A DNA stretch of 64,000 nucleotides from an uncultured Alphaproteobacteria bacterium (GCA_963847865.1 CAWKBL010000012.1:967411-1031410), one strand, 5' to 3'; positions 1 through 64,000 are shown, numbered from the stretch's first letter. Notes: a model not told the origin generated them from the sequence alone. Program-made: numbers and translations.

Positions 1-682
1 CGATACCGCGCTCATCGTTGCCGTCGACGTGTCGAACTCCGTCGACGATCAGCGCTACCGGCTGCAGATGGAGGGCATCGCCCAGGCGCTGGAGGATCCC
101 GGCGTCATCCAGGCGATCGTGGGCGGGGCCAAGGGCGGCATCCTGTTCTCGATGGTCACGTGGGCCGACCTTCCCAAGGTGGCGCTGCCGTGGACGCGCA
201 TCGCCAGCGCGGAGCAGGCGCGCGCCGCGGCCAAGCTCGTGCGCACGATGGCGCGCCAAAGCGGGGAGTTCACCTGCATGTCGCGCATGATGCGCTTCGT
301 GTCGGACAAGATGGTGTCGCAGATCCCGGCCAAGGCCGCCAAGGTGGTGCTCGACGTATCGGGCGACGGCCCCGACAACTGCAACTCCGACGAGCCGATC
401 GACGCGGTGCGCGACGAGCTGGTGAAGTACGCGGTGACGGTGAACGGGCTTCCCATCCTGGAGGGCACGGGGGAAGTTGCGGAGGCCCCCGGAGGCGTCA
501 CGAGCCAATCGTATCTGCCGGGCGAGCAGACGAACGCGCCGCTTGAAGACTGGTACCGCGATCACGTCAAGGGCGGGCCCGGCTCCTTCGTGCTGCCCGC
601 CAACGGCTACTCCGACTTCGGCCGCGCGATCCGCCAGAAGTTCGTCCTCGAGGTCAGCCTGCTTTTCCCGTCGCTACCGTGA
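1..682 (+). CDS. DUF1194 (vWA-like) domain protein, 5'-partial; reading frame continues upstream of window
   Basis: ORF 29..682 is in frame with window start; sequence resembles alphaproteobacterial DUF1194 proteins by eye. Confidence 0.55.
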   Translation, partial: DTALIVAVDVSNSVDDQRYRLQMEGIAQALEDPGVIQAIVGGAKGGILFSMVTWADLPKVALPWTRIASAEQARAAAKLVRTMARQSGEFTCMSRMMRFVSDKMVSQIPAKAAKVVLDVSGDGPDNCNSDEPIDAVRDELVKYAVTVNGLPILEGTGEVAEAPGGVTSQSYLPGEQTNAPLEDWYRDHVKGGPGSFVLPANGYSDFGRAIRQKFVLEVSLLFPSLP

Positions 683-692
683 CGCGCTTTCC

Positions 693-1496
693 TCAATCGA
701 CGTAGGCGCGATCGACGTTCTTCATGGTGTTCATGTTGCGGGCGCTCTCCTTGCCGCGCAGCGACAGGAGCCGGGTCGAGTTCACGTCGGCCTTGTTGAA
801 ATTGGCGCCCGTCACGTCGGCCCCGGTGAAATCCGCCCCGCCGAGCTCGCTGCCCATGAGGTTGGCGCCGCGCAGGTTGGCATCCTTGAGGGAAGCGTAT
901 TCCATCATGACGCGGGCGAGGTTGGCGTTCTCGAAGTTGGCGCCTTCCAGGTTGGCCGAGCGGAAGGCCCCGCGCATCAGCCCCATCGACTGGTTCTTCA
1001 TGTCGGCGGAGAGATCGGCGTTCTTGAAGCTGGCGCCTTTCAGGCTGGCGCGGGCAAAGTCGGCGGCGATGCGCGCGCCTTCGAAGTTGGCGCCATCCAT
1101 CTTGGCGTCGCGGAACTGCGTGGAAAAGAGGCTTGCTCCCTTGAAGCTCGCGTTGGTGAAGTCGGATTTGAGCGCCCACGCCTGATCGAGTACGACACCG
1201 TCGAGATTGGCGCCGACGAACTTCGCGTCGTTGATGCGCGCGGACTGCAATTTCAGCTTGCGCAGGTCGAGCCCCGACAGGTCGAGCCCGTTGAGGCGCT
1301 TGCCCGAAAGGTCGGCGACGCCGTCGGCGCCCGCGGCGGCGATAGCTGCAAGCACGTCATCACGGGTCATGTCGGCCTTGGTGAACTCGTCGGATTTCAG
1401 ATCGAGCTGATCGATCATTTCCGTGGCATGCGGGCTGCTGGCGAGCGCGAGCAGCAGGGTCGCCGCGAGAGCCGAAGAAAAGAGCCGGCGCCGCAT
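693..1496 (-). CDS. pentapeptide-repeat protein with N-terminal signal peptide
   Basis: 267 aa; tandem A(D/N)LxxA(N/D)Fxx pentapeptide repeats throughout; hydrophobic N-terminus. Confidence 0.75.
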   Translation of the reverse strand: MRRRLFSSALAATLLLALASSPHATEMIDQLDLKSDEFTKADMTRDDVLAAIAAAGADGVADLSGKRLNGLDLSGLDLRKLKLQSARINDAKFVGANLDGVVLDQAWALKSDFTNASFKGASLFSTQFRDAKMDGANFEGARIAADFARASLKGASFKNADLSADMKNQSMGLMRGAFRSANLEGANFENANLARVMMEYASLKDANLRGANLMGSELGGADFTGADVTGANFNKADVNSTRLLSLRGKESARNMNTMKNVDRAYVD

Positions 1497-1538
1497 ATGT
1501 CATCCTCCACAAATTCTTGTTCTCTTTATTGTCGGCGG

Positions 1539-1739
1539 TCAGAGATCCTGCACGTCGCCTGAGGCGCAGCTCCAGCGCACGATCCGCCAGCCGGGGTGCT
1601 GTGCGGTCCAGTTTGCAAAATGCGGCTGCGCATCCGTCATGCAATGGCTCGGATCGATGCCCGATGCCAACGGGATGCGATAGTTCTTGCATACGCCCGG
1701 GTTGGCCGCGAGGCAGGCTGAGATCACGATTGCGATCAT
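1539..1739 (-). CDS. small hypothetical Cys-containing protein (66 aa)
   Basis: ORF with GAGGAG RBS 5 nt upstream of ATG; 4 Cys; no recognisable family. Confidence 0.3.
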   Translation of the reverse strand: MIAIVISACLAANPGVCKNYRIPLASGIDPSHCMTDAQPHFANWTAQHPGWRIVRWSCASGDVQDL

Positions 1740-1900
1740 GCGAGGCTCCTCGGTTGTTGGTCTTATAGCGCGCCTGGATCAGCACTTTGTAATGTTATTG
1801 CATTGTAGCGCGCGGGTAAATGCCGCGAATTATAGTTCGCGCGGGCCGCGCAAGTGTTACGCCGCGGCCCTCCAGGAGCGCAGATCTTGGGGCAATTTGC

Positions 1901-2710
1901 TCAGGCGGTAATAAGTATTTCGCCTTTGCCGATGGTCGCCAGATCACCGGCGTACTTGCGCACGGGGCCGGCGATGGGCCGGGGTGCCAGCGGACCGAGG
2001 ACGGCTGCGAGATAGCGCGAAAGTATGCGCAGGATCACGAGATCCTGCCTGCCGGTATCGACGAAAGTCGGAAGCATCTTCTCGACGGAAGGGCCGATGA
2101 GGGTCCCGCGCCGCAATAATATGCCCGGCGCCGGCCCAAATCCCTGCTCGGTCCAGATCGTGCCGCCGAGCATGCGCGAGCCGGCGTTCATTCCGCAGCG
2201 TCCGCGCACGATGATGGTTCCCCGCCGCATGCGCTCGCCGGTACGGTCACCGGCATGACCGTCCACGACCACGATGCCGCCGGTCATGCCGAAGGAGTCG
2301 CCCACCCGCTGCCCGCCGATGAACCCGCCGGCGGAGCCCTTGACGTAGACGAGGCCGCCCGCGAGCCCGGAGGCAAGCCACGGGCCGGCGTCGCCGCGGA
2401 TCTCCAGCTTGCCGCCGCGCATCGAGCGGCCGGCGCACATGCCGGCATCGCCTTCGACGATCACCGTGCCCTGGTCGAGCTCGGCGCCGATGAAATCGAG
2501 ACGGCTCGAGCCGCCGGCAATCGTCACCGTGTCGCCGGCCTTGCCCGAAACCGAGAAGACGTCTCCGACCGTCAGCTTGCGCTTCGAGGTGCCGACGACG
2601 AGCCGGGCGATGTCGCCGGGGGATATGGCGGCGAGGTGGCTCGGGGTCAGCTTCGAAAGATCGAGGCGCTCGTCGGGGACGGCTACGAGCCGGAAGGTCA
2701 GACCGCTCAT
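1901..2710 (-). CDS. fhcC: formyltransferase/hydrolase complex subunit C (FwdC-like)
   Basis: 269 aa from MSGLTFRL...; Gly-rich beta-helix repeats (GGxxxG) typical of FwdC/FhcC; ATGA overlap with upstream fhcD stop; intact. Confidence 0.85.
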   Translation of the reverse strand: MSGLTFRLVAVPDERLDLSKLTPSHLAAISPGDIARLVVGTSKRKLTVGDVFSVSGKAGDTVTIAGGSSRLDFIGAELDQGTVIVEGDAGMCAGRSMRGGKLEIRGDAGPWLASGLAGGLVYVKGSAGGFIGGQRVGDSFGMTGGIVVVDGHAGDRTGERMRRGTIIVRGRCGMNAGSRMLGGTIWTEQGFGPAPGILLRRGTLIGPSVEKMLPTFVDTGRQDLVILRILSRYLAAVLGPLAPRPIAGPVRKYAGDLATIGKGEILITA

Positions 2711-3605
2711 GGCAGCAGATCCAACAAATGATAATGATGCTGGCCGAGCTTGCCGCCATAGTTGCCGGCGGTGACCCTGCGTCACGCCCTTGGCGGCGCC
2801 GATGCCGACGATCGTCTTGAGCGCCGCCCTCATGGCGTCGGCAACGGCTTTCGAGGTCAGGCCGTCGATGACGATCTCGAGCACGGCGACGACGTCGGGG
2901 CCAAGCTCGCTTTTGACGCGGCCGCGCAACGTCGGGCAGAAGGCATCGTTGGTCGAGGCGACCATGCCCTTGTACTTGGCGCCGACCTTAGAGCCGGAGC
3001 GGACGATGCCGCCCGGGAAGGGCGTGATCACGTCGGGGACCTCGGCGATCGCGGCGACCGCCCTCTGCCGCGGTGAGCAGGCCGGCGCGGTCGGGGCCGA
3101 GGATCAGCATGTTGCCGCCGCCGACCGCGTCGGTCATGATGCCGGTCGTCTCCTCGACCACGAACTCGCCGTCCATGACGGGCACGCGCCAGTAGCGGCT
3201 TTCGCCCAGCCGCTTCGCGGTCTGGAAGCCGTCGCCGAAAAAGCGCGGGCCTTGCCGAGCGCGATCCGCTTCTTGGCCTCGAGGCCCGCGTAGCAGGCCG
3301 AGCCGGGGCTCGTCAGCACGCATTGGCCGACGCGGTTCTTGAGCTGCGGGACGAGCGCGTCGGGCGAAAAGCCGAACAGCAGCACGCGCACGCCGGGGCG
3401 GCCGTCCGGCGTCTCGTCGGGCTTGAGCTCGCGGTCGATGCCGCCCTCGGCGCCGCAGCCGATGACGGAGGTGCCGAAGCCGGTCATGGTCACGGCGGCC
3501 ACTGCGCGCCCAGTGCGGCGTATCGGCGGTGATGACGACGCCGGTGGCGCTCATGCCGAAGGCCTCGGCGAAGGTGTCGTCGATCGTGATGCCGTTGACC
3601 TTCAT
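2707..3605 (-). pseudogene. fhcD: formylmethanofuran:H4MPT formyltransferase FhcD (Ftr), interrupted by about 4 frameshifts (may be sequence error)
   Basis: N-terminus MKVNGITIDDTFAEAFGMSATG, middle TGFGTSVIGCGAEGGIDREL and C-terminus GNYGGKLGQHHYHLLDLLP* are found in alternating frames. Confidence 0.7.
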
Positions 3606-5267
3606 GACACGCTGGCCTTGGTCGGTTGCACGATGAGCGGGCCGCGGCCGCCGTCGATGATCTCCTCGTCGGAGAGGCGGAAGTTGTCCATGCGCACGGT
3701 GTGATAGCGGTCGAAGTAGTCCTTGAGCGACTTCTCGATGCGCGCGATCGTATTCCGGCCGCGCCACGTGCGTGGCCCCTTGCACGACCTTGATGACCTT
3801 GCCGTCGCGCACGATGAGCTCGCCGTTCTTGAAGACGAGCTCGGGCTTCGTGAACATCGCCTCGCGGTCGGGGTCGTCGTTATAGACGGTGATGTCGGCG
3901 CAGGCGCCGACGCCCAAGTGGCCGCGGTCCTTGAGGCCCAGGCTGCGCGCCGGACCGGCTCGGGTCATGATCGGCGATCTCGTAGAGGGAGTATTCGCGC
4001 TCGAGCGACGGGAGCGTGCTGTTCTTGAGGGCGTCGGGATGCACCTTCTGCATCATGTCGTTGCGGAAGCGCTGTCCATCAGCAGCCGGATGAGATGCGG
4101 GTAGGTGTGAACGGCGCGCCATTGGGGTGGTCCGTCGTCAGGAACATGCGCCAGGGATCCTTGAACAGCAGGAACATCTCAAGCCCGATCGCCCATTGCA
4201 GCGCGTTGACGAAGCTCTTGTCGCGATAGCGGAACGGGACGACGCCGCAGCCGGCGTCGCACTCGATGTCCATGACGACCCATCGCTTGGGGTCGCGGCT
4301 GGCGCCGTTGTACTGGCGCATGGTGTCGCCCGAGGCGGTGCAGGTCTGGCCGAACATGACCTGGCCGACGTCGATGGAGATGTTCGGGTTCTTGCTTGAG
4401 CAGCTCGGCGATGCGGCGCGGCACCGGAGCGAGAAGTGGCGGTCGCCTTCGGTCGCCGTAGCTGTGGAACTGGATGTGGGTCAGATGGATCGGCAGGCCT
4501 TCGGCGCCGCTGATGGTCGCGAGCGTCGTCTCGACGTTGCCGGGAACGCCGAGGTTGCAGCCGTGGACGTGCAGGGGATGGGTGACGCCGAGCTCGTGCA
4601 GTCCGCGCGCAAGCGTCACGATGATGTCGCGCGGCGTGACGCCGTAATAGACGTGCTTCTCGTCGAGATCGAGCTTGCGCTGGTTGAACTTGAAGGCGCT
4701 GATGCCGCCGGGATTGACGACCTTGACGGCGATCGCCTGGGCGGCGTGCATCGTCCAGGCGATATAGTCCTTGATCGCGAGAAGTCCTTCTTGCCGGCGA
4801 TCTGGCGCAGGAGGAAATCGTCGTTGCCGAGCATGACGAAGGCGCCCTTGTCGATGATCGGCGTGTCGGCCATCTCCATGTGCGCCTGACGCGCGTTGGC
4901 GGGCAGCATCGCCGGCTCGAAGCCGGCGGTGTAGCCCATCTCGGCGTAGCGATAGCCCGTGATCATGCGTCGAGGGCAGGCGTGCCGGTGCCGGCGCGCG
5001 TGAGCGCGGTGTGCGCGACCTCGTCGGCGCAGTGATCCTCGGGCAGCAGCGTGCGCGCGATCGTCACCTTGCCGCCGCCGATGTGCGTGTGCGGATCGAT
5101 GGCGCCCGCCATGACGATGTTGCCATGGACGGTCGTATTCCTGGTCGATGCGGCGCTTCGGGCGCCGGCGCAACGATGCGGCCGTCCTCGATGTAGATGT
5201 CGCGCACCTCGCCGTCGACCATGTTGGCGGGGTCGTAGACTTTTCCGCCGGTGAGCTTGATGATCAT
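3602..5267 (-). pseudogene. fhcA: FhcA (FwdA-like amidohydrolase) with at least 6 frameshifts (may be sequence error)
   Basis: N-terminus MIIKLTGGKVYDP..., HVHGCNLGVPGN and C-terminus ...DYFDRYHTVRMDNF...* are spread over 5-6 ORF fragments in different frames; stop overlaps fhcD ATG. Confidence 0.7.
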
Positions 5268-5285
5268 CCGCGATGCTCGCGAATT

Positions 5286-6642
5286 CTAGAGGGCTGTTTC
5301 GATTTTGGCGAGCACGTCGGCTGCGCGCGGCAAGCGCGATCGGCCGAGATTCTTCAGCGGCAGCGACACGACGTTGTCGCAACGGACCACGTCCGGCATG
5401 GTCGACGCCCGGGCGTGCCGACCGGAATGAAGACGTTCGGCGGCTGGCTCAGCCTGATGCCGGGCGTGACCGAGAACGATCGTCGGGATGCGGTCGCGGG
5501 CGGCACGAGGTCGGGCGAGAGGGAGGTGAGCCAGAAAAGAAGATCGCCCTCGTTCTCGGCGAGCATGCGGCCGATCGAGTAGCGGTAGGAATCGTACTCG
5601 GGCTTGCCGGTTGCGAAGCTGACGCGCAAGAGGAAAGCCCGACTGCCAGGTCGCGACGGCGGCGGCCGTCGGCGCGCCTTCGTTGCCGCCGAGCGAGAGG
5701 CCAGCGAAGCGCGTCGTGACGTTGATTTCCTTCACGATCTCGGAGATGAGGTGCACGGCAAGGTCGGCGTGCGGGAAGTTCAGGCCCGGCGGGGCCCACA
5801 CCATCACGCCGTAGCTTGCGCCGCCTTGCATTTTCGCGAGGCATCGAAAAGCGAGAGCTTGACGCCGGCGATTCCCGGCGCGGCACGCCGCCGTCGCGCG
5901 AGCGCGAGCAGCAGCGCCGAGAGGATGCCGCTGCGCTTCGCGGGCCGCCGTCTCGTGGTCGTTGAGCGGCGCACCGCGCAAGCGCGCACGCAGTACGCCA
6001 GCACCTCGGTCAGGCGCTCGCTCGGGCAGGGATCTTGATGACTTCGCCGATGCGCGGCCCGTTGGCTGTCGAGGTGTCGAGCCCTCGCCGATGAAGACCA
6101 CGGTGCGTTTGGAGGACGTGTCGGCGAACATGGAACTGCCGGGCAGACGATGCGCTCGAAAAAGCGGCCGTGCAACTCGTGGACGTCGGTGCCGACGATG
6201 ATGAAAAGATCGGCGCGGTTGCGTGCCTCGGTGAGCGTGGACATGATCCAGCCGCTCGTCTGCAGCACCTTCAAATTGCGGAACTGCGCTTCGCTCAGAG
6301 CGTGGTCGACGATGCCGCCGGCTTTTTCGGCGAGCGACATGACGGCGCGGATGCCGTCGACGTCGGTGGCGAGGCCACCGAAGAGCGGGAAGCTTGGCCT
6401 TGATGCAGCGGGCGGCGGCCGGGATGGCCTCGTCGAGCGAGACCTCCTTGCCCTCGACCTGCGGGCTTGGCCGTGGGGAGGATGCGCTCGAAGCCGGCGA
6501 CCGACTGTGCGCAGCCGTTCTTCAGGACTTTCAGGCGGTCCCGGTGCGCGCGATCTCGAGATCGTCGCAAAGGAGTCCGCAAAACGGGCAAGTGACATTC
6601 TCGTAGAGTTCGGAAGCGGCTCCTCGCCGGATCCAACGCCTG
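5286..6642 (-). pseudogene. fhcB: FhcB (FwdB-like) with multiple frameshifts; 5' end approximate
   Basis: NVTCPFCGLLCDDLEI, LKVLKNGCAQSVAGFERI, LFGGLATDVDGIRAVMSLAEKAGGIVDH and GASYGVMVWAPPGLNFPHADL lie in different frames. Confidence 0.6.
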
Positions 6643-6825
6643 TGCAGCTCATGTCGATGCAGTCTCCCTCGCGCGGGCCGCAACAAAGCACGGACGCCGC
6701 TCAAAACAACACCGGCGCGAATGCGGCGCTTTGCCGGGGCGCCGGCAATTGCGAAGGCTTTGTCCCCGCCACTATGGTCGGCGCCCGAGGCGCGCCAGAA
6801 ACATTAGAGACCCGGAGGAAGCCTG

Positions 6826-7359
6826 ATGTAGAAGCACTTGTGTTGGGGTCGGCCGTTCTGGCCCTGTTGCCCGTTGCTGCGTCCGCTCACGGCCGAGCCG
6901 CCAGAAGGTGACCGAGACGGTCGAGATCAACGCATCTCGCCGACAAGGTGTGGAAGGTGATCGGCAATTTCCAGGACATGAGCTGGCATCCGGCCGTCGC
7001 CAAGCTGAGGGCACGCGGCGGCAACGACCGCCAACGCAACGCGCACGCTGACGCTCAAGTCGGGCGGCACGATCGAGGAGAAGCTCGACAAGTACGACGC
7101 CCGAAAAGATGACAGTACAAGTACGAGATCACCAACGTCGACGTGAAGGTTCTTCCCGTCAACGACTATCTCGTCGATCTAGCGTGAAGGGCGAGGGCGA
7201 CAAGTCGACGGTCGAATGGCGCGGCGCGTTTCTATCGCGGGTACATGAACAATGATCCGCCGCCCGAGCTCAACGACGAGGCGGCGATGAAGGCGGTCGA
7301 GCGGCCTCTACCGCGGCGGCCTCGATGCGCTGAAGAAGAAGCTCGAGGCTGGCGGCTGA
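6826..7359 (+). pseudogene. MxaD-like SRPBCC (polyketide cyclase-like) periplasmic protein, frameshifted; ATG is followed immediately by TAG in frame
   Basis: Signal peptide ALVLGSAVLALLPVAASAHG, then KVWKVIGNFQDMSWHPAVAK and TLTLKSGGTIEEKLDKYDA in shifting frames; GGAGGAAG RBS. Confidence 0.5.
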
Positions 7360-7364
7360 GGATC

Positions 7365-8335
7365 GGGCGTGCGCACGCACTTTTCGCGGGTTGCCTGCGC
7401 CGCGCCGGTGCGGTGCTCGCCGCCGCGCGGCTTTGGCCGGCGCGCGCGATTGCCGCGGAGCGCTCCGCGCGTCACCGAAGCCTTCGTCACCGATCAGACG
7501 GGCGATTCGCTGTCGATCGTCGGATCTCGACGACGCTGCGGGTCGCGCAAACCATGAAGATCGGCGGCAAGCCGGCCGGCATCGCCATGTCGGGCGACGG
7601 CAAGCGCGTACATCACCGCGCCCGAGGGCAAGGAGCTCATCGTCGTCGATGCCGTGACGCGCGGCTCGTCAAGCGCATGAAGGTCGGCGAGGGACCGCTC
7701 GGCGTCGCGGCCCATCCCACGAACGGCCGCGTCTACGTCGCCGACTGGTACACGCACAAGATCTACGTCGTCGATCCCGACGCCGGCGCGATCGTCAGCG
7801 AGATCGAGGTCGGGCAAGTCGCCCTCCGGCCTCGCGGTCACGCCCGACGGGCGGCTGCTGCTTAGCGCCGACCGCGACAGCAACGCGGTGTCGTTCATCG
7901 ATGCGGCAAACGAATGCGCGCCTCGGCACGGTGCCGGTCGGCGACGCGCCCTTCGGCATCACCATCGATCGCGAGGGCGGCGCGCCTATACCGCGAACGT
8001 CGGCAGCAACGACGTGAGCGTGATCGACATCGCGAGCCGCAAAGTGATCGCGACGGTTCCGGTCGGGAGGCGCCCCTACGCGGTGGCGCTGGCCGGCGGG
8101 CGCGCGTTCGTGACCAACCAATACGGCGGAACGGTCAGCGTCATCGATACTGGCGAGCTGAAGGTGATCAAGACGATCGAGGTCGGCGACCATCCCGAAG
8201 GGATCGAGGCCGATGCGGCGCGGAGACTACGTCTATGTCGCCTGCTGGTTCGACAACGTGCTGCAGCGCATCGATGCCGCCAGCATGACTCACGGGGGAG
8301 GCAGCGGTCGGCGACGGTCCGCGCGCCTTCGGCCT
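7365..8335 (+). pseudogene. YVTN-family beta-propeller repeat protein, frameshifted; ends approximate
   Basis: Repeated blades (...RVYVADWYTHKIYVVD..., ...RAYTANVGSNDVSVIDIASRKVIATVPVG..., ...AFVTNQYGGTVSVIDTGELKVIKTIEVG...) across 3 frames. Confidence 0.55.
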
Positions 8336-8522
8336 TTTTCTGCGCTGAGGCGACCCCGCCGCGGCCGCCCTGGCGAGGATCTTGCTCATGCAGGTGCGGT
8401 TCCCGCCGCCGGTGCATGACCAATCGTTAAGGATTCGCGCTGTGGACGGGCGCGCGCCTCAGAGGTTAGAACAGGCCCCAAAGGCTGGGCTTCAACAACT
8501 TGAATAGGAAGGAAACTCGAGT

Positions 8523-9227
8523 ATGCGGGTCTCTAGTGGGAGCGGCGCCCTTTTGGCGCTCATCGTCGCGCTCTGGTCCGGTGCTGGCTCGGCGGCAGTC
8601 GCGGCCGATCCGCTGACCGCGGTCAACATCATCTTCGAGCAAAAGCACCTTTTGAACGTGGAGCAGGGCAAAGAGCTCGACTACAAGTTCAGCCGGACTG
8701 TTTCGAACCCGCAGCTTCTGGGTGAGCCGTTCAAGGACAACGTCACCTTGAAGGTTGTGGGCGAGAAGCCCACCGGAGAGCGCGACGTCGATCTGCAGAT
8801 CTATACGGGCGACCGCGCGCGCGACCTGCAGAAGCTGCCGGGTCTCTTCGTCAATCCGGTTTTTCAGGTCTATTTCAGCCAGGCGGTCAACAGCATGGGC
8901 ATGCTGTCCGGGGGCAAGACGCCTTATCTGACGCGAGCCTTCTCGCTGGGGTTCAAGGACAAGGCGAAGGTCGAGCCGACTAAGGTCGAATACCAGGGCA
9001 AGAAGGTCGACGCCTACCGCATCTCGATGGTGCCTTATGCCGGCGACAGGAACGAGTCCAAGATGCAGGGGTGGGAAGGGGCCGAGTACACGCTCGTCGT
9101 GAGCGACCAGGTCCCCGGCGAAATCGTCGACCTTGTCGCCAACTACAAGAACAAGTACCCCGGTGATCTCCGGCTCGTCGAGCGCTACACGCTCGACGGC
9201 GTGACCGGCGTGGAGGATATCAAATGA
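8523..9227 (+). CDS. hypothetical secreted protein (234 aa), intact, no family recognised
   Basis: Signal peptide LLALIVALWSGAGSAAVAA; intact ORF in a frameshift-rich neighbourhood; ATGA overlap with next ORF. Confidence 0.6.
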   Translation: MRVSSGSGALLALIVALWSGAGSAAVAADPLTAVNIIFEQKHLLNVEQGKELDYKFSRTVSNPQLLGEPFKDNVTLKVVGEKPTGERDVDLQIYTGDRARDLQKLPGLFVNPVFQVYFSQAVNSMGMLSGGKTPYLTRAFSLGFKDKAKVEPTKVEYQGKKVDAYRISMVPYAGDRNESKMQGWEGAEYTLVVSDQVPGEIVDLVANYKNKYPGDLRLVERYTLDGVTGVEDIK

Positions 9228-9581
9228 AGCTGCGATCTCTACTGTTGGCCGGGGTGCTGACCGCTGCCGGCGCAGGCACGATGGCACGCGCCGTGGAGCT
9301 GCCCGTCAATGACTACCCGACGTATGCCCGCGCCGATTACGTGTTCGCGTGCATGCAGACCAACGGCCGGACGCGCGCCTGCGCTCGAGAAGTGCTCCTG
9401 CTCCATCGATCAGATCGCGGCGCTGCTGCCGTTCGACGAATACGAGCAGGCCGAGACGATCCTGTCGGTGCGCCAGAAGGGCGGCGAGAACGTCACGATG
9501 TTCAACAGCTACGCGCCGCTGCTCGAGAAGGTGAAGAACTTGAAGCGCGCGCAGGTCGAAGCGGAGCTTCGCTGCTTCTGA
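9224..9581 (+). CDS. hypothetical secreted protein (about 118 aa) with one apparent frameshift near 9375
   Basis: Signal peptide MKLRSLLLAGVLTAAGAGTMA; C-terminal half continues in ORF 9309..9581 frame (...QIAALLPFDEYEQAE...ELRCF*). Confidence 0.45.
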
Positions 9582-9636
9582 GGGAAGCGGAGCTTCGCTG
9601 CTTCTGACGGGAACTTGCGCAGGGCGCCAAAGAATT

Positions 9637-9670
9637 AAGGGCACCACGCCGCGTGGTGCCCTTTTTGCTG
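9637..9670 (+). terminator. rho-independent terminator (GGGCACCACG-ccg-CGTGGTGCCC then TTTTT)
   Basis: Perfect 10-bp stem followed by T5, directly after the 9224..9581 ORF. Confidence 0.7.
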
Positions 9671-9689
9671 TTTGCGGCTTTGTCCTGGC

Positions 9690-10523
9690 TCAGGACGCCT
9701 TGTCGGCGGAGGTCGCCGTGAACTCGGCGCCGTCGGTATCCTTGACGGTAACCTCCAGCGTATTGTCCTTGGCGGGCGCGAACGTGAAGCGGAAGTTGGG
9801 GTTCTCCGAGATGGAGATCCCGCCCTCCATGCGGAAGACGAGCTCGCCGCCGCGCTTGACCGTCAGCTCCTGCACGAACCTCGCCGGCGTGTAGTCGCGC
9901 GTCACCTGATCCATCTGCATGCCCGTGAAATTGGGGTGGCGCACCATGACTTGCGCCTCGCGCGTTGCGGGCGTGCGATCGGCGGACTTGTCGAACGTGC
10001 GGATCTGCATCTTGCCGAGGTTGGCGAAGGCCTCGTCGGCATCCTTTCCCGCCGCCGCCGAGCAGCCGCCGGAGGCTTTCACGTATTTCGTCGCCATGTG
10101 CAGCTTGCCGTCCGTCGTCTCGATCACCGCGCGGACGTTGGAGTACATGTCGATGCGAACGCGCGTGGAGAGCATGCGGTCGCCCTTTCCGGCGGCGTCT
10201 CCGAAATGGAAGGTGGCCGCGACCGGGGCGGGGTTCTTTTCGATGACGAGCGTGAGCGTCTTCACGTCGCCGGCGATACTCGCCGGGATTCGCATGGTGA
10301 GCGGAACGACGGCGGCGTCCTCGGCCCGGTAGGGGGCGTCCAGCGTGATCGTTCCGTCCTCCTCGAGGATGTCGCGGTTGTCGAAGACGTCGCGCTTGAT
10401 GTCGGGCCAGGGATCATCGGCGCGCGCCGGCGCGCCCGAAAGCGCCATGGCGAACGCGGCGGCCAGAGCCATGAGAATTGGGCTGGAGCGCCTTGCCGCG
10501 GGCATGCGCATCGTTGCTTGCAT
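9690..10523 (-). CDS. quinoprotein dehydrogenase-associated SoxYZ-like carrier protein
   Basis: Signal peptide [35 protein letters not shown]; SoxY/SoxZ-like beta-sandwich organisation; GGAGGAAG RBS; adjacent to MBL hydrolase and xoxF. Confidence 0.65.
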   Translation of the reverse strand: MQATMRMPAARRSSPILMALAAAFAMALSGAPARADDPWPDIKRDVFDNRDILEEDGTITLDAPYRAEDAAVVPLTMRIPASIAGDVKTLTLVIEKNPAPVAATFHFGDAAGKGDRMLSTRVRIDMYSNVRAVIETTDGKLHMATKYVKASGGCSAAAGKDADEAFANLGKMQIRTFDKSADRTPATREAQVMVRHPNFTGMQMDQVTRDYTPARFVQELTVKRGGELVFRMEGGISISENPNFRFTFAPAKDNTLEVTVKDTDGAEFTATSADKAS

Positions 10524-10558
10524 AGTGCTTCCTCCACGGTAGCCACGCCGTCGCGGGC

Positions 10559-11530
10559 TCACTCCCATTCGAGCTCGGCAAATGCGGCCGAGACGTTGCG
10601 GGCATGATACTCCTTGAACAGCAGCCATGCATCCTTTTCGGACGTCCCCGCGGTCTTCATTGCGTCAGACATGGTTCGCCCTTCCTTGATCATCGTCCGC
10701 ACCTCGTCGGCCACCTTGCCGAGATAGCGCTGCTCGGGCGCGAGTGCGGCGGGCAATTGCATGGACGCCGGCCCGTGGCCGGGCACGACGCGGGCGACGT
10801 CGGTGCGATTCTGCAGCTTGCTGAGAAAGGCGAGCCAGCCGCGGATCGAGCCGTCGAGCGCCGGCACATGCTTGGAAAACAGCAGATCGCCGAGGAAGAG
10901 CGTGCCGGTCGTCTCGTCGAGGACCGTGAGGTCGTTGTCGGTATGGGCCGTCTTCTGCGCTTCGAGCCGAAGCTTGCGGTCGCCCAGATCGAGCTCGGCG
11001 GTGTCCTCGACGAGCATCGTCGGCGCGATGATGCGCGTGCCCGCGAAGGCTGCCTCACCTAGCAGCTCCTTGTTGATGGCAAGGTAGCGCTCCGCTCGGG
11101 CCGCGAGCGCGCGCGGCAACTTGTGATGGCCGACGAAGATCGGCTTCTCACCTTCGAACGCTGCGTTCCCGAAGACATGGTCGGGGTGCATGTGGGTGTT
11201 GATGACGTACTTGATGGGAAGCTGCGTGCGGGCGCGGATGGCTTGGAGCAGCGCTTCGCCGACGCGCGGGCTGCCGCCAGTGTCGATGACCGCAACTCCG
11301 TCGCGGCCGATGATGAAACCCGCATTCGAAATGTCGCCGGAGTTGCCGGGCGTGAAAATCTCGTAGCGGCCCTGATGCACGAAGACGCCGGGCGCGATCT
11401 CCTGCACCGGAAGCGGTTCGGCGGCTTGTGCGCCGCCGCCCGCAACCACGGACGCCGCCGTCAGCAAGGCGGCTAAAAGTCTGCAGAATCTGGCGAAATT
11501 GGCGGTCAAAAGCATGATGATCCGGCACAT
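10559..11530 (-). CDS. MBL-fold zinc hydrolase (quinoprotein relay system zinc metallohydrolase 2-like)
   Basis: HxHxDH motif (NTHMHPDHVFGN), signal peptide, divergent from xoxF. Confidence 0.7.
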   Translation of the reverse strand: MCRIIMLLTANFARFCRLLAALLTAASVVAGGGAQAAEPLPVQEIAPGVFVHQGRYEIFTPGNSGDISNAGFIIGRDGVAVIDTGGSPRVGEALLQAIRARTQLPIKYVINTHMHPDHVFGNAAFEGEKPIFVGHHKLPRALAARAERYLAINKELLGEAAFAGTRIIAPTMLVEDTAELDLGDRKLRLEAQKTAHTDNDLTVLDETTGTLFLGDLLFSKHVPALDGSIRGWLAFLSKLQNRTDVARVVPGHGPASMQLPAALAPEQRYLGKVADEVRTMIKEGRTMSDAMKTAGTSEKDAWLLFKEYHARNVSAAFAELEWE

Positions 11531-11668
11531 GTAACGCTTCAGGGCATATAGACACGCTCGATCACGCCGTCGAGAGCGGCGCGTGATCGACGGCCTGCGT
11601 CTCTGCCCGCGCGATCACTGCACCGTACTGCAAACGACGGTGTGATGTTCGCGACGGTCAAGATTAGT

Positions 11669-11746
11669 GCAATTGCAGGCAAGCCAATGAATTCGGCGCG
11701 CGAACAAGATTTTGTCGTGCAATGCACCATTCGTCTTTGCAGTGCA
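11669..11746 (+). promoter_or_regulatory. three TGCA-N(1-2)-TGCA palindromic motifs in the xoxF/MBL divergent promoter region
   Basis: TGCAATTGCA (11669-11678, perfect palindrome), TGCAATGCA (11718-11726), TGCAGTGCA (11738-11746) within an AT-rich intergenic region about 290-360 bp upstream of xoxF ATG. Confidence 0.35.
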
Positions 11747-12031
11747 GCAATCAACGATGGAATACCGCAATTTTTAAGTCAGCGATCTTGTCCTATTCAC
11801 GGACGCGTGAATTTTCGTTACCGGATCGTCTTGCGGACTGGAAAAAAAAGTGCGTAGATGTGCCGCGGTGGTGACATGGCTTCCAGGGTCAAGGGCAATG
11901 CCCGAATAAGACCCGGTCGATCGCCAGGGAGAAAGAAGGGGCAAACCCCATCCCTACAGTATTGGGTGTGAGGCGCTGTCGTTCACCATCGCTTGCAAGC
12001 GTGGCAAGAACCTTAAAATGGAGGAAGCGCA

Positions 12032-13852
12032 ATGCGCAGAAGCGTATTCGCAGGTGCGTTGGTTGCATCGGCCGTCCTAGCGGCGCCGGCGCTGGCCAAC
12101 GAAAGTGTCGTAAAGTGCATAGCCGACGCGAACAACTGGTGCATGCAGCAGGGTAACTACTCTGCCACCCGTTATTCGAAGCTGGATCAGATCAACACCA
12201 AGAACGTCGGCACCTTGCAGGTCGCGTGGACCTTCTCGACTGGCGTTCTTCGCGGGCACGAGGGTTCGCCTCTCGTCGTTGGCAGCACCATGTGGCTGCA
12301 CACGCCGTTTCCGAACATCGTGTACGCTCTGAACCTCGACGACGAGAACAAGATCATCTGGAAGTACGAGCCCAAGCAGGATCCGTCCGTGATCCCCGTC
12401 ATGTGCTGTGACACGGTCAACCGTGGCCTGCAGTATGCCGACGGCAAGGTGTTCTTGCACCAGGCTGATACGACGCTCGTCGCGCTCGATGCCAAGACCG
12501 GCAAAGAGCTCTGGAAAGCCGTCAATGCCGATCCTAAGCGCGGTGAGACGGGTACTGGTGCTGCCCTCATCGTTGGCGACGTCGTGATGATCGGCGTGTC
12601 CGGCGCAGAGTTCGGCGTTCGCTGCTTCTTTACCGGTTACGACATCAACTCCGGCAAGCGGCTGTGGCGCGGCTACTCGATGGGTCCCGATGACGAGATC
12701 CTCTTCAACCCTGAGAAGACCATGTCGCTCGGCAAGCCGGTCGGCAAGGACTCCTCGCTCAAGACCTGGAACGGCGACCAGTGGAAGCTGGGCGGCGGTT
12801 CGATCTGGGGCTGGTATGCTTGGGATCCCAAGCTGAACCTGGTCTATTATGGAACGGGCAACCCTTCCACATGGAACCCGGCTCAGCGCGCTGGTCCTGA
12901 CGGTAAGCAGATCGACCAGAAGTGGTCGATGTCGATGATCGCTCGCAACCCTGAGACGGGTGAAGCAGCGTGGGCTTACCAGATGACCCCGTTCGACGAG
13001 TGGGACTTCGATGGCGTCAACGAGATGATCCTCGTCGACGGCATGGACGTCAAAGGCTCCAAGCACGACGTCATCGTCCACTTCGACCGTAACGGTCTTG
13101 GCTACACGGTTGACCGTAAGTCCGGCCTGCCGCTCGTCGCCGAGAAGTACGATCCGGCCGTCAACTGGACGACCGGTGTCGATCTTGATCCCAAGAGCGA
13201 CAAGTATGGTCGTCCGGCGGTTGTCGCCTCCAAGTCGACCTTCCTGAACGGCGCTGACGTCAACACCGTTGATGTCTGCCCCGCCGCTCTCGGAACCAAA
13301 GACCAGCAGCCTGCGGCTTACTCGCCGCTGACGGGTCTCTTCTACGTGCCGACGAACCACGTCTGCATGGATTACGAGCCCTTCAAGGTCGAGTACACCG
13401 CTGGTCAGCCGTACGTTGGTGCCACGCTGTCCATGTATCCGCCCAAGGGCGAGAGCCACATGGGCAACTTCATTGCGTGGGATGCCAGCACCGGTAAGAT
13501 CGTCTGGTCGAACAAGGAGCAGTTCTCGGTATGGTCGGGTGTTCTCACGACCGCTGGCGGCATCGCCTGCGTCGGCACCCTCGAGGGCTACTTCAAGTGC
13601 GTCGATCAGAAGGACGGCAAGGAGCTGTATAAGAACCGCACTCCTTCCGGCATCATCGGTAACGTCATGACCTACGGTCATGGTGGCAAGCAGTACATCG
13701 CCGTCTTCTCGGGCGTCGGTGGTTGGGCCGGTATCGGCCTGGCGGCTGGCTTGACCAACCCGACCGATGGTCTGGGTGCCGTTGGTGGCTACGCCGGTCT
13801 CAACGACTACACCGCTCTTGGTGGGTCGCTGACCGTGTGGTCGCTGCCATAA
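12032..13852 (+). CDS. xoxF: PQQ-dependent methanol/alcohol dehydrogenase, XoxF type (lanthanide-dependent clade)
   Basis: 606 aa; [14 protein letters not shown]..., vicinal Cys pair (VMCCDT), 8-bladed PQQ propeller W-motifs; followed by cytochrome cL and MxaJ-like genes. Confidence 0.93.
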
Positions 13853-13872
13853 GCCTCGACTGAGACGTCAAG

Positions 13873-13900
13873 GACCGGCGCGGGGTATCCCGCGCCGGTC
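13873..13900 (+). other. intercistronic stem-loop between xoxF and xoxG (GACCGGCGCGGG-gtat-CCCGCGCCGGTC)
   Basis: Perfect 12-bp inverted repeat 20 nt after xoxF stop; not followed by a T-tract. Confidence 0.5.
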
Positions 13901-14021
13901 TCCTTGTGAGTCAGGGGCTTCCTTCCGCAATGGAGCTGATGCAACACAAAGCGGTCCCAATGGCCCAAATCACGCTCGGGTGATCGATTTGCCCGTTGTA
14001 CTCTCGGCCTAAATCGCCCAA

Positions 14022-14642
14022 ATGATGTATCGAAGCCTGCAAACAAAAGCAGACAAGGGGAAACGCGTGAGAAGGATTTTCGTAGTCGTCGCGGCGCTCG
14101 CGATGGGCGGCGCTCTCGCCACAACGGCGAACGCCGAGGATGCGCAGCCCGGGCCGAAGCTGGTTACGCTGCCCGACGGCTGCATGACCCAGGAAGGTGC
14201 CAAGGACGAGAACGGCAAGTGGGTTCTGCCCGACGGAACGCCGACGTTCCACGTCTGCAAGACCGACGGGACCCTCGTTGCCGACTGGTACACCTACGAC
14301 GGCTATCGCCGTTATCATTCGGAGTGCCACGTCTGTCACGGCCCCAATGGGCTGGGCTCGTCCTACGCTCCCGCTTTGGCGAAATCGCTGAAGTCGCTGA
14401 CTTACGGCGACTTCCTCGGAACCGTCGCCGGCGGCCGCCAGCGCGACGAAGCTGGTACCAAATTTGTGATGCCGTCGTTCGGTGACAACAAGAACGTCAT
14501 GTGCTTCATCGACGACCTCTATCTGTACCTGAAGGCAAGAGCCGAGGGTGTGGTCCCTGCAGGTCAGCTGGGTGGTCGCAACCACGCGCCCAAACCGGAA
14601 CAGGCGCGAGACTATGAAAAGGCGTGCTTTGGTGGTGGCTAA
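14022..14642 (+). CDS. xoxG: cytochrome c-L (XoxG); real start possibly GTG 14067
   Basis: Single heme CHVCHG motif; signal peptide; position after xoxF. Confidence 0.85.
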   Translation: MMYRSLQTKADKGKRVRRIFVVVAALAMGGALATTANAEDAQPGPKLVTLPDGCMTQEGAKDENGKWVLPDGTPTFHVCKTDGTLVADWYTYDGYRRYHSECHVCHGPNGLGSSYAPALAKSLKSLTYGDFLGTVAGGRQRDEAGTKFVMPSFGDNKNVMCFIDDLYLYLKARAEGVVPAGQLGGRNHAPKPEQARDYEKACFGGG

Positions 14643-15480
14643 ACACTTCGCGTATCTGGCGGTCTTTGGTGCTCTGAGCGCCTTGGCTTCGTCCTCGGCT
14701 TGGGCCGTGGAAGGACACAATGCCGATCTCGTCAACCGGCAAGTGCTGCGCATTTGCGCCGACCCGGCGAACATGCCGTTCTCGAACCAGAAGGCGGAAG
14801 GGTTCGAGAACAAGATCGCCGACATCATCGGAAACGAGCTGGGCATCAAGGTCGAGTACACTTGGTTTCCGCAGGCCGTGGGCTTCACGCGCAATACGCT
14901 TCTGGCCAAGCGGTGCGACCTGATCATCGGCACGGGTCAGGGCGACGACCTCGTGCTCAACACCAACCACGTCTATCGCTCGACGTACGCGCTCGTCTAT
15001 CCGCCGAATAAGGGGCTCGACGGCGTCGACAGCCTTTTCGATCCCCGCCTGAAGGACAAGCGGGTCGGCGTCATGATCAGCACGCCGCCGGCCGATATCA
15101 TCAACAAGGCCGGCCTCATGGGCAAGGCAAAGCCCTATCGGCTCATGGTCGACCGCCGGTTTGATTTACCCGCCGAGGACATGATCAAGGATATCCGCTC
15201 CGGAGAGATCGACGCCGGCGTGCTCTGGGGCCCGATGGCCGGATACTACGCCACCAAGGGCGGCGAGAAGCTCGACGTCGTGCCCTTGGTCAAGGACGAC
15301 AAGAGCGGCCACATGGAGTTCCGCATCACCATGGGCGTGCGCCAGGGGGACGACCTTTGGAAGCGCAAGCTCAACGACATCCTCAACAAACGCCGGGCCG
15401 ACATCGATCGCGTCCTGCTCGAGTATGGCGTGCCGCTGCTTGACGAGGACAATAAGCCCGTCACCGAGCCGCGCGGGTAA
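14614..15480 (+). CDS. xoxJ: MxaJ/XoxJ-like periplasmic binding protein
   Basis: Signal peptide MKRRALVVAKHFAYLAVFGALSALASSSAWA; extracellular solute-binding fold; third gene of xoxFGJ. Confidence 0.8.
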   Translation: MKRRALVVAKHFAYLAVFGALSALASSSAWAVEGHNADLVNRQVLRICADPANMPFSNQKAEGFENKIADIIGNELGIKVEYTWFPQAVGFTRNTLLAKRCDLIIGTGQGDDLVLNTNHVYRSTYALVYPPNKGLDGVDSLFDPRLKDKRVGVMISTPPADIINKAGLMGKAKPYRLMVDRRFDLPAEDMIKDIRSGEIDAGVLWGPMAGYYATKGGEKLDVVPLVKDDKSGHMEFRITMGVRQGDDLWKRKLNDILNKRRADIDRVLLEYGVPLLDEDNKPVTEPRG

Positions 15481-15481
15481 G

Positions 15482-16111
15482 ATGCGCGGCTGGCCCCGCC
15501 AGCGGCGCGCTTCCGCGCCAGGCGGAAGCGAGCGCGCACAACGCGCGCCAAAACGTCAGCTCCTGACGGTTGCGGTGTTGGCGCTGGGCTTGGCCGCCCT
15601 TGTGCCGGGCGCCCCCTCGGCGCTGGGCGCGGAGCCCGTCGCGGAGCCGCAAGACTACCGCATGAGCGATTATCGCAGCCCGGTTCCCCTGACGCTGCGC
15701 GGTGCAAAATCCTTGACGAACGACGAGGCCGCCGACCTGTGGAACCAGAACGGCGCAATTTTCATCGACGTCTTTCCGCAAGCGCCCAAGCCGAAGAACC
15801 TGCCCGCCGGCACCTTCTGGCGCGATCCCGTCCATCGCAGCATCGAGGGCGCCTACTGGCTGCCCAACGTCGGCTACGGCGCGTTGCCGGCTGACGTCGG
15901 GGACTATTTCACAAGCCGGCTTGAGCGCCTGACCAAAGGCAACCGCGCGGCCCCGATCGTCTTTTTCTGTCTGAAGGACTGCTGGATGTCGTGGAACGCC
16001 GCCAAGCGCGCGTTGGCTGCCGGCTACAGCCACGTCATGTGGTTCAGGGACGGCACCGACGGCTGGCAGGAGCTCGGCTACCCGCTGGTCGATCTCACCA
16101 TGGTTCCCTGA
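15482..16111 (+). CDS. PQQ-dependent catabolism-associated CXXCW-motif (rhodanese-like) protein
   Basis: FFCLKDCWMSWNAAKRA (C-x-x-C-W), signal peptide, starts 1 nt after xoxJ stop. Confidence 0.75.
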   Translation: MRGWPRQRRASAPGGSERAQRAPKRQLLTVAVLALGLAALVPGAPSALGAEPVAEPQDYRMSDYRSPVPLTLRGAKSLTNDEAADLWNQNGAIFIDVFPQAPKPKNLPAGTFWRDPVHRSIEGAYWLPNVGYGALPADVGDYFTSRLERLTKGNRAAPIVFFCLKDCWMSWNAAKRALAAGYSHVMWFRDGTDGWQELGYPLVDLTMVP

Positions 16112-16151
16112 CCCTCACGAAGGTTCCCGGATCCTCACGCAGGTTCCTGAA

Positions 16152-16169
16152 GCCCGGCTGCTGCCGGGC
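16152..16169. terminator. hairpin GCCCGGC-tgct-GCCGGGC between convergent genes
   Basis: 7-bp perfect stem between the CXXCW gene (+) and the 16179..17019 gene (-); weak T-tracts. Confidence 0.35.
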
Positions 16170-16178
16170 CTATGGCCC

Positions 16179-17019
16179 TCAGTTCTTCATTTCGGCCCGG
16201 ATCAGCTTGGCGACCTCGTAGGCGCGCTGCTCGATGAGGGTCGGGATCTCGCACGCCATCGTCAGGTTCTGCTGGCGGTCCTGGAAGATGCGCGCGTTCC
16301 AATTGTACTCCTGCTGCTCGGCGCGTCAGCTTGGTGTCCCTCGGGCCCAGCTGCTCTTCGGCGGGAATATTCTGGTCCATCGAGGCGAGCTTCTGGCCCT
16401 CGCGCTCGATCTCGTCGGCACGGGCCTTCTGGCGCCGCTGGAACTGCTCGATGCGCTGCATGACGAACTTGCGATCGGTATTGATCTTCGCGAGCACGCT
16501 GGCGAAAAGCCCGGTCAGCTTCGTGTCGCGCTCGCCCTCCGGCTGACTCTGGGCATATTCCTTGATCGCCTTCTCCGCGTCCTCGATCGCAACGCGGCGG
16601 CTTTGAAGGTAGGTCGTCAGCTCTCTAATCTTGTCGTCGCTCTCCCAGCCCTTCACCTCGTCAACCGGGGGGCCGTCCCAAATCTGCGCCGACGTCAGCT
16701 CCGCCACCTTGCGCTGCACGCAGGGCCAATCGGGGCTGCCCTTGGTCGAGGCCTCCTCCGCCGCGGGAGCGCTGCTGTCGGGCGAGGTATCGCCGACCTT
16801 GGGTGCATTGGGGGCAACCGTCGGCGCGAGGGGCGCTGTGTCACCGACCTGCGGCTGGTTGGGCAGGACCGTCGGCATTGCCGGGGTAACCGATAGGTCG
16901 GGGGCGGCTGCCTTCCCGCCGGTCTCGGCGGCAGGCTCTGCGGCAGCGGCCGAAAGTGCGAGCAGGCCTGCAAAACAGGCGCTGGCGATCATTCGTGCGG
17001 CGGTGTTCGTGTTTTGCAT
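16179..17019 (-). CDS. hypothetical periplasmic protein with Ala/Pro-rich linker, last gene of ABC operon; one frameshift near 16330
   Basis: Signal peptide MIASACFAGLLALSAAAA; PxxP-rich low-complexity segment; C-terminal domain unassigned; start 5 nt after permease stop. Confidence 0.5.
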
Positions 17020-17023
17020 TTTC

Positions 17024-17908
17024 TTACGCTCCTGCGCCTGGACCGCCGCGGCGGGCGATCAGGCCTTTCGATGGGTTGTAGGCATAGATGGCACCGCCGA
17101 GGAACACGACGGTGCACGCGAGAACCGCGCCGAGCGAGATCCAGTTGACCTGCCCGTAGAGCGCGAAGCGGATCAGCTCCACCGCATGCGTGAAGGGATT
17201 GAGCTCGCAGATCTGATAGAGCAAAACGCTCGATTCCTTGACGCGCCAGAGCGGATAGAGCGCGGAAGAGGCAAAGAACATGGGAAAGATCACGAAGTTC
17301 ATGACGCCGGCGAAGTTTTCCAATTGCTTGATGACGGACGACATGAAGAGCGCGAGCGAGCCCAGCATCAGACCCGATAGAATGAGCGCCGGCAGCACGG
17401 TGAAGTAGCCGTAAAGCGGCGGCTCGATCTCCCAGAAATAGGCAACCGCCAGAAAGGCGTAGACCTGCAGCAGCGATACCGCGACCCCGCCCACGAGCTT
17501 GGACAGCAACAGGAAGGAGCGCGGGAAGGGGCTTACCAGCAGCGTGCGCATCGCGCCCGTCTCGCGGTCGTAGACCATCGATAGCGAGGACTGCATGGCA
17601 TTGAACAGCTGGATCATGCCGATGAGGCCCGGCGCGATGAAGACCTCGTAGAGCACGTAGGTCTCATACGGCGGAATGATCGAGACGCCGAGCGTCTGCC
17701 GGAAGCCCGCCGCGAAGATGAATAGCCAGACGAGGGGACGCACGAGTGCCGAGAGGAAGCGCTCGCGCTGGTGCAGGTAGCGAAGCACCTCGCGCCAGAC
17801 GATGCCCTTGAAGCAGGTGTAGTAGGCGCCCGCACTTAGCCGCGGGGGATCGGTATCCCAGCTACCGCCCGCGGGGGCAGCGCGCACGGGTGTGGCGCTC
17901 TGGCTCAT
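17024..17908 (-). CDS. ABC-2 type transporter permease (PQQ-dependent catabolism-associated)
   Basis: 6 TM ABC-2 permease architecture; overlaps ATPase gene. Confidence 0.85.
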   Translation of the reverse strand: MSQSATPVRAAPAGGSWDTDPPRLSAGAYYTCFKGIVWREVLRYLHQRERFLSALVRPLVWLFIFAAGFRQTLGVSIIPPYETYVLYEVFIAPGLIGMIQLFNAMQSSLSMVYDRETGAMRTLLVSPFPRSFLLLSKLVGGVAVSLLQVYAFLAVAYFWEIEPPLYGYFTVLPALILSGLMLGSLALFMSSVIKQLENFAGVMNFVIFPMFFASSALYPLWRVKESSVLLYQICELNPFTHAVELIRFALYGQVNWISLGAVLACTVVFLGGAIYAYNPSKGLIARRGGPGAGA

Positions 17909-18687
17909 GCGGCCAACTCCGTGTCCGTCGTTCCGGTGATCGTCCTGAACGCATCCGAGACGTTTTGCGTGGCCGTCTTCGCCAACAGCTCGGGAACGGA
18001 GCCCGTGAAGAGAAGGCGCCCCTTGTGCAGGATTGCTATGAGATCGGTCGGGCGCACCTCATCGAAGAGATGCGTCGCCCACAGGACGCCCAGACCCTCC
18101 GTCTCCACGAGCGAGCGCACGATGTTGATGACGCTCTCGCGCGAGCCGATGTCGAGGCCGACGGTGGGCTCGTCGAGCAGCAGGAGGGCCGGCTGGTGCA
18201 ACAGCGAGCGCGCGATCTCGACGCGGCGCGCCTGTCCCCCTGAGAGATTGCGCACCTTTTCGCGCGCGCGGTCGGACAGTCCGACGATCTCGAGCGCGCG
18301 CTCCGTGCGCCGGCGCGCTTCGCGGCCGCGGATGCCGTGCAGCGCGCAATGGTAGAGCAGGTTCTGCTTGAGGCTCAAATCGAGGTCGAGAGTTCGGCTC
18401 TGAAAAACGACGCCGAGGCGCTGCAAGGCGGCTGAGGCGCGCCTGCGCACGTCGTAGCCGAAGATGCGAATTTCGCCCGACACGTTGTCATAGAGGCGCG
18501 TGACGAGCGCAAACAGCGTCGACTTGCCGGCGCCGTTGAGCCCGAGCAGGACGACGAATTTGCCGCGCGGGATCGCAAGCGAGACGTCGTCCAGCGCCAA
18601 CGTCTCGCCGAAGCGATGACTGACGTTCTTGACGGAGAGAGCAGGCGCTGCCTCGACGTCGCGTTGGGGTTCAGATGCCATATCCAT
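17905..18687 (-). CDS. ABC transporter ATP-binding protein
   Basis: Walker A GLNGAGKST, signature LSGGQARRVEIA, Walker B LLLLDEPT. Confidence 0.9.
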   Translation of the reverse strand: MDMASEPQRDVEAAPALSVKNVSHRFGETLALDDVSLAIPRGKFVVLLGLNGAGKSTLFALVTRLYDNVSGEIRIFGYDVRRRASAALQRLGVVFQSRTLDLDLSLKQNLLYHCALHGIRGREARRRTERALEIVGLSDRAREKVRNLSGGQARRVEIARSLLHQPALLLLDEPTVGLDIGSRESVINIVRSLVETEGLGVLWATHLFDEVRPTDLIAILHKGRLLFTGSVPELLAKTATQNVSDAFRTITGTTDTELAA

Positions 18688-18869
18688 TTCGACGATTTAT
18701 CCCGGTTGCGCTTCTGTTAAGCCGCTGAATATCTTAGAATATTCTTTATGGCTCAAGCCGCGTGAAGAGCATCTCGGCTTCGTCTTCTTTGCTCCAATAC
18801 AACCCGTCCCCTGCGTCCCCCGCAAGCCCATCTGGCTGTGCGTGCGGGGGCGGCGAGGACCGATTTTCC

Positions 18870-19853
18870 TCAGAAGGGCGCGACGACCACGCCCCACGGA
18901 TAGCGTCCCGTCCGGATCGACTTGACCACCTTCAGGGCGGCGACGTCGATGACGGAGACGTCGTTGGACGTACCGTTGGTCGTCAATAGCTTCTTGTCGT
19001 CGGGCGTGAAAGCGAGCTGCCAGACGCGCTGCCCGACCAGCAGGTACTTGATCACCTTCAGGGTCGCGGTGTCCACCACCGCGACGCGATTGGCGGGGCC
19101 GAGCGCGACGAACGCGAGCTTGCCGTCCTTCGTGATGCGAACCCCGACGGGCTGAATGGCTTCCTTGGTGATGCCCGGGATCTCGAAGGTCACCTTGCCG
19201 ATGACCTTGCGGTCGGCCGGGTTGATTACGGTGACGGTGCCGCCGACCTCCGAGCTCACCCAAAGCTGGGTCCCCGTCGCATTGAACATCGCGACGCGCG
19301 GGCGGCTGTCGACCAGCACGTTGTCGAACGTCTTGTGCGTCGTGGTGTCGATGAAATGCGCCATGTTGGTCGTCTCGGAAGTGTTGACCAGCACCTTGCC
19401 GTCGGGGCTCATGCCCATGCCCTCGGGCTCCACGCCCACGGGGATGTCGGTGATGACCGAGCCCTTGTTGATGTCGACGACGGTGACGAGGTTGTCGTCC
19501 TCGTTGGCGATGTAGAGCGGGTTGCCGGACGGATGCAGGGTCAGCAACTCGGGATCGGGGCCCGACGGCAGCGTCTTGACGAGCTCATAGGTCTTGGTGT
19601 CGTAGACCTGGATGATGTTGTCGTCGCTGGTGCACACGATCAGCCACTTGGCGTCGTTCGACAGGATGATGCCGCGCGGGCGCTGGCCCACCTTGAAGGT
19701 CTTGGTCACCTCCAGCTTTTCGGTGTCGATCACCGAGATGGAGTTGTCCTTCTCGTTGCTTACGAAGGCGGTATAGGCGAGCGCCGCCGGCGCCGGGGCC
19801 AGAAATGCCGCGAGTACGCCGAGCATCCAAACAAAGCCGACCTTAGAGCGCAT
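18870..19853 (-). CDS. YVTN-family beta-propeller repeat protein (PQQ-dependent catabolism-associated)
   Basis: Signal peptide MRSKVGFVWMLGVLAAFLAPAPAALA; repeated ...Y(V/I)xNxxDNxVSVIDxxTxKVxKTIxVG blades; AGGAGG RBS; the upstream extension of the track ORF is spurious. Confidence 0.85.
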   Translation of the reverse strand: MRSKVGFVWMLGVLAAFLAPAPAALAYTAFVSNEKDNSISVIDTEKLEVTKTFKVGQRPRGIILSNDAKWLIVCTSDDNIIQVYDTKTYELVKTLPSGPDPELLTLHPSGNPLYIANEDDNLVTVVDINKGSVITDIPVGVEPEGMGMSPDGKVLVNTSETTNMAHFIDTTTHKTFDNVLVDSRPRVAMFNATGTQLWVSSEVGGTVTVINPADRKVIGKVTFEIPGITKEAIQPVGVRITKDGKLAFVALGPANRVAVVDTATLKVIKYLLVGQRVWQLAFTPDDKKLLTTNGTSNDVSVIDVAALKVVKSIRTGRYPWGVVVAPF

Positions 19854-19912
19854 TAGGCAACGTCCTCCTGAAATTTGACCGGTCACCGGGCCGTGGCCGG
19901 GAAGTGCCGGTG

Positions 19913-21386
19913 TCATTGTGTGTATGCCGTGCATTTGGTTTCGGGCCTGTCGAGGCCCAGCGTGTCGAGCTCGGTGAACTGATGCAGGAAGCCCGGCTGC
20001 GGCGAGACGCTCACGAGAAGCTTCGGCGTGGCGACGAGCACGGGCTGGCGCAGCTGGCCGTTCCAGTTGCGCACGGAAAGGCCCACGCCCTTGAAGGCGG
20101 CGATCTCGAACTTGGGCGACCTCATGTAGGCGACGAGATCCTGATAGGCGGGTGTCTTGGAGCGCGATGCGGCCTCGCCCACCATGCGCGCGGCCATCCA
20201 CGCGTTGTAGTCCTTGGGAAGCATGGTGCGGTCCGCCATGCGCTTGAAGCGGTTCTGGAACTGCGTGCCGCCCCACAGCTCGATCGCCGGGTGCCAGCTC
20301 GAGGGGACGAGGCCCGCAGTGCCCGCGACGGGCCGTGCATCCCAGGTCCGGTAGGGCAGGTAGTCGCCGAACAGGTTGCCCTCATCGGCAACGACGAGCA
20401 CGTCGTAGTCGGGCGCGTTTTGCGTGAAGGTGGGGATCTGCTGCTGTATCTGCTCATAGCCGCCGTCGGAGCGCCGGCTGCCAGGCTGATACTGGAAGGT
20501 CCGCTCCTCGACGATCTTTGCCCCGAAGCGCTTGGCGGCGCGCCGCAGCGCATCGGCGAAGAGCTTGTCGTTCTCCTGGGGGCCAAGCACGAGGAACCAG
20601 CGGTTCCACTTCTTCCATATGAGGTATTGGGCGAGCGCATCGGCCAGCATCGTTCGCGTGGGCGCGGTGTGCATGACGTGAGGGCGGCAATCCTCCTCGC
20701 GCAGGCGATCGTCGGCCGCGCCGTAGTTGATGATCTGCGCCTCCTTGCCGGCAAGCGCATCGGCGAGCTTCAACAGCGTCTGCGGGCCTACGTCGGCAAG
20801 GATGAAGTGGGCGCCGGCGTCGACCTTCTGCACGACATCCTTGATGAGCGTGTCCGGGTTTGCCGCCTCGACGACGTCGAGTTTGAACTGTTGGTTCATG
20901 AAGCGGCCGGTCGTGTTGTTGTCCTTGATTGCGAGCTTGGCGCCGGCGATGCCGAGGTCGGCGGGCGGAAGGTCGAGCAGGGATATCGGGAGTGGCTCGT
21001 CGCGCTGCTCGCGCGCGAGCACGATCGGGATGACGACCATGTCCTTGCCGGTGGCGCCGGCTTCGGGTTGGGCCGCTGCCGCGGGGGCGGCCCGTCCTGC
21101 GGTCGGTTCCGTTGCGGGCGCTGCTGGAGCTTGCGCTGCCGGCGCAGGAGCGGTTTGCTCCGCGGGCGCAGGAGGAGTTTGCGCCGCCGGCGCAGGAGGA
21201 GCTTGGGTCGCGGGTGCAGCCGGTGTCTCCTGGGCCTCCTGGGCTCCTGGCGCTCAAAGCTCCAGCGGAGAGCGCCAACGCCACCAGCAACATCATCGCC
21301 AGAGCGCCGCGCGCGGCTGTCGCCCTCGTGCCGATGCGCGATATCAACGACTGTGCGCCTGCTGCCATCAAGACCGCTTCTCCCAT
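19913..21386 (-). CDS. ABC transporter substrate-binding protein (PQQ-dependent catabolism-associated) with N-terminal Ala/Pro-rich repeat linker; start approximate, one frameshift in the linker
   Basis: Type I periplasmic binding fold (375 aa core) preceded by the signal-peptide-like stretch MMLLVALALSAGALSA and an APAPAAQTPPAPAEQTAPAPAAQ linker. Confidence 0.75.
21128..21212. repeat. about 24-bp imperfect tandem repeats (x3) encoding Ala/Pro/Gln-rich linker of the binding protein
   Basis: gcgcaggagcggtttgctcc / gcgcaggaggagtttgcgcc / gcgcaggaggagcttgggtc. Confidence 0.6.
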
Positions 21387-21648
21387 CCTCGGCGCTTCGT
21401 TCTTCCGACGAGCGCACGGTTGCTCAAGTTCGTTCCCGAGCGATGTGTTACTATGTTGCGGTAAAAGGGTATTCAGGGGGCGTCTTGTCAAGGTCTACCG
21501 GGATTACTCGCGGACTTGTGACCTAGCCCGGCGCGGCTATCGGCAACAAGCCCCTTGCAAATCGACCCCCGATCGGCACACGTAACCTCATAACATTTAA
21601 ACACCCCAAGACCCCGCAAGAGGGGCCGCGTGCTCTAGAGGAAACCTC

Positions 21649-22209
21649 TTGAATCTTGACCGTATCTCCGCCTTGGCTCTGGCGTTCATGCTCGTCCCGG
21701 CGGCCGCCTTGGCAGGACAGCCGAAAGCCGTCATCTTCCCCTTCGGTCTCATCGATCAGCAGCAGCAGTTCGAGATCGGGATAATGCCCCAGGGCATTGA
21801 TCCCGAGGAGAAACGGCGGCTGGGGGTCATTACCGAAGAGCTAACCAAGCTCATCAAGGAAAGCGGCCGCTACGAGGTCGTGGATTCGGCGCCGATCGCG
21901 GCGGAGATCGAAGAGAAGTCTCCCATGTACAAGTGCAACGGCTGCGAGGATGACCTTGCCAAAAAGGTCGGCGCGGACATCGCGTTCATCGGCACCGTGC
22001 GCAAGGCATCCGACGTGCTGTTCACGGTGAGTGTCTATATCCGCGACGTCTCCAAGCAGAAGGTGACGAAGCAGGGGTCCGGCGAGATCTACGGCAACAC
22101 CGACGCCATGTGGACGCGCGGGGTTCGCTATGCGGTGGAGCGGCGACTTTTCGCGGAAAAGGCCGGCACGACCGCCAAAGAAGAGCCGGCGAAGGGAGCC
22201 TTGCAATGA
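21649..22209 (+). CDS. hypothetical secreted protein (DUF2380/DUF3280-like)
   Basis: Signal peptide; CNGCEDD motif; 186 aa. Confidence 0.5.
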   Translation: MNLDRISALALAFMLVPAAALAGQPKAVIFPFGLIDQQQQFEIGIMPQGIDPEEKRRLGVITEELTKLIKESGRYEVVDSAPIAAEIEEKSPMYKCNGCEDDLAKKVGADIAFIGTVRKASDVLFTVSVYIRDVSKQKVTKQGSGEIYGNTDAMWTRGVRYAVERRLFAEKAGTTAKEEPAKGALQ

Positions 22210-23192
22210 TCGATCGCCGCCGCGTGCTGCTGGCCGGCGGAGCCGCTCTTGCGAGCCTCGGGTTCGCCGTGCCGGCGCGCGCCGCACTGGGCACGCTGCG
22301 CGTGGCATCGTTGAAGTTCGGCTCATTGGGTTGGGTGCTCGAGACGATCCGCGCCGAAGGGATTGCCGACAAGTTGGGCTTGAAGCTCGATATCATCGAC
22401 GTGGCGACGAACCAGGCGGGGCCCGTTGCGCTCCTGTCGGGTGACGCCGACGTCATCGTCAGCGATTGGCCGTGGGCGCTGCGCCAGCGCGCGCTGGGCG
22501 AGCACGTGAAATTCGCCCCCTATTCGTCCGCGCTCGGTGCGGTGATGGTGCCCAAGGACTCCCCGATCGCGCGCCTCGCCGACCTCGAAGGCAAGAAGCT
22601 CGGCGTTGCCGGCGGCGCCATCGACAAGAGCTGGCTGCTGCTGCGGGCCTATTCGCGCAAGACGATCGGCAAGGATCTGGACAAGGCGGCAGAGCCCGTA
22701 TTTGGCGCAGCGCCGCTGCTCACCGAGGAGATGCGCAGCGGGCGCCTCGACGCTGTGCTCAACTTCTGGACCTATTCGGCCCGCCTGGCGGGCGCCGGCT
22801 ATCGCAAGCTGATCGGCATGGACGAGGTCTTGAAGGCGCTCGATATCGATCCGGTGCCCTCGCTCGTCGGCTTCATCTGGCGCGAGTCGACGCAGAAGAA
22901 GAAGGGCCCCGAGATCGCCGCGTTCCTCGATGCCGTCGCGGCGGCGAATGCGATCCTGGCCAAGTCCGACAGCGCGTGGGAGCGGGTACGCGGGCTCGTG
23001 AAGCCCGCCGACGACGCCGAGTTCGCCGCTATCAAGGCCTTTTATCGCGAGGGAATTCCGCCGCCGTGGTCGGAGGCGGACACTCGCTCCGCCGAGAAGC
23101 TAACTCAGGTGCTCACGAGCGCCGGCGCTGCCGAGCTCATGGGCGGGAACACCCAGTTCGATCCGAAGCTCTTCCATGCTGCAGGCAGTTAA
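22206..23192 (+). CDS. ABC transporter substrate-binding protein, NMT1/aliphatic sulfonate (TauA/SsuA)-like
   Basis: Twin-arginine-like signal MIDRRRVLLAGGAALASLGFAVPARA; ATGA overlap with previous gene. Confidence 0.75.
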   Translation: MIDRRRVLLAGGAALASLGFAVPARAALGTLRVASLKFGSLGWVLETIRAEGIADKLGLKLDIIDVATNQAGPVALLSGDADVIVSDWPWALRQRALGEHVKFAPYSSALGAVMVPKDSPIARLADLEGKKLGVAGGAIDKSWLLLRAYSRKTIGKDLDKAAEPVFGAAPLLTEEMRSGRLDAVLNFWTYSARLAGAGYRKLIGMDEVLKALDIDPVPSLVGFIWRESTQKKKGPEIAAFLDAVAAANAILAKSDSAWERVRGLVKPADDAEFAAIKAFYREGIPPPWSEADTRSAEKLTQVLTSAGAAELMGGNTQFDPKLFHAAGS

Positions 23193-23955
23193 GGCGCCGG
23201 CGCAACGCATCAGGCTCGGGCGTGTCGGCTGGTCTCTCGTCTCGCTGCTGGCTCTGGTGGCGATTTGGGAGATCGCGGCGCTCATTGCGGAAAGCCGCTA
23301 TCTTCCGGGCCCTTGGGCTGTCGCTCTCGTCATGGTGCGCGAGGCGCAGGCCGGCGAGCTGTGGGGCAATATCGGGGCAACGCTGACACGCGTTGCCTTC
23401 AGCTTCGTCGTCGCGATGTTCATCGGCTCGGCCATCGGCCTCGCCCTGGGGCGCAATCCCGCCGCTGACCGGTTCTTCGATGCCTGGCTGATCTTCTTTC
23501 TCAACCTGCCGGCACTCGTCATCATCGTGCTCTGCTACATCTGGTTCGGGCTCACCGAGGTTGCGGCGGTGACGGCTGTCGCCGTCAACAAGATCCCCAA
23601 CGTCGCCGTGACCATGCGCGAGGGCACGCGCCATCTGTCCAAGGATCTGGAGGAGATGGCGCAAATCTACCACCTCGGGTGGTGGAAGACGCTGCGCCAC
23701 GTCACGATCCCGCAGCTTGCGCCCTATTTTGCCGCCGCCGCGCGCTCCGGTCTGGCGCTCGTCTGGAAGATCGTGCTGGTCGTCGAGGCGTTCGGACGCT
23801 CCGACGGCGTCGGGCATCAGCTCAACATCGCATTCCAGCTGTTCGACGTGCCGATGATCCTCGCTTACGCACTGGCCTTCATCATCGTGGTCCAGATCAT
23901 CGAGATCGCGATCTTGCAGCCGCTCATCGCGAGGGCGAACAAATGGCGCCGCTGA
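23176..23955 (+). CDS. ABC transporter permease (TauC/SsuC-like)
   Basis: 6 TM, EAA-like loop; overlaps neighbours. Confidence 0.85.
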   Translation: MLQAVKAPAQRIRLGRVGWSLVSLLALVAIWEIAALIAESRYLPGPWAVALVMVREAQAGELWGNIGATLTRVAFSFVVAMFIGSAIGLALGRNPAADRFFDAWLIFFLNLPALVIIVLCYIWFGLTEVAAVTAVAVNKIPNVAVTMREGTRHLSKDLEEMAQIYHLGWWKTLRHVTIPQLAPYFAAAARSGLALVWKIVLVVEAFGRSDGVGHQLNIAFQLFDVPMILAYALAFIIVVQIIEIAILQPLIARANKWRR

Positions 23956-24674
23956 CGCATCCGCTCGCCGTCTGCGTGCACAGCAAGATTTTCCCCGCGG
24001 TGGGGATGCGCGGCGATATCCAAGTGCTGAGGAACGTCTCGTTCGATGTCGAGCCGGGGTCGTTCGTGGTGATCACGGGGCCGTCGGGTTGCGGCAAGTC
24101 CACGCTGCTCAATATCATCGCCGGGCTCGATAAGGATTTCGAGGGAAGCATCGATTTCGGCGAAGGCGGCGAGCAGCGCATCGCCTACGTGTTCCAGTCG
24201 CCGCGACTGCTTCCGTGGCGCACGGTGTATGAGAATATCGCGCTGGCGCTTCCCAAGGGCGATCCCCGTCTCGCAAACATCCCCGAGCTCCTGGAGCGCG
24301 TGGGGCTGACGGAGGCGGCGTCCGCCTACCCGGAAATGATCTCACTCGGCATGCAGCGCCGCGCCGCCCTTGCGCGCGCCTTCGTGCTCGAGCCGGAGTT
24401 TCTGCTGATGGACGAGCCGTTCGTGTCGCTCGACGACCCCACCGCGCAGGATTTGCGCGAGCTGCTGGTCGAGCTGTGGTCGCGCCGACCGACGACGGTG
24501 CTGTTCGTGACGCATGATCGGTCCGAGGCCGTGATGCTGGCGACCCGCATCTTGCGCCTCTCCGGCGGCTCTGCGAGTATCGTGGAGGACATCCCGGTAA
24601 CGCTGTCCATCGCTGATCGGTCCGACCGCACCAAGGTGCACGCCGAGCAGCAGCGGATCTTCGGCGATAAATAG
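23942..24674 (+). CDS. ABC transporter ATP-binding protein (TauB/SsuB-like)
   Basis: Walker A GPSGCGKST, LSLGMQRRAALARA signature, Walker B LLMDEPF. Confidence 0.85.
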
Positions 24675-24681
24675 CTTCTAA

Positions 24682-25455
24682 ATGCAACAAACCTCCAGAC
24701 CGGTGAGCTTTCTCGCCAGCGTGACGGACGAGAGCGAGGCACGCCTGTGCGTGGCGCTGGGCGCCGACGTGATCGACGCCAAGAACCCGGCAGAAGGGGC
24801 GCTCGGCGCCCTGCCGCTGGAGACCGTGCGCGCGATCCGCGCCAATGTGCCAGCGCATGTGCCCGTCAGCGCGACCATCGGCGATCCGGCGAGTGATCCC
24901 GAGGCGACGGTTGATGCGGTGTTCCGCGTTGCGGCGACCGGTATCGACATCGTCAAGGTGGGTCTCAGCCCGGAAAGCTGCCCCGAACTCACCTTGCGCC
25001 GATTGAGCCGCCTGGCGCGGGGGCCCGCGCGCCTCGTCGCCGTGCTGCTGGCCGACCGGGGGATCGATCTCGCGTTGATCGGGGCGGCGCGGGACGCTGG
25101 CTTTGCGGGCGTGATGCTCGACACCGGCGACAAGCGCAAGGGCGCGCTGCCCGGGCTCGTGTCCGGCGAAGTCCTGCGCGAGTTCGTCGAGACCGCGCAC
25201 GATGCGCGGCTTTTCGCGGGCTTCGCGGGCTCGCTCAGCGCCGGCGATATCGCGTACCTGACGGCCTTCGGGCCCGACCTGCTCGGCTTCCGGGGCGGCC
25301 TTTGTCGCGACGGGGAACGCAATGGCGCGCTGCATGCCGACGCCGTTCGCGCCGTTCGCCGCGCCATCCCGAAGCTGGAGGCGGCCTCAATCGTTCCTTG
25401 CCGCGCGACGCTCCATGATGGTATTGCGCGCCAACAACGGGAACGCGCGCTGTGA
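24682..25455 (+). CDS. mfnB: (5-formylfuran-3-yl)methyl phosphate synthase, DUF556 (methanofuran/methylofuran biosynthesis MfnB-like)
   Basis: GADVIDAKNPAEGALGA, MLDTGDKRKG and AGSL motifs parallel archaeal MfnB. Confidence 0.7.
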   Translation: MQQTSRPVSFLASVTDESEARLCVALGADVIDAKNPAEGALGALPLETVRAIRANVPAHVPVSATIGDPASDPEATVDAVFRVAATGIDIVKVGLSPESCPELTLRRLSRLARGPARLVAVLLADRGIDLALIGAARDAGFAGVMLDTGDKRKGALPGLVSGEVLREFVETAHDARLFAGFAGSLSAGDIAYLTAFGPDLLGFRGGLCRDGERNGALHADAVRAVRRAIPKLEAASIVPCRATLHDGIARQQRERAL

Positions 25456-25895
25456 GCGACCAAAACATCGGCGGCAGACTAGGGGCCCAGAGCCGGCACA
25501 CGCCCGACGTGCGCGACCGCATCTTCGTGCGCGGGCTCGTGCTCCCCGTGGCGCTCGGCGTCTATGACGAGGAGCAGGGCGTCACCCAGAAAGTGAGCTT
25601 CACGATCGAGGCCGCAGTTGGCTTGAGCGTCGCGCCCAAGGGCGACGCCATCGCCGAAGTGCCGTCCTACGATGACCTCGTCGGCGCGGTGCGGGCGACC
25701 ATTGCGGCCGGTCATATCAACCTCGTCGAGACGCTTGCCGAGCGCATCGCCGAGCGGTGCTTGGCGGACGAGCGGATCGTCACGGTGCTCGTGCGCGTAG
25801 AGAAACTCGAGAGAGGACCGGCCTCCGTCGGAGTCGAAATCGTTCGTCCGCGGATGGCGGTACCGGCCGGTGAGCTACCGCACCTCAAACGATAA
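25452..25895 (+). CDS. dihydroneopterin aldolase family protein (H4MPT biosynthesis)
   Basis: 147 aa FolB-like; context in pterin cluster. Confidence 0.65.
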   Translation: MSDQNIGGRLGAQSRHTPDVRDRIFVRGLVLPVALGVYDEEQGVTQKVSFTIEAAVGLSVAPKGDAIAEVPSYDDLVGAVRATIAAGHINLVETLAERIAERCLADERIVTVLVRVEKLERGPASVGVEIVRPRMAVPAGELPHLKR

Positions 25896-26574
25896 CGCCC
25901 GATCGCGGCGACCGACCGTGGTCAAGCTCGGCGGCAGTCTCGCCGAGAGCATGCGGCTCGGCGCCATCCTGGAGATCGTGGCGGCCGCGCGCCAGCCGAT
26001 CGTGATTGTTCCAGGCGGTGGCGCGTTCGCCGACGCCGTGCGCCGCGCGCAGGCGGACTTCGGATTTTCCGATGCGGCCGCCCACCGCATGGCGCTGCTC
26101 GCCATGCACCAGACCGGCTTGATGCTGGCAGCACTCCATCCCCGCCTCAAGCCCGTGGAGACCCTTGCCGCTTTGAAGGGCGCGCTTGCGGGCACGCCGA
26201 TCCCGGTTTGGCTGCCGCTCAAGCTCGCGCAGAACGACCGGCGCATAGCTGCCGATTGGTCGACGACATCGGATGGGCTCGCCGCGCGGCTCGCCGAGCG
26301 CCTCGACCGCGCGCCCGTCGTGCTCGTGAAGTCGTGCCGCATCAAACGCGGCAGCTCGCTTGCCGCGCTCGCCCGCGAAGGCGTCGTTGATGCAACCTTC
26401 AAGGTGGTCGTGGAGCGCTCAGGCCTGGCGTGGCGGGTTCTCGGTGCCGGCGATGAGGGCGAACTGGCGGCGCTGCTGAGTGCGCGCACCCTCAACGCCC
26501 AGCCGCGCCGCACCGGGCCGCGCGATGCTTGTCGACGCGCCGGTCCGGCCCGTGCTATCGCGCGACGCAGATGA
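25870..26574 (+). CDS. amino acid kinase family protein (possible MfnE-like furan-methyl phosphate kinase); 3' end uncertain
   Basis: VVKLGGSL...IVIVPGGGAFAD carbamate/aspartokinase-type N-lobe. Confidence 0.55.
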   Translation: MSYRTSNDNARSRRPTVVKLGGSLAESMRLGAILEIVAAARQPIVIVPGGGAFADAVRRAQADFGFSDAAAHRMALLAMHQTGLMLAALHPRLKPVETLAALKGALAGTPIPVWLPLKLAQNDRRIAADWSTTSDGLAARLAERLDRAPVVLVKSCRIKRGSSLAALAREGVVDATFKVVVERSGLAWRVLGAGDEGELAALLSARTLNAQPRRTGPRDACRRAGPARAIARRR

Positions 26575-26671
26575 AATGGACGATGTCGAACTCCCGCGCT
26601 TGCCTTGGGCTCGCGGGCACGATCGTGGTCGAATGCACAGCGATTAAGGGCGCGGTCGAGGCACGGCTCAC

Positions 26672-28114
26672 ATGGCGCAAAAACTTCTCTTCCTGACCGG
26701 ACGGCTTGCCGAGCCGCGCCTGAAGGACACCGTCGCCGGCATGGGGCTGCCTGACGGCTCCTGGCACATCACCAACATCGGCGTGAAGGTCGCGGCCCTG
26801 ATGACGGAAGCGATCGTGCGCAACCGGCTCAAGGAGCCGCTCGACGCGACCCGTGTGATCGTGCCGGGGCGGGTGCGCATGGATCTTGCGAGCCTCGGCA
26901 AGCACTATGGCGTTCCCTTCGAGCGCGGGCCCGACGAGATCATCGATCTGCCGCAGTACTTCGGCAAGGACGGCACGCCACCGGATCTGTCGCGCTACGA
27001 CATGCGCATCTTCGCCGAGATCGTCGATGCGCCGACGTTCCCTGTTGCAAAGCTTTTGGAGCGCGGTCTCGAGCTGAAGGCCAAGGGCGCCGACGTCATC
27101 GACATCGGCTGCCAGCCCGACGTTCCGTTTCCGCATCTAGAAGAGGCGATCGCGGCCCTGTCGCGCGCCGGCCTGACGGTCAGCGTCGATTCAGGCGATG
27201 TCGCGGAGCTGGCTCGCGGGGCCAAGGCGGGCGCTGACTTCGTGCTGAGCCTCGATGAGACCAATCTCGACGCCATCGCGGGAACGCGCGCGGTGCCGAT
27301 CCTTCTCGCCAAGCCGCACGGCGATCTTCAATCGCTGCTGCGCGCGATTGACCGCGCTCAGGAGCTGGGGCTTCCCCATATTGCCGATCCCGTTCTCGAC
27401 CCCATCCATTTCGGATTCACGGCCTCGCTGGAGCGCTATGCGGCGCTGCGGCGCGCGCGTCCCGACGTCGAGATCCTGATGGGCACGGGAAATCTCACCG
27501 AGCTGACCGACGTCGACAGCCAGGGCATGACGGCGGCGCTGCTCGGCATATGCTCCGAGCTCAAGATCCGCAACGTGCTCGTCGTCCAGGTCTCGGCCCA
27601 CACGCGCCGCACGGTCGAGGAGCACGACGCCGCGCGCCGCGTCATGTATCGCGCGCGCGCCGATAAGAGCTTCCCCAAGGGCTACGGCGGCGGGCTCCTG
27701 TCGCTGCACGACCTGCGCCCCTATCCGCAAACGCCCGAGCAGATCGCGGAAACCGCAAGCGCGGTCCGCGATCAGAACTATCGCATCGAGGTCGGCGAGG
27801 ACGGCATCCACATCTACAACCGCGACGGTCACCACGTTTCGGGCGACGCATTCGAGCTGTTCGGCAAGCTCGGCGTCGAGACCGACGGCGCGCATGCCTT
27901 CTACCTCGGCTACGAGCTGGCGAAAGCGGAGATCGCGCGCGCTTTGGCAAAACGCTATACCCAGGACGGCGGCTTCGACTGGGGCGTCGCCGCCGACCGC
28001 AAGGCGGAGGATCTGACGCGCCACGCGCCCGAGGGCGCGACGCTCAAGGCCGCGCGCAAGGAGAAGACGGATGGTGCGCATCGTCGAAACGATCGTGACG
28101 ACGACGAACGCTGA
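26672..28114 (+). CDS. dihydropteroate synthase-like pterin-binding protein (H4MPT biosynthesis, MJ0301 type) with C-terminal extension
   Basis: Pterin-binding TIM-barrel region (DVIDIGCQ...); 480 aa. Confidence 0.65.
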   Translation: MAQKLLFLTGRLAEPRLKDTVAGMGLPDGSWHITNIGVKVAALMTEAIVRNRLKEPLDATRVIVPGRVRMDLASLGKHYGVPFERGPDEIIDLPQYFGKDGTPPDLSRYDMRIFAEIVDAPTFPVAKLLERGLELKAKGADVIDIGCQPDVPFPHLEEAIAALSRAGLTVSVDSGDVAELARGAKAGADFVLSLDETNLDAIAGTRAVPILLAKPHGDLQSLLRAIDRAQELGLPHIADPVLDPIHFGFTASLERYAALRRARPDVEILMGTGNLTELTDVDSQGMTAALLGICSELKIRNVLVVQVSAHTRRTVEEHDAARRVMYRARADKSFPKGYGGGLLSLHDLRPYPQTPEQIAETASAVRDQNYRIEVGEDGIHIYNRDGHHVSGDAFELFGKLGVETDGAHAFYLGYELAKAEIARALAKRYTQDGGFDWGVAADRKAEDLTRHAPEGATLKAARKEKTDGAHRRNDRDDDER

Positions 28115-28646
28115 GGGTGAAGCGCACATCGCGCCGCTGGGGCTGATCGCTGCGGGCGAGCATTGGGTCATCGCCCCGTTCCGCCCCTCGCGCACGCTCG
28201 AAAATCTGCGCGCCGTTCCCTTTGCGGTGGCGTCCCACACCGATGACGTGCGCGTCTACGCCGGCTGCCTGACGGGGCGCAAGAGCTGGCCGACGCGGCC
28301 CGCCGGCAAGATCCCCGGCGTCGTTCTTTCCGATGCGGTGTCGCACTGGGAGCTCGCCGTCGACCACGTGGACGAGGACGATGTGCGCCCCCGCTTTGTC
28401 TGCCGCCTCGTGCACGAAGGCAATCACCGGCCCTGGGAAGGCTTCAACCGCGCGCAAAGCGCCGTGCTGGAGTGCGCGGTGCTGGTGTCGCGACTGAAGA
28501 TGCTGCCGCCGGAAAAGATCGAAGCCGAGCTAAGCTATCTCGAGATCGCCATTGCCAAGACGGCCGGTCCGCGCGAAGCGGAGGCCTGGGGCTGGCTGAT
28601 GGAGCGCATCGCTGCCTGGCGGGCGGAGCAGGCGCAAAGTAGCTGA
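28071..28646 (+). CDS. DUF447 family protein (flavin-binding split-barrel-like; H4MPT biosynthesis-associated)
   Basis: 191 aa; conserved neighbour of DHPS-like gene in methylotroph pterin clusters. Confidence 0.65.
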   Translation: MVRIVETIVTTTNAEGEAHIAPLGLIAAGEHWVIAPFRPSRTLENLRAVPFAVASHTDDVRVYAGCLTGRKSWPTRPAGKIPGVVLSDAVSHWELAVDHVDEDDVRPRFVCRLVHEGNHRPWEGFNRAQSAVLECAVLVSRLKMLPPEKIEAELSYLEIAIAKTAGPREAEAWGWLMERIAAWRAEQAQSS

Positions 28647-28680
28647 TCGCACCCGGGCGGGCATCGCCCGGTCGCCGCTA

Positions 28681-29480
28681 TTACTGCGAAACCGTCGTGA
28701 CTTGCGCGCGGGGCACGGCGCCGGCCTGCTTGGCGGGCTCGGCTGGATACTGGGCGCGCTTCGTGCGTGCCACCTCGCTCTGCAACGCATCCGCCAGCAT
28801 GCTGCCGAGGCAGCCGTAGGTCAGGTCGTTGGGGTGGAACAGATCGGAAGCCAGAAGCTGCTGCACGGTGAACTGCGCGCTCGTCACCAGATGCTTCATG
28901 ATGGCGAAGCGCTGCAGGATCGGAATTTTGCGCGCGTCGGCGATCTGGCGCATGGCCACGAGATAGCGCGCGAAGTCGCGGTTTTTCTCGGCGCGGGGGA
29001 AATACTGCATGTCGAGCAGCACCACGTCGATGCCCTTGCTCCGCATCGTGTCGATGCCGCGCAGAACCGTCTCCCGGAACTGGGCGAGATCCTTGTGCCG
29101 CATCGCGTCGTTCACGCCCGTTTGCCAGATGACGAGCGTGGGGCGGCGCTTCAGCACGTCCTGGTCGAGGCGGGCAAGCATATCGGAGGCGAGCTGCCCG
29201 CCGACGCCGAGGTTGTCGACGGTGATCCTGCTCGCGGGAAAGCGGCGCTGCAGCTCGGCTTGCAGCTTGACGGGATAGCTGGCCTTGGGGCTGCTGGCAC
29301 CGATGCCCTGGGTGCTTGAGGAGCCGAGCGCCACGATGCGCACCGGCTTCTTCGCGGCGAGGTCGGCCGACAGGTGGGGAAGCGGGGCCTCGAAGTGCAG
29401 GAGGCTTGCGGGCGCTTGGCAGAGCGGGCGGGCATCAGCCGACGAAGTGAACGTCGTCACACACGCTGAAGTTGCGAGCG
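28681..29480 (-). CDS. SGNH/GDSL hydrolase family protein; start uncertain (track ORF overlaps next gene)
   Basis: GSSST block I and GVNDA-like blocks. Confidence 0.65.
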
Positions 29481-30650
29481 CCACTCCGAGAGATACTTGC
29501 GCAAAGATTGCGCGAAGACTGCGTCGTCCGTGCTGCGAGTGCGCCGCGTAAGAGCCCATGCCGTGCCCCACAGAATTGCGATTCCGATCGTATTGACCAG
29601 GATCTGTAGGACAAAACCGTTACCGACTTCAACGAGGATCACCCACCCGGCGAGCGAAAGCACCGTTCCGAGGCAGAAGATTTCCAATGAATGCCGGCCG
29701 CAGCGCCCAACGCCCGTGGCCCAGGCGCGAGTAAGCCAGCCGCTTTGGGGCGACAGTAAGATCATCACGAGATATCCCAGTGCGACAACGTGTGCGAGCC
29801 GCCACGGCGAGAGGTAGCTCTTGTTGACGGGGCCGAGCAGATCGGCGGGAAGGATGCGCGCTGCTTCCAGGCCCGGGATCTGCGTCCAGGGTGCCGCGAC
29901 GAGAAATGCGAATCCGACATAGCCGAGCGCCAGACAAAGCAGCGCGCGCGAGAACGGTATGGCGCTGCGCCGGCTGAAGTGCGCTGTCATCGCGCCGATC
30001 GTCACCAGCAGTTGCCAGGCAAAGGGATTGAACACCCAGCCCTTGGCATGCTGATGGCTCGGCAGGTTCAGCTCCAGCAGGTTCGCGATTGCCCACACGG
30101 CCGTCGACAGGAACAGCGCGACCCACGGCTGGCGTGGCAGCAGCCACAGCACCACAGGCAGCCAAAACAGCAGCAGCACGATGTAGAGCGGCAGGATGTT
30201 CAGCATGTTGGGCTGATTGACGAGCGCCGCGGTCAGGATAGCGGCGCGGCCGGGGTCCTCGGCGAACACGTGGACGCCGATGTTGCGCACGTACATCGGA
30301 TTTTCAAACACGCCGGCGGCGAGCGTCAGCCCCAACGCGCAGACGACGACGAGCCCAATGTGCCACACGTAGAGATCGCGCACCCGATCGAGCACACGTG
30401 CCCCGCCGGCCCGGAACCCTTCGCCCTCGAAGGCGCGGCCGTAGGCCAGCACGGCGGAGAAGCCTGCGAGCAGGACGAACACCTCGGCGGCATCCGAGAA
30501 GCCGAAATTGCGCAGCGTGAACCTGGCGAGCTCGTTGCCCGGCACATGGTCCACGAAAATGAATAGGAGGGCCAGCCCGCGAAAGAAGTCTATTCGCAAG
30601 TCGCGCGGCGCACCCGAGCTGGTCGTGCCCAAGGGCATTGGTTTTTTCAC
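29457..30650 (-). CDS. OpgC/acyltransferase-3 family membrane protein
   Basis: 10-TM protein, N-terminal DFFRGLALLFIFVDH motif. Confidence 0.75.
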   Translation of the reverse strand: MKKPMPLGTTSSGAPRDLRIDFFRGLALLFIFVDHVPGNELARFTLRNFGFSDAAEVFVLLAGFSAVLAYGRAFEGEGFRAGGARVLDRVRDLYVWHIGLVVVCALGLTLAAGVFENPMYVRNIGVHVFAEDPGRAAILTAALVNQPNMLNILPLYIVLLLFWLPVVLWLLPRQPWVALFLSTAVWAIANLLELNLPSHQHAKGWVFNPFAWQLLVTIGAMTAHFSRRSAIPFSRALLCLALGYVGFAFLVAAPWTQIPGLEAARILPADLLGPVNKSYLSPWRLAHVVALGYLVMILLSPQSGWLTRAWATGVGRCGRHSLEIFCLGTVLSLAGWVILVEVGNGFVLQILVNTIGIAILWGTAWALTRRTRSTDDAVFAQSLRKYLSEWRSQLQRV

Positions 30651-30917
30651 CCTGCAGTCACTAGAGAGTCAGTACGGAACGCTAGAGCAAGCACGTTCCC
30701 GTCGGCGAGACAACGCGACATCGGTGCGGGTAGTTCCTGCCCAAAATTACGGCGCCGCGAGGGCCACAGGCGCCGGGCCTCGGGAACGAGGCCGGCGCGA
30801 CTGACGCGAATGTTATCATGAGCGCGCCAATTCCGCCCGAATTTCAGATTTAGTCGCCGCTCCCGCCGAACGCCACGTGTCCGGGCTCCCTGAGACCCGG
30901 CTGGCGCGCGCCGCCTT

Positions 30918-30940
30918 GCGGAGTGCGTGTTCCGCTTTTT
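30918..30940 (+). terminator. hairpin GCGGA-gtgcgtgt-TCCGC + T5
   Basis: Stem-loop with U-tract 7 nt before the tRNA gene. Confidence 0.3.
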
Positions 30941-30947
30941 GCGGGGA

Positions 30948-31019
30948 GAGGTTGTAGCTCAGTGGTAGAGCGCCCGGGATGCCGGGAGGCCGGGGGTTCA
31001 ATTCCCTTCGACTTCGCCA
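30948..31019 (+). tRNA. tRNA-like gene, identity undetermined; anticodon arm reads CCCGG-GATG-CCGGG (4-nt loop), so total length is 72 nt
   Basis: Acceptor GAGGTTG/CGACTTC (two G-U), D-arm GCTC-AGTGGTA-GAGC, T-loop TTCAATT, discriminator G, CCA. Confidence 0.5.
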
Positions 31020-31093
31020 AACGACTAGCTCATTTGGTAGAGCACAAGATTGGAATCTTGGGGTCGTGGGTTCGACTCCCACGTCGTTGACCA
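31019..31093 (+). tRNA. tRNA, probably Pro(NGG) or Thr(GGU); anticodon loop reads only 6 nt (TTGGAA) and pair 1-72 reads A-G
   Basis: D-arm GCTC-ATTTGGTA-GAGC, anticodon stem CAAGA/TCTTG, variable GGGTC, T-arm GTGGG-TTCGACT-CCCAC, acceptor 3' GTCGTTG-A-CCA. Confidence 0.6.
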
Positions 31094-31417
31094 TGTCCAT
31101 GCCAAGGACACTCGCCTGTTAAGCGAGCTTGAAAATCGGGGAAGCCGGCCGCTTCCCGGCCCGATCGCCCACCGCCCGAAGCTCCGGCCGAGGGCGGGAG
31201 CGAACGGGCAAGCGCTGAGGTGCTCTGTGCCGGAGCGGATACCGCCCGGCCGCAAAGCCTGAGCCCAGGCACCGGCACGTTCCGTCCCAGGACGGGACGT
31301 GGACGCAGCCTGAGGTGTATGGTGGCGCGGCCGGGCTCAAGCTCCGGCCCGCGTCCGCAGCGTGGGGTGTGGCCGGCAACCTCCCATTGCGTTCGTAGCG
31401 TGCGTCGGAGACCTCAG

Positions 31418-32584
31418 ATGCGCAGGTTCGGTTTTTGGTTCGAGTTGGTGGTGAAGGACGACGAGCGCGCGTTCCTCGCCCGCGACGGCCGCTTCGTGCG
31501 GCTGCTGCAACCTGGCCGCTTCACCGCCTTCGATCCGGGCGCCCACCTCGTCGCGGAGGTCGTCAAGGTGGTGCGATCCGAGATCGCCACCGAGAAGGCG
31601 CTGCTGCTGCAGAGGACGCATCTGCCGGTCGCCGAGCAGAACTTCGAGATCGTGCACGTCGGCTCCAACGAGGTCGCGATCGTGTCCTTCGACGGCGAGC
31701 CCAAGCACCTGGTGCTGCCCAACACGACGCGCGCGTTCTGGAAGACGCTGACCGACGTCGGTGTCGAAAGGATCGATACCGCGGCCGACCTGCGCGTCGC
31801 CAAGCACTATCTCGACAAGCTCGACCTGGCGCGGGCCGGCGCGGTCGTCGTTTCCGCGGTCGTGGAGGCGCACGAGGCCGGTCTGCTGATGATCGACGGC
31901 GAGCTGAAGGAGCGCCTGGCGCCCGGGCGCCACGCGTTCTGGCAGGTTGGGCGCACGGTCAAGGTCGCCAGGATCGACCTGCGCCCGCAGCCCTTGGAGA
32001 TCACGGCACAGGAGATCCTGACCAAGGACCGCATCGGCATCCGCGTGACGCTCACGGCGTTCACCAAGGTCACCGATCCGGAGAAGGCCGCACTCGCGAC
32101 GGCGGACGTGCCCGGCACGCTCTACCGGCTCGTGCAGTTCGCGATCCGCGAGGCCGTGGCGACGCGCACGCTCGATGACATCCTCGCCGCCCGCGATACG
32201 ATCGACAACGAGGTGCGGGCGTTCGTCACCGCGCGCGCCCATGCGCTGGGCGCCGAGGTAGGCGAGATCGGCGTCAAGGACGTGATCCTGCCGGGTGACG
32301 TGCGCGAGCTTCTGAACAAGGTCGTGGAGGCGGAGCGCGTGGCCAAGGCCAACCTCATTCGCCGCCAGGAGGAGACGGCGGCGACGCGCTCGCTGCTCAA
32401 CACCTCCAAGCTCATGGAGGACAACCCGCTGCTCCTGCGCTTGAAGGAGCTGGAGGCGCTGGAGAAGCTCGTGGAGAAGGTCGGCCGCATCGACCTGCAC
32501 GCAGGGCCAGGTGCCGGCGGGTTCGATGCGCTGCTGCAGAACCTCTACCAGCTCGGCCGCGACAAGGACGAGCCCAAGACCTGA
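31418..32584 (+). CDS. SPFH/band-7 domain protein (stomatin/flotillin-like) with coiled-coil C-terminus
   Basis: 388 aa; SPFH core plus Glu/Arg-rich coiled coil; long GC-rich leader after the tRNAs. Confidence 0.8.
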   Translation: MRRFGFWFELVVKDDERAFLARDGRFVRLLQPGRFTAFDPGAHLVAEVVKVVRSEIATEKALLLQRTHLPVAEQNFEIVHVGSNEVAIVSFDGEPKHLVLPNTTRAFWKTLTDVGVERIDTAADLRVAKHYLDKLDLARAGAVVVSAVVEAHEAGLLMIDGELKERLAPGRHAFWQVGRTVKVARIDLRPQPLEITAQEILTKDRIGIRVTLTAFTKVTDPEKAALATADVPGTLYRLVQFAIREAVATRTLDDILAARDTIDNEVRAFVTARAHALGAEVGEIGVKDVILPGDVRELLNKVVEAERVAKANLIRRQEETAATRSLLNTSKLMEDNPLLLRLKELEALEKLVEKVGRIDLHAGPGAGGFDALLQNLYQLGRDKDEPKT

Positions 32585-32586
32585 GC

Positions 32587-33612
32587 CTAGGCGGCACCAC
32601 CCAGCAGCGCGACGGCGGCGGCGGGAGCGCAAGCCGTCGCCCAGCCCCGAGCGTCATCGGCCGCATCGATAAGGTCGCCGAACAGCCGGCAGGAGCGCCC
32701 GAGGTCTGCGGCAAGTGCCGCGATGAGACTTGCGCCGATGCCGGCGGCGATGATCGGCGCTCCGCCGGGGATTGGCGTCGCCACCAGCACCTGGGCCGCT
32801 GCCGCGGCAAGCCCGTGCATCTGTTGATCCGCGATGGCGCGGGCGGCGTCGCGCCAGTCGCCGAGAAGCGCCTCCGCCCGGTCGCGGCCGAAGCAGCGTG
32901 CAAAGCGCGCAAGGCTCTCCTCCAGCGATACGCCGCGGCGGTCCGCCGTCTCGTGCTGGTCGACATCTGCGTGCAGCTCGCCGAGGATGCGGCGGACATC
33001 GGCCATGGTGGCGAAGTTGCCGGCGGCAAGGCGCTGCTTGTGCCCCCGCAGCGGCGCCTCGTGCGCGATCGCCGTCACGTCGGTGCGCGTGAGGCCCGTG
33101 TAGACGAGCTCGCCCGTTGTGAGCCGATCGCCGTCGGTGAGACCGCGCGGGGCCGCCGCACCCCCGGCGACGGGAATGATGTCGGTCGTGGTCGAGCCCA
33201 TGTCGATGAGCAGGCCGTCGCCGCACCGCTGGGCGACGATCGCGGCGGAGGCGAGAAAGTTGGTGGACGCGACGGCGGCCGTCTCTATCCGCGCCTCCTG
33301 CGCACTGCCGAAGCCGAGCGGACCCATCCATATGCGTGTTTGCTGGCCGAGACGGGAGACCAGACGGTCGACGATGCTAGCGACGCCCGTGGCGCGGTCG
33401 GGGAACAGCTCGCACAGCTCTCCCGTCATGGTTGCGGCGTGGCGTTGCGCCCGCGCCGTGAGCGGCTCAGCCTCGCGCAGGGCCGCGTCGAGGCGGTCGA
33501 GGCCCTGCCACAGCGGGCAAGCGATCTGCCGGACGGCGATAATGCGCCCGCGATCGGCCAGCGCCACCTTGAGGTGTGCACCCCCCACGTCGTAGCCGGC
33601 CGTGACGGTCAT
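32587..33612 (-). CDS. hydantoinase/oxoprolinase-family protein (H4MPT-linked C1 transfer pathway protein)
   Basis: Actin-like ATPase fold motifs (GYDVGGAHLKVAL..., IDMGSTTTD). Confidence 0.65.
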   Translation of the reverse strand: MTVTAGYDVGGAHLKVALADRGRIIAVRQIACPLWQGLDRLDAALREAEPLTARAQRHAATMTGELCELFPDRATGVASIVDRLVSRLGQQTRIWMGPLGFGSAQEARIETAAVASTNFLASAAIVAQRCGDGLLIDMGSTTTDIIPVAGGAAAPRGLTDGDRLTTGELVYTGLTRTDVTAIAHEAPLRGHKQRLAAGNFATMADVRRILGELHADVDQHETADRRGVSLEESLARFARCFGRDRAEALLGDWRDAARAIADQQMHGLAAAAAQVLVATPIPGGAPIIAAGIGASLIAALAADLGRSCRLFGDLIDAADDARGWATACAPAAAVALLGGAA

Positions 33613-33695
33613 CGGGACACTCCGCGCCTGGCGCCCGCCCTTGGTCGTTGTGGGCGCTTGGCCGTGATACACGAGGCTTGCGCGGAGGCAAGGCA

Positions 33696-34418
33696 ATGGA
33701 CGTCATCCCGGTTATCGACGTGCAGCACGGGCAGGCGGTGCATGCCGTGCGCGGGGCGCGCGCCGGCTACCGGCCGCTTCAGACGCCGCTCGCTGAAGGG
33801 AGCGATCCCGTGGCGGTGGCGCTGGGCCTCAGGTCACTGTTTGCGTTCCCCGTGCTGTACCTCGCCGACCTCGACGGCATCGAGGGGCGCGGGCGCAACG
33901 CCGCGTTGCCGGAGGCCCTGGCCGAAGCGCTGCCGGGCGTCGAGTTCTGGATCGACGACGGAGCGCCGGTGCGCGACGCCCTGCAAAACCTCTCGGGCGT
34001 AAACGCAGTGCCGGTGCTGGGCTCGGAAGGGCTCCGCAGCGAAGCCGACGTCGCGGCCCTGCGCGCGCTCCCGCCCGATCGCTATGTGCTGTCCCTCGAT
34101 TTCAAGGACGACCGCTTCGACGGGGCACCAGGGGTTCTTGCCGAGGCGGCGGCCTGGCCGCAGCGCGTCATCGTGATGACGCTCGCCCGCGTCGGCAGCG
34201 GGGAGGGGCCGGATATCGGAAAGATCAGCGCCATCGTCGCCAGGGCCGGTGCACGGGCCGTCTATGCGGCCGGCGGCGTGCGCCACGCCGGCGACGTCGA
34301 AACCTTGCGCTCGGCGGGCGCGGCGGGCGTGCTCGTTGCCAGCGCGCTGCATTCCAATGCAATTACGGCCGGCGATCTTAGAAAGATCGCCGGCCGGAGT
34401 GTCGTGCGAGGAGGTTGA
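33696..34418 (+). CDS. HisA/HisF-like (beta/alpha)8 barrel protein (H4MPT biosynthesis-associated)
   Basis: MDVIPVIDVQHGQAVHAVRG...; C-terminal GGVR...D motif. Confidence 0.65.
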   Translation: MDVIPVIDVQHGQAVHAVRGARAGYRPLQTPLAEGSDPVAVALGLRSLFAFPVLYLADLDGIEGRGRNAALPEALAEALPGVEFWIDDGAPVRDALQNLSGVNAVPVLGSEGLRSEADVAALRALPPDRYVLSLDFKDDRFDGAPGVLAEAAAWPQRVIVMTLARVGSGEGPDIGKISAIVARAGARAVYAAGGVRHAGDVETLRSAGAAGVLVASALHSNAITAGDLRKIAGRSVVRGG

Positions 34419-34535
34419 GCAGAGCGGCGTGTCGGGGCTCTACCCCTTCCATCGGCCTGTAAGCAGTCTACCCAATCGCTTCAGCAGACCCCCATTCATC
34501 GGAGGGGTATCATCCTGCTGTGGACGGTTTCCGCT

Positions 34536-35048
34536 TCAAGTCTTCGCACCGAACGGATGCTGCGCGGTGTTGCGCTGAGCGGTCGCCTCGGCGGCGGTCG
34601 GCTTGCCGGCGATGGCACGCGCGATCAACTCCTTGACGGCCCGGTAGTTGTAGTCCTGGATCTTGGAGTCGTCGGCGGCTTCCCAGTGGATGAACACGCC
34701 AACGCAGATGAAGATGTCATCTGCCTCTGTCGCCGGGATCACGCCTTCGGCAACCGAGTCCTGCACGGCCTTGGCGACCGCGTACTGCGCAGGGCCGAAC
34801 ATCTGAACGGCTTGGCGCGCGTCCTTGATGGTGACCTTGTTGTAAAGGATCGTGTTCGGCTTGCACTGCAGGTTCGGAGCGATGACGGCGAGAAGCGTCG
34901 TGAAGCCGTCCTTGTTGTTCGTCAGGGCGTTGCAGAAGGCCGTTTCAGCGGCGCTGCCGCGCGGACCCATGAGCAGGTCGATGTGCGCGACTTCGTTGCC
35001 GTCGCCGACCAGCAACTCGCCGATCAGAACCTTGTTAACCTTGGCCAT
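34536..35048 (-). CDS. fae: formaldehyde-activating enzyme
   Basis: [32 protein letters not shown]...; 170 aa; GGGAGGAAC RBS. Confidence 0.92.
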
Positions 35049-35238
35049 TTCGGGGTTCCTCCCATAGCTAAAAATACCACGAGCACCAACGCGACCCCGC
35101 TTTAAGCCGGGCTCTCGCCGGTTCTGCCCAATCTCTTAGCCATCCCTGTTATCTGCGATCGGCGACGATCTAGTCCCCGAACCGGTTGGCCGGATAGCGG
35201 CGCCCTTTAGCGCCGCGCCTAGATAACGCTAGGTGCCC

Positions 35239-36117
35239 TCACTCGACAAGGGGGTTAGACGGGCTTGACAGGCCCAATTGGCGGCTAATTGCAGCGGCAA
35301 AAAGGGTTGCGACGACAAAGTCGGCGGTGGTGCCCGGATTGAGGCGGCGTGCCTTCAAGTCGGCATCGAACGCCAGCAGGGCCTCGAAGCTATCGGGTCC
35401 GGCAGCCGGGTCCCACAGCGGGGCCCGCCGGCGGGCTTCTTCGCGCACGGCCTCCGCCTCCCCCGCCCCGTGCTTGCGGGCGATATGGCTGTCGGGGGCT
35501 TGGGCGAGATAGGCCATATGCAGCGTCGTAACCATGAGCGCCGGATCGGAAGTATGCAGGGCCGCCCGCTCCAGCGCCGGCAGCCCGAACTCGAACACCT
35601 CCGCGAAATCCGTGACGTAGGCCCGCGCGATGCGATCGCGCCCCGCCGCGAGCGCCATCGCCTGGCGCAAGCTCACGGTGGGGGCAGCACAGACATCCTG
35701 CTCCGGCGCGCTGCCGAGGCCGCCGGGGTTGGCGCGCCGGATCGCTTCGAAGACGGCCGCGGCGTCAGCTTCATCGAGGTCCGCGAGCACCCTTCGGATG
35801 CGATCGCGCAAGGTGCCCGCGAGGCTGTCTTGCGCGGCGGCAGCGAGCGGGGCCGACAGCAGCAGAATTCCAAGGTTCGTGTTGCAGCCCGCCGCGGATA
35901 GCGAAGCGTCCACCGCGCGCAGGATGCGTTCACCGACCGCCAAGCGCGAACCTGCGATCCAGGGCGCCGCCGCCGAGGCTGCCGCCTCGAACTGTGCCGC
36001 TTCCATGTCGTGGCCGCCGGCGTGGACGTGGACGTTGCCCGGCTTCAAGGCGGTAAGCTCGGCGCGGCAGGCGGTGAGAAAAAGACGGCCGACCTCGGCT
36101 TCGCTCAAGCCGGGCAT
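35239..36117 (-). CDS. triphosphoribosyl-dephospho-CoA synthase (CitG/MdcB)-like protein
   Basis: 292 aa; CitG-like ATP-binding region; conserved in methylotroph H4MPT cluster. Confidence 0.65.
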   Translation of the reverse strand: MPGLSEAEVGRLFLTACRAELTALKPGNVHVHAGGHDMEAAQFEAAASAAAPWIAGSRLAVGERILRAVDASLSAAGCNTNLGILLLSAPLAAAAQDSLAGTLRDRIRRVLADLDEADAAAVFEAIRRANPGGLGSAPEQDVCAAPTVSLRQAMALAAGRDRIARAYVTDFAEVFEFGLPALERAALHTSDPALMVTTLHMAYLAQAPDSHIARKHGAGEAEAVREEARRRAPLWDPAAGPDSFEALLAFDADLKARRLNPGTTADFVVATLFAAAISRQLGLSSPSNPLVE

Positions 36118-37058
36118 TGGCGCAGGCTCATGTGCGCGCGCACGGCGAGCAGAAAATCCTCAACGACGGCGTCGGCAACGTCGACGTCGGAAACGCTCTG
36201 CAGCCCGCGCCAGGACGGGTTGGAGTTGACCTCCAGCACCATGAGCTTGCCATCGGGCGCACGGATCAGATCGACGCCCGCGTAGTCGGCATCGACGGCC
36301 GCCAGTGCGGCGGTCGCAAGCTCCACCATCTCGGCCGTGGGGACGCAAGCGACCGGCGAGCCGCCCTGGTGCACGTTGGTGATCCAGCTGCCGCCCCTGC
36401 GGCCCATCGCGGCGATGGGACGCGTTCTCGTGGCGATGATGCGCCAGTCCTCGAAAGTCGTGCCGGAGGGGGGCACATAGTCCTGCAGGTAATAGATGTT
36501 GTCGGCGGCCTCGGGCGCCGGCAGATCGTCAAGGCTCTCGATACGCAAGAGCCCTTTGCCCTGCGAGCCGAACAGCGGCTTGTAGATCAGCGGGCGGCCC
36601 GCGCCGCGAACGTGCTCGGCGGCTGGGACGTCGCCCTCGACGGTGCGCGTTACCGGCGTCGGGATGCCGGCCTTGTGCAGGAGAAAGGTCGTCATCGATT
36701 TGTCGACGCAGCGCTCAATCGCGCGCGCATCGTTCCACACGCGCACGTTGCTCTCGCGCAAGGCGTGCAGCAGCCCGAGCCGGAAGGTGATCTGTTCCAG
36801 CGTTCCCGCCGAGATCGAGCGCACGAACACGCCATCGGGCAATCCTCCGTCGAACCCGGGGATGTCGATGCCGCTCGGCGCTTGCGTATCGAAGGCGCAG
36901 CGGGGCAGCGAGGTCACGACGACGGACGCCCCGCGCCGGCGCATGGCGTCGGCGAGCCGGCGCACGTGCCAGTTCCCGCTCTCTTCCTCGAGGAACAGAG
37001 CGATGCGCGGGCCGGTCGAGGCCTCAGCGGAAGCTTGCGTCAACGATCTCTGGAGCAA
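36105..37058 (-). CDS. ATP-grasp protein, RimK-like (candidate H4MPT glutamate ligase)
   Basis: ATP-grasp fold motifs ([26 protein letters not shown]). Confidence 0.65.
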
Positions 37059-37994
37059 GTTCGCCAGCGTGGAAGGATGAGCCGGTGTCGAGATTGGAAA
37101 CGGTGACCGCGGCGGGGCTGAACAACATGGGATCGATCTTGTAGAAGTCGCCGTTGACGGCGGCGAAGATCTCGGCGAACGGCTTGCCGTAGGAGGCGCT
37201 TCCCCGGCTCGGGAGCTCGTCGGCGAGCTTTTTGGCCGCCTCGTCGCTGCCGCGCACGAAAAGCTCCACGCGGCCGCCGTAGATGATGGCGTCGTTGGTG
37301 CGCCCCATGGCCTTTACGAAATCAGGCACGGGCGGCGCGATCGGCGCGGTGCCCACGCCATCCTCAATGTGGTCCAGCGGGAAGTGCAGCTCGTGCGCTT
37401 TGTGCAGCGCCACCTCGAGCACGCGGGCGACGACCTGCGTGCTGCCGGCGAGGCTTCCCGTGGGGGCGAACAGGATGGTGAGGTCGGCGGGCGCCACGCC
37501 GCAATCGCTGGCGACCTTGCGCACGAGCGCAGGCGGGGGCGGCTTGTCGCCTTCGATGACGAGCGCGGCCTTGCTGTAATGATCGACGTAGTCCAGCTCC
37601 TTGAACAGCTCCTCCTTGCGCGACAAGGCCCGGGCAGGGCCCGATCCGAGGGCGAAGAAGCCGGTCTCCTCATCGCTCATGGTCCAGCCGCCGTACTGGC
37701 TGCCGAGACAGGCGAGCACGGGGTTGGAGGAGTGAACGGTGACGCCGAGCGGCCAGCGCGCGACGCCCGATGCCGTGTTGAAGGTCACGATGCCGAGGCC
37801 GCCCATGCAGATCTCGGCGAGCCGCCGTCCGGCTTCGAGACCTCCGGGCGTCGCCGCGCCAAGATCGATACGGCGCTCGCCCGCCTCTCCGATCGAGACG
37901 ATGCAGCGCAAGGCGGCGGCGTCGGCGACGAGGGCGTCAACGAGCTTGGCCGCTCGCGCCGAAACGCTCGGGGCGGGGCCGAGGTATTTTTGCA
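37024..37994 (-). CDS. mch: methenyl-H4MPT cyclohydrolase
   Basis: 323 aa from MQKYLGPAP; Mch-like sequence throughout; N-terminal extension in the track ORF is spurious. Confidence 0.85.
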
Positions 37995-39127
37995 TTCGTG
38001 TGCTCCGTGTCTGCCGCCCGTCCATATAGCATGCGAGCCAATTCGTCCAAGCGCCGTCGGCAATTGTCGGCGGCAGCTGTAGCGGTTTCGCCGGACGCAA
38101 AGACCGTCGCGACGGGCTTGTGGCGCGGGATTGAGGTGCCGGGCATGGGCCGATCGGCCGTCCATTGCGGCCAGGACGGGGTCCCCACCGTGAGGGCATC
38201 GCTGTCGGCATAGAGAATGGCGGCCGCGCGCGGCCCCTGCGGCGCCGGCAGCGTGAAGTCATGGCCGCGGCAGGCCGCGATATGCGCTGCAAAGAGGCCG
38301 CCTGAGGCGTCGTCGAAGAGGTCGAGCGTGGCGCTGGGACGGGGGTTGGCCTCCAACAGGAATGGAACGCCGTTCTCGAGCAGGAAATCGAAGGAAACGA
38401 GCCCGACGAGCCCGAGGGCGCCGCAGACGGCCTCGACCGCCGCCGTCATGCGCGTCTCGATCGCCTCCCCGAGGCGGACAGGGCCGGCCGCGCCGCCATA
38501 TCGGAAGGGGCGGGGCTCGACGCCGACGACCCATTGGCGGCTAAAGCCCGCGATGGCGACGGAGCGGGCACCGGCCACGGCAAGCACTGAGACCGGCTCG
38601 CCGCCCATCCGGCGCTGGAAGTAGCGGGCGCGGCTCGTCTTTGCCAACGGACAGGCGAGGACGTGGGCGCCGCCGCTTCCCCCGATGCGTTTGGAAAGCC
38701 ATCCGTGCGGATCTTGCGGGGGCGCAAGGCGCGTTTCGGGATGAGGGATAGCAAGGGCATCGAGCAGCGGGAAAAAAGCGGCTGGGTCCTTTGCTCGCGC
38801 GATTGCTTCGGCTCCGTTGCCGAGGAGCGAGACGTGCCGCTCGAGCGTCGCGACGAGCTTGGGCGTGTCCTCAAAGCCCGACCCCAGCACGAGCCCGATG
38901 GGCGGGCGCTTGCCCTCGCCTGCGAGCGCGTGAAGCGCCGCCAGCAGCGGCCGGGCGCGGAAGCCGGCGCGCGTCGCTTGCGCAAGGCAGCGATGGGCGC
39001 CGGCACCGGCGCGCATATCGGCGTCCCCGAAAGCGTCGACGACCAACGGGGTCAAACCTGCGCGCAGGGCAGAGGCTGCAAGCGCCCGCCCTGACAGCGC
39101 GGCAATGAGAACTGTGTCCTGCGTCAA
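37937..39127 (-). CDS. ATP-grasp domain protein (H4MPT biosynthesis, orf5-like); 3' end overlaps mch start, possible frameshift
   Basis: ATP-grasp architecture; operon position between mtdB and mch. Confidence 0.55.
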
Positions 39128-40023
39128 GTCGTGAAGGTCCGCGCCAGCTGGAAGGCGTCGCGGAAGTCGAGATGCAGCGCCTTGTCGGAGGTGAGCATCT
39201 GCTTGAACAGGCCCGCTTCCGTCTTGTACTTGACGTCGCCGATGGCAAGCGGACCGACGCCGAGCGCGTTGCAGCCGGGCAGTGGCGCGCCATCCATGAA
39301 CAGCTCCATGCCCTCGACGCCTGGTGGCGGCACCGCGTTCACGTCGGCGACGACGAGCAGGTTCCTGGCCAGCGCCTTGTCGGCGGCGGAGATGACGCGC
39401 ACGCCGGCGGCTGCGGCGGCGAAAATCACCTCGGCGTCGGCGATGATGGCGTTCTTCTGCTCGGGCGTCTCTCCGGGGGCGGGCTCGAGGTCGACGCCGA
39501 AGCGCTCTTTTGAGATGGCGGCCGATTTGACGACGCGATCAACGCCGCGGTGCGCGACGAGCTTTACCTTGGCGCCCTCGAGCGCGGCAATGATAGAGGA
39601 GGCAAAGCCGACGACGCCGGTCGCACCGAACACCGCGACGCGGGTGTCCTTCCAGCCGCGGTTGAATTTCTTGAGCAGAACGCGCTCGACGCAGGCGACC
39701 ATTGCGGCAGCCGTTGTGAAGGAGCCGGCGGGATCGGCGAAGGTCGATAACTCGAACGGCGGAACCAGCCCCTTTTTTGCCGCGTCCATCATGTCGAGCG
39801 CCAGCAGCGCATCCTTGCCGCCGATGAAGATGCCTGTGCGAACTCCGTCGCTGGGAGGACGGGAAAAAATGGCGTCCTGCACCAGGCCCGTCACTTCCTC
39901 GACCGTCACGTTGATGTAGGGCACGATCACCTTGTAACCGGCGTCTGCGGCCATGTTCACGTCGAAGGGGCTCATGTGTTTCTGCGGTGAGAACATGTGC
40001 AGTATCGGAGTGGCATCGCTCAT
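39124..40023 (-). CDS. mtdB: NAD(P)-dependent methylene-H4MPT dehydrogenase
   Basis: 299 aa; Rossmann GATGVVG; MtdA/MtdB family. Confidence 0.8.
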   Translation of the reverse strand: MSDATPILHMFSPQKHMSPFDVNMAADAGYKVIVPYINVTVEEVTGLVQDAIFSRPPSDGVRTGIFIGGKDALLALDMMDAAKKGLVPPFELSTFADPAGSFTTAAAMVACVERVLLKKFNRGWKDTRVAVFGATGVVGFASSIIAALEGAKVKLVAHRGVDRVVKSAAISKERFGVDLEPAPGETPEQKNAIIADAEVIFAAAAAGVRVISAADKALARNLLVVADVNAVPPPGVEGMELFMDGAPLPGCNALGVGPLAIGDVKYKTEAGLFKQMLTSDKALHLDFRDAFQLARTFTT

Positions 40024-40043
40024 AGGTGTCCCCTCGTCTCTTA

Positions 40044-41117
40044 TTAAATTTGCGTGCTCGCGAACCGTTCGACGGAGGCGCCCCTGTTGCGGCCCCTGGC
40101 GACCAGGATCTCAAGACCTTCGGCTCTAGCGACTCCGCTCAACAATTCATAGAGGCGTTGCGCATTTTCCTTGCTGGAAGTGAAAGCAAAGCCGGTCGGA
40201 CCCCACGAGCTTTGTCCGATCCCGAAGGCGCCCCCCGCCTTTAACTTTTGTGCGATGCGTCCGACGGCAGGGCTCGCCCACGGCAGTCCCCCCTGGGCGG
40301 CGGCGAAGTGGCTGCCGACAATCGACTGAATCTCGGTCACTGCAGCGCCGAAGGTCGCGATGTCGGCCTCGATCAGCCCGGGCGCCAGCTGCATCAGCAC
40401 AAGGTGGCAAACGTGCGCGGCCGCGGACTCTGGAAGCGGTGGCAGTGCAGCAAAAGCCTTCGCCTCGGCATCGCCGTGCACGCCGGCGGTGCGCGCGTCG
40501 ATGACGAGCAAGATGCGCCAGGCCTCCGGAAAGTCGGCACGCATCAGAATGGGCGGAGGCCGATCTATCGCTCCGCGGCCGCCATCGACGATGAAGCCGC
40601 CGCTCTCGAAGGCGGCCATGCCGATCGCCGACCGGGCGCCGCGGTCCAACAGGGCGCCAAGCTCACCGGCGCCGAGGTCCAGGCCTTCGATCGCGGTTAA
40701 TGCGGCCCCGACGGCCAGTGCGAGCTGGGTGCCGGAACCGAGCCCGGAATGGGGAGGGATCGCGCTGCGGATATCGAGTTGGTAGCCCTTGCCGGGTGCA
40801 AGATCGTGGGCGAGGCGGCGCAGCGTATCGAGCGCTCGCGCATGGTCGGGCCCCTTGGCCTCGAACGAGCGGGCGCGGGCCAGGATGAGCTCGGTCGCCG
40901 GGCGGTCAATCGCCAGCCCGATGCTGCCGAAGCGCCGCCCCAAGTCGCCGTTGAGATCGAGGAAGCCCAAGTGCAGGCGGGCAGGCGCCGTGACGCGCAC
41001 GGCCTCGGCAGGCGAGCGTGCCAGCTTCGGGGCCGCCTGTCCTTCGGATGGGAGCTCGGTTTGCGTTGCGCCGGCCAGAGGCATTACGTTGAACCTACGG
41101 GAGAGAGTGTCCATCAA
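40044..41117 (-). CDS. mptG: beta-ribofuranosylaminobenzene 5'-phosphate synthase (GHMP-kinase-like)
   Basis: GHMP kinase N-domain motif PPHSGLGSGTQLALAVGAAL. Confidence 0.75.
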   Translation of the reverse strand: MMDTLSRRFNVMPLAGATQTELPSEGQAAPKLARSPAEAVRVTAPARLHLGFLDLNGDLGRRFGSIGLAIDRPATELILARARSFEAKGPDHARALDTLRRLAHDLAPGKGYQLDIRSAIPPHSGLGSGTQLALAVGAALTAIEGLDLGAGELGALLDRGARSAIGMAAFESGGFIVDGGRGAIDRPPPILMRADFPEAWRILLVIDARTAGVHGDAEAKAFAALPPLPESAAAHVCHLVLMQLAPGLIEADIATFGAAVTEIQSIVGSHFAAAQGGLPWASPAVGRIAQKLKAGGAFGIGQSSWGPTGFAFTSSKENAQRLYELLSGVARAEGLEILVARGRNRGASVERFASTQI

Positions 41118-41134
41118 TTCGAGGAGACGACAAT

Positions 41135-41512
41135 ATGACGGCTGAGCGCGAAAAGCCCATGCCGGATGCCGAGGTTATCGCCTCGCTCGAGCAAAACCTT
41201 CCCAAATGGCGCCTGGAAGACGGCTGGATCAGGAGAACATACAAGACGAGCGGCTGGAAAGGCACCTTGATGGTCATTAATACCGTCGGCCATCTGGCGG
41301 AAGCGGCTTGGCACCACCCCGATATCACGGCGTCCTATGCTTGGGTCGAGGTGCGCCTCATGACGCACACCGCAAAGGGCATAACCTCCAAGGACCTCGA
41401 GCTCGCCAAGAAGATCGAGGACGTGGTGCAGTGGCAGCCGGGCAAAGAGGGGCGCGGCCTTGAAGGAACCCCGGCGGGCGATATGCGCTTTGCCTACATT
41501 AAATACGATTGA
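41135..41512 (+). CDS. pterin-4a-carbinolamine dehydratase (PCD/DCoH)
   Basis: 125 aa; ...WKGTLMVINTVGHLAEAAWHHPD... core. Confidence 0.8.
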   Translation: MTAEREKPMPDAEVIASLEQNLPKWRLEDGWIRRTYKTSGWKGTLMVINTVGHLAEAAWHHPDITASYAWVEVRLMTHTAKGITSKDLELAKKIEDVVQWQPGKEGRGLEGTPAGDMRFAYIKYD

Positions 41513-41592
41513 AGGTTGCCCCGCGGTGAACGAGCTCGCGCTTGCGGGAACGGCGGCCCCGAGGTAACGAGCCGCCGAGCGAAGGGACCGAC

Positions 41593-42103
41593 ATGCCTGC
41601 ACCGAAGCATCCTCGGGCTTCGACCGACCTCGATTGCATCATCGCGCTCGGCTCCAATCTCGGCGACAAGTCCGCCAATATCGACACGGCGATCCGCCTG
41701 CTGATCGAGCCGGGCGACGTACGGCTCGTACGGCGTTCGCGTAACTTTGCGACCGACCCCTGGGGCAAGATCGACCAGGACCGGTTCGTCAACGCATGCA
41801 TCGGCGTCGCGACCGGGCGTCGAGCCGCGCGAGCTGCTCGCGCGCTGCCAGGAGATCGAGCGCCGCATGGGCCGCGTCCCCACCGAGAAGTGGGGGCCGC
41901 GCGTCATCGATCTCGACCTGCTGGTTTACGGCGATACGGCCATCTCGGAGCCCGATCTCGTTCTCCCGCACCCCCACATTGGTGCGCGCGCCTTCGTTCT
42001 CGCTCCGCTCATGGACATCGCGCCCGATCTGCGGATCGGGGGCAGGCCCGTGCGCGAGCTCTACGCCGCGATCGATCTGGGCGGCGTGCAGCCGCTTGAT
42101 TGA
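41593..42103 (+). CDS. folK: 6-hydroxymethyl-7,8-dihydropterin pyrophosphokinase (FolK type), one frameshift near 41815
   Basis: IIALGSNLGD N-terminus in one frame; ...RVIDLDLLVYGD...LVLPHPH... in the other. Confidence 0.65.
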
Positions 42104-42172
42104 CCAGAACAGCAAAACGCCGCGGGAGCGATCGCCCGCGGCGCTTTTACATCGTCGCCAAGAGGGCGCCGG

Positions 42173-42556
42173 TTATTTCGTGCTGCCGTCGGCGTTGAAG
42201 GATTCGAGGTAGGCAATGAGGTCGTCGCGCTCGATCTCGTCCTTGACGCCGGGGAAGATCATCTTGGTGCCGGGCACCAACTTCTTGGGATCGGTGAGCC
42301 ACTCATGCAGCTTGGCATCGTCCCAGGTGATGCCGCTCTTCTTCATGGCATCGGAATAATTGAAGCCTTCGATTGATCCTGCGGGACGGCCAAGGACGCC
42401 GTTCAGCTCAGGGCCGACCTTGTTCTTGGCCCCGGGCCCGATGTTGTGGCAGGGCGTGCATTTGTTGAAGACCTTCTTTCCGGCCTCCGCATCTTGCGCC
42501 AGAGCAACCGTCGGCAGCGCGAGCATGACGCCCGCTGCGATAACCCACCTGAGCAT
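42173..42556 (-). CDS. class I cytochrome c (c2/c550-like)
   Basis: Signal peptide; CTPCHN heme site; Met ligand region. Confidence 0.8.
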   Translation of the reverse strand: MLRWVIAAGVMLALPTVALAQDAEAGKKVFNKCTPCHNIGPGAKNKVGPELNGVLGRPAGSIEGFNYSDAMKKSGITWDDAKLHEWLTDPKKLVPGTKMIFPGVKDEIERDDLIAYLESFNADGSTK

Positions 42557-42722
42557 TCTGGATTCCTTCCCTATTGTTTTTCGACCACGCGTCCGGGGAC
42601 ACCGCGATCATCTTATCCCAACAGGGACTGTGCCAAGTCTTTTGTGAACTGGGACTGAACACAATGACGCACCCCCCATATGCCGGGGGGTGCGCAGAGC
42701 GCCGGAGAAGCGGGAAACGGGC

Positions 42723-43961
42723 TTAAGCGTCGGTCGGCGCCGGTGTTTTCTCCCGCACAGGCTTGGGCGAGGCTCCCCCGGGGCGGCGATAGATGAACTC
42801 GGGCGGAGTTTTGTGGGACTCGACCTCGGCAACCATCGCCCACTCCTCATGCATCGGCGACAGCGAGCAGGCGGGGTCGGTATTGGCGGCATCGCCCGTC
42901 AGGGCAAACGCCTGGCAGCGGCAACCGCCGTAGTCGATCTCGCGGCGCGGACAGGAGCGGCACGGCTCCTTCATCCACTCGGTGCCGCGATACTTCTGGA
43001 AGGCCGAGCCCGAAAGCCAGATGTCGCCGAGCGCCTTGTCGCGCACGTTGTCGAACTCGAGACCTTTGATCGATTCCGCGGCGTGGCAGGGGAGCACGCG
43101 CCCCGACGGCGTGACGTTGATGATCCCGCGTCCCCAGCCGCCCATGCAGGGCTTGGGGAACTTGGCGTAATAGTCGGGCACGACCATGTCGATGACGATG
43201 ATGCCCTTGAGCCGCTCGCGCGCCTTCTCGACGAGCTTGGCCGAGGCCATGAACTGCTCGCGCGTCGGCATCAGCGAGGCGCGGTTCTTCAGGGCCCAGG
43301 CGTAATACTGCACGTGGGCGATCTCCACGCGGCCGGCGCCGAGCCTCACGGCATACTCGATGATGGCCTCGACGCTGTCGATGTTGTGGCGGTGGATCGG
43401 CGCGTTGATCGTCAGCGGCATGCCGAGCTCGCGCACCCAGCCGGCGACGATCTTCTTCTTCTCGCTGCCGCCCTTGTAGCCGCCGATGCGGTCGGCGTTC
43501 TCGGCGCGCGTATCGACGTCCTGGATCGAAATCTGCACGTGGTCGAGGCCCGCTGCCTTCAGCGCCTCGAGCTGCTCGCGCTTGAGCAGCACGGCTGCGG
43601 TGATGAGGTTCGTGTAGAGGCCAACCTCGGACGCCGTCTTGACGATATCGACGAGGTCGCGGCGCGCGGTGGGCTCGCCGCCCGACAGATGGATCTGCAG
43701 GATTCCGAGCGCGGCCGCCTCGCGCATCACCCGCTGCCAGTCCTCGGTTGAAAGCTCCGTGTTGGCGCGTTCGAGCTCCAGCGGGTTGGAGCAGTAGGGA
43801 CACTGCAACGGGCACTTGTGCGTCAGCTCGGCGAGGAGCCCGATGGGTGCGCGCGCGCAAGCCAGATCCACCGGCTCGGCTTGCGTCTCCTCGCAGCGAA
43901 GCTCGCCGGCGTCGAGCGTGACGGGAACGCTTTTTACATGGGTGGTGCTGTTTTCATTCAT
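42723..43961 (-). CDS. pqqE: PQQ biosynthesis radical SAM protein
   Basis: CPLQCPYC radical SAM motif; SPASM C-terminus; ATGA overlap with pqqD. Confidence 0.9.
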
Positions 43962-44260
43962 GTCTTCACCACTCCCTTGTCGGCCAGATCCTGCAGCATG
44001 GCGACGATGTCGCCGAGGATCTCTTGTTGCGGAGCATTGTACTCTTTTGCGAGCAGGTTAGCGATGTCGGCGACGGTGCGCTGGCCATCACAAAGCTTCA
44101 ACACTTCGACAGCTGTGTCGTCGGGCTCGAATATCCGCTCCGGCGCCAGCACCAGCCAGCGGCCGCGACCTTCATCGTGACGCAGCTTGATGTAGGGCGG
44201 CATGAGCGGACGCGTCGCGCCCTCGATCATGGCGCGCGTCTTGGGGGCGATATCAGCCAT
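43958..44260 (-). CDS. pqqD: PQQ biosynthesis peptide chaperone
   Basis: 100 aa from [11 protein letters not shown]...; GGAGG RBS. Confidence 0.85.
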
Positions 44261-44261
44261 C

Positions 44262-45035
44262 TCAAGCCTCCGGCCGGAAAGCGCCGGGCGGGATGTTGCC
44301 CTCCGCGTAGGCATGTTGCAGCGCATCGAGCTGCACCCACAGAACGTTGCACTTGAAGCGCACCGCATCGACGCAGGCTTCCTGCTCCGCGCGCGTCGTG
44401 GCGTTCTCCAGGACGTACTGGAGCGCAAAATCGGCGTCCCGCGGCGCCTGCGTGAGGCGGCGCTTGAAATAGGCCATCACGGCGTCGTCGATGAAATCGT
44501 AGTTCTCGAGCATGCCCGCGATGCGCTCCTTGTGGATCTTCGGAGCGAAGAGCTCGGTCAGCGAGGAGGCGACCGCCACGACGATCGGCTGCTCGCGCAC
44601 GAAGGTGACGTAGGCCTCGACGGCAAAACGCGTCGCGGGCAGAGCGCCCTTCATCGAGACGACGTACTCGCGATCGAGCCCGAGACCGTCGGTCAGCACG
44701 AGCCAGCGTGCGATCCCGCCTTCCTCCTCGCCGAATCCGTCGTGATCGAGCACGCGATGCACCCACTCGCGGCGCAGCGCACGGTCGTTCAGCCGGCTGA
44801 TGAGGGCTGCGTCCTTGCGCGGCACCGCCGACTGATAGCAGTAGCGGTTGAGTGCCCAGGCCTGCACCTGCGGCTTTGACAGCTTGCCGCCGTGCAGCAT
44901 GTGATGGAACGGGTGCTTGTCGTGATAGCGCTCGGCTCCGACGGCGCGGATGGCCGCCTCGAAATCGCCGACGCTCATGGGTTCTGCAACCCGACGCTCG
45001 GTGCTGGCGCGCTCCAGGCTTACTGGCTCGGTCAT
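44262..45035 (-). CDS. pqqC: pyrroloquinoline-quinone synthase
   Basis: 257 aa PqqC-like. Confidence 0.9.
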   Translation of the reverse strand: MTEPVSLERASTERRVAEPMSVGDFEAAIRAVGAERYHDKHPFHHMLHGGKLSKPQVQAWALNRYCYQSAVPRKDAALISRLNDRALRREWVHRVLDHDGFGEEEGGIARWLVLTDGLGLDREYVVSMKGALPATRFAVEAYVTFVREQPIVVAVASSLTELFAPKIHKERIAGMLENYDFIDDAVMAYFKRRLTQAPRDADFALQYVLENATTRAEQEACVDAVRFKCNVLWVQLDALQHAYAEGNIPPGAFRPEA

Positions 45036-45964
45036 AGGCGTACCTCCAGTCCGTCGTACCCGACTTCCCAGCCCGCGCCCTCGATCGCCTTGCGCGCTGC
45101 TGAATTGTCATCCAGCGCCGGGTTCGAATTGTTTATATGCACGTATATGAGCCTTCCGACCCCAAGTTTCGAGAAGCCGGCGCTCGAGCCCGCGGGCCCC
45201 GACATGCTGATATGCCCCATGCGGGCGCCCGTTTTGTTGAGCAGGCCCTGCTCGATCATCTCGCTGTCGGTAAAGAGCGTTCCGTCGAAGAACACGAGCG
45301 AGGCGCCCTTGAGGCGGTAAGCCAGCCGCTCGTCGATCGTCGCGCAGCCAGGAACGTAGAAAAACGACGTGCCGCTTTGCGGATCGCTAACCTTGAGGCC
45401 GATGGTGTCGCCCTCCTGCGTGCCGAGGCCGGCACCTGCGGAGGCATCCTCCAGATAGAGCGCGACCTTTCCCGGAACGGCGAAGGCCTCGACCGTGAGA
45501 CCGAGGTCGATGCCGGCGCCCGTCAAGGGCACAGCCTTGTCGAGCGGCAGCGTTATGCGGGGAACCAGCGGCTCCGCAAGGACCTGGAAGACGGTGTTGG
45601 ACTTGATGATGTCGAGGACGCGCGAGGTCCCGTAGACCGATAGCGGCTGCGCTTCGCGCAGGTTTACGAGGCCGATGACGTGATCGACGTCGCCGTTGGT
45701 GAGCACGGCGGCCTTGATGGGGCTGTGACGCAATCCGAACGTCGCCTTGGCGTGCAGCTCCGGCGTCTCTCCGAGCTGCTGGCGCAGATCAGGCGAGGCG
45801 TTGAGCAAGACCCAGCTCTCGCCGTCGCGGCTGACGGCGAGCGAAGACTGGGTGCGCGCCTTGAAACCGGGAGCTCCGGCACGGACGCTAACGCAGTTGT
45901 GGCAATTGCAATTCCACTGCGGAAAGCCGCCGCCCGCGGCTGACCCCAGAACCTTGATGATCAT
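45032..45964 (-). CDS. pqqB: PQQ biosynthesis protein B (MBL fold)
   Basis: MIIKVLGSAAGGGFPQWNCNCHNC N-terminus. Confidence 0.9.
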   Translation of the reverse strand: MIIKVLGSAAGGGFPQWNCNCHNCVSVRAGAPGFKARTQSSLAVSRDGESWVLLNASPDLRQQLGETPELHAKATFGLRHSPIKAAVLTNGDVDHVIGLVNLREAQPLSVYGTSRVLDIIKSNTVFQVLAEPLVPRITLPLDKAVPLTGAGIDLGLTVEAFAVPGKVALYLEDASAGAGLGTQEGDTIGLKVSDPQSGTSFFYVPGCATIDERLAYRLKGASLVFFDGTLFTDSEMIEQGLLNKTGARMGHISMSGPAGSSAGFSKLGVGRLIYVHINNSNPALDDNSAARKAIEGAGWEVGYDGLEVRL

Positions 45965-45996
45965 GGAAGTCGTCGAGTCTCGGGGGCGCGCCGACG

Positions 45997-46038
45997 CCAG
46001 AAAAGACAACGGCGGTCGAGGTTTCGACCGCCGTTGTC
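45997..46038 (-). terminator. 15-bp perfect stem-loop + U-tract between pqqA and pqqB (attenuator)
   Basis: Minus strand: GACAACGGCGGTCGA-aacc-TCGACCGCCGTTGTC then TTTTCT. Confidence 0.6.
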
Positions 46039-46075
46039 GGAAAACTCACGAGTTAAGTGAGCTGATCGACAGTCG

Positions 46076-46165
46076 TTAGATGATGTCGATCTCGGCCGGC
46101 AGGTACGAGGTAACCTCGAGGCCGACTTCCTGCTCACGAACTGCGGGCTTTGTCCAAACCTTCAT
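46076..46165 (-). CDS. pqqA: PQQ precursor peptide PqqA (29 aa), absent from ORF track
   Basis: MKVWTKPAVREQEVGLEVTSYLPAEIDII*: conserved E-x-x-x-Y cross-link residues; AGGAGG RBS 6 nt upstream. Confidence 0.85.
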   Translation of the reverse strand: MKVWTKPAVREQEVGLEVTSYLPAEIDII

Positions 46166-46794
46166 AACATTCCTCCTATTTCGGCAAGTTGCCTTCCAAA
46201 CTAGGATGGCCCCGCCGAGGGTCCACCCACTGGAGCGGACACTTTTTTTGATTAAGTGCCGGTCCAGTCTGCGGATCGGGACGTGTTAGTCAAGTCCGGA
46301 CCGCCGTGTCAGTCATAGACCACGGCGCTGCTTCAACCGGCAAGTCAACACTGCCTCACAAACTCGTGTCTTGGGCGTTATTGACGCCGTTACGGGCGTC
46401 GTGCTGCCGACACCTTGCAGCAGAGCAAATAGGTGGGCCAAAAAGCTGGAGCCGCGCAATCGGTTCGCTCAAATCCCGGGTCGTCGCTTGGTGAACTACT
46501 GTGCGGTGCACCTCGGGCACGCAGGTGCAGCATCCACATCGCGGTCTCGCCGCGGGCGTCCGTGGGGCTGCGGGTCCTTGAGTTGCGGGGCCGGGGGCCG
46601 CCTGCGCCCCCGCAAAGGGCCGGTCCCGCCCCAGGGAAAAATCCTACCCCGCCCTAGTGAAACGCAGGAAAATCGTTCTTATTTTCGAGCAACGGATGCG
46701 TGACAATAGAAAATTCTACTTCCCCGTCTTATAAGGTCAGCATGGAAGCAGGCCCGCGTTCGCGCGAGTATCGGTCCGCGCCGGTTTTCCCGTT

Positions 46795-48279
46795 TTGGCA
46801 AATGCGCAGCGAAAGGTCAGCCCCTTGCGGTACTTTCCGATCTTCGTCGACCTCGAAGGCCGCGCGATCCTGATCGCGGGGGGCGGGGAGAAGGCGCTGC
46901 AGAAACTGCGCCTGCTCTCCAAGACCACGGCGCGCATCCGCATCGTCGCCGAGGAGATCAGCGAGGACATCGGCGCCCTGGCGCAAGCGCCGGCGGTCGC
47001 CGTCGAGCGCCGCCGCTTCGTGCCCTCCGACCTCGCGGGCGTTGCCATGGTCTTTGCCGCCAACGATGCGCCCGACGCGGACGCGGAGGTGGCCGCAGCC
47101 GCGCGAGCCGCGGGCGTGCCGCTGAACGTCGTCGATAACCCGCGCGAGAGCACCTTCATCATGCCGGCAATCGTCGACCGCGATCCCGTCGTGGTGGCCA
47201 TCGGCACCGAGGGGGCCGCGCCCATTCTTGCCCGCGAGATCAAATCCAAGATCGAGGCCTGGCTGCCGGCGAACTTCGGCTGGGTTGCCCAACGCGCCAT
47301 GGCGCTGCGTGCCCGCGTGCAGGCCGCGGTCGCCGATATGGTCGCGCGGCGCCGGCTGTGGGAGGCGCTTTTGCAGGGCGTCTGGCGCACGGCCGTGCTG
47401 AACGGCGACGACGAAGGCGCCGCGCGTGAGTTCGAGCGCCAGCTCGACGCCGTGGGCGCCGACACGCAGCGCGCCGGCAGCGTATCGCTGATCGGGTGCG
47501 GGCCAGGCGAGCCCGACCTCCTGACGCTCAAGGCCCAGCAGCGCCTGCAGGAAGCCGACGTGCTGGTCGTCGATCGCCTGGTAAATCCCGCCATTCTCGA
47601 ATACGCGCGCCGCGATGCCATTCGGTTCGACGTCGGCAAGGAGCCCGGCGGTCCTTCGACCTCGCAGGAGGAGATCGACCGCATTCTCGTGCGCGAGGCG
47701 CTCAAAGGTCATCGCGTGGCGCGCCTCAAGGGCGGCGACGCCTTCATCTTCGGGCGCGCTGCCGAGGAGATGGCCGCCGTGCGCGCAGCCGGCATCCCGG
47801 TCGAGGTGGTGCCCGGTGTCACCGCGGCGCACGCTTGCGCTGCGAGCGTTGGCCTGCCGCTGACCTTGCGTCAGAAGGTGCGTCAGTTCGCGGTGGTGAC
47901 CGGGGCTTCCGCCGACGAGACATTGGATCTCGATTGGGCGGCGCTGGCAAAGCCGGGTCAGGCCTTCGCAATCTACATGGGCGTGCGCAGCGCGGCCGAG
48001 TTCAGGGACAAGCTGCTCGCCGCCGGCGCGCGTCCGCAGACGCCGGTCGTGATCGTCGAGAACGGCTCGCTCCCCACCGAGCGGGCCGTGGCGGTGCAAC
48101 TGGGCTTGCTCGACCGCGCCATCGCGGAGAAGGGGATCGTGGGGCCCGCCATCATCTTCGTCGGGCTCGACTGGGCAGCCGCCGGGCTGTCGCGCCCCGA
48201 CAAGATCGAGACTTATGAGCCCGAGCGCGCCGGCGAGGCCGGTGCGGGCGAGGCGGCCGCGGCGGCGCTCCATGGCTGA
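46795..48279 (+). CDS. cysG: siroheme synthase (uroporphyrinogen-III C-methyltransferase / precorrin-2 dehydrogenase / ferrochelatase)
   Basis: 494 aa; N-terminal Rossmann (ILIAGGG) plus SUMT domain (LIGCGPGEPDLLTLKA). Confidence 0.85.
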   Translation: MANAQRKVSPLRYFPIFVDLEGRAILIAGGGEKALQKLRLLSKTTARIRIVAEEISEDIGALAQAPAVAVERRRFVPSDLAGVAMVFAANDAPDADAEVAAAARAAGVPLNVVDNPRESTFIMPAIVDRDPVVVAIGTEGAAPILAREIKSKIEAWLPANFGWVAQRAMALRARVQAAVADMVARRRLWEALLQGVWRTAVLNGDDEGAAREFERQLDAVGADTQRAGSVSLIGCGPGEPDLLTLKAQQRLQEADVLVVDRLVNPAILEYARRDAIRFDVGKEPGGPSTSQEEIDRILVREALKGHRVARLKGGDAFIFGRAAEEMAAVRAAGIPVEVVPGVTAAHACAASVGLPLTLRQKVRQFAVVTGASADETLDLDWAALAKPGQAFAIYMGVRSAAEFRDKLLAAGARPQTPVVIVENGSLPTERAVAVQLGLLDRAIAEKGIVGPAIIFVGLDWAAAGLSRPDKIETYEPERAGEAGAGEAAAAALHG

Positions 48280-48345
48280 GCGCCGCGCCGAAGGTGATAG
48301 ACTTCGGAGAATGACGGGGAACGAGACGATGCTTAGGAGGCGTTT

Positions 48346-50127
48346 GTGACCGCCACACCATTGCTTCCGAGGAACGCGCCGTTCGCTCCGGAGGACATCG
48401 ACACCCTCAACAGCGTCGTTGCGCGCACGACGCCGCTGCAGCGCAGCTGGCTTGCGGGCTTTTTCGCGGGCTTCGAGGCGGCGCAGGGCGGTCAGGCCCA
48501 GCCGCAGCCGGTGGCCGCAGCCAAACCGCGCGTGCCGCTCACGGTGCTTTATGCGAGCGAGAGCGGCAACTGCGAGGCGCTCGCCATGAAGACCAAGAAG
48601 CTTGCGCAGAAGCACGGGCTCGATGCGCGCATCTTCGACATGGCCGACGTCGACATGACGGTTCTCAGCAAGGCGAAGAACCTGATGGTCTACGCCTCGA
48701 CCTGGGGCGAGGGCGATCCGCCGAGCCGGGCCGTCGACTTCTACACCGCATTGATGGGCGAAGCCGCGCCGCGCTTGGAGGGCGTGCGCTTTGGCGTGCT
48801 CGCGCTTGGCGATACGGCGTACGCGCAGTTTTGTGCCGTCGGCAAGGCGATCGATGAGCGCCTCGAGGCGCTGGGCGCCAAGCGTGCCGCCGACCGCGTC
48901 GACCTCGATCTCGACTATGCCAAGCAGGCGGCGGAATGGATGGAAGGCGCGCTTGCCAAGCTGGCGCCGGCGGAAGGCGAGGCCACCGCCACGGTTGTCC
49001 ATGTCGATTTCAAGAGCGCGGCGCATCTGTCGGACGAGGAGCCGCTCTACACGGCGGAAAATCCGCTGCAGGCCGAGATCGCAGGCCTCATCGACCTCAG
49101 CGGCACCGGCTCCACGCGCGAGACCTGGCATGTCGAGATCGCAACGGAGGCGCCGGGCTTCTCCTACAAGCCGGGCGACTCGATCGGCATCCTGCCCGAG
49201 AACGATCCCGACCTCGCGCTGGAGCTCGCCGAGGCCGTGGGGCTCGGCGCGGAGGGCGCTGCCGTGAAGAAGTTGCGCGAAAGCTACGACGTGACGACGC
49301 TGTCGCGCTCCCTCGTTGAGGCCTACGCCAAGCTCACCGGCCGCACCGATGTCGCCAAGCTCGCCGAGCCCAAGGCGTTCGCCGAGTTTGCCGCGGACCG
49401 CCAGCTCGTCGATCTGTTCGAACGGTACGCTGAGAAGCTCACGCAAGAGCAGCTCTTCGGCTTGCTGCGTCCGCTGCCGGGGCGGCTCTACTCGGTCGCC
49501 TCCAGTCTTGCCGCGCACCCTGGCGAAGCGCACCTGCTTGTGGGTGCGGTGCGCTGGGAGTCGCACGGCAAGAAGCGCCGCGGCGTCGCCTCGACCTACT
49601 TCGCCGACAGGCGCCGGATGGGCGACGGCGTGCGCGTCTACGTCAAGCCCAACCGACATTTCCGCCTGCCCGACGATCCCGCCCGTCCGATCATCATGAT
49701 CGGCGCCGGCACCGGCGTCGCGCCCTATCGCGCCTTCGTCGAGGAGCGCGTCGAGCAGGGCGCCAAGGGCAAAAATTGGCTGGTGTTCGGCGAGCGCAAC
49801 TACACGTATGATTTCCTCTACCAGCTCGAATGGCAGGAGCACCTGGAGTCGGGCGCGCTCAACCGCATCGACGTTGCCTTTTCGCGCGACCAGCCCGAGA
49901 AGATCTACGTGCAGCAGCGGCTGTGGGAAGAGCGCGCGGACGTGCTAAAATGGGTGGCCGACGGCGCCCATATCTACGTGTGCGGCGACGAAAAGGGCAT
50001 GGGGCGCGACGTCGACGTGATGCTCGCGCGCATCCTCGCAGATGCGGCGCAAGGCGATGACGAAGCGGGCCGCGCCAAGCTCAAGGAGCTCGCCAAGGCC
50101 GGCCGCTACCAGCGCGACGTCTATTGA
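48346..50127 (+). CDS. cysJ: sulfite reductase flavoprotein (CysJ-like: flavodoxin + FAD/NADPH domains) with about 60-aa N-terminal extension
   Basis: Flavodoxin TVLYASESGN; FNR-like RLYSVASS, GTGVAPYRAF. Confidence 0.8.
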   Translation: MTATPLLPRNAPFAPEDIDTLNSVVARTTPLQRSWLAGFFAGFEAAQGGQAQPQPVAAAKPRVPLTVLYASESGNCEALAMKTKKLAQKHGLDARIFDMADVDMTVLSKAKNLMVYASTWGEGDPPSRAVDFYTALMGEAAPRLEGVRFGVLALGDTAYAQFCAVGKAIDERLEALGAKRAADRVDLDLDYAKQAAEWMEGALAKLAPAEGEATATVVHVDFKSAAHLSDEEPLYTAENPLQAEIAGLIDLSGTGSTRETWHVEIATEAPGFSYKPGDSIGILPENDPDLALELAEAVGLGAEGAAVKKLRESYDVTTLSRSLVEAYAKLTGRTDVAKLAEPKAFAEFAADRQLVDLFERYAEKLTQEQLFGLLRPLPGRLYSVASSLAAHPGEAHLLVGAVRWESHGKKRRGVASTYFADRRRMGDGVRVYVKPNRHFRLPDDPARPIIMIGAGTGVAPYRAFVEERVEQGAKGKNWLVFGERNYTYDFLYQLEWQEHLESGALNRIDVAFSRDQPEKIYVQQRLWEERADVLKWVADGAHIYVCGDEKGMGRDVDVMLARILADAAQGDDEAGRAKLKELAKAGRYQRDVY

Positions 50128-50169
50128 CGGGAGAGCCCAGCCAGCGGCCTCTCGAAAGGAATTGAAACC

Positions 50170-51897
50170 ATGACCGACGACAAGCGCTCGCGCAACGAGA
50201 TCATCAAGGAGAACAGCCGGCTCTTGCGCGGCACCATCGCGGAGGGTCTCGCCGACGTCGCGACAGGCGCCATCTCCGAGGACGACGCGCAGCTCACCAA
50301 GTTCCACGGCACCTATCTGCAGGATGATCGCGACCTGCGGCCCGAGCGCGCCAAGAAGATGCTGGAGAAGGCCTACAGCTTCATGATCCGCGTGCGGGTG
50401 CCCGGCGGTCTCACGAGCCCCAAGCAATGGCTGGCACTCGATGCGATTGCCGGCACCTACGCCAACGGCAGCCTGCGCCTGACGACGCGCCAGGCGTTCC
50501 AGTTCCACGGCGTCATCAAGTCCAACATGAAGCGCACCATGCAGGCGATCAACGCGTCGCTCTTGGATACGCTCGCCGCCTGCGGCGACGTCAACCGCAA
50601 CGTGATGTCGGCCGCAAACCCCTACCTCGGCAAGGCGCACCGGGCGGCCGAGGATCTCGCCATCAAGGTCAGCGCGCATCTTTTGCCGCAGACGGGCGCC
50701 TATCACGAGATCTGGCTCGACGGCGAGCCGGTCACCGGCGACGGTGAGCCCGCCAAGAAAGAGGAGGAGCCGATCTACGGCCCCTACTACCTCCCGCGCA
50801 AATTCAAGATCGTCATCGCCGTGCCGCCGTCAAACGACGTCGACATCTTCGCCCACGACCTCGGCTACATCGCGATCGTCGAAGATGGCAACGTCGCCGG
50901 CTACAACGTCACCGTCGGCGGCGGCATGGGCATGACCCACGGCGAGACCGACACCTTCCCACGCACCGCCGACATGCTGGGCTTCTGCACGCCCGAGCAG
51001 GCGGTGGAGCTGGCGGAGAAGGTCGTCACCGTGCAGCGCGACTGGGGCAACCGCTCAAACCGCAAGCGCGCGCGCCTCAAATACACGATCGAGGACCGCG
51101 GGCTCGACGCCTTCCGCGCCGAGGTGGAAAAGCGGCTGGGCTATGCGCTGGGCGCCCCTCGTCCCTATCGCTTCGAGTCGATGGGTGACTCCGTCGGCTG
51201 GCAGCAGGGGCCCGACAAGAAATGGCACCTGACGCTCTTCATCGAGAACGGACGCGTCAAGGACAGCCCCGGCCATGCCTTGCGCACGGCTCTGCGCGAG
51301 ATCGCGGAGCGGTATGCGGGTGCCTTCGTGCTGACGGGCAACCAGAACCTCATCGTCGCGAACGTGACGGCCAAGGGCAAGCCGAAGGTCGACGCGATCC
51401 TGAAGGAGCACGGCATCACGCCGTTCGCGTCCTCCGGCCTGCGCCGCAACTCCATGGCGTGCGTCGCGTTGCCGACCTGCGGGTTGGCGCTCGCCGAGAG
51501 CGAGCGCTTTCTGCCCGAGGTCATCACCGCGCTCGAGGACGTGCTCGAGCGGGCCGGTCTGAAGGACGACGAGATCGTCATCCGCATGACGGGGTGCCCC
51601 AACGGCTGCGCGCGGCCCTACCTCGCCGAGATCGGCCTCGTCGGCAAGAACCCCGGGCTTTACAACCTGTATCTGGGTGCAGCGTTCGACGGTACGCGGC
51701 TCAACAAGCTCGTCGCCGAGGATGTCGACAAGACGAACATGCTGAGGCTGCTGGAGCCGATGCTGAAGCGCTATGCCAAAGAGCGCGAGGACGGCGAGCA
51801 CTTCGGCGACTTCGTGATCCGGGCGGGCTACGTCAAGGCGACGACGGCCGGCAACCGGTTCCACGCCGATATCGAGCTCGTGAAGCAGGTGAGCTGA
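50170..51897 (+). CDS. cysI: sulfite reductase hemoprotein beta subunit
   Basis: 575 aa; siroheme/4Fe-4S Cys cluster (CVALPTCGLA; TGCPNGCARP). Confidence 0.9.
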   Translation: MTDDKRSRNEIIKENSRLLRGTIAEGLADVATGAISEDDAQLTKFHGTYLQDDRDLRPERAKKMLEKAYSFMIRVRVPGGLTSPKQWLALDAIAGTYANGSLRLTTRQAFQFHGVIKSNMKRTMQAINASLLDTLAACGDVNRNVMSAANPYLGKAHRAAEDLAIKVSAHLLPQTGAYHEIWLDGEPVTGDGEPAKKEEEPIYGPYYLPRKFKIVIAVPPSNDVDIFAHDLGYIAIVEDGNVAGYNVTVGGGMGMTHGETDTFPRTADMLGFCTPEQAVELAEKVVTVQRDWGNRSNRKRARLKYTIEDRGLDAFRAEVEKRLGYALGAPRPYRFESMGDSVGWQQGPDKKWHLTLFIENGRVKDSPGHALRTALREIAERYAGAFVLTGNQNLIVANVTAKGKPKVDAILKEHGITPFASSGLRRNSMACVALPTCGLALAESERFLPEVITALEDVLERAGLKDDEIVIRMTGCPNGCARPYLAEIGLVGKNPGLYNLYLGAAFDGTRLNKLVAEDVDKTNMLRLLEPMLKRYAKEREDGEHFGDFVIRAGYVKATTAGNRFHADIELVKQVS

Positions 51898-51937
51898 CGG
51901 CGCTCGCCAAGGCCGCGCTACATGCTTGGTGCCAGGC

Positions 51938-52750
51938 TTAGTGCCGGGCGATGCCGACCAGCGAGTAGGCCGCCCACACCAGCACGATCGCGAGCACGAT
52001 CCGCAAGAACCAGTCGGGCACGAGCCCGGTGATGCGCGAGCCGAGCGCGATGCCCGGCACCGAGCCCACGAGCAGCAGCCCGAGGATCGGCAGGTCGACG
52101 TTGCCCATGCCGAGATGACTCATGCCCGCCAGGAACGTGAGCGGGATCGCGTGCACGATGTCGGTGCCGATGAGGCGGCGCGCGGAGAGCGAGTGATAAA
52201 GCACCGTCAGCGCCACGACGCCGATGGCGCCGGCGCCGACGGAGGTCAGCGCCACGAGCACGCCGAGGACGAGGCCCAGGGCCAACGTCGGCCCGCGGCG
52301 CACGACCGTCGGGCTGTCGGCGTCCGCGGCCCGCATCGCGTATCGCTTCAGCAAGGGATAGATGGCGACGCCCGTCGCGCTCACGATCAGTGCGCCGGCC
52401 AGGATCTTGCGGATGACGATCGCCAGCGCGTGGGTGTCGGGCGCCATGAAATAGATCCACGCCAGCATGGCCAGCGCGCCCGGCAGGCTTCCCGCCGCGA
52501 GCCAGCGCACGATCGACCAATCGACGTTGCCCATCGAGTGATGGCGCCAGGCGGCGCTCGCCTTCGTTATCGAGGCGAACAGCAGATCGGTGCCGACCGC
52601 CAGGACGGGTGAGATGCCGATGCCGGAAATGAGGAAGGGCGTCATCAGCGAGCCGGCGCCGACCCCGGTCAGGCCGACGAGAAAGCCGACGGTGAAACCG
52701 CCGAAGATGATGAGGGCCCACGAGTTGGACAGCGCTAAGTCCATAGGCAA
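51938..52750 (-). CDS. TSUP-family (TauE/SafE) sulfite/sulfonate exporter-like membrane protein
   Basis: 270 aa, 8 TM, duplicated GxGGG-like motifs. Confidence 0.75.
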   Translation of the reverse strand: MPMDLALSNSWALIIFGGFTVGFLVGLTGVGAGSLMTPFLISGIGISPVLAVGTDLLFASITKASAAWRHHSMGNVDWSIVRWLAAGSLPGALAMLAWIYFMAPDTHALAIVIRKILAGALIVSATGVAIYPLLKRYAMRAADADSPTVVRRGPTLALGLVLGVLVALTSVGAGAIGVVALTVLYHSLSARRLIGTDIVHAIPLTFLAGMSHLGMGNVDLPILGLLLVGSVPGIALGSRITGLVPDWFLRIVLAIVLVWAAYSLVGIARH

Positions 52751-52848
52751 GCAGGCTCCTGGTGGTCACATCCGAGGTGCGGCCCCCTTAGGGGGGCACC
52801 TTTTTGTTATCGTGGATAGCGGATTTGGAAAAGCGCTAGCGTGGCGTC

Positions 52849-54321
52849 TCAGAGATCGAGCTTAACCGGCACCCCGGCCGCATGAAGCAGCAGCGCTGCC
52901 TCGCTGGCGCGCCGCTGGAACTCGCGGCGATCCTCCTCGCTTGCTCCCAGGTCACGGCAGAGCCCCTTCTCCAGCATTTCCCGCGTCAGCTTGAAATCGG
53001 AGGCATCAGCCGTCTCGCTGGCGGCCGTCGCCGCGGTTACGACGCCGCCGGCCACTGTGGCTCCGGTGGCGGCGTCCACGATCAGGAAGCTTCCCGTGGT
53101 GGGATTGGTGCCGAAGGGATCGATAGCGACCGGGCGGCTCAGCGTAATCGCGGCGAGCGCGATATCGTTAACGCTACAGGTTTGCGCCGGCTGGGCCGCG
53201 AGCGTCTCCAGATCGAGCAGGGACTGGATATTGAGCGCGGAGATCGGCGCGAGGTCGGTCGCGGTGCGCAGCAGGTAGCCGGCGCGCGGATCGAACGGCG
53301 TCTCCCACAGCCACACCAGGCGCGTGTCGAGGTGGGTTGCGACCGTCGGCGGCGCATCGGCGGCGGACAGCACCGCTCCGCGCGCCACGTCGATGTCGGC
53401 ATCGAGCTGCAGCGCCACCGCCTGCCCCTGCGAAGCGATCTCGAGATCGCGGCCCATGGTGACGATGCGCAGAACATGCGCGCTCTGGCCGCTGAGCGAA
53501 TCCGTCACGCGGTCGCCCACGCACACGCGGCCGGAGCTCACGGTTCCGGCGAGGCCGCGGAAATCGAGGCCGTCGCGCAGCACCATCTGCACCGGCATGC
53601 GGAACGCACCCGTCGCCGTGGTGTCGCGGACCGGAATGGCCTCGAGGTGCTGCAGCAGGGAGGGGCCTGAGTACCAGGGCATGTGATCGGAGTGGCGCGC
53701 GACGTTGTCGCCGCCGACGGCCGACACCGGGATCGCGATCGCCTCGCGAAAGCCGAACCGCAAGGTGAGCTCGCGGAAGTCGGCCTCGATCGCGTGGAAG
53801 CGCTCCTGCGACCAGTCGACGAGATCCATCTTGTTGATGGCGAGGATGACGCGCTTGACGCCCACGATGTCGAGGATCGCCGCGTGGCGCCGCGTCTGGC
53901 GTTTCACGCCGTGGCGGGCGTCGACCAGCATGATGGCGACGTCGGCGTGGGAGGCGCCGCTCGCCATGTTGCGCGTGTACTGCTCGTGCCCGGGGCTGTC
54001 GATGATGACGAAGCGCCGCGTGTCGGTATCGAAATAGCGCCACGCGATGTCGATCGTTATGCCTTGCTCGCGCTCGGCGACGAGCCCGTCGACGAGCAGG
54101 CTGAAATCGGGTTGCGTGCTGCCCCCGGCGGTTCTGCCTGAGCGCTTCAGCGTCTCGCGCTGGTCATCGTAGAGGTCGGAAGCGTCCCACAGAAGCCGGC
54201 CGATCAGGGTCGACTTCCCGTCGTCGACCGAGCCGCAGGTCAACAGGTGCAGGATGCCGTTGAGCTCTTGGGCAGCCTCAGGCGCCGCTTCGGCGCGGCG
54301 AATGGCAGTGAGCGCCGTCAT
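52849..54321 (-). CDS. cysN: sulfate adenylyltransferase subunit 1 (GTPase)
   Basis: G1 CGSVDDGKST, DSPGHEQY, NKMD. Confidence 0.85.
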   Translation of the reverse strand: MTALTAIRRAEAAPEAAQELNGILHLLTCGSVDDGKSTLIGRLLWDASDLYDDQRETLKRSGRTAGGSTQPDFSLLVDGLVAEREQGITIDIAWRYFDTDTRRFVIIDSPGHEQYTRNMASGASHADVAIMLVDARHGVKRQTRRHAAILDIVGVKRVILAINKMDLVDWSQERFHAIEADFRELTLRFGFREAIAIPVSAVGGDNVARHSDHMPWYSGPSLLQHLEAIPVRDTTATGAFRMPVQMVLRDGLDFRGLAGTVSSGRVCVGDRVTDSLSGQSAHVLRIVTMGRDLEIASQGQAVALQLDADIDVARGAVLSAADAPPTVATHLDTRLVWLWETPFDPRAGYLLRTATDLAPISALNIQSLLDLETLAAQPAQTCSVNDIALAAITLSRPVAIDPFGTNPTTGSFLIVDAATGATVAGGVVTAATAASETADASDFKLTREMLEKGLCRDLGASEEDRREFQRRASEAALLLHAAGVPVKLDL

Positions 54322-55226
54322 TAGAAATAGCCTTCTTGCTTCTTGCGCTCCATCGCGCCGGATTGGTCATGATCGATGAGACGGCCCTGCCGCTCGGAGG
54401 TCCGCGCGCTGAGGGTCTCGGCGACGACGGCGTCGATGTCGGTCGCCGAGGAGACGACCGCCGCCGTCAGCGGCCAGCAGCCCAGCGTGCGGAAGCGGAC
54501 CTGCTTCATTTGCGGCGTCTCGCCCGGGAGCAGCGGCAGGCGGTCGTCGTCGACGACGAGAAGCTGGCCGCCGCGATTGATCGTCGGGCGCCGCGCCGCG
54601 AAATAGAGCGGCACCACGTCGAGCTCTTCGCGCGCGATGTAGCGCCAGACGTCCTTCTCGGTCCAGTTGGACAGCGGGAACACGCGCACGGTCTCGCCGG
54701 CGCCGAGGCGGCCGTTCAAGAGCTGCCACATCTCGGGCCGCTGACGGCGCGGGTCCCAACGGTGACCGGCGGCGCGAAAGGAGAAGACGCGCTCCTTGGC
54801 ACGCGAGCTTTCCTCGTCGCGACGCGCGCCGCCGAACGCCGCATCGAACCCGTACTTGTCGAGCGCCTGCTTCAGCGGCTGCGTCTTCATCACGTCGGTA
54901 TAGACCGACGGCGTGTAGTCGTAGGGGTTGATGCCGCGGCTGATCCCGTCCTCGTTGGTGTGGACGATGAGGTCGAGGCCCAGATCGCGCACGGTCTTGT
55001 CGCGAAACGCGATCATGTCCTTGAACTTCCACGTCGTGTCGATGTGCAGCAGCGGGAACGGCGGCTTCTGCGGCCAGAACGCCTTGCGCGCAAGATGCAG
55101 CAGGACGGTCGAGTCCTTGCCGATCGAATAGAGCAGCACCGGCTTGCGGAACTGCGCGGCGGCCTCACGGAATATGTGAATAGCCTCGGCCTCGAGCAGG
55201 TCGAGATGCGAATAGTTTGCCGTCAT
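54321..55226 (-). CDS. cysD: sulfate adenylyltransferase subunit 2
   Basis: PAPS-reductase-fold ATP-sulfurylase small subunit ([12 protein letters not shown]). Confidence 0.9.
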
Positions 55227-56110
55227 GCCGCTGCTTCCTTGTGGCGGGGCCGATTGTGCAGTCCGCATTCCTTGCCGTCCTCGTTCTCCCACCACCAGCG
55301 ACCGGCGCGGATGTCCTCGCCCGGCAGAACCGCCCGCGTGCAGGGCTGGCAGCCGATCGAGGGGAAGCCCTTGGCGTGCAACGCATTGAGCGGCACTTCG
55401 TTCTCCGCGATGTAGGCCTCGAGCCGGTCCAACGTCCAGTCGGCGATCGGGTTGACCTTGACGAGGCCGTGGTCGCCGTCCCATGCGGCAAATGGCACCG
55501 CGGCGCGCTCTGCCGATTGGTCGCGGCGCAGCCCGGTGATCCAGCCGGCCGCACCTGCAAGCGCGCGCTTCAGCGGGCGCACTTTGCGAATTTCGCAGCA
55601 AGCCTTGCGGTTCTCGACGGCGAGCCGGAAGCCGTAGATCCCATCGCGCGCGACAAGATCTTCTACTTCCCGCGCGTCGGGAGCCATCACGCGGATCTTG
55701 AGACCATAGCGCTGCTCGCTCGCCTGCAAGGTATCGAGCGTCTCGGGAAAATGCCGGCCCGTGTCGAGCGTGAACACGTCGAACGCCGCGCCGGTTGCGG
55801 CAATGGCATGGAGAACGGCTTGATCCTCGATCCCGAGGCTCGTCGAGAAGGCGATGCGGCCGGGGATCGCGCGGGCGATTTCAGCCAGGCGATCCTCGAC
55901 GCGCTCCATGCCGGCAAGGCGCCGGTCGAGTGCGGCGACATCCACGCGCACAGGGCTCGCGTCCGCGCGCACTGGATTGGCGTCCGCGCGCGCAAGATTC
56001 GCGTCCGCGCGCCCAAGATTCGCGTCCGCGCGCATGAGCGGGCTGCGCAAAGCGTCGGTGGCGCCGGGCGCTGCAACCGCGCCGCGCCTGCTTGAGGATT
56101 TCGCCGGCAT
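55223..56110 (-). CDS. cysH: phosphoadenosine-phosphosulfate reductase with repeat-containing N-terminal extension (alternative starts possible)
   Basis: [14 protein letters not shown]-loop-like motif; C-terminal CQPCT; N-terminus contains 7-aa repeats. Confidence 0.8.
55960..56040. repeat. 21-bp perfect-period tandem repeat x4 (CGTCCGCGCGC core), in frame in cysH 5' region
   Basis: Copies start 55960, 55981, 56002, 56023; encode [28 protein letters not shown] on minus strand. Confidence 0.8.
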
Positions 56111-56272
56111 CGTGGTTCCCTTTGTCTCGGACCTGAAGATAGGGAAAAACCGTTCCCGTATAAAGCCTGTTTGGTAAATAAGAATAGGATCACATTCCAC
56201 ATAGGCAGTCAGAGTGAAAATTTTTGCCAATTATCGGGTTATTGGAACGCTGTGTTGCGGGCCCGGCACCCC
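56111..56272 (-). promoter_or_regulatory. AT-rich intergenic region upstream of cysH-cysD-cysN (candidate promoter/operator)
   Basis: Local AT-rich island (ataagaataggatcacattccacataggcagtcagagtgaaaattttt) in a high-GC genome. Confidence 0.4.
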
Positions 56273-56713
56273 TCACCAGGATCCCGTGTTCGCCATCGAG
56301 GCCCAGGGCTCCTGCGGGGGCAGGGCCGCCCCGTTCTGCAGGATCTCGATGGAGATGCCATCGGGGGAGCGGACGAAGGCCATGCGCCCATCGCGGGGCG
56401 GGCGGTTGATGACGACGCCTCTATCGGCGAGGCGTTGGCAGAGCACGTAGATGTCGTCGACCGCGTAGGCGAGGTGCCCGAAATTGCGGGCCGAGCCATA
56501 CTCTTCCTTGTCCCAGTTATAAGTGAGCTCGAGGAGCGGCGCGCGCTCGGCCTTGGCGCGCACCTCGTCGCCGGGAGCTGCGAGGAACACCAGCGTGAAG
56601 CGGCCCGCGGGATTGTCCATGCGGCGCGTCTCCACGAGCCCGAGCGTGCCGCAGTAGAAATCGAGGCTGCTGTCGAGGTCGGCGACACGCACCATCGTGT
56701 GCAGGAAGCGCAT
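56273..56713 (-). CDS. gloA: glyoxalase I / VOC family lactoylglutathione lyase
   Basis: [20 protein letters not shown]...[10 protein letters not shown]. Confidence 0.75.
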
Positions 56714-56949
56714 CAGAGTTCTCCACCACCAACGTGCATGCACTTTTGCACACGCGGCATGTCCGTGTTGCACGCTGTCATGCACTCTTGCGCAGTGATC
56801 GCGGCACCGCGCGGCGAATTATTGTGTCAGCAATCTAAGCTGTAGACCTCAGTATTACGCGTCCGCGCGCACTTACAGGCGTTGTGTTGGCGCGAGCGCG
56901 CATGAAATTTGGGGAAGAATCAGGCGCCGTGAACTTCAAAGTGTTTCAG

Positions 56950-57158
56950 CGCGTTAACCGATGCATTCTCATGTGGACATCGCGGGGGCATTCCACTCCA
57001 GAAGTTAACGAAAGAATAATGCCTCTGGCGGTGCCGAGAACTGATGGTATTCTCCGCTCCGCTTCGTACCGGAGGCGAACATGAAGAGGGCATCTTACAT
57101 GTTCGCAGTTCCGGGCGCAGCGAGCACATGCAACGTAGACCAGTAGCGGGGTACCGAG
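56950..57158 (+). promoter_or_regulatory. long 5' leader of cold-shock gene (candidate cspA-type RNA thermosensor)
   Basis: About 200-nt non-coding, AT-richer leader before the CSD gene. Confidence 0.3.
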
Positions 57159-57755
57159 ATGGGGGATTCCAAGCGTCCCGATTTTCCGCAATTCGAACAT
57201 GCGATCGAGGGCATCGGGGACAGAACCGAAGAAGCCGGCATCGAAGTGTTCGAGATTGTCGGTTCAATCAAATGGTTTGACGCATCGAAAGGTTACGGTT
57301 TCATAGTTCCGGACAACGGCCTGGCCGACATCCTGCTGCACGTCACGTGCCTCAGGGCGGGCGGGTACCAGACAGCGTACGAGGGAGCTCGGGTCCATTG
57401 CGAAGTGCTGCGTCGGCCGAAAGGCATGCAGGCGTTCCGCATTCTCAGCATGGACGAAAGCACGGCTATTCACCCCTCGCAGCTGCCGCAGCGGACGCAC
57501 GTCATCGTGCAGCCGGAGAGCGACTGGGAACGGGCCATGGTCAAATGGTTCAACCGGGTTCGCGGCTTCGGCTTCCTGACGCGCGGCGAGGGCACGCCCG
57601 ACATCTTCGTCCACATGGAGACGCTGCGCCGGTTCGGCTTCACCGAGCTGCGCCCCGGACAGATGGTTCTGGTGCGATGGGGACATGGGTCGAAAGGCTG
57701 CATGGCCGCCGAGCTGCGTCCCGACGGACAGCCGGGACTGCCGCCGACGCACTGA
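57159..57755 (+). CDS. cold-shock protein with two cold-shock domains
   Basis: Two copies of the KWF(D/N)...KGYGFI / VKWFN..RGFGFL RNP motifs. Confidence 0.8.
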
Positions 57756-57785
57756 GCAAGCCCGAAAGGGACGGCTACAGGATTT

Positions 57786-58261
57786 TGAGCAGGGCTGCCC
57801 GCAAGGCGGCCCTGTTTCTCGTTGCCGCCGCGCTCGTGGCGTTCCTCGCCGCGCCGGCCGCCGCGAAAATGCGCGCCGACCGCCTGTGGCTCGTGACGAG
57901 CTCGGGCCAGGAGACGCCGGTCGACATCGAGATCGCCGAAGCGCCCGCAGAAAAGCAGCTCGGACTCATGTTTCGCACCGAGATGGCAGACGGCCAGGGA
58001 ATGCTGTTTCCCTACGGCGAGCCGCAAGAACTCACCATGTGGATGCACAACACCTACATTCCGCTCGACATGGTCTTCATTCGCGCCGACGGCACCGTGC
58101 ATCGCATCGAGGCCCGCGCCGAGCCGCTATCGGATCGCGTGATCTCTTCGCAAGGCAAGGTGTCGGCGGTGCTGGAGCTTCCAGGTGGCGCCGCCGAGCG
58201 CATCGGTCTGAAGCCCGGCGACCATGTGCGCCATCCGCTATTCGCCGCGCCGGCCCCTTAG
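57786..58261 (+). CDS. DUF192 domain secreted protein (start TTG, uncertain)
   Basis: Signal peptide AALFLVAAALVAFLAAPAAA; conserved ...GMLF...MWMHNTYIPLDM... Confidence 0.6.
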
Positions 58262-58387
58262 GCATGCGCCGGCCCCCGTGAGGGCGCGCAACGCAAGCCG
58301 CCCTTGACCTGCCTGGGGGGAAGCGGCACAGAGGCGCTGGCCCAGGTCGGGCGCCCACGTCGGGTGGCCCGGGCTGGGACGTAGCGT

Positions 58388-58464
58388 CGGGGCATAGCTC
58401 AGCCTGGTAGAGCACTTGCTTTGGGAGCAAGGGGTCGCGAGTTCGAATCCCGCTGCCCCGACCA
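58388..58464 (+). tRNA. tRNA-Pro (anticodon UGG)
   Basis: C1-G72 acceptor CGGGGCA/TGCCCCG, anticodon loop TTTGGGA, discriminator A, CCA. Confidence 0.9.
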
Positions 58465-58489
58465 TCGCGCAAGCCCTCGAGAGGACCGC

Positions 58490-58795
58490 ATGATCGCGCG
58501 CATCTTCAAGCCGGCCAAGACGGCGATGCAGTCGGGCGAGGCCCGCACCAAGGAATGGGTGCTGGAGTTCGCGCCGGCGAGCCCGCGCGAGGTCGATCCG
58601 CTGATGGGGTGGACGAGTACGCGCGACATGCGCGCAGAGGTGCAGCTCGAGTTCGACACCCAGGAGGAGGCGATCGCCTACGCGCAGCGCGAAGGCCTGG
58701 CCTTCAGGGTCTTCGAACCGGAACCGCGCCGGCAGATCCGCAAGTCGTATGCCGACAACTTCAAGTTCGGCCGCATCGGCCGCTGGACGCACTAA
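58490..58795 (+). CDS. ETC complex I subunit conserved region protein (NDUFS4-like)
   Basis: 101 aa; MIARIFKPAKTAMQSG...DPLMGWTSTRDM...; GAGAGG RBS. Confidence 0.65.
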   Translation: MIARIFKPAKTAMQSGEARTKEWVLEFAPASPREVDPLMGWTSTRDMRAEVQLEFDTQEEAIAYAQREGLAFRVFEPEPRRQIRKSYADNFKFGRIGRWTH

Positions 58796-58866
58796 AGTTG
58801 CGGCCGCGGCTGTAACGTATTCATCTCCCAGCTGTGTCTTACTGATCGAGCGGAGGAGAGTGAACG

Positions 58867-60024
58867 GTGCCAAGCGCTGGCGGAGGCAAAGAGCTCGTTC
58901 TTGTCGGCGGCGGGCACGCGCAGGTCTACGTCCTCGACGCCTTCGCACGGCGGCCCATGCCGGGCGTGCGCCTCACGCTCATCGCGCGCGACGTCGAGAC
59001 CCCCTATTCGGGCATGCTGCCGGGCTTCATCGCCGGCCACTACACGGCGGCGCAGTGCCATATCGATCTTGCGCCGCTCGCTGCGCGCGCGGGCGCACGC
59101 CTCGTGCACGACGAGGCGACGGGCCTCGATCGCACGCGGCAGTGCGTGCTGTGCCGCAACGGTCCGCCCATTCCCTATGATGTCGTCTCGCTCGACATCG
59201 GCTCGACGCCGGCCTTGAAGGCTGTCGCCGGCGCCGAGGAATTTGCAACGCCGGTCAAGCCTGTTTCGAGCTTGCGCGCGCGCTGGGCTGCGATTCTGGC
59301 GCGCGCTGGCGGCGAAACGCGGCCCATGCGTTTCGTGACGGTCGGCGGTGGCGCGGCCGGCGTCGAGGTGACGCTCGCCATGCGCCACCGGCTGCGCAGG
59401 CTCGCGCGCGAAGGGGGGCGCGATCCCGACGCCTTCAGCTTTGCCGTCGTGACCAAGGGCGAGCTTCTGGGAGATCTCAACGCGTCGGTGCGCCGCCGCT
59501 TCCGCGGCGTGCTCTCAAAGCGCGGCGTGACATATGTCGAGAACGACGGCGTGCGCGAGGTCGAGGCGGGGCGTATCGTCTGCGCCAGCGGGCGTCACTT
59601 TGACTACGACGAGCTGATTTGGGTGACGGAGGCGGGCGGTGCGCCCTGGCTCGCCGAGACGCGACTAGACCTCGACCCCGCGGGCTTCGTAATCGTCGAC
59701 GCGACCCTGCGCTCGGTCACAGACCCGCGCATCTTCGCCGCCGGCGACGTGGCTACGAACCGCGACCATCCGCGGCCCAAGGCCGGCGTATTCGCCGTGC
59801 GCCAGGGCCCGCCCCTTGCTGAGAACCTCCGCCGCGTGCTGACCGGCGCGGTCCCGCTGCCCTTCACGCCGCAGGAAAAGTTCCTCTCGCTCATCACCAC
59901 TGGAGACAAGTACGCCATCGCCTCGCGCGGGTCGTGGGCGGCCGAGGGCCGTCTCGTCTGGTGGCTCAAGGACCAGATCGATCGCCGATGGATGCAGCAA
60001 TGGCAGCGGCCGCCAGGCACGTGA
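58867..60024 (+). CDS. FAD/NAD(P)-binding pyridine nucleotide-disulfide oxidoreductase family protein
   Basis: Two Rossmann GxGxxG/A motifs (LVGGGHAQ; VTVGGGAAGVE). Confidence 0.7.
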   Translation: MPSAGGGKELVLVGGGHAQVYVLDAFARRPMPGVRLTLIARDVETPYSGMLPGFIAGHYTAAQCHIDLAPLAARAGARLVHDEATGLDRTRQCVLCRNGPPIPYDVVSLDIGSTPALKAVAGAEEFATPVKPVSSLRARWAAILARAGGETRPMRFVTVGGGAAGVEVTLAMRHRLRRLAREGGRDPDAFSFAVVTKGELLGDLNASVRRRFRGVLSKRGVTYVENDGVREVEAGRIVCASGRHFDYDELIWVTEAGGAPWLAETRLDLDPAGFVIVDATLRSVTDPRIFAAGDVATNRDHPRPKAGVFAVRQGPPLAENLRRVLTGAVPLPFTPQEKFLSLITTGDKYAIASRGSWAAEGRLVWWLKDQIDRRWMQQWQRPPGT

Positions 60025-60062
60025 CGCCGGCGTCCGCGTGATGCCGGCGAGGCTGGTATTCG

Positions 60063-61756
60063 TCAGCTGAACAGTACGACAGCCTTCACGAGCGTATTCC
60101 ACACGCCCCAGAAGAACGGGATGCCGACTGCCAGCCAGGCGATCATCGTGGCCAGGCTGAACCCGCCGAAGCCGATGCCGTGCGCGCCCGTCGTCACCTT
60201 GGCTGTGCCGAGCAGGTCTTCCGCGTCCACCTTCATGAGCCGCTTGGAGTGCACCGGCCGGATCAGCGCATTGCAGATGAGGCCGACGAGCAGGAAGCTG
60301 ACGAGGATGTACATGGTGCGGTCGTACACCAAGGCGCGCGGAATGCCGGCTGCGAGCTGCGTGTCGCGGATGTAGCCGATGACCATCGGACCGACGACGC
60401 CCGCCGTCGACCACGCGGTGAGCAAACGGCCGTGGATGGCGCCGACGTACTTCGTGCCGAAGATGTCGGCGAGGTAAGCGGGAACCGTGGCGAAGCCGCC
60501 GCCATACATGGACAGGATCACGCAGAAGGCGGCGACAAAGAGGGCGCGCGAGCCCATGTGCGCGAACGTCGGCGCCAGCCCATAGAGCACCATGCCGAGC
60601 GCAAAGAAGATGAAATAGGTCTGCTTGCGCCCGATGTAGTCAGACAGCGAGGCCCAGAAGAAGCGCCCGCCGGCGTTGAACAGCGACAGTAGAGAGACGA
60701 AGCCGCCGGCGATCGCCGCGATGGTGATTTTCTGCGCTTCGCTCAGGTTGCTGAAGGTGATTTCGGGTTGCCCGATCAGGGAGCCTGCGAAAATCTCCTG
60801 CAGCATGGGCGAGGCCATGGCGAGCACGCCGATTCCAGCCGATACGTTGAGGCACAGCACGGCCCAGATCAGCCAGAACTGCGGCGTCTTGTGCGCGTCC
60901 TCGAGGTGCACGTTCCCCATCGTGATCATGGCGTGGGAGTTCGTCGGCGGAGTCCAGCCGTCGGGCTGCCAGCCTTCGGGCGGCACGCGGTAGCCGAAGG
61001 CGCCGCTCATCATGAAGGCGATGTAGATGGCACCCATGACCATGAACGTCTGCCACACGCCGACCGAGGTCGCGGTGCGGAACCCATCGAAGTGCAGCTT
61101 CCATGCGCCGATCGAGGGCAGGTCGACGTTGATGAAGTCGCCGCCGTTCATGACGATGACAGCCAGCGCACTGCCGATCATGGCGCCGCCACCGAAGCCC
61201 ATGATGGCCATGCCGGTCGCCATGCCGCGCCGGTCGGGGAACCACTTGATGAGGGTGGAGACAGGCGAAATGTAGCCCAGCCCCAGTCCGATGCCGCCGA
61301 TGACGCCGAGCCCAAGCCAGATCACCCAAAGCTGGTGGATCAGCACGCCGAAGCCGGAGATGATGAAGCCGCCGCCCCAGCACAGCGCAGCGACTACGCC
61401 CGCCTTGCGTGGCCCGGCGCGCTCCAGCCAGCCGCCGAACACGGCAGCCGACAGCCCAAGAAAGACGATGCCGAGCGTGAAGACGACGAGCAGGTCGGTG
61501 ACGCGCCAATCGCAGGTCGTCGTGAACAGCGACTGGACCATCGTCATGTCGGGGCAGGCGACCGGCTTGGTCACGCCGATGGCCTGCGCCATGGGAAGCC
61601 AAAAGACGCTGAGACCGTAGGACATGCCGATGCACAGGTGAATGGCGAGCGCGGCCGGCGGCACGAGCCAGCGGTTGAACCCCGGTTTGGCGACAATGCG
61701 CTCGCGCGAAAGCAGCCCCGGGGATGATCCTGCGTCACTCACACTGCTGGCTGCCA
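60063..61756 (-). CDS. MFS transporter, oxalate/formate antiporter (OFA) family
   Basis: 12 TM; OFA-like motifs; true start MAASSVSD... (the upstream part of the 734-aa track ORF is spurious and overlaps tRNA-Arg). Confidence 0.75.
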
Positions 61757-62021
61757 TTGTCCGCGTCTCCCCTGTCCCCATTGCGCAAAGCACGGCGCCA
61801 GTGTTCGCGAGCGCGCGCTTCTCTTTGTTCTTGAACCTTTTCTGCCACGGCAAGGCTGTCACGATCAATGCATCTGCGGTGGCAAATCGGCGCTTGCTTG
61901 ATGAGCGTGGACTGAAAACCCGGCCCCAGGGCCCATGGGGCCTCCAGGCTTGCCTTACGGGGATCGAGGGCGTATCGGAGGGACAATGCGTGGCCTCGCG
62001 GCAACGCGGGAGCGGCTCAGT

Positions 62022-62099
62022 GATCCCGTAGCTCAGCCGGATAGAGCATCTGCCTTCTAAGCAGAGGGTCGCAGGTTCGAGTTCCTGCCGGGATCGCCA
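62022..62099 (+). tRNA. tRNA-Arg (anticodon UCU)
   Basis: Acceptor GATCCCG/CGGGATC, anticodon arm TCTGC-CTTCTAA-GCAGA, T-loop TTCGAGT, CCA. Confidence 0.9.
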
Positions 62100-62248
62100 G
62101 TGTTTATCGGCTATGCCTCGGTTACCGGAAACGCTTCGCGTATCGGGAGGCGTCGTAGACGATCGCGCGACGCTGCCGGAGCGCGGCCTGGCGCTGCCCG
62201 GCCGCGCCTCAGCGCATATCGATGAAGAAGCTGGTAGCTTGTGTGGGC

Positions 62249-62434
62249 TTATGCAGCGGCAAACCATTTGCCGGCAATGCGGCCGAAGGCGACCGCATCA
62301 GGATCTCTCTTTACGGCTTCGACCAGCATGTCGATCGCCTCGAAATCCACCGGACGGTCGTCCAACTTGGCCGCGATCAGCCCGTTCAGAACGAATAGTC
62401 TCTTGCCCTCTAGCTCTATGACTGTCGTACGCAC
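62249..62434 (-). CDS. small hypothetical protein (61 aa, GTG start)
   Basis: AGGAG RBS 9 nt upstream of GTG; no family recognised. Confidence 0.35.
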   Translation of the reverse strand: MRTTVIELEGKRLFVLNGLIAAKLDDRPVDFEAIDMLVEAVKRDPDAVAFGRIAGKWFAAA

Positions 62435-62563
62435 GGTCCACTCCTACGCAATACGCAACGCCGCCCGCGGACGGGACGCCACAGCTGCAGCCAAAATGGT
62501 TAACGAAGCGTTCACCATTTCTGCCGTGCCAGGCGGCGTACGGTTTGCGCCGAGAGCCGCCGG

Positions 62564-62935
62564 CTAATGCAGCGAGGACCGCTTGAACAGAGCGACGCGT
62601 TCGCTCTGCTCCTGCAGGTCGCGCCCGAGCTCCTCGGCAACCTCGACGCCGAGCGCATAGGGCGCCTCGCCGTCAAACTGAACAAGCACCAAGCGTTCGC
62701 CGACGGCGCAGCCGATCGCGTACTGCTTCGGGAGCCGGGTAAAGTCGGCGCCGTCCATGCGCCGTTGATTGGCTGCCAACGAGTCGAGGACGGGAACGAG
62801 GTCGGCCGCAACGCTGCTCGGGATGCTGAGCAGGTGCTTCTCGCCCTCTGCATCGATGAATGTCATCTCAAAGCGGGAGCGGTCCTCGGTGAGATTGGTT
62901 TCCGCCAGGGTGAGTGCCACAAACGTGCTCATCAT
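62564..62935 (-). CDS. hypothetical protein (123 aa)
   Basis: Intact ORF with G-rich RBS; no family recognised. Confidence 0.45.
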   Translation of the reverse strand: MMSTFVALTLAETNLTEDRSRFEMTFIDAEGEKHLLSIPSSVAADLVPVLDSLAANQRRMDGADFTRLPKQYAIGCAVGERLVLVQFDGEAPYALGVEVAEELGRDLQEQSERVALFKRSSLH

Positions 62936-63129
62936 CTAACCCCCCAATGGTTCGATGCGGAGCATTCTGGACATCGAGTCGCCCCGCCTTCAAGGTGTTG
63001 GCGCCAAAAGAGCAAATAACGCGCGGCGGGTGTGCTCTTAAGGAGATAACGCTGCCAATGCGGTGGCTCGCCCGCCGAGGCCCGCCAGGCCGTGCGGCAG
63101 GGCAAACCAAGCGCGCGAAAACGCCGGGC

Positions 63130-63798
63130 TCACTGATAGGCGAAGGCCCGCGACTGCCAAGGCGTATCAAACATTTTCGAAGCCCAACGCGGGATCTTAT
63201 TGGCCTTCGCGGCGGTCTTGCGCGCGTGCTTGCGTGAGGCGTGACGCGATCCCGATGATCGCTTTCGCAAGCTTGCGCGCCGACTGGCGTCGACCTCGCC
63301 CGCATCGATCACGAGGAGCCGCGCCTCGGTGGCGATAATCTCGAAAGGGGGGTCAGCTTGTGGCACTTGCGTGGCCTCGGGCAGCGCCGCCAAGCGCTGG
63401 GCCTCGGGCGGCGTTGAGCGCAAGACGTCCGCAAGCGGCACGAGAGAAACCGCTTCGATTGCGCCGGCAGGACTGTTGGGAAACCGCTCCGGCGGTCCGC
63501 GATCCGCGTGACGGATCTCAAGCTCCGCGATGCTTTCGGCGGCAACCAGCGTCAGCGGCTGCGGGGCTGGCAGATTGCGCGCGCGGGCTCTGGATGCGAC
63601 CGGCGCCGGCGTCTCGGGCGAAACCGACTCAAAGCTCGTCTGGAACGCCACGCTGTCGGCATACGCGAAGCGTGCAAGACCGGACCCATGCCGATCCTCC
63701 GACGCAAACACAGGCCCGGCCAACAGGACGAACAAAAGGCCGATGACGCGCACGCCCACACCCCCGCAAAAGGCTCCCCGCTCGTAGAGCCAGAACAT
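63130..63798 (-). CDS. hypothetical secreted/membrane-anchored protein with Pro-rich middle and basic C-terminal tail
   Basis: N-terminal hydrophobic segment VIGLLFVLLAGPVFA; C-terminus RKRSSGSRHASRKHARKTAAKANK. Confidence 0.45.
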   Translation of the reverse strand: MFWLYERGAFCGGVGVRVIGLLFVLLAGPVFASEDRHGSGLARFAYADSVAFQTSFESVSPETPAPVASRARARNLPAPQPLTLVAAESIAELEIRHADRGPPERFPNSPAGAIEAVSLVPLADVLRSTPPEAQRLAALPEATQVPQADPPFEIIATEARLLVIDAGEVDASRRASLRKRSSGSRHASRKHARKTAAKANKIPRWASKMFDTPWQSRAFAYQ

Positions 63799-64000
63799 AC
63801 CCTTAGTGTAGGATGTTCAAACACTCTTTTGCGAAGCCCACCTAGCGACTTGAATTGGACGCAAAAAAGATAGGAACCTTCGACGGTACGTGAAGAGTGC
63901 ACCCTAACGTGCGGAGTTCCGCAGATATTTCAACGGAGTGTGAAATAAATCAGATACGTTCGCACCGAGCCTGTTCGGTTGCTTTTTTGACACCATCGCC

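Follow-up and report, generated by a model that had tools for sequence, protein, structure and literature searches.

Read at face value, the window analysed here (the whole 64,000-nt stretch of DNA from an uncultured Alphaproteobacteria bacterium, GCA_963847865.1 CAWKBL010000012.1:967411-1031410) suggests a methylotroph whose H4MPT-dependent formaldehyde oxidation lacks the formyltransferase/hydrolase step, and we asked whether the broken genes behind this impression reflect the organism or its assembly. The initial annotation had described a localised burst of frameshifts in fhcD, fhcA, fhcB, an MxaD-like gene and a beta-propeller gene, and this burst is borne out against four independent, intact and orthologous reference loci (L002, L003, L004 and L006). 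Frameshift-aware protein-to-DNA alignment placed at least 48 frame-changing indels, all of 1-2 nt, at 2779..8288 (hereafter the patch; Table 1), with shift sites that agree across all four references; the burst is thus real, and the earlier figure of at least 15 switches was an undercount of about three-fold. The four-reference alignment alone gave 7 sites in the MxaD-like gene and 8-9 in the propeller gene. One more is added to the former by its start, where, as had been remarked before, ATG (6826-6828) is directly followed by TAG (6829-6831), while relatives read M-V/L there. Near 7000-7015 this gene probably has at least one more pair of indels, which compensate each other.

Table 1. Genes in the patch and on its two flanks, with the sites of frame-changing indels (window positions).
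Gene	Position	Strand	State	Indel sites
fhcC	1901..2710	-	intact, 269 aa; left flank; start overlaps fhcD stop (ATGA)	
fhcD (formylmethanofuran--H4MPT formyltransferase)	2707..3605	-	4 frameshifts, 0 stops; frame-corrected 299 aa	2779, 3062, 3252, 3500
fhcA (FwdA-like amidohydrolase subunit)	3602..5267	-	12 frameshifts, 0 stops; frame-corrected 553 aa	3743, 3972, 4072, 4107, 4391, 4416, 4429, 4451, 4776, 4985, 5128, 5153
fhcB (FwdB-like subunit)	5286..6652	-	15 frameshifts, 0 stops	5391, 5404, 5465, 5493, 5627, 5838, 5960, 6000, 6029, 6082, 6138, 6395, 6465, 6535, 6624
MxaD-like SRPBCC gene	6826..7359	+	8 frameshifts, one of them a 1-nt loss directly behind ATG	6829, 6891, 6938, 7029, 7108, 7170, 7226, 7299
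YVTN-type beta-propeller gene	about 7369..8348	+	8-9 frameshifts (9 in the total), 0 stops; start codon uncertain	7455, 7522, 7608, 7663, 7815, 7903, 7970, 8215, 8288
gene without assigned family	8523..9227	+	intact, 234 aa; right flank; 0 frameshifts against four references	

The indels comprise 25 insertions and 23 deletions, with a net change per gene of -4 to +4 nt, and their density of one per ~115 nt (0.87%) is about 127 times that of the remaining window, which has about one per 14.6 kb. A reference-free segmentation (codon-usage Viterbi) gave about 43 frame segments for 2712-8285, with lengths of roughly 90 nt, against segments of mostly 0.4-1.8 kb elsewhere. Within the patch the spacing of indels is compatible with an exponential distribution (KS p 0.21), they are distributed uniformly (KS p 0.24) and their rate is homogeneous among the genes (chi-square p 0.24). 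Moreover, the patch covers genes of both strands as well as intergenic DNA, and its edges, which lie within fhcD, 69 nt from its 3' end, and 57 nt short of the end of the propeller gene, are independent of gene boundaries. No link with homopolymers was found, the longest run within 3 nt of an indel averaging 2.28 as observed and 2.29 at simulated random positions of the same region, and a run of 4 or more lay near only 1 of the 46 sites tested. The window holds no flanking repeats or second copy of the patch that could explain failed polishing, and shows no compositional step there. Programmed frameshifting or recoding was dismissed, given 48 sites of both signs without a shared motif. Invariant residues made up 22% of the columns carrying shifts vs 52%, and 50% vs 52% of the neighbouring columns at +/-1 (p 0.39); we draw no conclusion from this depletion, since its simplest cause is the aligner giving up the cheapest residue.

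Gene identities and placement had been given correctly; fhcC, fhcD, fhcA and fhcB lie on the minus strand. After frame correction, FhcD matched NCBIfam TIGR03119 over the full profile (409 bits, cut-off 292.6) and was 84-87% identical to L002, L003 and L006, and FhcA matched the whole of TIGR03121 (731 bits, cut-off 392.75). FhcB, with 15 residues masked in the query, scored 256 bits with TIGR03129, less than the cut-off (327.8); the synteny of its gene with the intact fhcB of L002-L007 and L009 supports the assignment. The MxaD-like product matched positions 2-142 of the 142 in Pfam PF10604 (Polyketide_cyc2) with 106 bits, and the propeller product matched the beta-propeller repeat TIGR02276 with 199 bits and TIGR03866 with 176 bits. 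None of the five broken genes contains an in-frame stop codon, with any reference, and the corrected lengths are those of relatives (553 vs 553-555 aa for FhcA, and otherwise 299 vs 299-302 and 176-177 vs 176-181 aa). The FhcABCD complex of Methylorubrum extorquens (PMC6926001) has the same four genes in the same order, fhcB-fhcA-fhcD-fhcC, and the equivalog matches of FhcD, FhcA and FhcC in the window are as for that complex; the difference is that three of the four window genes are unreadable as deposited, while they are ordinary once the frame is restored.

On both sides of the patch the sequence is clean. FhcC reached 209 bits with TIGR03122 (cut-off 130.65), and the product of 8523-9227 has no Pfam match. 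We found no supported shift in the pentapeptide gene (693-1496), the 66-aa ORF at 1542-1739, fhcC, 8523-9227, the SoxYZ-like gene, lactamase_B or xoxF, which agrees with the earlier view of fhcC and xoxF as intact. The sole calls in these neighbours fell at an N-terminal edge and came from a single reference each (g266 and SoxYZ with L006, LacB with L004). At the rate seen inside the patch, the chance of zero shifts would be 0.0012 for fhcC and 0.0028 for 8523-9227. Isolated frameshifts outside the patch are found in some 4 of the approximately 55 genes there, a level expected of an assembly of long-read quality. Among those proposed in the initial annotation, the one in 9224..9581 is confirmed at 9377, and that in folK near 41815, where the Pfam HPPK profile is split over two frames (positions 1-55 and 57-116). 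Those at 16179..17019 and 21100..21250 are probable, near 16325 and 21250, and the possible shift at 37937..39127 looks like ordinary overlapping genes.

The frame-corrected genes showed no sign of relaxed selection, whether as raised dN/dS or as a longer lineage branch. Measured against L006 and L003, dN/dS was 0.15-0.27 in the five broken genes vs 0.11-0.29 in six intact ones, and the ratio of window-to-relatives distance to the distance among relatives was 0.76-0.87 in broken vs 0.75-1.10 in intact genes. In FhcA, 275 of the 281 columns that are invariant among 120 homologues are kept. The ranking of relatives is the same in the patch and in its intact flanks (L006 and L003 about equal, followed by L002 and then L004), and dS in the patch stays in the range of intact genes. 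The patch therefore carries an excess of small indels without an excess of substitutions.

Comparison with the closest relatives, which had been suggested as a check, supplied the four intact loci, and fell short within the species. An independent JGI contig, L008, is 99.16% identical in DNA to window positions 614-2766, with one intergenic indel in 2153 nt; this short-read contig, the only one of the same species found (99%), reaches only to 2766 and misses the first shift by 13 nt, breaking exactly at the conserved FhcD C-terminus. The JGI metagenome 3300081966 holds the window's species as a 99%-identical population. Over the patch itself we found no near-identical sequence, the best FhcA match being 84%, and no FhcD C-terminus fragment above 86%. 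The window's own FhcC and XoxF had no entry in the gene-position index. A scan of genome contigs with FhcC gave two relatives only (71-73% identity), and an exact 32-mer from the MxaD-like gene gave nine matches in metagenome contigs, all distant (65-77%).

Similar kilobase-scale patches occur at other positions in further metagenome contigs that carry the orthologous island. L001 has 24 shifts within 2.15 kb of fhcA-fhcD, between flanks that are clean, and comes from the Microflora Danica Nanopore-only assemblies made with Flye and one round of Medaka (PMC12313526). L020 carries 14 shifts over 4.4 kb, L019 8 and L009 3; all three have Flye-style contig names, the technology being documented for L001 only, and since L019 and L020 were chosen for a truncated FhcD, L001 and L009 are the unbiased samples. 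On the other hand, L002 and L004-L007, an isolate genome among them, are intact. The protein database also holds many FhcD fragments of 110-230 aa inside contigs of 40-600 kb. Shift positions common to the window and L001 (FhcA residue 399, FhcD residues 118 and 120) were not in excess over chance.

Could the genes nevertheless be dead? Genuine pseudogenisation, by which the lineage would have lost the MxaD-like and propeller proteins along with the formyltransferase/hydrolase complex, their genes decaying in place while the other H4MPT pathway genes are kept, would fit five adjacent genes that are unreadable as they stand and a segment that forms a functional neighbourhood conserved across the Hyphomicrobiaceae. 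Disrupted frames in several adjacent genes are indeed shared with bacterial pseudogene decay in reductive genome evolution, but the likeness ends there. Such decay is deletion-biased and has a broad range of indel sizes, whereas the window shows no stops beside its 48 frameshifts, no deletion bias, no event above 2 nt, no loss of gene length and no relaxed constraint. Furthermore, in neutral bacterial DNA substitutions exceed indels roughly ten-fold, so 48 real indels should be accompanied by hundreds of substitutions, which are not seen. The immediately downstream fhcC, part of the same complex, is spared, at limits that ignore gene boundaries, and we found no report of fhc pseudogenes in the literature. 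Pseudogenisation, one of two options left standing in the initial annotation, is therefore very improbable. Real indels could also have arisen by a very recent, localised, indel-only hypermutation of the 5.5-kb tract, for example in error-prone repair synthesis around a DNA break, and the sharp limits, the uniform inner density and the lack of accompanying divergence would suit a single recent event. Yet we know of no natural process that yields about 1% of mixed +1/-1/+2/-2 indels outside homopolymer runs without substitutions; frameshift mutagenesis of the polymerase-IV type strongly favours -1 events within runs. A cell losing five genes at once would, in addition, need to become the assembled consensus, and the patches at different positions in other contigs point to a technical cause, which leaves this explanation with next to no credibility.

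A third explanation is that a rarer organism was joined in by the assembler through conserved fhc sequence, its low coverage producing the errors. L001 behaves in this way, with identity to every homologue of at most 73.6% inside its patch vs 94% just before it, and the same-species contig breaks at just the conserved FhcD C-terminus, which would fit such a join. In the window, on the contrary, the corrected proteins keep the relative distances and the ranking of relatives found in the intact flanks, dS is within range and composition shows no step, so that a chimeric insert is highly unlikely. A chimeric insert would still be an artefact. As to real indels in general, we give very little credence to a Hyphomicrobiaceae methylotroph with a freshly killed fhcDAB-mxaD-propeller tract, produced by a localised indel-only mutational process, that has kept fae, mch, mtdB, fhcC and xoxF.

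We conclude that 2779-8288 is very probably poor assembly consensus and corresponds to no biological state, and that the five genes it covers (fhcD, fhcA, fhcB, the MxaD-like gene, the propeller gene) most likely remain intact and functional in the organism. We infer this artefact from the indel pattern alone, and the case is strong but not proven. About 5.5 kb of consensus would rest on very few error-prone long reads and be of near-raw quality, with roughly 1% indels; alternatively, the pile-up may mix reads of related populations that share this conserved methylotrophy island. In either case polishing would have failed to remove, or would itself have introduced, random insertions and deletions of single bases in the patch, while bringing the remaining contig to about one indel per 15 kb. 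For the window, we infer both the sequencing technology and the cause of the local drop in quality. It is established that errors of long reads can pseudogenise genes by way of frameshifts (PMC12007338). Residual indel errors of long reads (Nanopore or PacBio CLR) resemble the window in that indels dominate without visibly raised substitutions, split genes rejoin into full-length conserved proteins, isolated shifts occur elsewhere in the contig, and kilobase-scale patches are seen in L001 and L020 too. The window differs in its extreme density, confined to 5.5 kb, and in the lack of homopolymer bias, which is atypical of the best-known residual errors of Nanopore, 454 and Ion Torrent; a density of 0.87% also requires almost unpolished sequence. 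The other option of the initial annotation, a low-quality assembly with homopolymer indels, is accordingly supported as to the poor assembly and fails as to the homopolymers, to which the indels have no link.

Almost certainly the patch is poor consensus, and a loss of formaldehyde oxidation should not be deduced from it. If the indels were real, they would imply a new mutational mechanism and, in addition, a route of formaldehyde oxidation around the Fhc complex. The finding is chiefly a warning: automatic annotation would report five pseudogenes, or else a dozen short ORFs that are spurious, and several metagenome contigs of this island show kilobase-scale, indel-dense patches beside clean sequence, with a Nanopore-only assembly as the source of at least one. 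Where pseudogenes are counted or completeness is estimated in such genomes, frameshift-aware checks are needed. For the organism itself, the evidence points to genes that are intact, and metabolic reconstruction should therefore count Fhc as present.

The region carrying the frameshifts is part of a methylotrophy gene island, in a window of about 66% G+C, and includes the genes of the Fhc complex, the enzyme described in PMC6926001. Gene identities were drawn from translations, from hits of the frame-corrected products to NCBIfam and Pfam families, and from conserved gene order, which in seven related loci runs xoxF, lactamase_B, SoxYZ-like, a 119-aa gene, a 235-aa gene, propeller, MxaD-like, fhcB, fhcA, fhcD, fhcC, a 66-aa gene and a pentapeptide-repeat gene. 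The 66-aa Cys-containing ORF (MIAIVISACL..., 1542-1739, minus strand), directly downstream of fhcC, has no family match and is kept in most related loci with called genes (L003, L005-L009 and L020, from other genomes and metagenome contigs). Between the divergently oriented fhcB and MxaD-like genes, the intergenic DNA includes a stretch (window 6660-6745) near-identical to 8520-8600 of the related locus L006 (CGCGCGGGCCGCAACAAAGCACGGACGC ... AATGCGGCGCTTTGCCGGGG), a relative with proteins 71-87% identical to those of the window; this stretch may be a shared regulatory element.

Genes of the frameshifted region and isolated shifts elsewhere in the window
Feature	Position	Strand	Evidence or description	Frameshifts
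fhcC	1901-2710	minus	translation, NCBIfam match, gene order	
fhcD	2707-3605	minus	translation, NCBIfam match, gene order	4
fhcA	3602-5267	minus	translation, NCBIfam match, gene order	12
fhcB	5286-6652	minus	translation, family matches, gene order	15
MxaD-like SRPBCC gene	6826-7359	plus	Pfam match, gene order	7 by aligner (post-ATG event extra)
YVTN beta-propeller gene	about 7369-8348	plus	NCBIfam match, gene order	8-9
Isolated shift	9377		+1 insertion in conserved 119-aa gene	
Isolated shift, probable	about 16325		C-terminus of 16135-17019 gene	
Isolated shift, probable	about 21250		periplasmic binding protein, between signal peptide and Ala/Pro-rich linker	
Isolated shift	near 41815		folK; Pfam HPPK positions 1-55 and 57-116 fall in different frames	

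Using a purpose-written frameshift-tolerant protein-to-DNA aligner, with orthologues from four independent intact loci (L002, L003, L004 and L006) as references, we placed the tabulated shifts at the same positions with all four references; one more, after the MxaD-like start codon, brings the total to 48 events between 2779 and 8288. This confirms and enlarges the burst that the initial annotation had described over the five genes, and its view that the neighbours are intact also held: no supported shift was found in the flanking genes, where a few N-terminal edge calls each came from one reference only. The MxaD-like gene does begin, as had been noticed, with an ATG (6826-6828, with a GGAGGA ribosome-binding site in front) followed directly by TAG (6829-6831); since relatives have M-V or M-L at this point, the TAG marks the additional loss of one nucleotide counted above. 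At about 7000-7015 the same protein reads KLRARGG against K(L/I/T/V)EG(Q/K)GG in all relatives, a mismatch for which the best explanation is a -1/+1 pair of compensating indels missed by the aligner. The count of 48 is thus a minimum, at least one such pair being suggested in addition. Without any reference sequence, a Viterbi path on codon usage cut 2712-8285 into about 43 segments in differing frames, each of roughly 90 nt, against mostly 0.4-1.8 kb outside, and shifts are enriched about 127-fold in this patch relative to the remainder of the window.

Of the single frameshifts that had been noted elsewhere, those in the 119-aa gene and in folK were found again, and two others are only probable. 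None of the four lies at a long homopolymer, and they are consistent with a contig of long-read quality. Near the first of them, at 9558-9609, a 26-nt tandem duplication (GAAGCGGAGCTTCGCTGCTTCTGA twice), containing a perfect 17-nt repeat, repeats the final codons of the 119-aa gene together with its stop; the unit is single-copy in L003, L004 and L006.

The locus is intact in L002 (a binned metagenome genome) and in L004-L007, L004 being the complete genome of Hyphomicrobium sp. MC8b. L001, the one patched locus with a documented sequencing technology, belongs to the Microflora Danica set, a Nanopore-only assembly made with Flye and a single round of Medaka (PMC12313526), and has a patch of its own at 7828-9980 (also 4840 and 5090). 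Within 2.15 kb its fhcA has 16 shifts plus one stop and its fhcD eight shifts; the fhcB, the fhcC, the MxaD-like gene and the outer flanks of L001 are clean. Identity of the L001 patch to every homologue is at most 73.6%, against 94% immediately before it, and the stretch may be chimeric or also rich in substitution errors. Clusters at the kilobase scale, mostly of +1 shifts and in or beside the fhc operon, are also seen on metagenome contigs with Flye-style names in L020 (14 shifts over 4.4 kb, 4586-9013), L019 (8 shifts, 5111-6821) and L009 (3 shifts, 4550-5833); L019 and L020 were picked for a truncated FhcD and are a biased sample, L001 and L009 an unbiased one. The protein database holds many FhcD fragments or truncated ORFs of 110-230 aa inside contigs of 40-600 kb, and long-read errors are an established cause of such gene splitting (PMC12007338).

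A search with the intact FhcC led to a protein 99% identical to it, encoded on L008, a contig of 2152 nt (Ga0673032_0196753, JGI metagenome 3300081966). L008 and window 614-2766 share 99.16% DNA identity and differ by 17 substitutions and a single 1-nt indel in intergenic DNA, from which it follows that the flank is accurate and that this species also occurs in an independent data set. Queries with FhcA, an MxaD-like 32-mer and the FhcD C-terminus found no same-species sequence inside the patch.

The events comprise 23 of +1, 18 of -1, five of -2 and two of +2; their spacing fits an exponential and their positions a uniform distribution (KS p 0.21 and 0.24), and the rate is alike between genes (chi-square p 0.24). 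The patch starts in fhcD, 69 nt from its 3' end, spans an intergenic region and genes of both strands, and ends 57 nt ahead of the propeller stop codon; fhcC is untouched despite the overlap of its start codon with the fhcD stop, and a gene of 807 nt such as fhcC would stay free of shifts with a probability of 0.0012 at the rate seen inside the patch. The patch lacks flanking repeats, and the window has no second copy of it. This pattern is a property of a sequence stretch and not of selection on genes. Judged from it, the patch is very probably a local failure of consensus quality, in which the sequence would stand at near-raw long-read quality or represent a pile-up of mixed populations. The initial annotation's suggestion of a low-quality stretch with homopolymer indels is supported as regards the artefact but not its homopolymer form, since shift sites tested for association with runs showed none. 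L008 stops at window 2766, 13 nt ahead of the first shift and at the start of the highly conserved FhcD C-terminus (AGNYGGKLG), which is a natural place for graph branching when several related populations are present; this lends mild support to the mixed-population version, and could also be coincidence. A chimeric low-coverage insert, likewise an artefact, is very improbable, and a real mutational burst of indels only is extremely so.

Real decay of the five genes is also very unlikely. Neutral bacterial DNA gains roughly ten substitutions for each indel, and the indels of decaying pseudogenes are biased towards deletions and vary widely in size, so that 48 real indels should bring hundreds of substitutions, at least 12 stops and some larger deletions, none of which is seen in the five broken genes. 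Not one of the five contains an in-frame stop, and the codons between shifts, which would drift in dead genes, have not drifted. Corrected FhcD and FhcA exceed the NCBIfam equivalog cut-offs across the entire profile, and FhcA keeps 275 of 281 columns invariant among 120 full-length homologues, two of the five deviations adjoining a shift. Relative to the two closest among the first-fetched intact loci, dN/dS is 0.15-0.27 in the broken genes and 0.11-0.29 in six intact neighbours. Distance ratios to relatives are 0.76-0.87 in broken and 0.75-1.10 in intact genes, and by these ratios the window lineage is no further from its relatives in the former than in the latter. True pseudogenisation, which the initial annotation had considered possible, is therefore unsupported: stops are absent, corrected products have the lengths of those of relatives, dN/dS and distances resemble those of the intact neighbours, and fhcC is spared.

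Follow-up and report, generated by a model that had tools for sequence, protein, structure and literature searches.

The region from ~6.8 to 22.2 kb of the window, i.e. the whole 64,000-nt stretch of DNA analysed from an uncultured Alphaproteobacteria bacterium, likely constitutes a conserved four-module lanthanide methanol-oxidation island of a Hyphomicrobium-like genome, with its frameshifts most likely being assembly errors. Most parts of this island are already known or named; new are two small, unnamed secreted proteins (P_A and P_B) that consistently accompany it. A first-pass annotation, which had proposed here a complete 'quinoprotein relay' gene set around xoxFGJ, is partly confirmed in what it observed and partly supported in how it interpreted it.

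Composition and conservation of the island

The features of the island are as follows:

~6828-7298, plus strand: MxaD-like SRPBCC protein (PF10604-type), periplasmic; located by tblastn with the L002 protein, broken by frameshifts
7392-8345, plus strand: YVTN2, second YVTN beta-propeller, in at least four reading-frame pieces
8523-9227, plus strand: P_A, 234-aa secreted protein without Cys; unnamed family
9224-9581, plus strand: P_B, secreted, about 118 aa, helical, four invariant Cys; unnamed family
9637-9663, no strand assigned: bidirectional terminator-like hairpin, 12-bp stem
9690-10523, minus strand: SoxYZ-like fused carrier, quinoprotein dehydrogenase-associated (TIGR04557, 283 bits vs cutoff 140)
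10559-11530, minus strand: MBL, quinoprotein relay system zinc metallohydrolase 2, SoxH-like (TIGR04559, 419 bits vs cutoff 280)
12032-13852, plus strand: xoxF, lanthanide-dependent PQQ methanol dehydrogenase, intact (TIGR03075, 692 bits vs cutoff 480)
14022-14642, plus strand: xoxG, methanol-metabolism c-type cytochrome (TIGR03874, 183 bits vs cutoff 162)
14614-15480, plus strand: xoxJ, periplasmic binding-protein-like accessory protein (TIGR03871, 298 bits vs cutoff 212)
15482-16111, plus strand: CXXCW, PQQ-dependent catabolism-associated, rhodanese-like (TIGR03865, 210 bits vs cutoff 128)
16179-17019, minus strand: LutG-family exported protein, Pro-rich (match to S. meliloti SM_b20169)
17024-17908, minus strand: lutF/pedC, ABC-2 permease (TIGR03861, 392 bits vs cutoff 241)
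17905-18687, minus strand: lutE/pedB, ABC ATPase (TIGR03864, 329.5 bits vs cutoff 302)
18870-19856, minus strand: lutB/pedA2, YVTN beta-propeller (TIGR03866, 511 bits vs cutoff 287)
19913-21368, minus strand: lutA/pedA1, periplasmic binding protein (TIGR03863, 478 bits vs 414 for 19913-21040)
21649-22209, plus strand: DUF3280 protein (PF11684, Pfam 134 bits), divergent from lutA

The plus-strand genes xoxF-xoxG-xoxJ-CXXCW (module 1) would supply a periplasmic lanthanide/PQQ methanol dehydrogenase together with its cytochrome, a binding-protein-like partner and a rhodanese-like CX3CW protein, and the convergent minus-strand genes lutA-lutB-lutE-lutF-lutG (module 2) a putative PedA1A2BC/Lut ABC importer. 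The 'quinoprotein relay' (module 3) would consist of the MBL-SoxYZ-like pair, divergent from xoxF, plus CXXCW and P_A, and the plus-strand MxaD-like, YVTN2, P_A and P_B genes (module 4) may provide accessories in the periplasm.

The entire 17-gene order is kept in relatives (~80% DNA identity) and across 80 genome loci. In a synteny matrix built on loci containing a LutG homolog and dominated by Hyphomicrobiaceae MAGs, lutA and lutB were present in 61/61 loci and xoxF lay <10 kb away in 51/58. The earlier proposal that these gene types co-occur with PQQ dehydrogenases is supported. Five island families each matched ~94-126 of 72,556 plasmids, the genera being largely shared. The xoxF5 clusters of S. 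meliloti pSymB (SM_b20165-b20179) and Sagittula stellata E-37 share P_A, P_B, SoxYZ-like, MBL, LutG, xoxFGJ, CXXCW and DUF3280 with the window; the S. meliloti stretch additionally has lutA and lutB, and Sagittula has YVTN2 and an SRPBCC protein. While both of these clusters insert the glutathione-dependent formaldehyde genes frmA and frmB, the Hyphomicrobium version, including that of the window's organism, is flanked by H4MPT/Fhc pathway genes.

The gene types named in the first-pass annotation lie at or near where it had placed them, and they scored above the NCBIfam curated cutoffs; TIGR04558 (metallohydrolase 1) stayed below (205 vs cutoff 300), the type-2 hydrolase being the only one in the set. 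The island does, however, exceed the interval originally delimited (8523-21400), with the MxaD-like SRPBCC gene and a second YVTN propeller upstream and DUF3280 downstream. The first of these aligned in tblastn with the intact 175-aa protein of the relative L002 at 45% identity over residues 1-156 (DNA about 81%) and is syntenic in 27/58 loci as well as in Sagittula (annotation there: 'SRPBCC family protein'). YVTN2, found in 33/58 loci, has its propeller repeats spread over the three frames (TIGR02276, 96 bits in the 7888-8430 fragment), and its L002 counterpart is an intact gene of 326 aa. DUF3280 was detected by tblastn in 38/61 loci; it adjoins lutA in L086, L088 and S. meliloti and sits at the edge of the Sagittula cluster.

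The best PDB match of the xoxF product is M. extorquens XoxF1 (6oc5, 948 bits), with which it has a vicinal CC (MCCDTVNRG) and the DEWDFDG sequence in common by alignment. CXXCW, whose motif reads C-L-K-D-C-W in the window, starts 1 nt past the xoxJ stop, and its Sagittula copy overlaps xoxJ by 4 nt. CXXCW is translationally coupled to xoxJ and belongs to the plus-strand xoxFGJ unit, outside the convergent minus-strand ABC operon to which it had initially been assigned; nor does it neighbour the SoxYZ-like gene, as had been claimed, the two lying 5 kb apart. The hairpin, which separates P_B from the convergent SoxYZ-like gene, comprises 12 pairs (8 G-C) with a T-run on the plus strand; terminator-like sites overall were no commoner than in shuffled sequence.

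Frameshifts in the assembly

The gene set had been described as complete and xoxFGJ as intact. The latter holds, whereas lutA, lutG and P_B carry one frameshift each in the assembly; the end points initially given for P_B and LutG (9581 and 16179) bridge these frameshifts without saying so. YVTN2 and the MxaD-like gene are also frameshifted, and the stretch from 3 to 8.4 kb contains many such events. In P_B, a one-base insertion near 9379 changes the frame. A single extra base at 16324 distinguishes lutG from a 99.46%-identical metagenome contig whose lutG is intact. In lutA, the frame switches near 21245, separating the signal peptide from the Pro/Ala linker and the mature domain, and the gene of a relative is intact (453 aa) with an architecture matching that in the window.

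That the locus is decaying, with real frameshifts that have made pseudogenes of lutA and lutG (lanthanide import) and of the accessory genes for P_B, YVTN2 and the MxaD-like protein, appears unlikely. Five cluster genes are affected, with events dense across 3-8.4 kb, and the two best-defined indels fall outside homopolymers and are thus not homopolymer errors. However, the dense 3-8.4 kb region also breaks genes at the centre of C1 metabolism, namely fhc (formyltransferase/hydrolase), identity to relatives remains near 80% with no large deletions, and the near-identical contig retains an intact lutG. Moreover, xoxF is split in the sister long-read assembly L003 but not in L002, its near-identical twin, showing that sporadic indel errors occur in such assemblies. 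The frameshifts in the window are probably assembly errors as well.

The proposed relay trio and the lanthanide importer

As judged from the family models, SoxYZ-like, MBL and CXXCW represent the curated 'quinoprotein relay' set, which has been discussed since 2024. The relay idea, put forward as new in the first-pass annotation, is already contained in the curated name 'quinoprotein relay system' and in two papers, one covering fused soxYZ genes and the soxH gene next to them (PMC11237559, 2024), the other the relay trio (PMC12997753, 2026). Between them, these suggest that the genes help to form disulfides, to stabilise the cofactor and to protect against sulfur nucleophiles. Growth of Hyphomicrobium on methanol is inhibited by thiosulfate (PMC12997753, PMC11237559), and RB-TnSeq in P. 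putida in the absence of lanthanides gave minimal phenotypes for the relay genes (PMC12997753).

Known counterparts of the trio are PP_2677, PP_2678 and PP_2666 in P. putida, META1p1703-1705 in M. extorquens, and the soxYZ-S4 loci of Thiodiazotropha and H. denitrificans. As in the window, a lanthanide-type PQQ alcohol dehydrogenase is adjoined there by a SoxYZ-like fusion carrier whose conserved Cys is single, by a zinc hydrolase resembling SoxH and by a two-Cys rhodanese-like protein. What sets the window apart is that xoxFGJ lies between the parts of the trio, the MBL-SoxYZ pair being divergent and CXXCW being coupled to xoxJ, and that P_A and P_B accompany them. The three proteins retain residues that would be needed by a thiol-carrier system: the single Cys of the SoxYZ-like protein (in SGGCSAAAG) is invariant in 38/38 sequences, C163 and C167 of the CXXCW protein are invariant in 56/56, and HxHxDH (H113, H115, H118), H196 and H252 of MBL are conserved in 97-100% of 39 sequences. 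The Pfam Rhodanese model scored just below its gathering score on the CXXCW protein (20.3 vs 22.2). The trio is mostly all-or-none (all three in 37 loci, none in 10, mixed in 4), and ~10-13 of 51 xoxF loci have no trio inside 10 kb, so that the trio is either not obligatory or located elsewhere in those genomes.

In the most likely mechanism, the single swinging-arm Cys of the SoxYZ-like protein would take a sulfur or thiol adduct off a reactive site of the dehydrogenase, which may be either the C5 carbonyl of PQQ or the strained disulfide between the vicinal Cys residues. Transfer would be mediated by the CX3CW protein, and the zinc hydrolase would then cut the adduct from the carrier, such that the lanthanide enzyme would stay active despite sulfur nucleophiles.

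It is rather improbable that the module instead handles the aldehyde product. In that reading, formaldehyde or some other aldehyde would form a thiohemiacetal with the carrier Cys, which the PQQ dehydrogenase would oxidise to a thioester and the glyoxalase-II-like MBL would hydrolyse to the acid; the module would be the counterpart, bound to protein and located in the periplasm, of the formaldehyde pathway that depends on glutathione. The module does go with alcohol-type PQQ dehydrogenases generally, including the P. putida ped cluster, and adjoins frmA/fghA/gfa genes in Sagittula, S. meliloti and L088; MBL locally resembles hydroxyacylglutathione hydrolase (TIGR03413, E=4.9e-10). Yet this similarity spans only a generic metal-binding motif (residues 78-133) and, at 39 bits, stays far under the cutoff of 201, the window's organism has the H4MPT/Fhc pathway beside the cluster, the P. 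putida RB-TnSeq data show no alcohol-growth phenotype, and the idea is our own, without support in the cited literature.

The sulfur relay that we prefer for the trio does not extend to the ABC operon. By homology to genes with described mutants, its binding protein, YVTN propeller, ATPase and permease correspond to the lutA-lutB-lutE-lutF/pedA1A2BC lanthanide importer. At nanomolar La, PedA1A2BC is required for growth of P. putida; without the transporter, about 100-fold more La is needed, and a role in carbon-substrate transport was ruled out (PMC6839425). In M. extorquens, lutA/B/E/F/G mutants are defective, and transporter mutants accumulate La deposits in the periplasm (PMC7391723). The Pro-rich protein can be classed as a LutG homolog via its match to S. 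meliloti SM_b20169 and a published BLAST table giving SM2011_b20169 as homolog of M. extorquens lutG (PMC12628762 Table S3, 2025), not via M. extorquens LutG itself. When lutG is deleted, M. extorquens AM1 grows more slowly on methanol with La (PMC7391723). The statement that none of the flanking protein types had an experimentally defined role was thus wrong for the ABC transporter, binding protein and YVTN propeller (PMC6839425; PMC7391723), as it was for the Pro-rich protein. The importer would carry the lanthanide, probably as a chelate, from periplasm to cytoplasm, with the LutB propeller and the Pro-rich helical LutG as putative periplasmic accessories.

Four protein families are common to the window, the lut cluster of M. 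extorquens AM1 and pedA1A2BC of P. putida KT2440, and the order lutA-lutB-lutE-lutF-lutG is that listed for Bradyrhizobium. As in the lut/ped clusters, the set adjoins a lanthanide PQQ dehydrogenase and has its LutG-family gene after the permease. Unlike the lut cluster, the window has neither a TonB-dependent receptor (lutH) nor lanmodulin, nor lutC/lutD (LanD) between lutB and lutE, and its LutG (signal peptide, Pro/Ala-rich linker, 185-aa helical domain with 2 conserved Cys) stands out by the length of that linker. In contrast to the lut/ped systems, lutA and lutG are frameshifted in the assembly.

A single covalent sulfur/thiol relay in the periplasm, feeding or repairing XoxF and formed by both flanking operons including ABC transporter, binding protein and YVTN propeller, is distinctly improbable. 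All components co-localise and co-occur, and neither the carrier Cys nor the two Cys of CX3CW vary. Furthermore, LutG, which follows the permease in the window, has MBL as its neighbour in both Sagittula and S. meliloti and comes immediately before P_A-P_B in L084, indicating that transporter and relay modules are genetically intertwined; a distant lineage has lutA-lutB-lutG-P_A-P_B as a single overlapping operon, and another has lutABEF-lutG followed by MBL. However, the increased La requirement in P. putida speaks against a single relay, the periplasmic La deposits in M. extorquens are a metal-import rather than a sulfur phenotype, CXXCW is not part of the ABC operon, and 10/51 xoxF loci keep lutA and lutB without the relay trio. 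Since published mutants give the transporter a role, the ABC set is not an unassigned relay component and, as Lut/Ped genes and LutG have mutant phenotypes, the operon should stay out of the sulfur relay.

Finally, it is highly improbable that SoxYZ-like and SoxH-like are ordinary Sox sulfur-oxidation genes adjoining xoxF by chance: although thiosulfate oxidation is known in Hyphomicrobium species (PMC12997753) and the carrier resembles canonical SoxYZ in its SoxY and SoxZ folds (both Pfam domains were found) and Gly-flanked Cys, the equivalog models for true SoxY (75.8 vs 125) and SoxZ (60.3 vs 76) fall below cutoff as against 283 vs 140 for the quinoprotein-associated model, the domains are fused in one chain with the Cys in an internal linker instead of a C-terminal GGCGG, no other sox genes are present, the SoxYZ-like and SoxH-like proteins gave no soxAXBCD match, and the genes accompany xoxF in Sinorhizobium and Sagittula.

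The P_A and P_B families

The three secreted proteins flagged earlier as possible unrecognised members (P_A, P_B and the Pro-rich protein) proved to be genuine conserved members of the neighbourhood, and none matched Pfam, NCBIfam or PDB sequences. No informative fold match was obtained for P_A, P_B or LutG either, and their roles are therefore read from synteny alone. P_A and P_B are unmentioned in the cited literature on relay genes.

The end of P_A and the beginning of P_B share 4 nt, and P_A homologs adjoin P_B in L084, Sagittula and S. meliloti. P_A, with 182 homologs, is present in 38/38 xoxF loci with SoxYZ-like and in 1/13 without, whereas P_B occurs in 49/51 xoxF loci. Both are conserved families, of which P_A co-varies with the SoxYZ-like, MBL and CXXCW genes and P_B tracks xoxF itself across Hyphomicrobiales and Rhodobacterales. 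P_B would be a small helical protein stapled by disulfides, a near-universal companion of xoxF5 that most probably serves XoxF or XoxG directly, as partner or chaperone.

Gene map and reading frames of the xoxF island

The island around xoxF, xoxG and xoxJ was mapped from an ORF listing and three-frame translation, combined with scans against NCBIfam and Pfam.

Features of the island (window positions, strand; model scores and curated cutoffs in bits)
~6828-7298, +: MxaD-like SRPBCC gene
7392-8345, +: YVTN2, a second YVTN propeller
8523-9227, +: P_A, secreted protein of 234 aa
9224-9581, +: P_B, secreted protein of ~118 aa; its start overlaps the P_A stop by 4 nt
9637-9663, no strand: bidirectional 12-bp hairpin
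9690-10523, -: SoxYZ-like carrier (TIGR04557, 283; cutoff 140)
10559-11530, -: MBL, a metallo-beta-lactamase-fold hydrolase (TIGR04559, 419; cutoff 280)
12032-13852, +: xoxF, preceded by a 500-bp divergent intergenic region (TIGR03075, 692; cutoff 480)
14022-14642, +: xoxG (TIGR03874, 183; cutoff 162)
14614-15480, +: xoxJ (TIGR03871, 298; cutoff 212)
15482-16111, +: CXXCW rhodanese-like gene, beginning 1 nt past the xoxJ stop (TIGR03865, 210; cutoff 128)
16179-17019, -: Pro-rich protein (LutG family)
17024-17908, -: ABC-2 permease, lutF (TIGR03861, 392; cutoff 241)
17905-18687, -: ATPase, lutE (TIGR03864, 329.5; cutoff 302)
18870-19856, -: YVTN propeller, lutB (TIGR03866, 511; cutoff 287)
19913-~21368, -: binding protein, lutA (TIGR03863, 478; cutoff 414)
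21649-22209, +: DUF3280 (PF11684), divergent from the binding protein

The first-pass annotation had proposed scoring these proteins against TIGR models. Ten models indeed scored above their curated cutoffs, while TIGR04558 stayed below (205 vs 300 bits), indicating that only the type-2 hydrolase is present. The minus-strand genes between 21368 and 16179 make up a single operon, convergent with the xoxFGJ unit. It is to the latter, and not to the ABC operon as initially annotated, that the CXXCW gene belongs; rather than adjoining the SoxYZ-like gene, it lies 5 kb from it. Neither promoter-like nor terminator-like sites exceeded their frequency in shuffled sequence, and among them only the 12-bp hairpin looks meaningful. 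An Rfam scan of positions 8300-21800 returned no match.

The best PDB match of XoxF was XoxF1 of Methylorubrum extorquens (6oc5; 948 bits), with MxaF large subunits at ~540-580 bits, and alignment to 6oc5 revealed the vicinal Cys-Cys pair and the DEWDFDG motif to be common to both proteins. Judged by these similarities, xoxF encodes a methanol/ethanol-family PQQ dehydrogenase closest to the solved XoxF enzymes; the second Asp of its D-x-D (DEWDFDG) we take to be the lanthanide ligand. Across 45 loci, conservation of the region upstream of xoxF was limited to short blocks. Two of these, TCTTGCG and GTGCGTAGATGTGCCGCGGTG, are located at 11829-11872, ~160-200 nt 5′ of xoxF, and probably mark a regulator-binding or promoter region.

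Several reading frames are disrupted. P_B changes frame near 9379, where close homologs read GRTRAALEKCSCS straight through, and the Pro-rich gene does so at 16324, exactly the position of the one indel by which a 99.46%-identical JGI contig (3309 nt) differs. The signal peptide of lutA is encoded in another frame than its Pro/Ala linker and mature domain, the switch lying near 21245; all three share one frame in an intact relative of the same architecture. The frames of lutB, lutE and lutF are intact, and a codon-position GC scan showed the xox/lut core to consist otherwise of single ORFs, as does most of the window outside 1900-8400. The GC scan placed abundant frame switches in 3-8.4 kb, and over the whole of 1900-8400 frames switch about once per 200-300 nt, across fhc-type formyltransferase/hydrolase genes (FTR, FTR_C, GXGXG and Amidohydro_3 fragments), the MxaD-like gene and YVTN2. 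Two sister long-read assemblies illustrate a possible source: xoxF is split in one (L003, 13232-15050; 295 + 305 aa) and a single 605-aa gene in the near-identical other (L002), which directly shows that such long-read MAGs contain sporadic indel errors. The shifts are possibly real mutations, or signs of a decaying segment, and the location of both best-defined indels outside homopolymers speaks for this. However, given that all frame-shifted genes are intact in relatives at ~80% DNA identity, that xoxF differs between L002 and L003, and that fhc genes are central to C1 metabolism, assembly errors are the most likely explanation overall and a probable one for lutA. The 1900-8400 region has the look of a local stretch of poor quality in a long-read assembly.

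The predicted lanthanide importer and its LutG-family neighbor

The four genes lutA, lutB, lutE and lutF, contiguous on the minus strand (17024-21368) and each above its model cutoff, lie 3.2 kb from xoxF, and xoxF was found within 10 kb in 51/58 related loci. The same four families make up pedA1A2BC of P. putida KT2440, deletion of which raises the La requirement of PedH-dependent growth ~100-fold, and for which a role in carbon-substrate uptake has been excluded (PMC6839425). In M. extorquens AM1, where the homologs are named lutA, lutB, lutE and lutF, growth on methanol with La fails in lutE or lutF mutants and is slow in those of lutA, lutB or lutG, and La deposits build up in the periplasm of transporter mutants (PMC7391723). 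By homology with these two systems, LutABEF is predicted to bring lanthanide into the cytoplasm, full function presumably requiring LutB and LutG. For transporter, binding protein and propeller, the published ped and lut mutant phenotypes contradict the initial statement that none of the protein types in the flanking operons has an experimentally defined role (PMC6839425, PMC7391723). Participation of the ABC system in a sulfur relay was likewise rejected, as those phenotypes concern lanthanide supply. The transporter half of the island is explained.

The Pro-rich protein at the end of this operon had no Pfam, NCBIfam or PDB sequence match. Its frame-corrected C-terminal domain retrieved 311 full-length homologs, and a profile search 852 clusters at 50% identity. 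The domain, which contains two conserved Cys, was confidently modeled as a bundle of helices (pLDDT above 90), and a fold search with the model gave generic matches only. In Hyphomicrobiaceae loci that carry the permease, the LutG-like gene sits directly 3′ of it; where the permease is encoded elsewhere, the gene follows the binding-protein-propeller pair. In the window, 4 nt separate the permease stop from the LutG-like gene, and in locus L088 the two genes overlap by 4 nt.

Assignment to LutG came through Sinorhizobium meliloti. The window protein matched a gene beside frmA on pSymB of strain 1021 (29% identity, E=4e-25), and a Sagittula LutG homolog, used as second query, found the same gene at about 11944-12501, with frmA mapped alongside. 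Leading away from xoxF, the pSymB order is xoxF, cytochrome c, frmB, frmA and the LutG-like homolog. In the published numbering, xoxF is SM2011_b20173, frmB b20171 and frmA b20170, and M. extorquens lutG (META1_1784) has SM2011_b20169 as its listed homolog (PMC12628762 Table S3). Gene order and numbering together identify the pSymB homolog as SM_b20169, and hence point, indirectly and via this S. meliloti protein, to the Pro-rich protein as a putative member of the LutG (META1p1784) family. The consecutive lutA-B-E-F-G genes of Bradyrhizobium (PMC12628762 Table S3) are in the same order as those of the window.

The flanks hold further genes. DUF3280 and lutA recur as a divergent pair in L086, L088 and S. 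meliloti, and DUF3280 is found at the edge of the Sagittula cluster, making it another unexplained regular cluster member. A second ABC transporter (22206-24674; NMT1/THI5-like binding protein, BPD_transp_1 permease and ATPase) accompanies lutA/DUF3280 in 50/61 related loci, and an NMT1-type binding protein also adjoins lutB on S. meliloti pSymB (L090, 885-1895); this transporter may belong to the same functional neighborhood. Directly 3′ of it, as in L002, are tetrahydromethanopterin-related biosynthesis genes (24682-28114; 4HFCP_synth, FolB, AA_kinase and DUF6513/pterin-binding types), so that the xox/lut island is flanked on both sides by C1-metabolism genes. A pentapeptide-repeat protein is encoded at 693-1499, and the P. 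putida ped cluster has one as well (pedD, PP_2673). Farther away (46735-51897), genes for a CysG-like sirohaem synthase and for a CysJ-like flavoprotein, with a large ORF next in line, look like part of a sulfite-reductase gene set, probably unrelated to the island.

The putative relay trio

The SoxYZ-like carrier, the MBL hydrolase and the CXXCW rhodanese-like protein belong to the families curated under the name quinoprotein relay system and are called the relay trio here. Conservation is high at the residues that a thiol-carrier system would call for: the carrier a single Gly-flanked Cys (38/38 sequences), the hydrolase a complete binuclear-zinc ligand set (H113, H115, H196 and H252 at 100%, H118 at 97%), and the CXXCW protein C163 and C167 (56/56; FFCLKDCW), the first Cys being at the canonical rhodanese active-site position and the second four residues on. 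Despite the family name, the spacing is CX3CW (CLKDCW) in the window protein and in all 56 homologs compared. The carrier is not a canonical Sox protein, as it scored below cutoff for both SoxY (TIGR04488, 75.8 vs 125 bits) and SoxZ (TIGR04490, 60.3 vs 76 bits); whereas canonical SoxYZ presents its Cys on a C-terminal GGCGG arm, the Cys here lies in an internal SGGCSAAAG.

Among xoxF loci, the trio was mostly all-or-none (all three genes, n=37; none, n=10; mixed, n=4). Together with largely shared plasmid genera, this bears out the co-variation expected of the relay components. The three genes correspond to PP_2677, PP_2678 and PP_2666 in P. putida and to META1p1703-1705 in M. extorquens; according to a 2026 review, they consistently accompany lanthanide-type PQQ dehydrogenases, gave minimal RB-TnSeq phenotypes in measurements made without lanthanides, and have been proposed to form disulfides, to stabilize the cofactor or to shield PQQ from sulfur nucleophiles (PMC12997753). 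The soxYZ-S4 clade, which adjoins xoxF, is viewed in a similar way in a 2024 study on the diversity of SoxY (PMC11237559). The relay, put forward in the first-pass annotation as a new idea, was therefore already in circulation, although our literature search found no experimental paper on the hypothesis or on a covalent carrier-Cys intermediate.

How might such a relay operate? XoxFGJ, as established by homology, oxidizes methanol in the periplasm. A sulfur or thiol adduct could form on the strained vicinal disulfide of the dehydrogenase or on PQQ, the CX3CW protein would pass it to the carrier Cys, and the MBL hydrolase would remove it from the carrier. This three-step scheme is the one we prefer, tentatively, considering it somewhat more apt to be wrong than right; it fits the reported inhibition by thiosulfate of Hyphomicrobium growing on methanol (PMC12997753, PMC11237559). 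A relay handling an aldehyde thiohemiacetal instead of a sulfur adduct is a weaker alternative, which we rank below the sulfur mechanism.

Two secreted protein families that travel with xoxF5

Upstream of the SoxYZ-like gene, P_A and P_B each represent an unnamed family. P_B has 881 homologs of ~119 aa, up to 93% identical and all called hypothetical, with four invariant Cys and an almost invariant C-terminus, NLKRAQVEAELRCF; it was modeled as a small helical bundle (pLDDT 78.8), for which no meaningful structural neighbor was found. P_A, with 182 homologs and a database protein (P0241) matching it at 100% identity, has zero Cys and several invariant acidic and aromatic positions. PDB sequence searches (E<=10) with P_A, P_B and the LutG-like profile gave nothing beyond noise, and Pfam scans run on individual members of the P_A and LutG-like families nothing usable. 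None of the three showed sequence similarity to solved LanM or LanD chains in those PDB searches; for P_B, identity with lanmodulin or LanD was rejected on this ground and for its size (LanD, 6.8 kDa; mature P_B, about 10.5 kDa).

The LutG-like profile retrieved 80 genome loci, in which synteny was assessed. P_B was present in 49/51 loci with xoxF, including 11/13 without the SoxYZ-like gene; it also accompanies xoxF where the relay trio is absent. P_A occurred in 38/38 loci with the SoxYZ-like gene and in 1/13 without. This distribution supports an association of P_A with the relay module and of P_B with xoxF itself. On a plasmid of Sagittula stellata E-37, as on S. meliloti pSymB, the SoxYZ-like gene has P_A and P_B as neighbors in the surroundings of xoxF5, and close by the MBL and LutG genes adjoin each other; RefSeq labels the Sagittula P_A, P_B and LutG homologs as hypothetical proteins. 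In one distant metagenomic lineage, binding protein, propeller, LutG, P_A and P_B follow one another with 4-nt overlaps, and then come a LysR regulator and pqqA.

An independent collection of 72,556 plasmids was searched with five of the families.

Plasmid records matched, of 72,556
P_B: 126
CXXCW: 117
LutG-like: 116
SoxYZ-like: 100
P_A: 94

The genera were largely the same across all five (Sinorhizobium, 71-75 records each; Sagittula, 3). Azospirillum (10-13) and Phyllobacterium (4) were listed for four families and not for P_A, for which the search is less sensitive at low identity, and Paraburkholderia (8) for P_A and P_B only. Synteny and plasmid distribution hence support, and sharpen, the early suspicion that the two upstream secreted proteins and the Pro-rich protein are unrecognized members of the gene set.

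The near-universal pairing of P_B with xoxF5, and its small helical fold, predicted to be disulfide-stapled, suggest that P_B may be a direct protein partner of XoxF or XoxG, an idea drawn from synteny. As a partner of XoxF5 it could serve as a small subunit, as a chaperone for disulfides or lanthanide loading, or as a XoxG adaptor; the calcium methanol dehydrogenase has MxaI and MxaD in such roles. The fuller proposal, that P_A, P_B and LutG are unrecognized core accessories of the lanthanide dehydrogenase beside the trio, with P_B as direct and obligatory partner of XoxF5, we consider rather unlikely. By gene-order count, the S. meliloti homologs of P_A and P_B are SM_b20165 and SM_b20166, which makes the proposal directly testable in a tractable organism.

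Lanthanide-dependent oxidation of methanol and alcohols occurs widely among bacteria from soil and the sea and among those associated with plants; it is also of interest for rare-earth recovery, and the proteins that mature, protect and supply the dehydrogenase are only partly known. As a gene island, the locus is well conserved and of a known kind, and it adds no new kind of system. Comparison separates its explained parts (the Lut/Ped importer and LutG) from the relay trio, and nominates P_A and P_B as unnamed secreted families that, in Hyphomicrobiales and Rhodobacterales, accompany the relay genes and xoxF5. What is new is this comparative content, namely that the relay genes and xoxF5 are genetically interlocked with three unnamed conserved families, LutG, P_A and P_B. 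XoxF5 enzymes are usually taken as stand-alone homodimers; were P_B an obligatory partner, they would not be.
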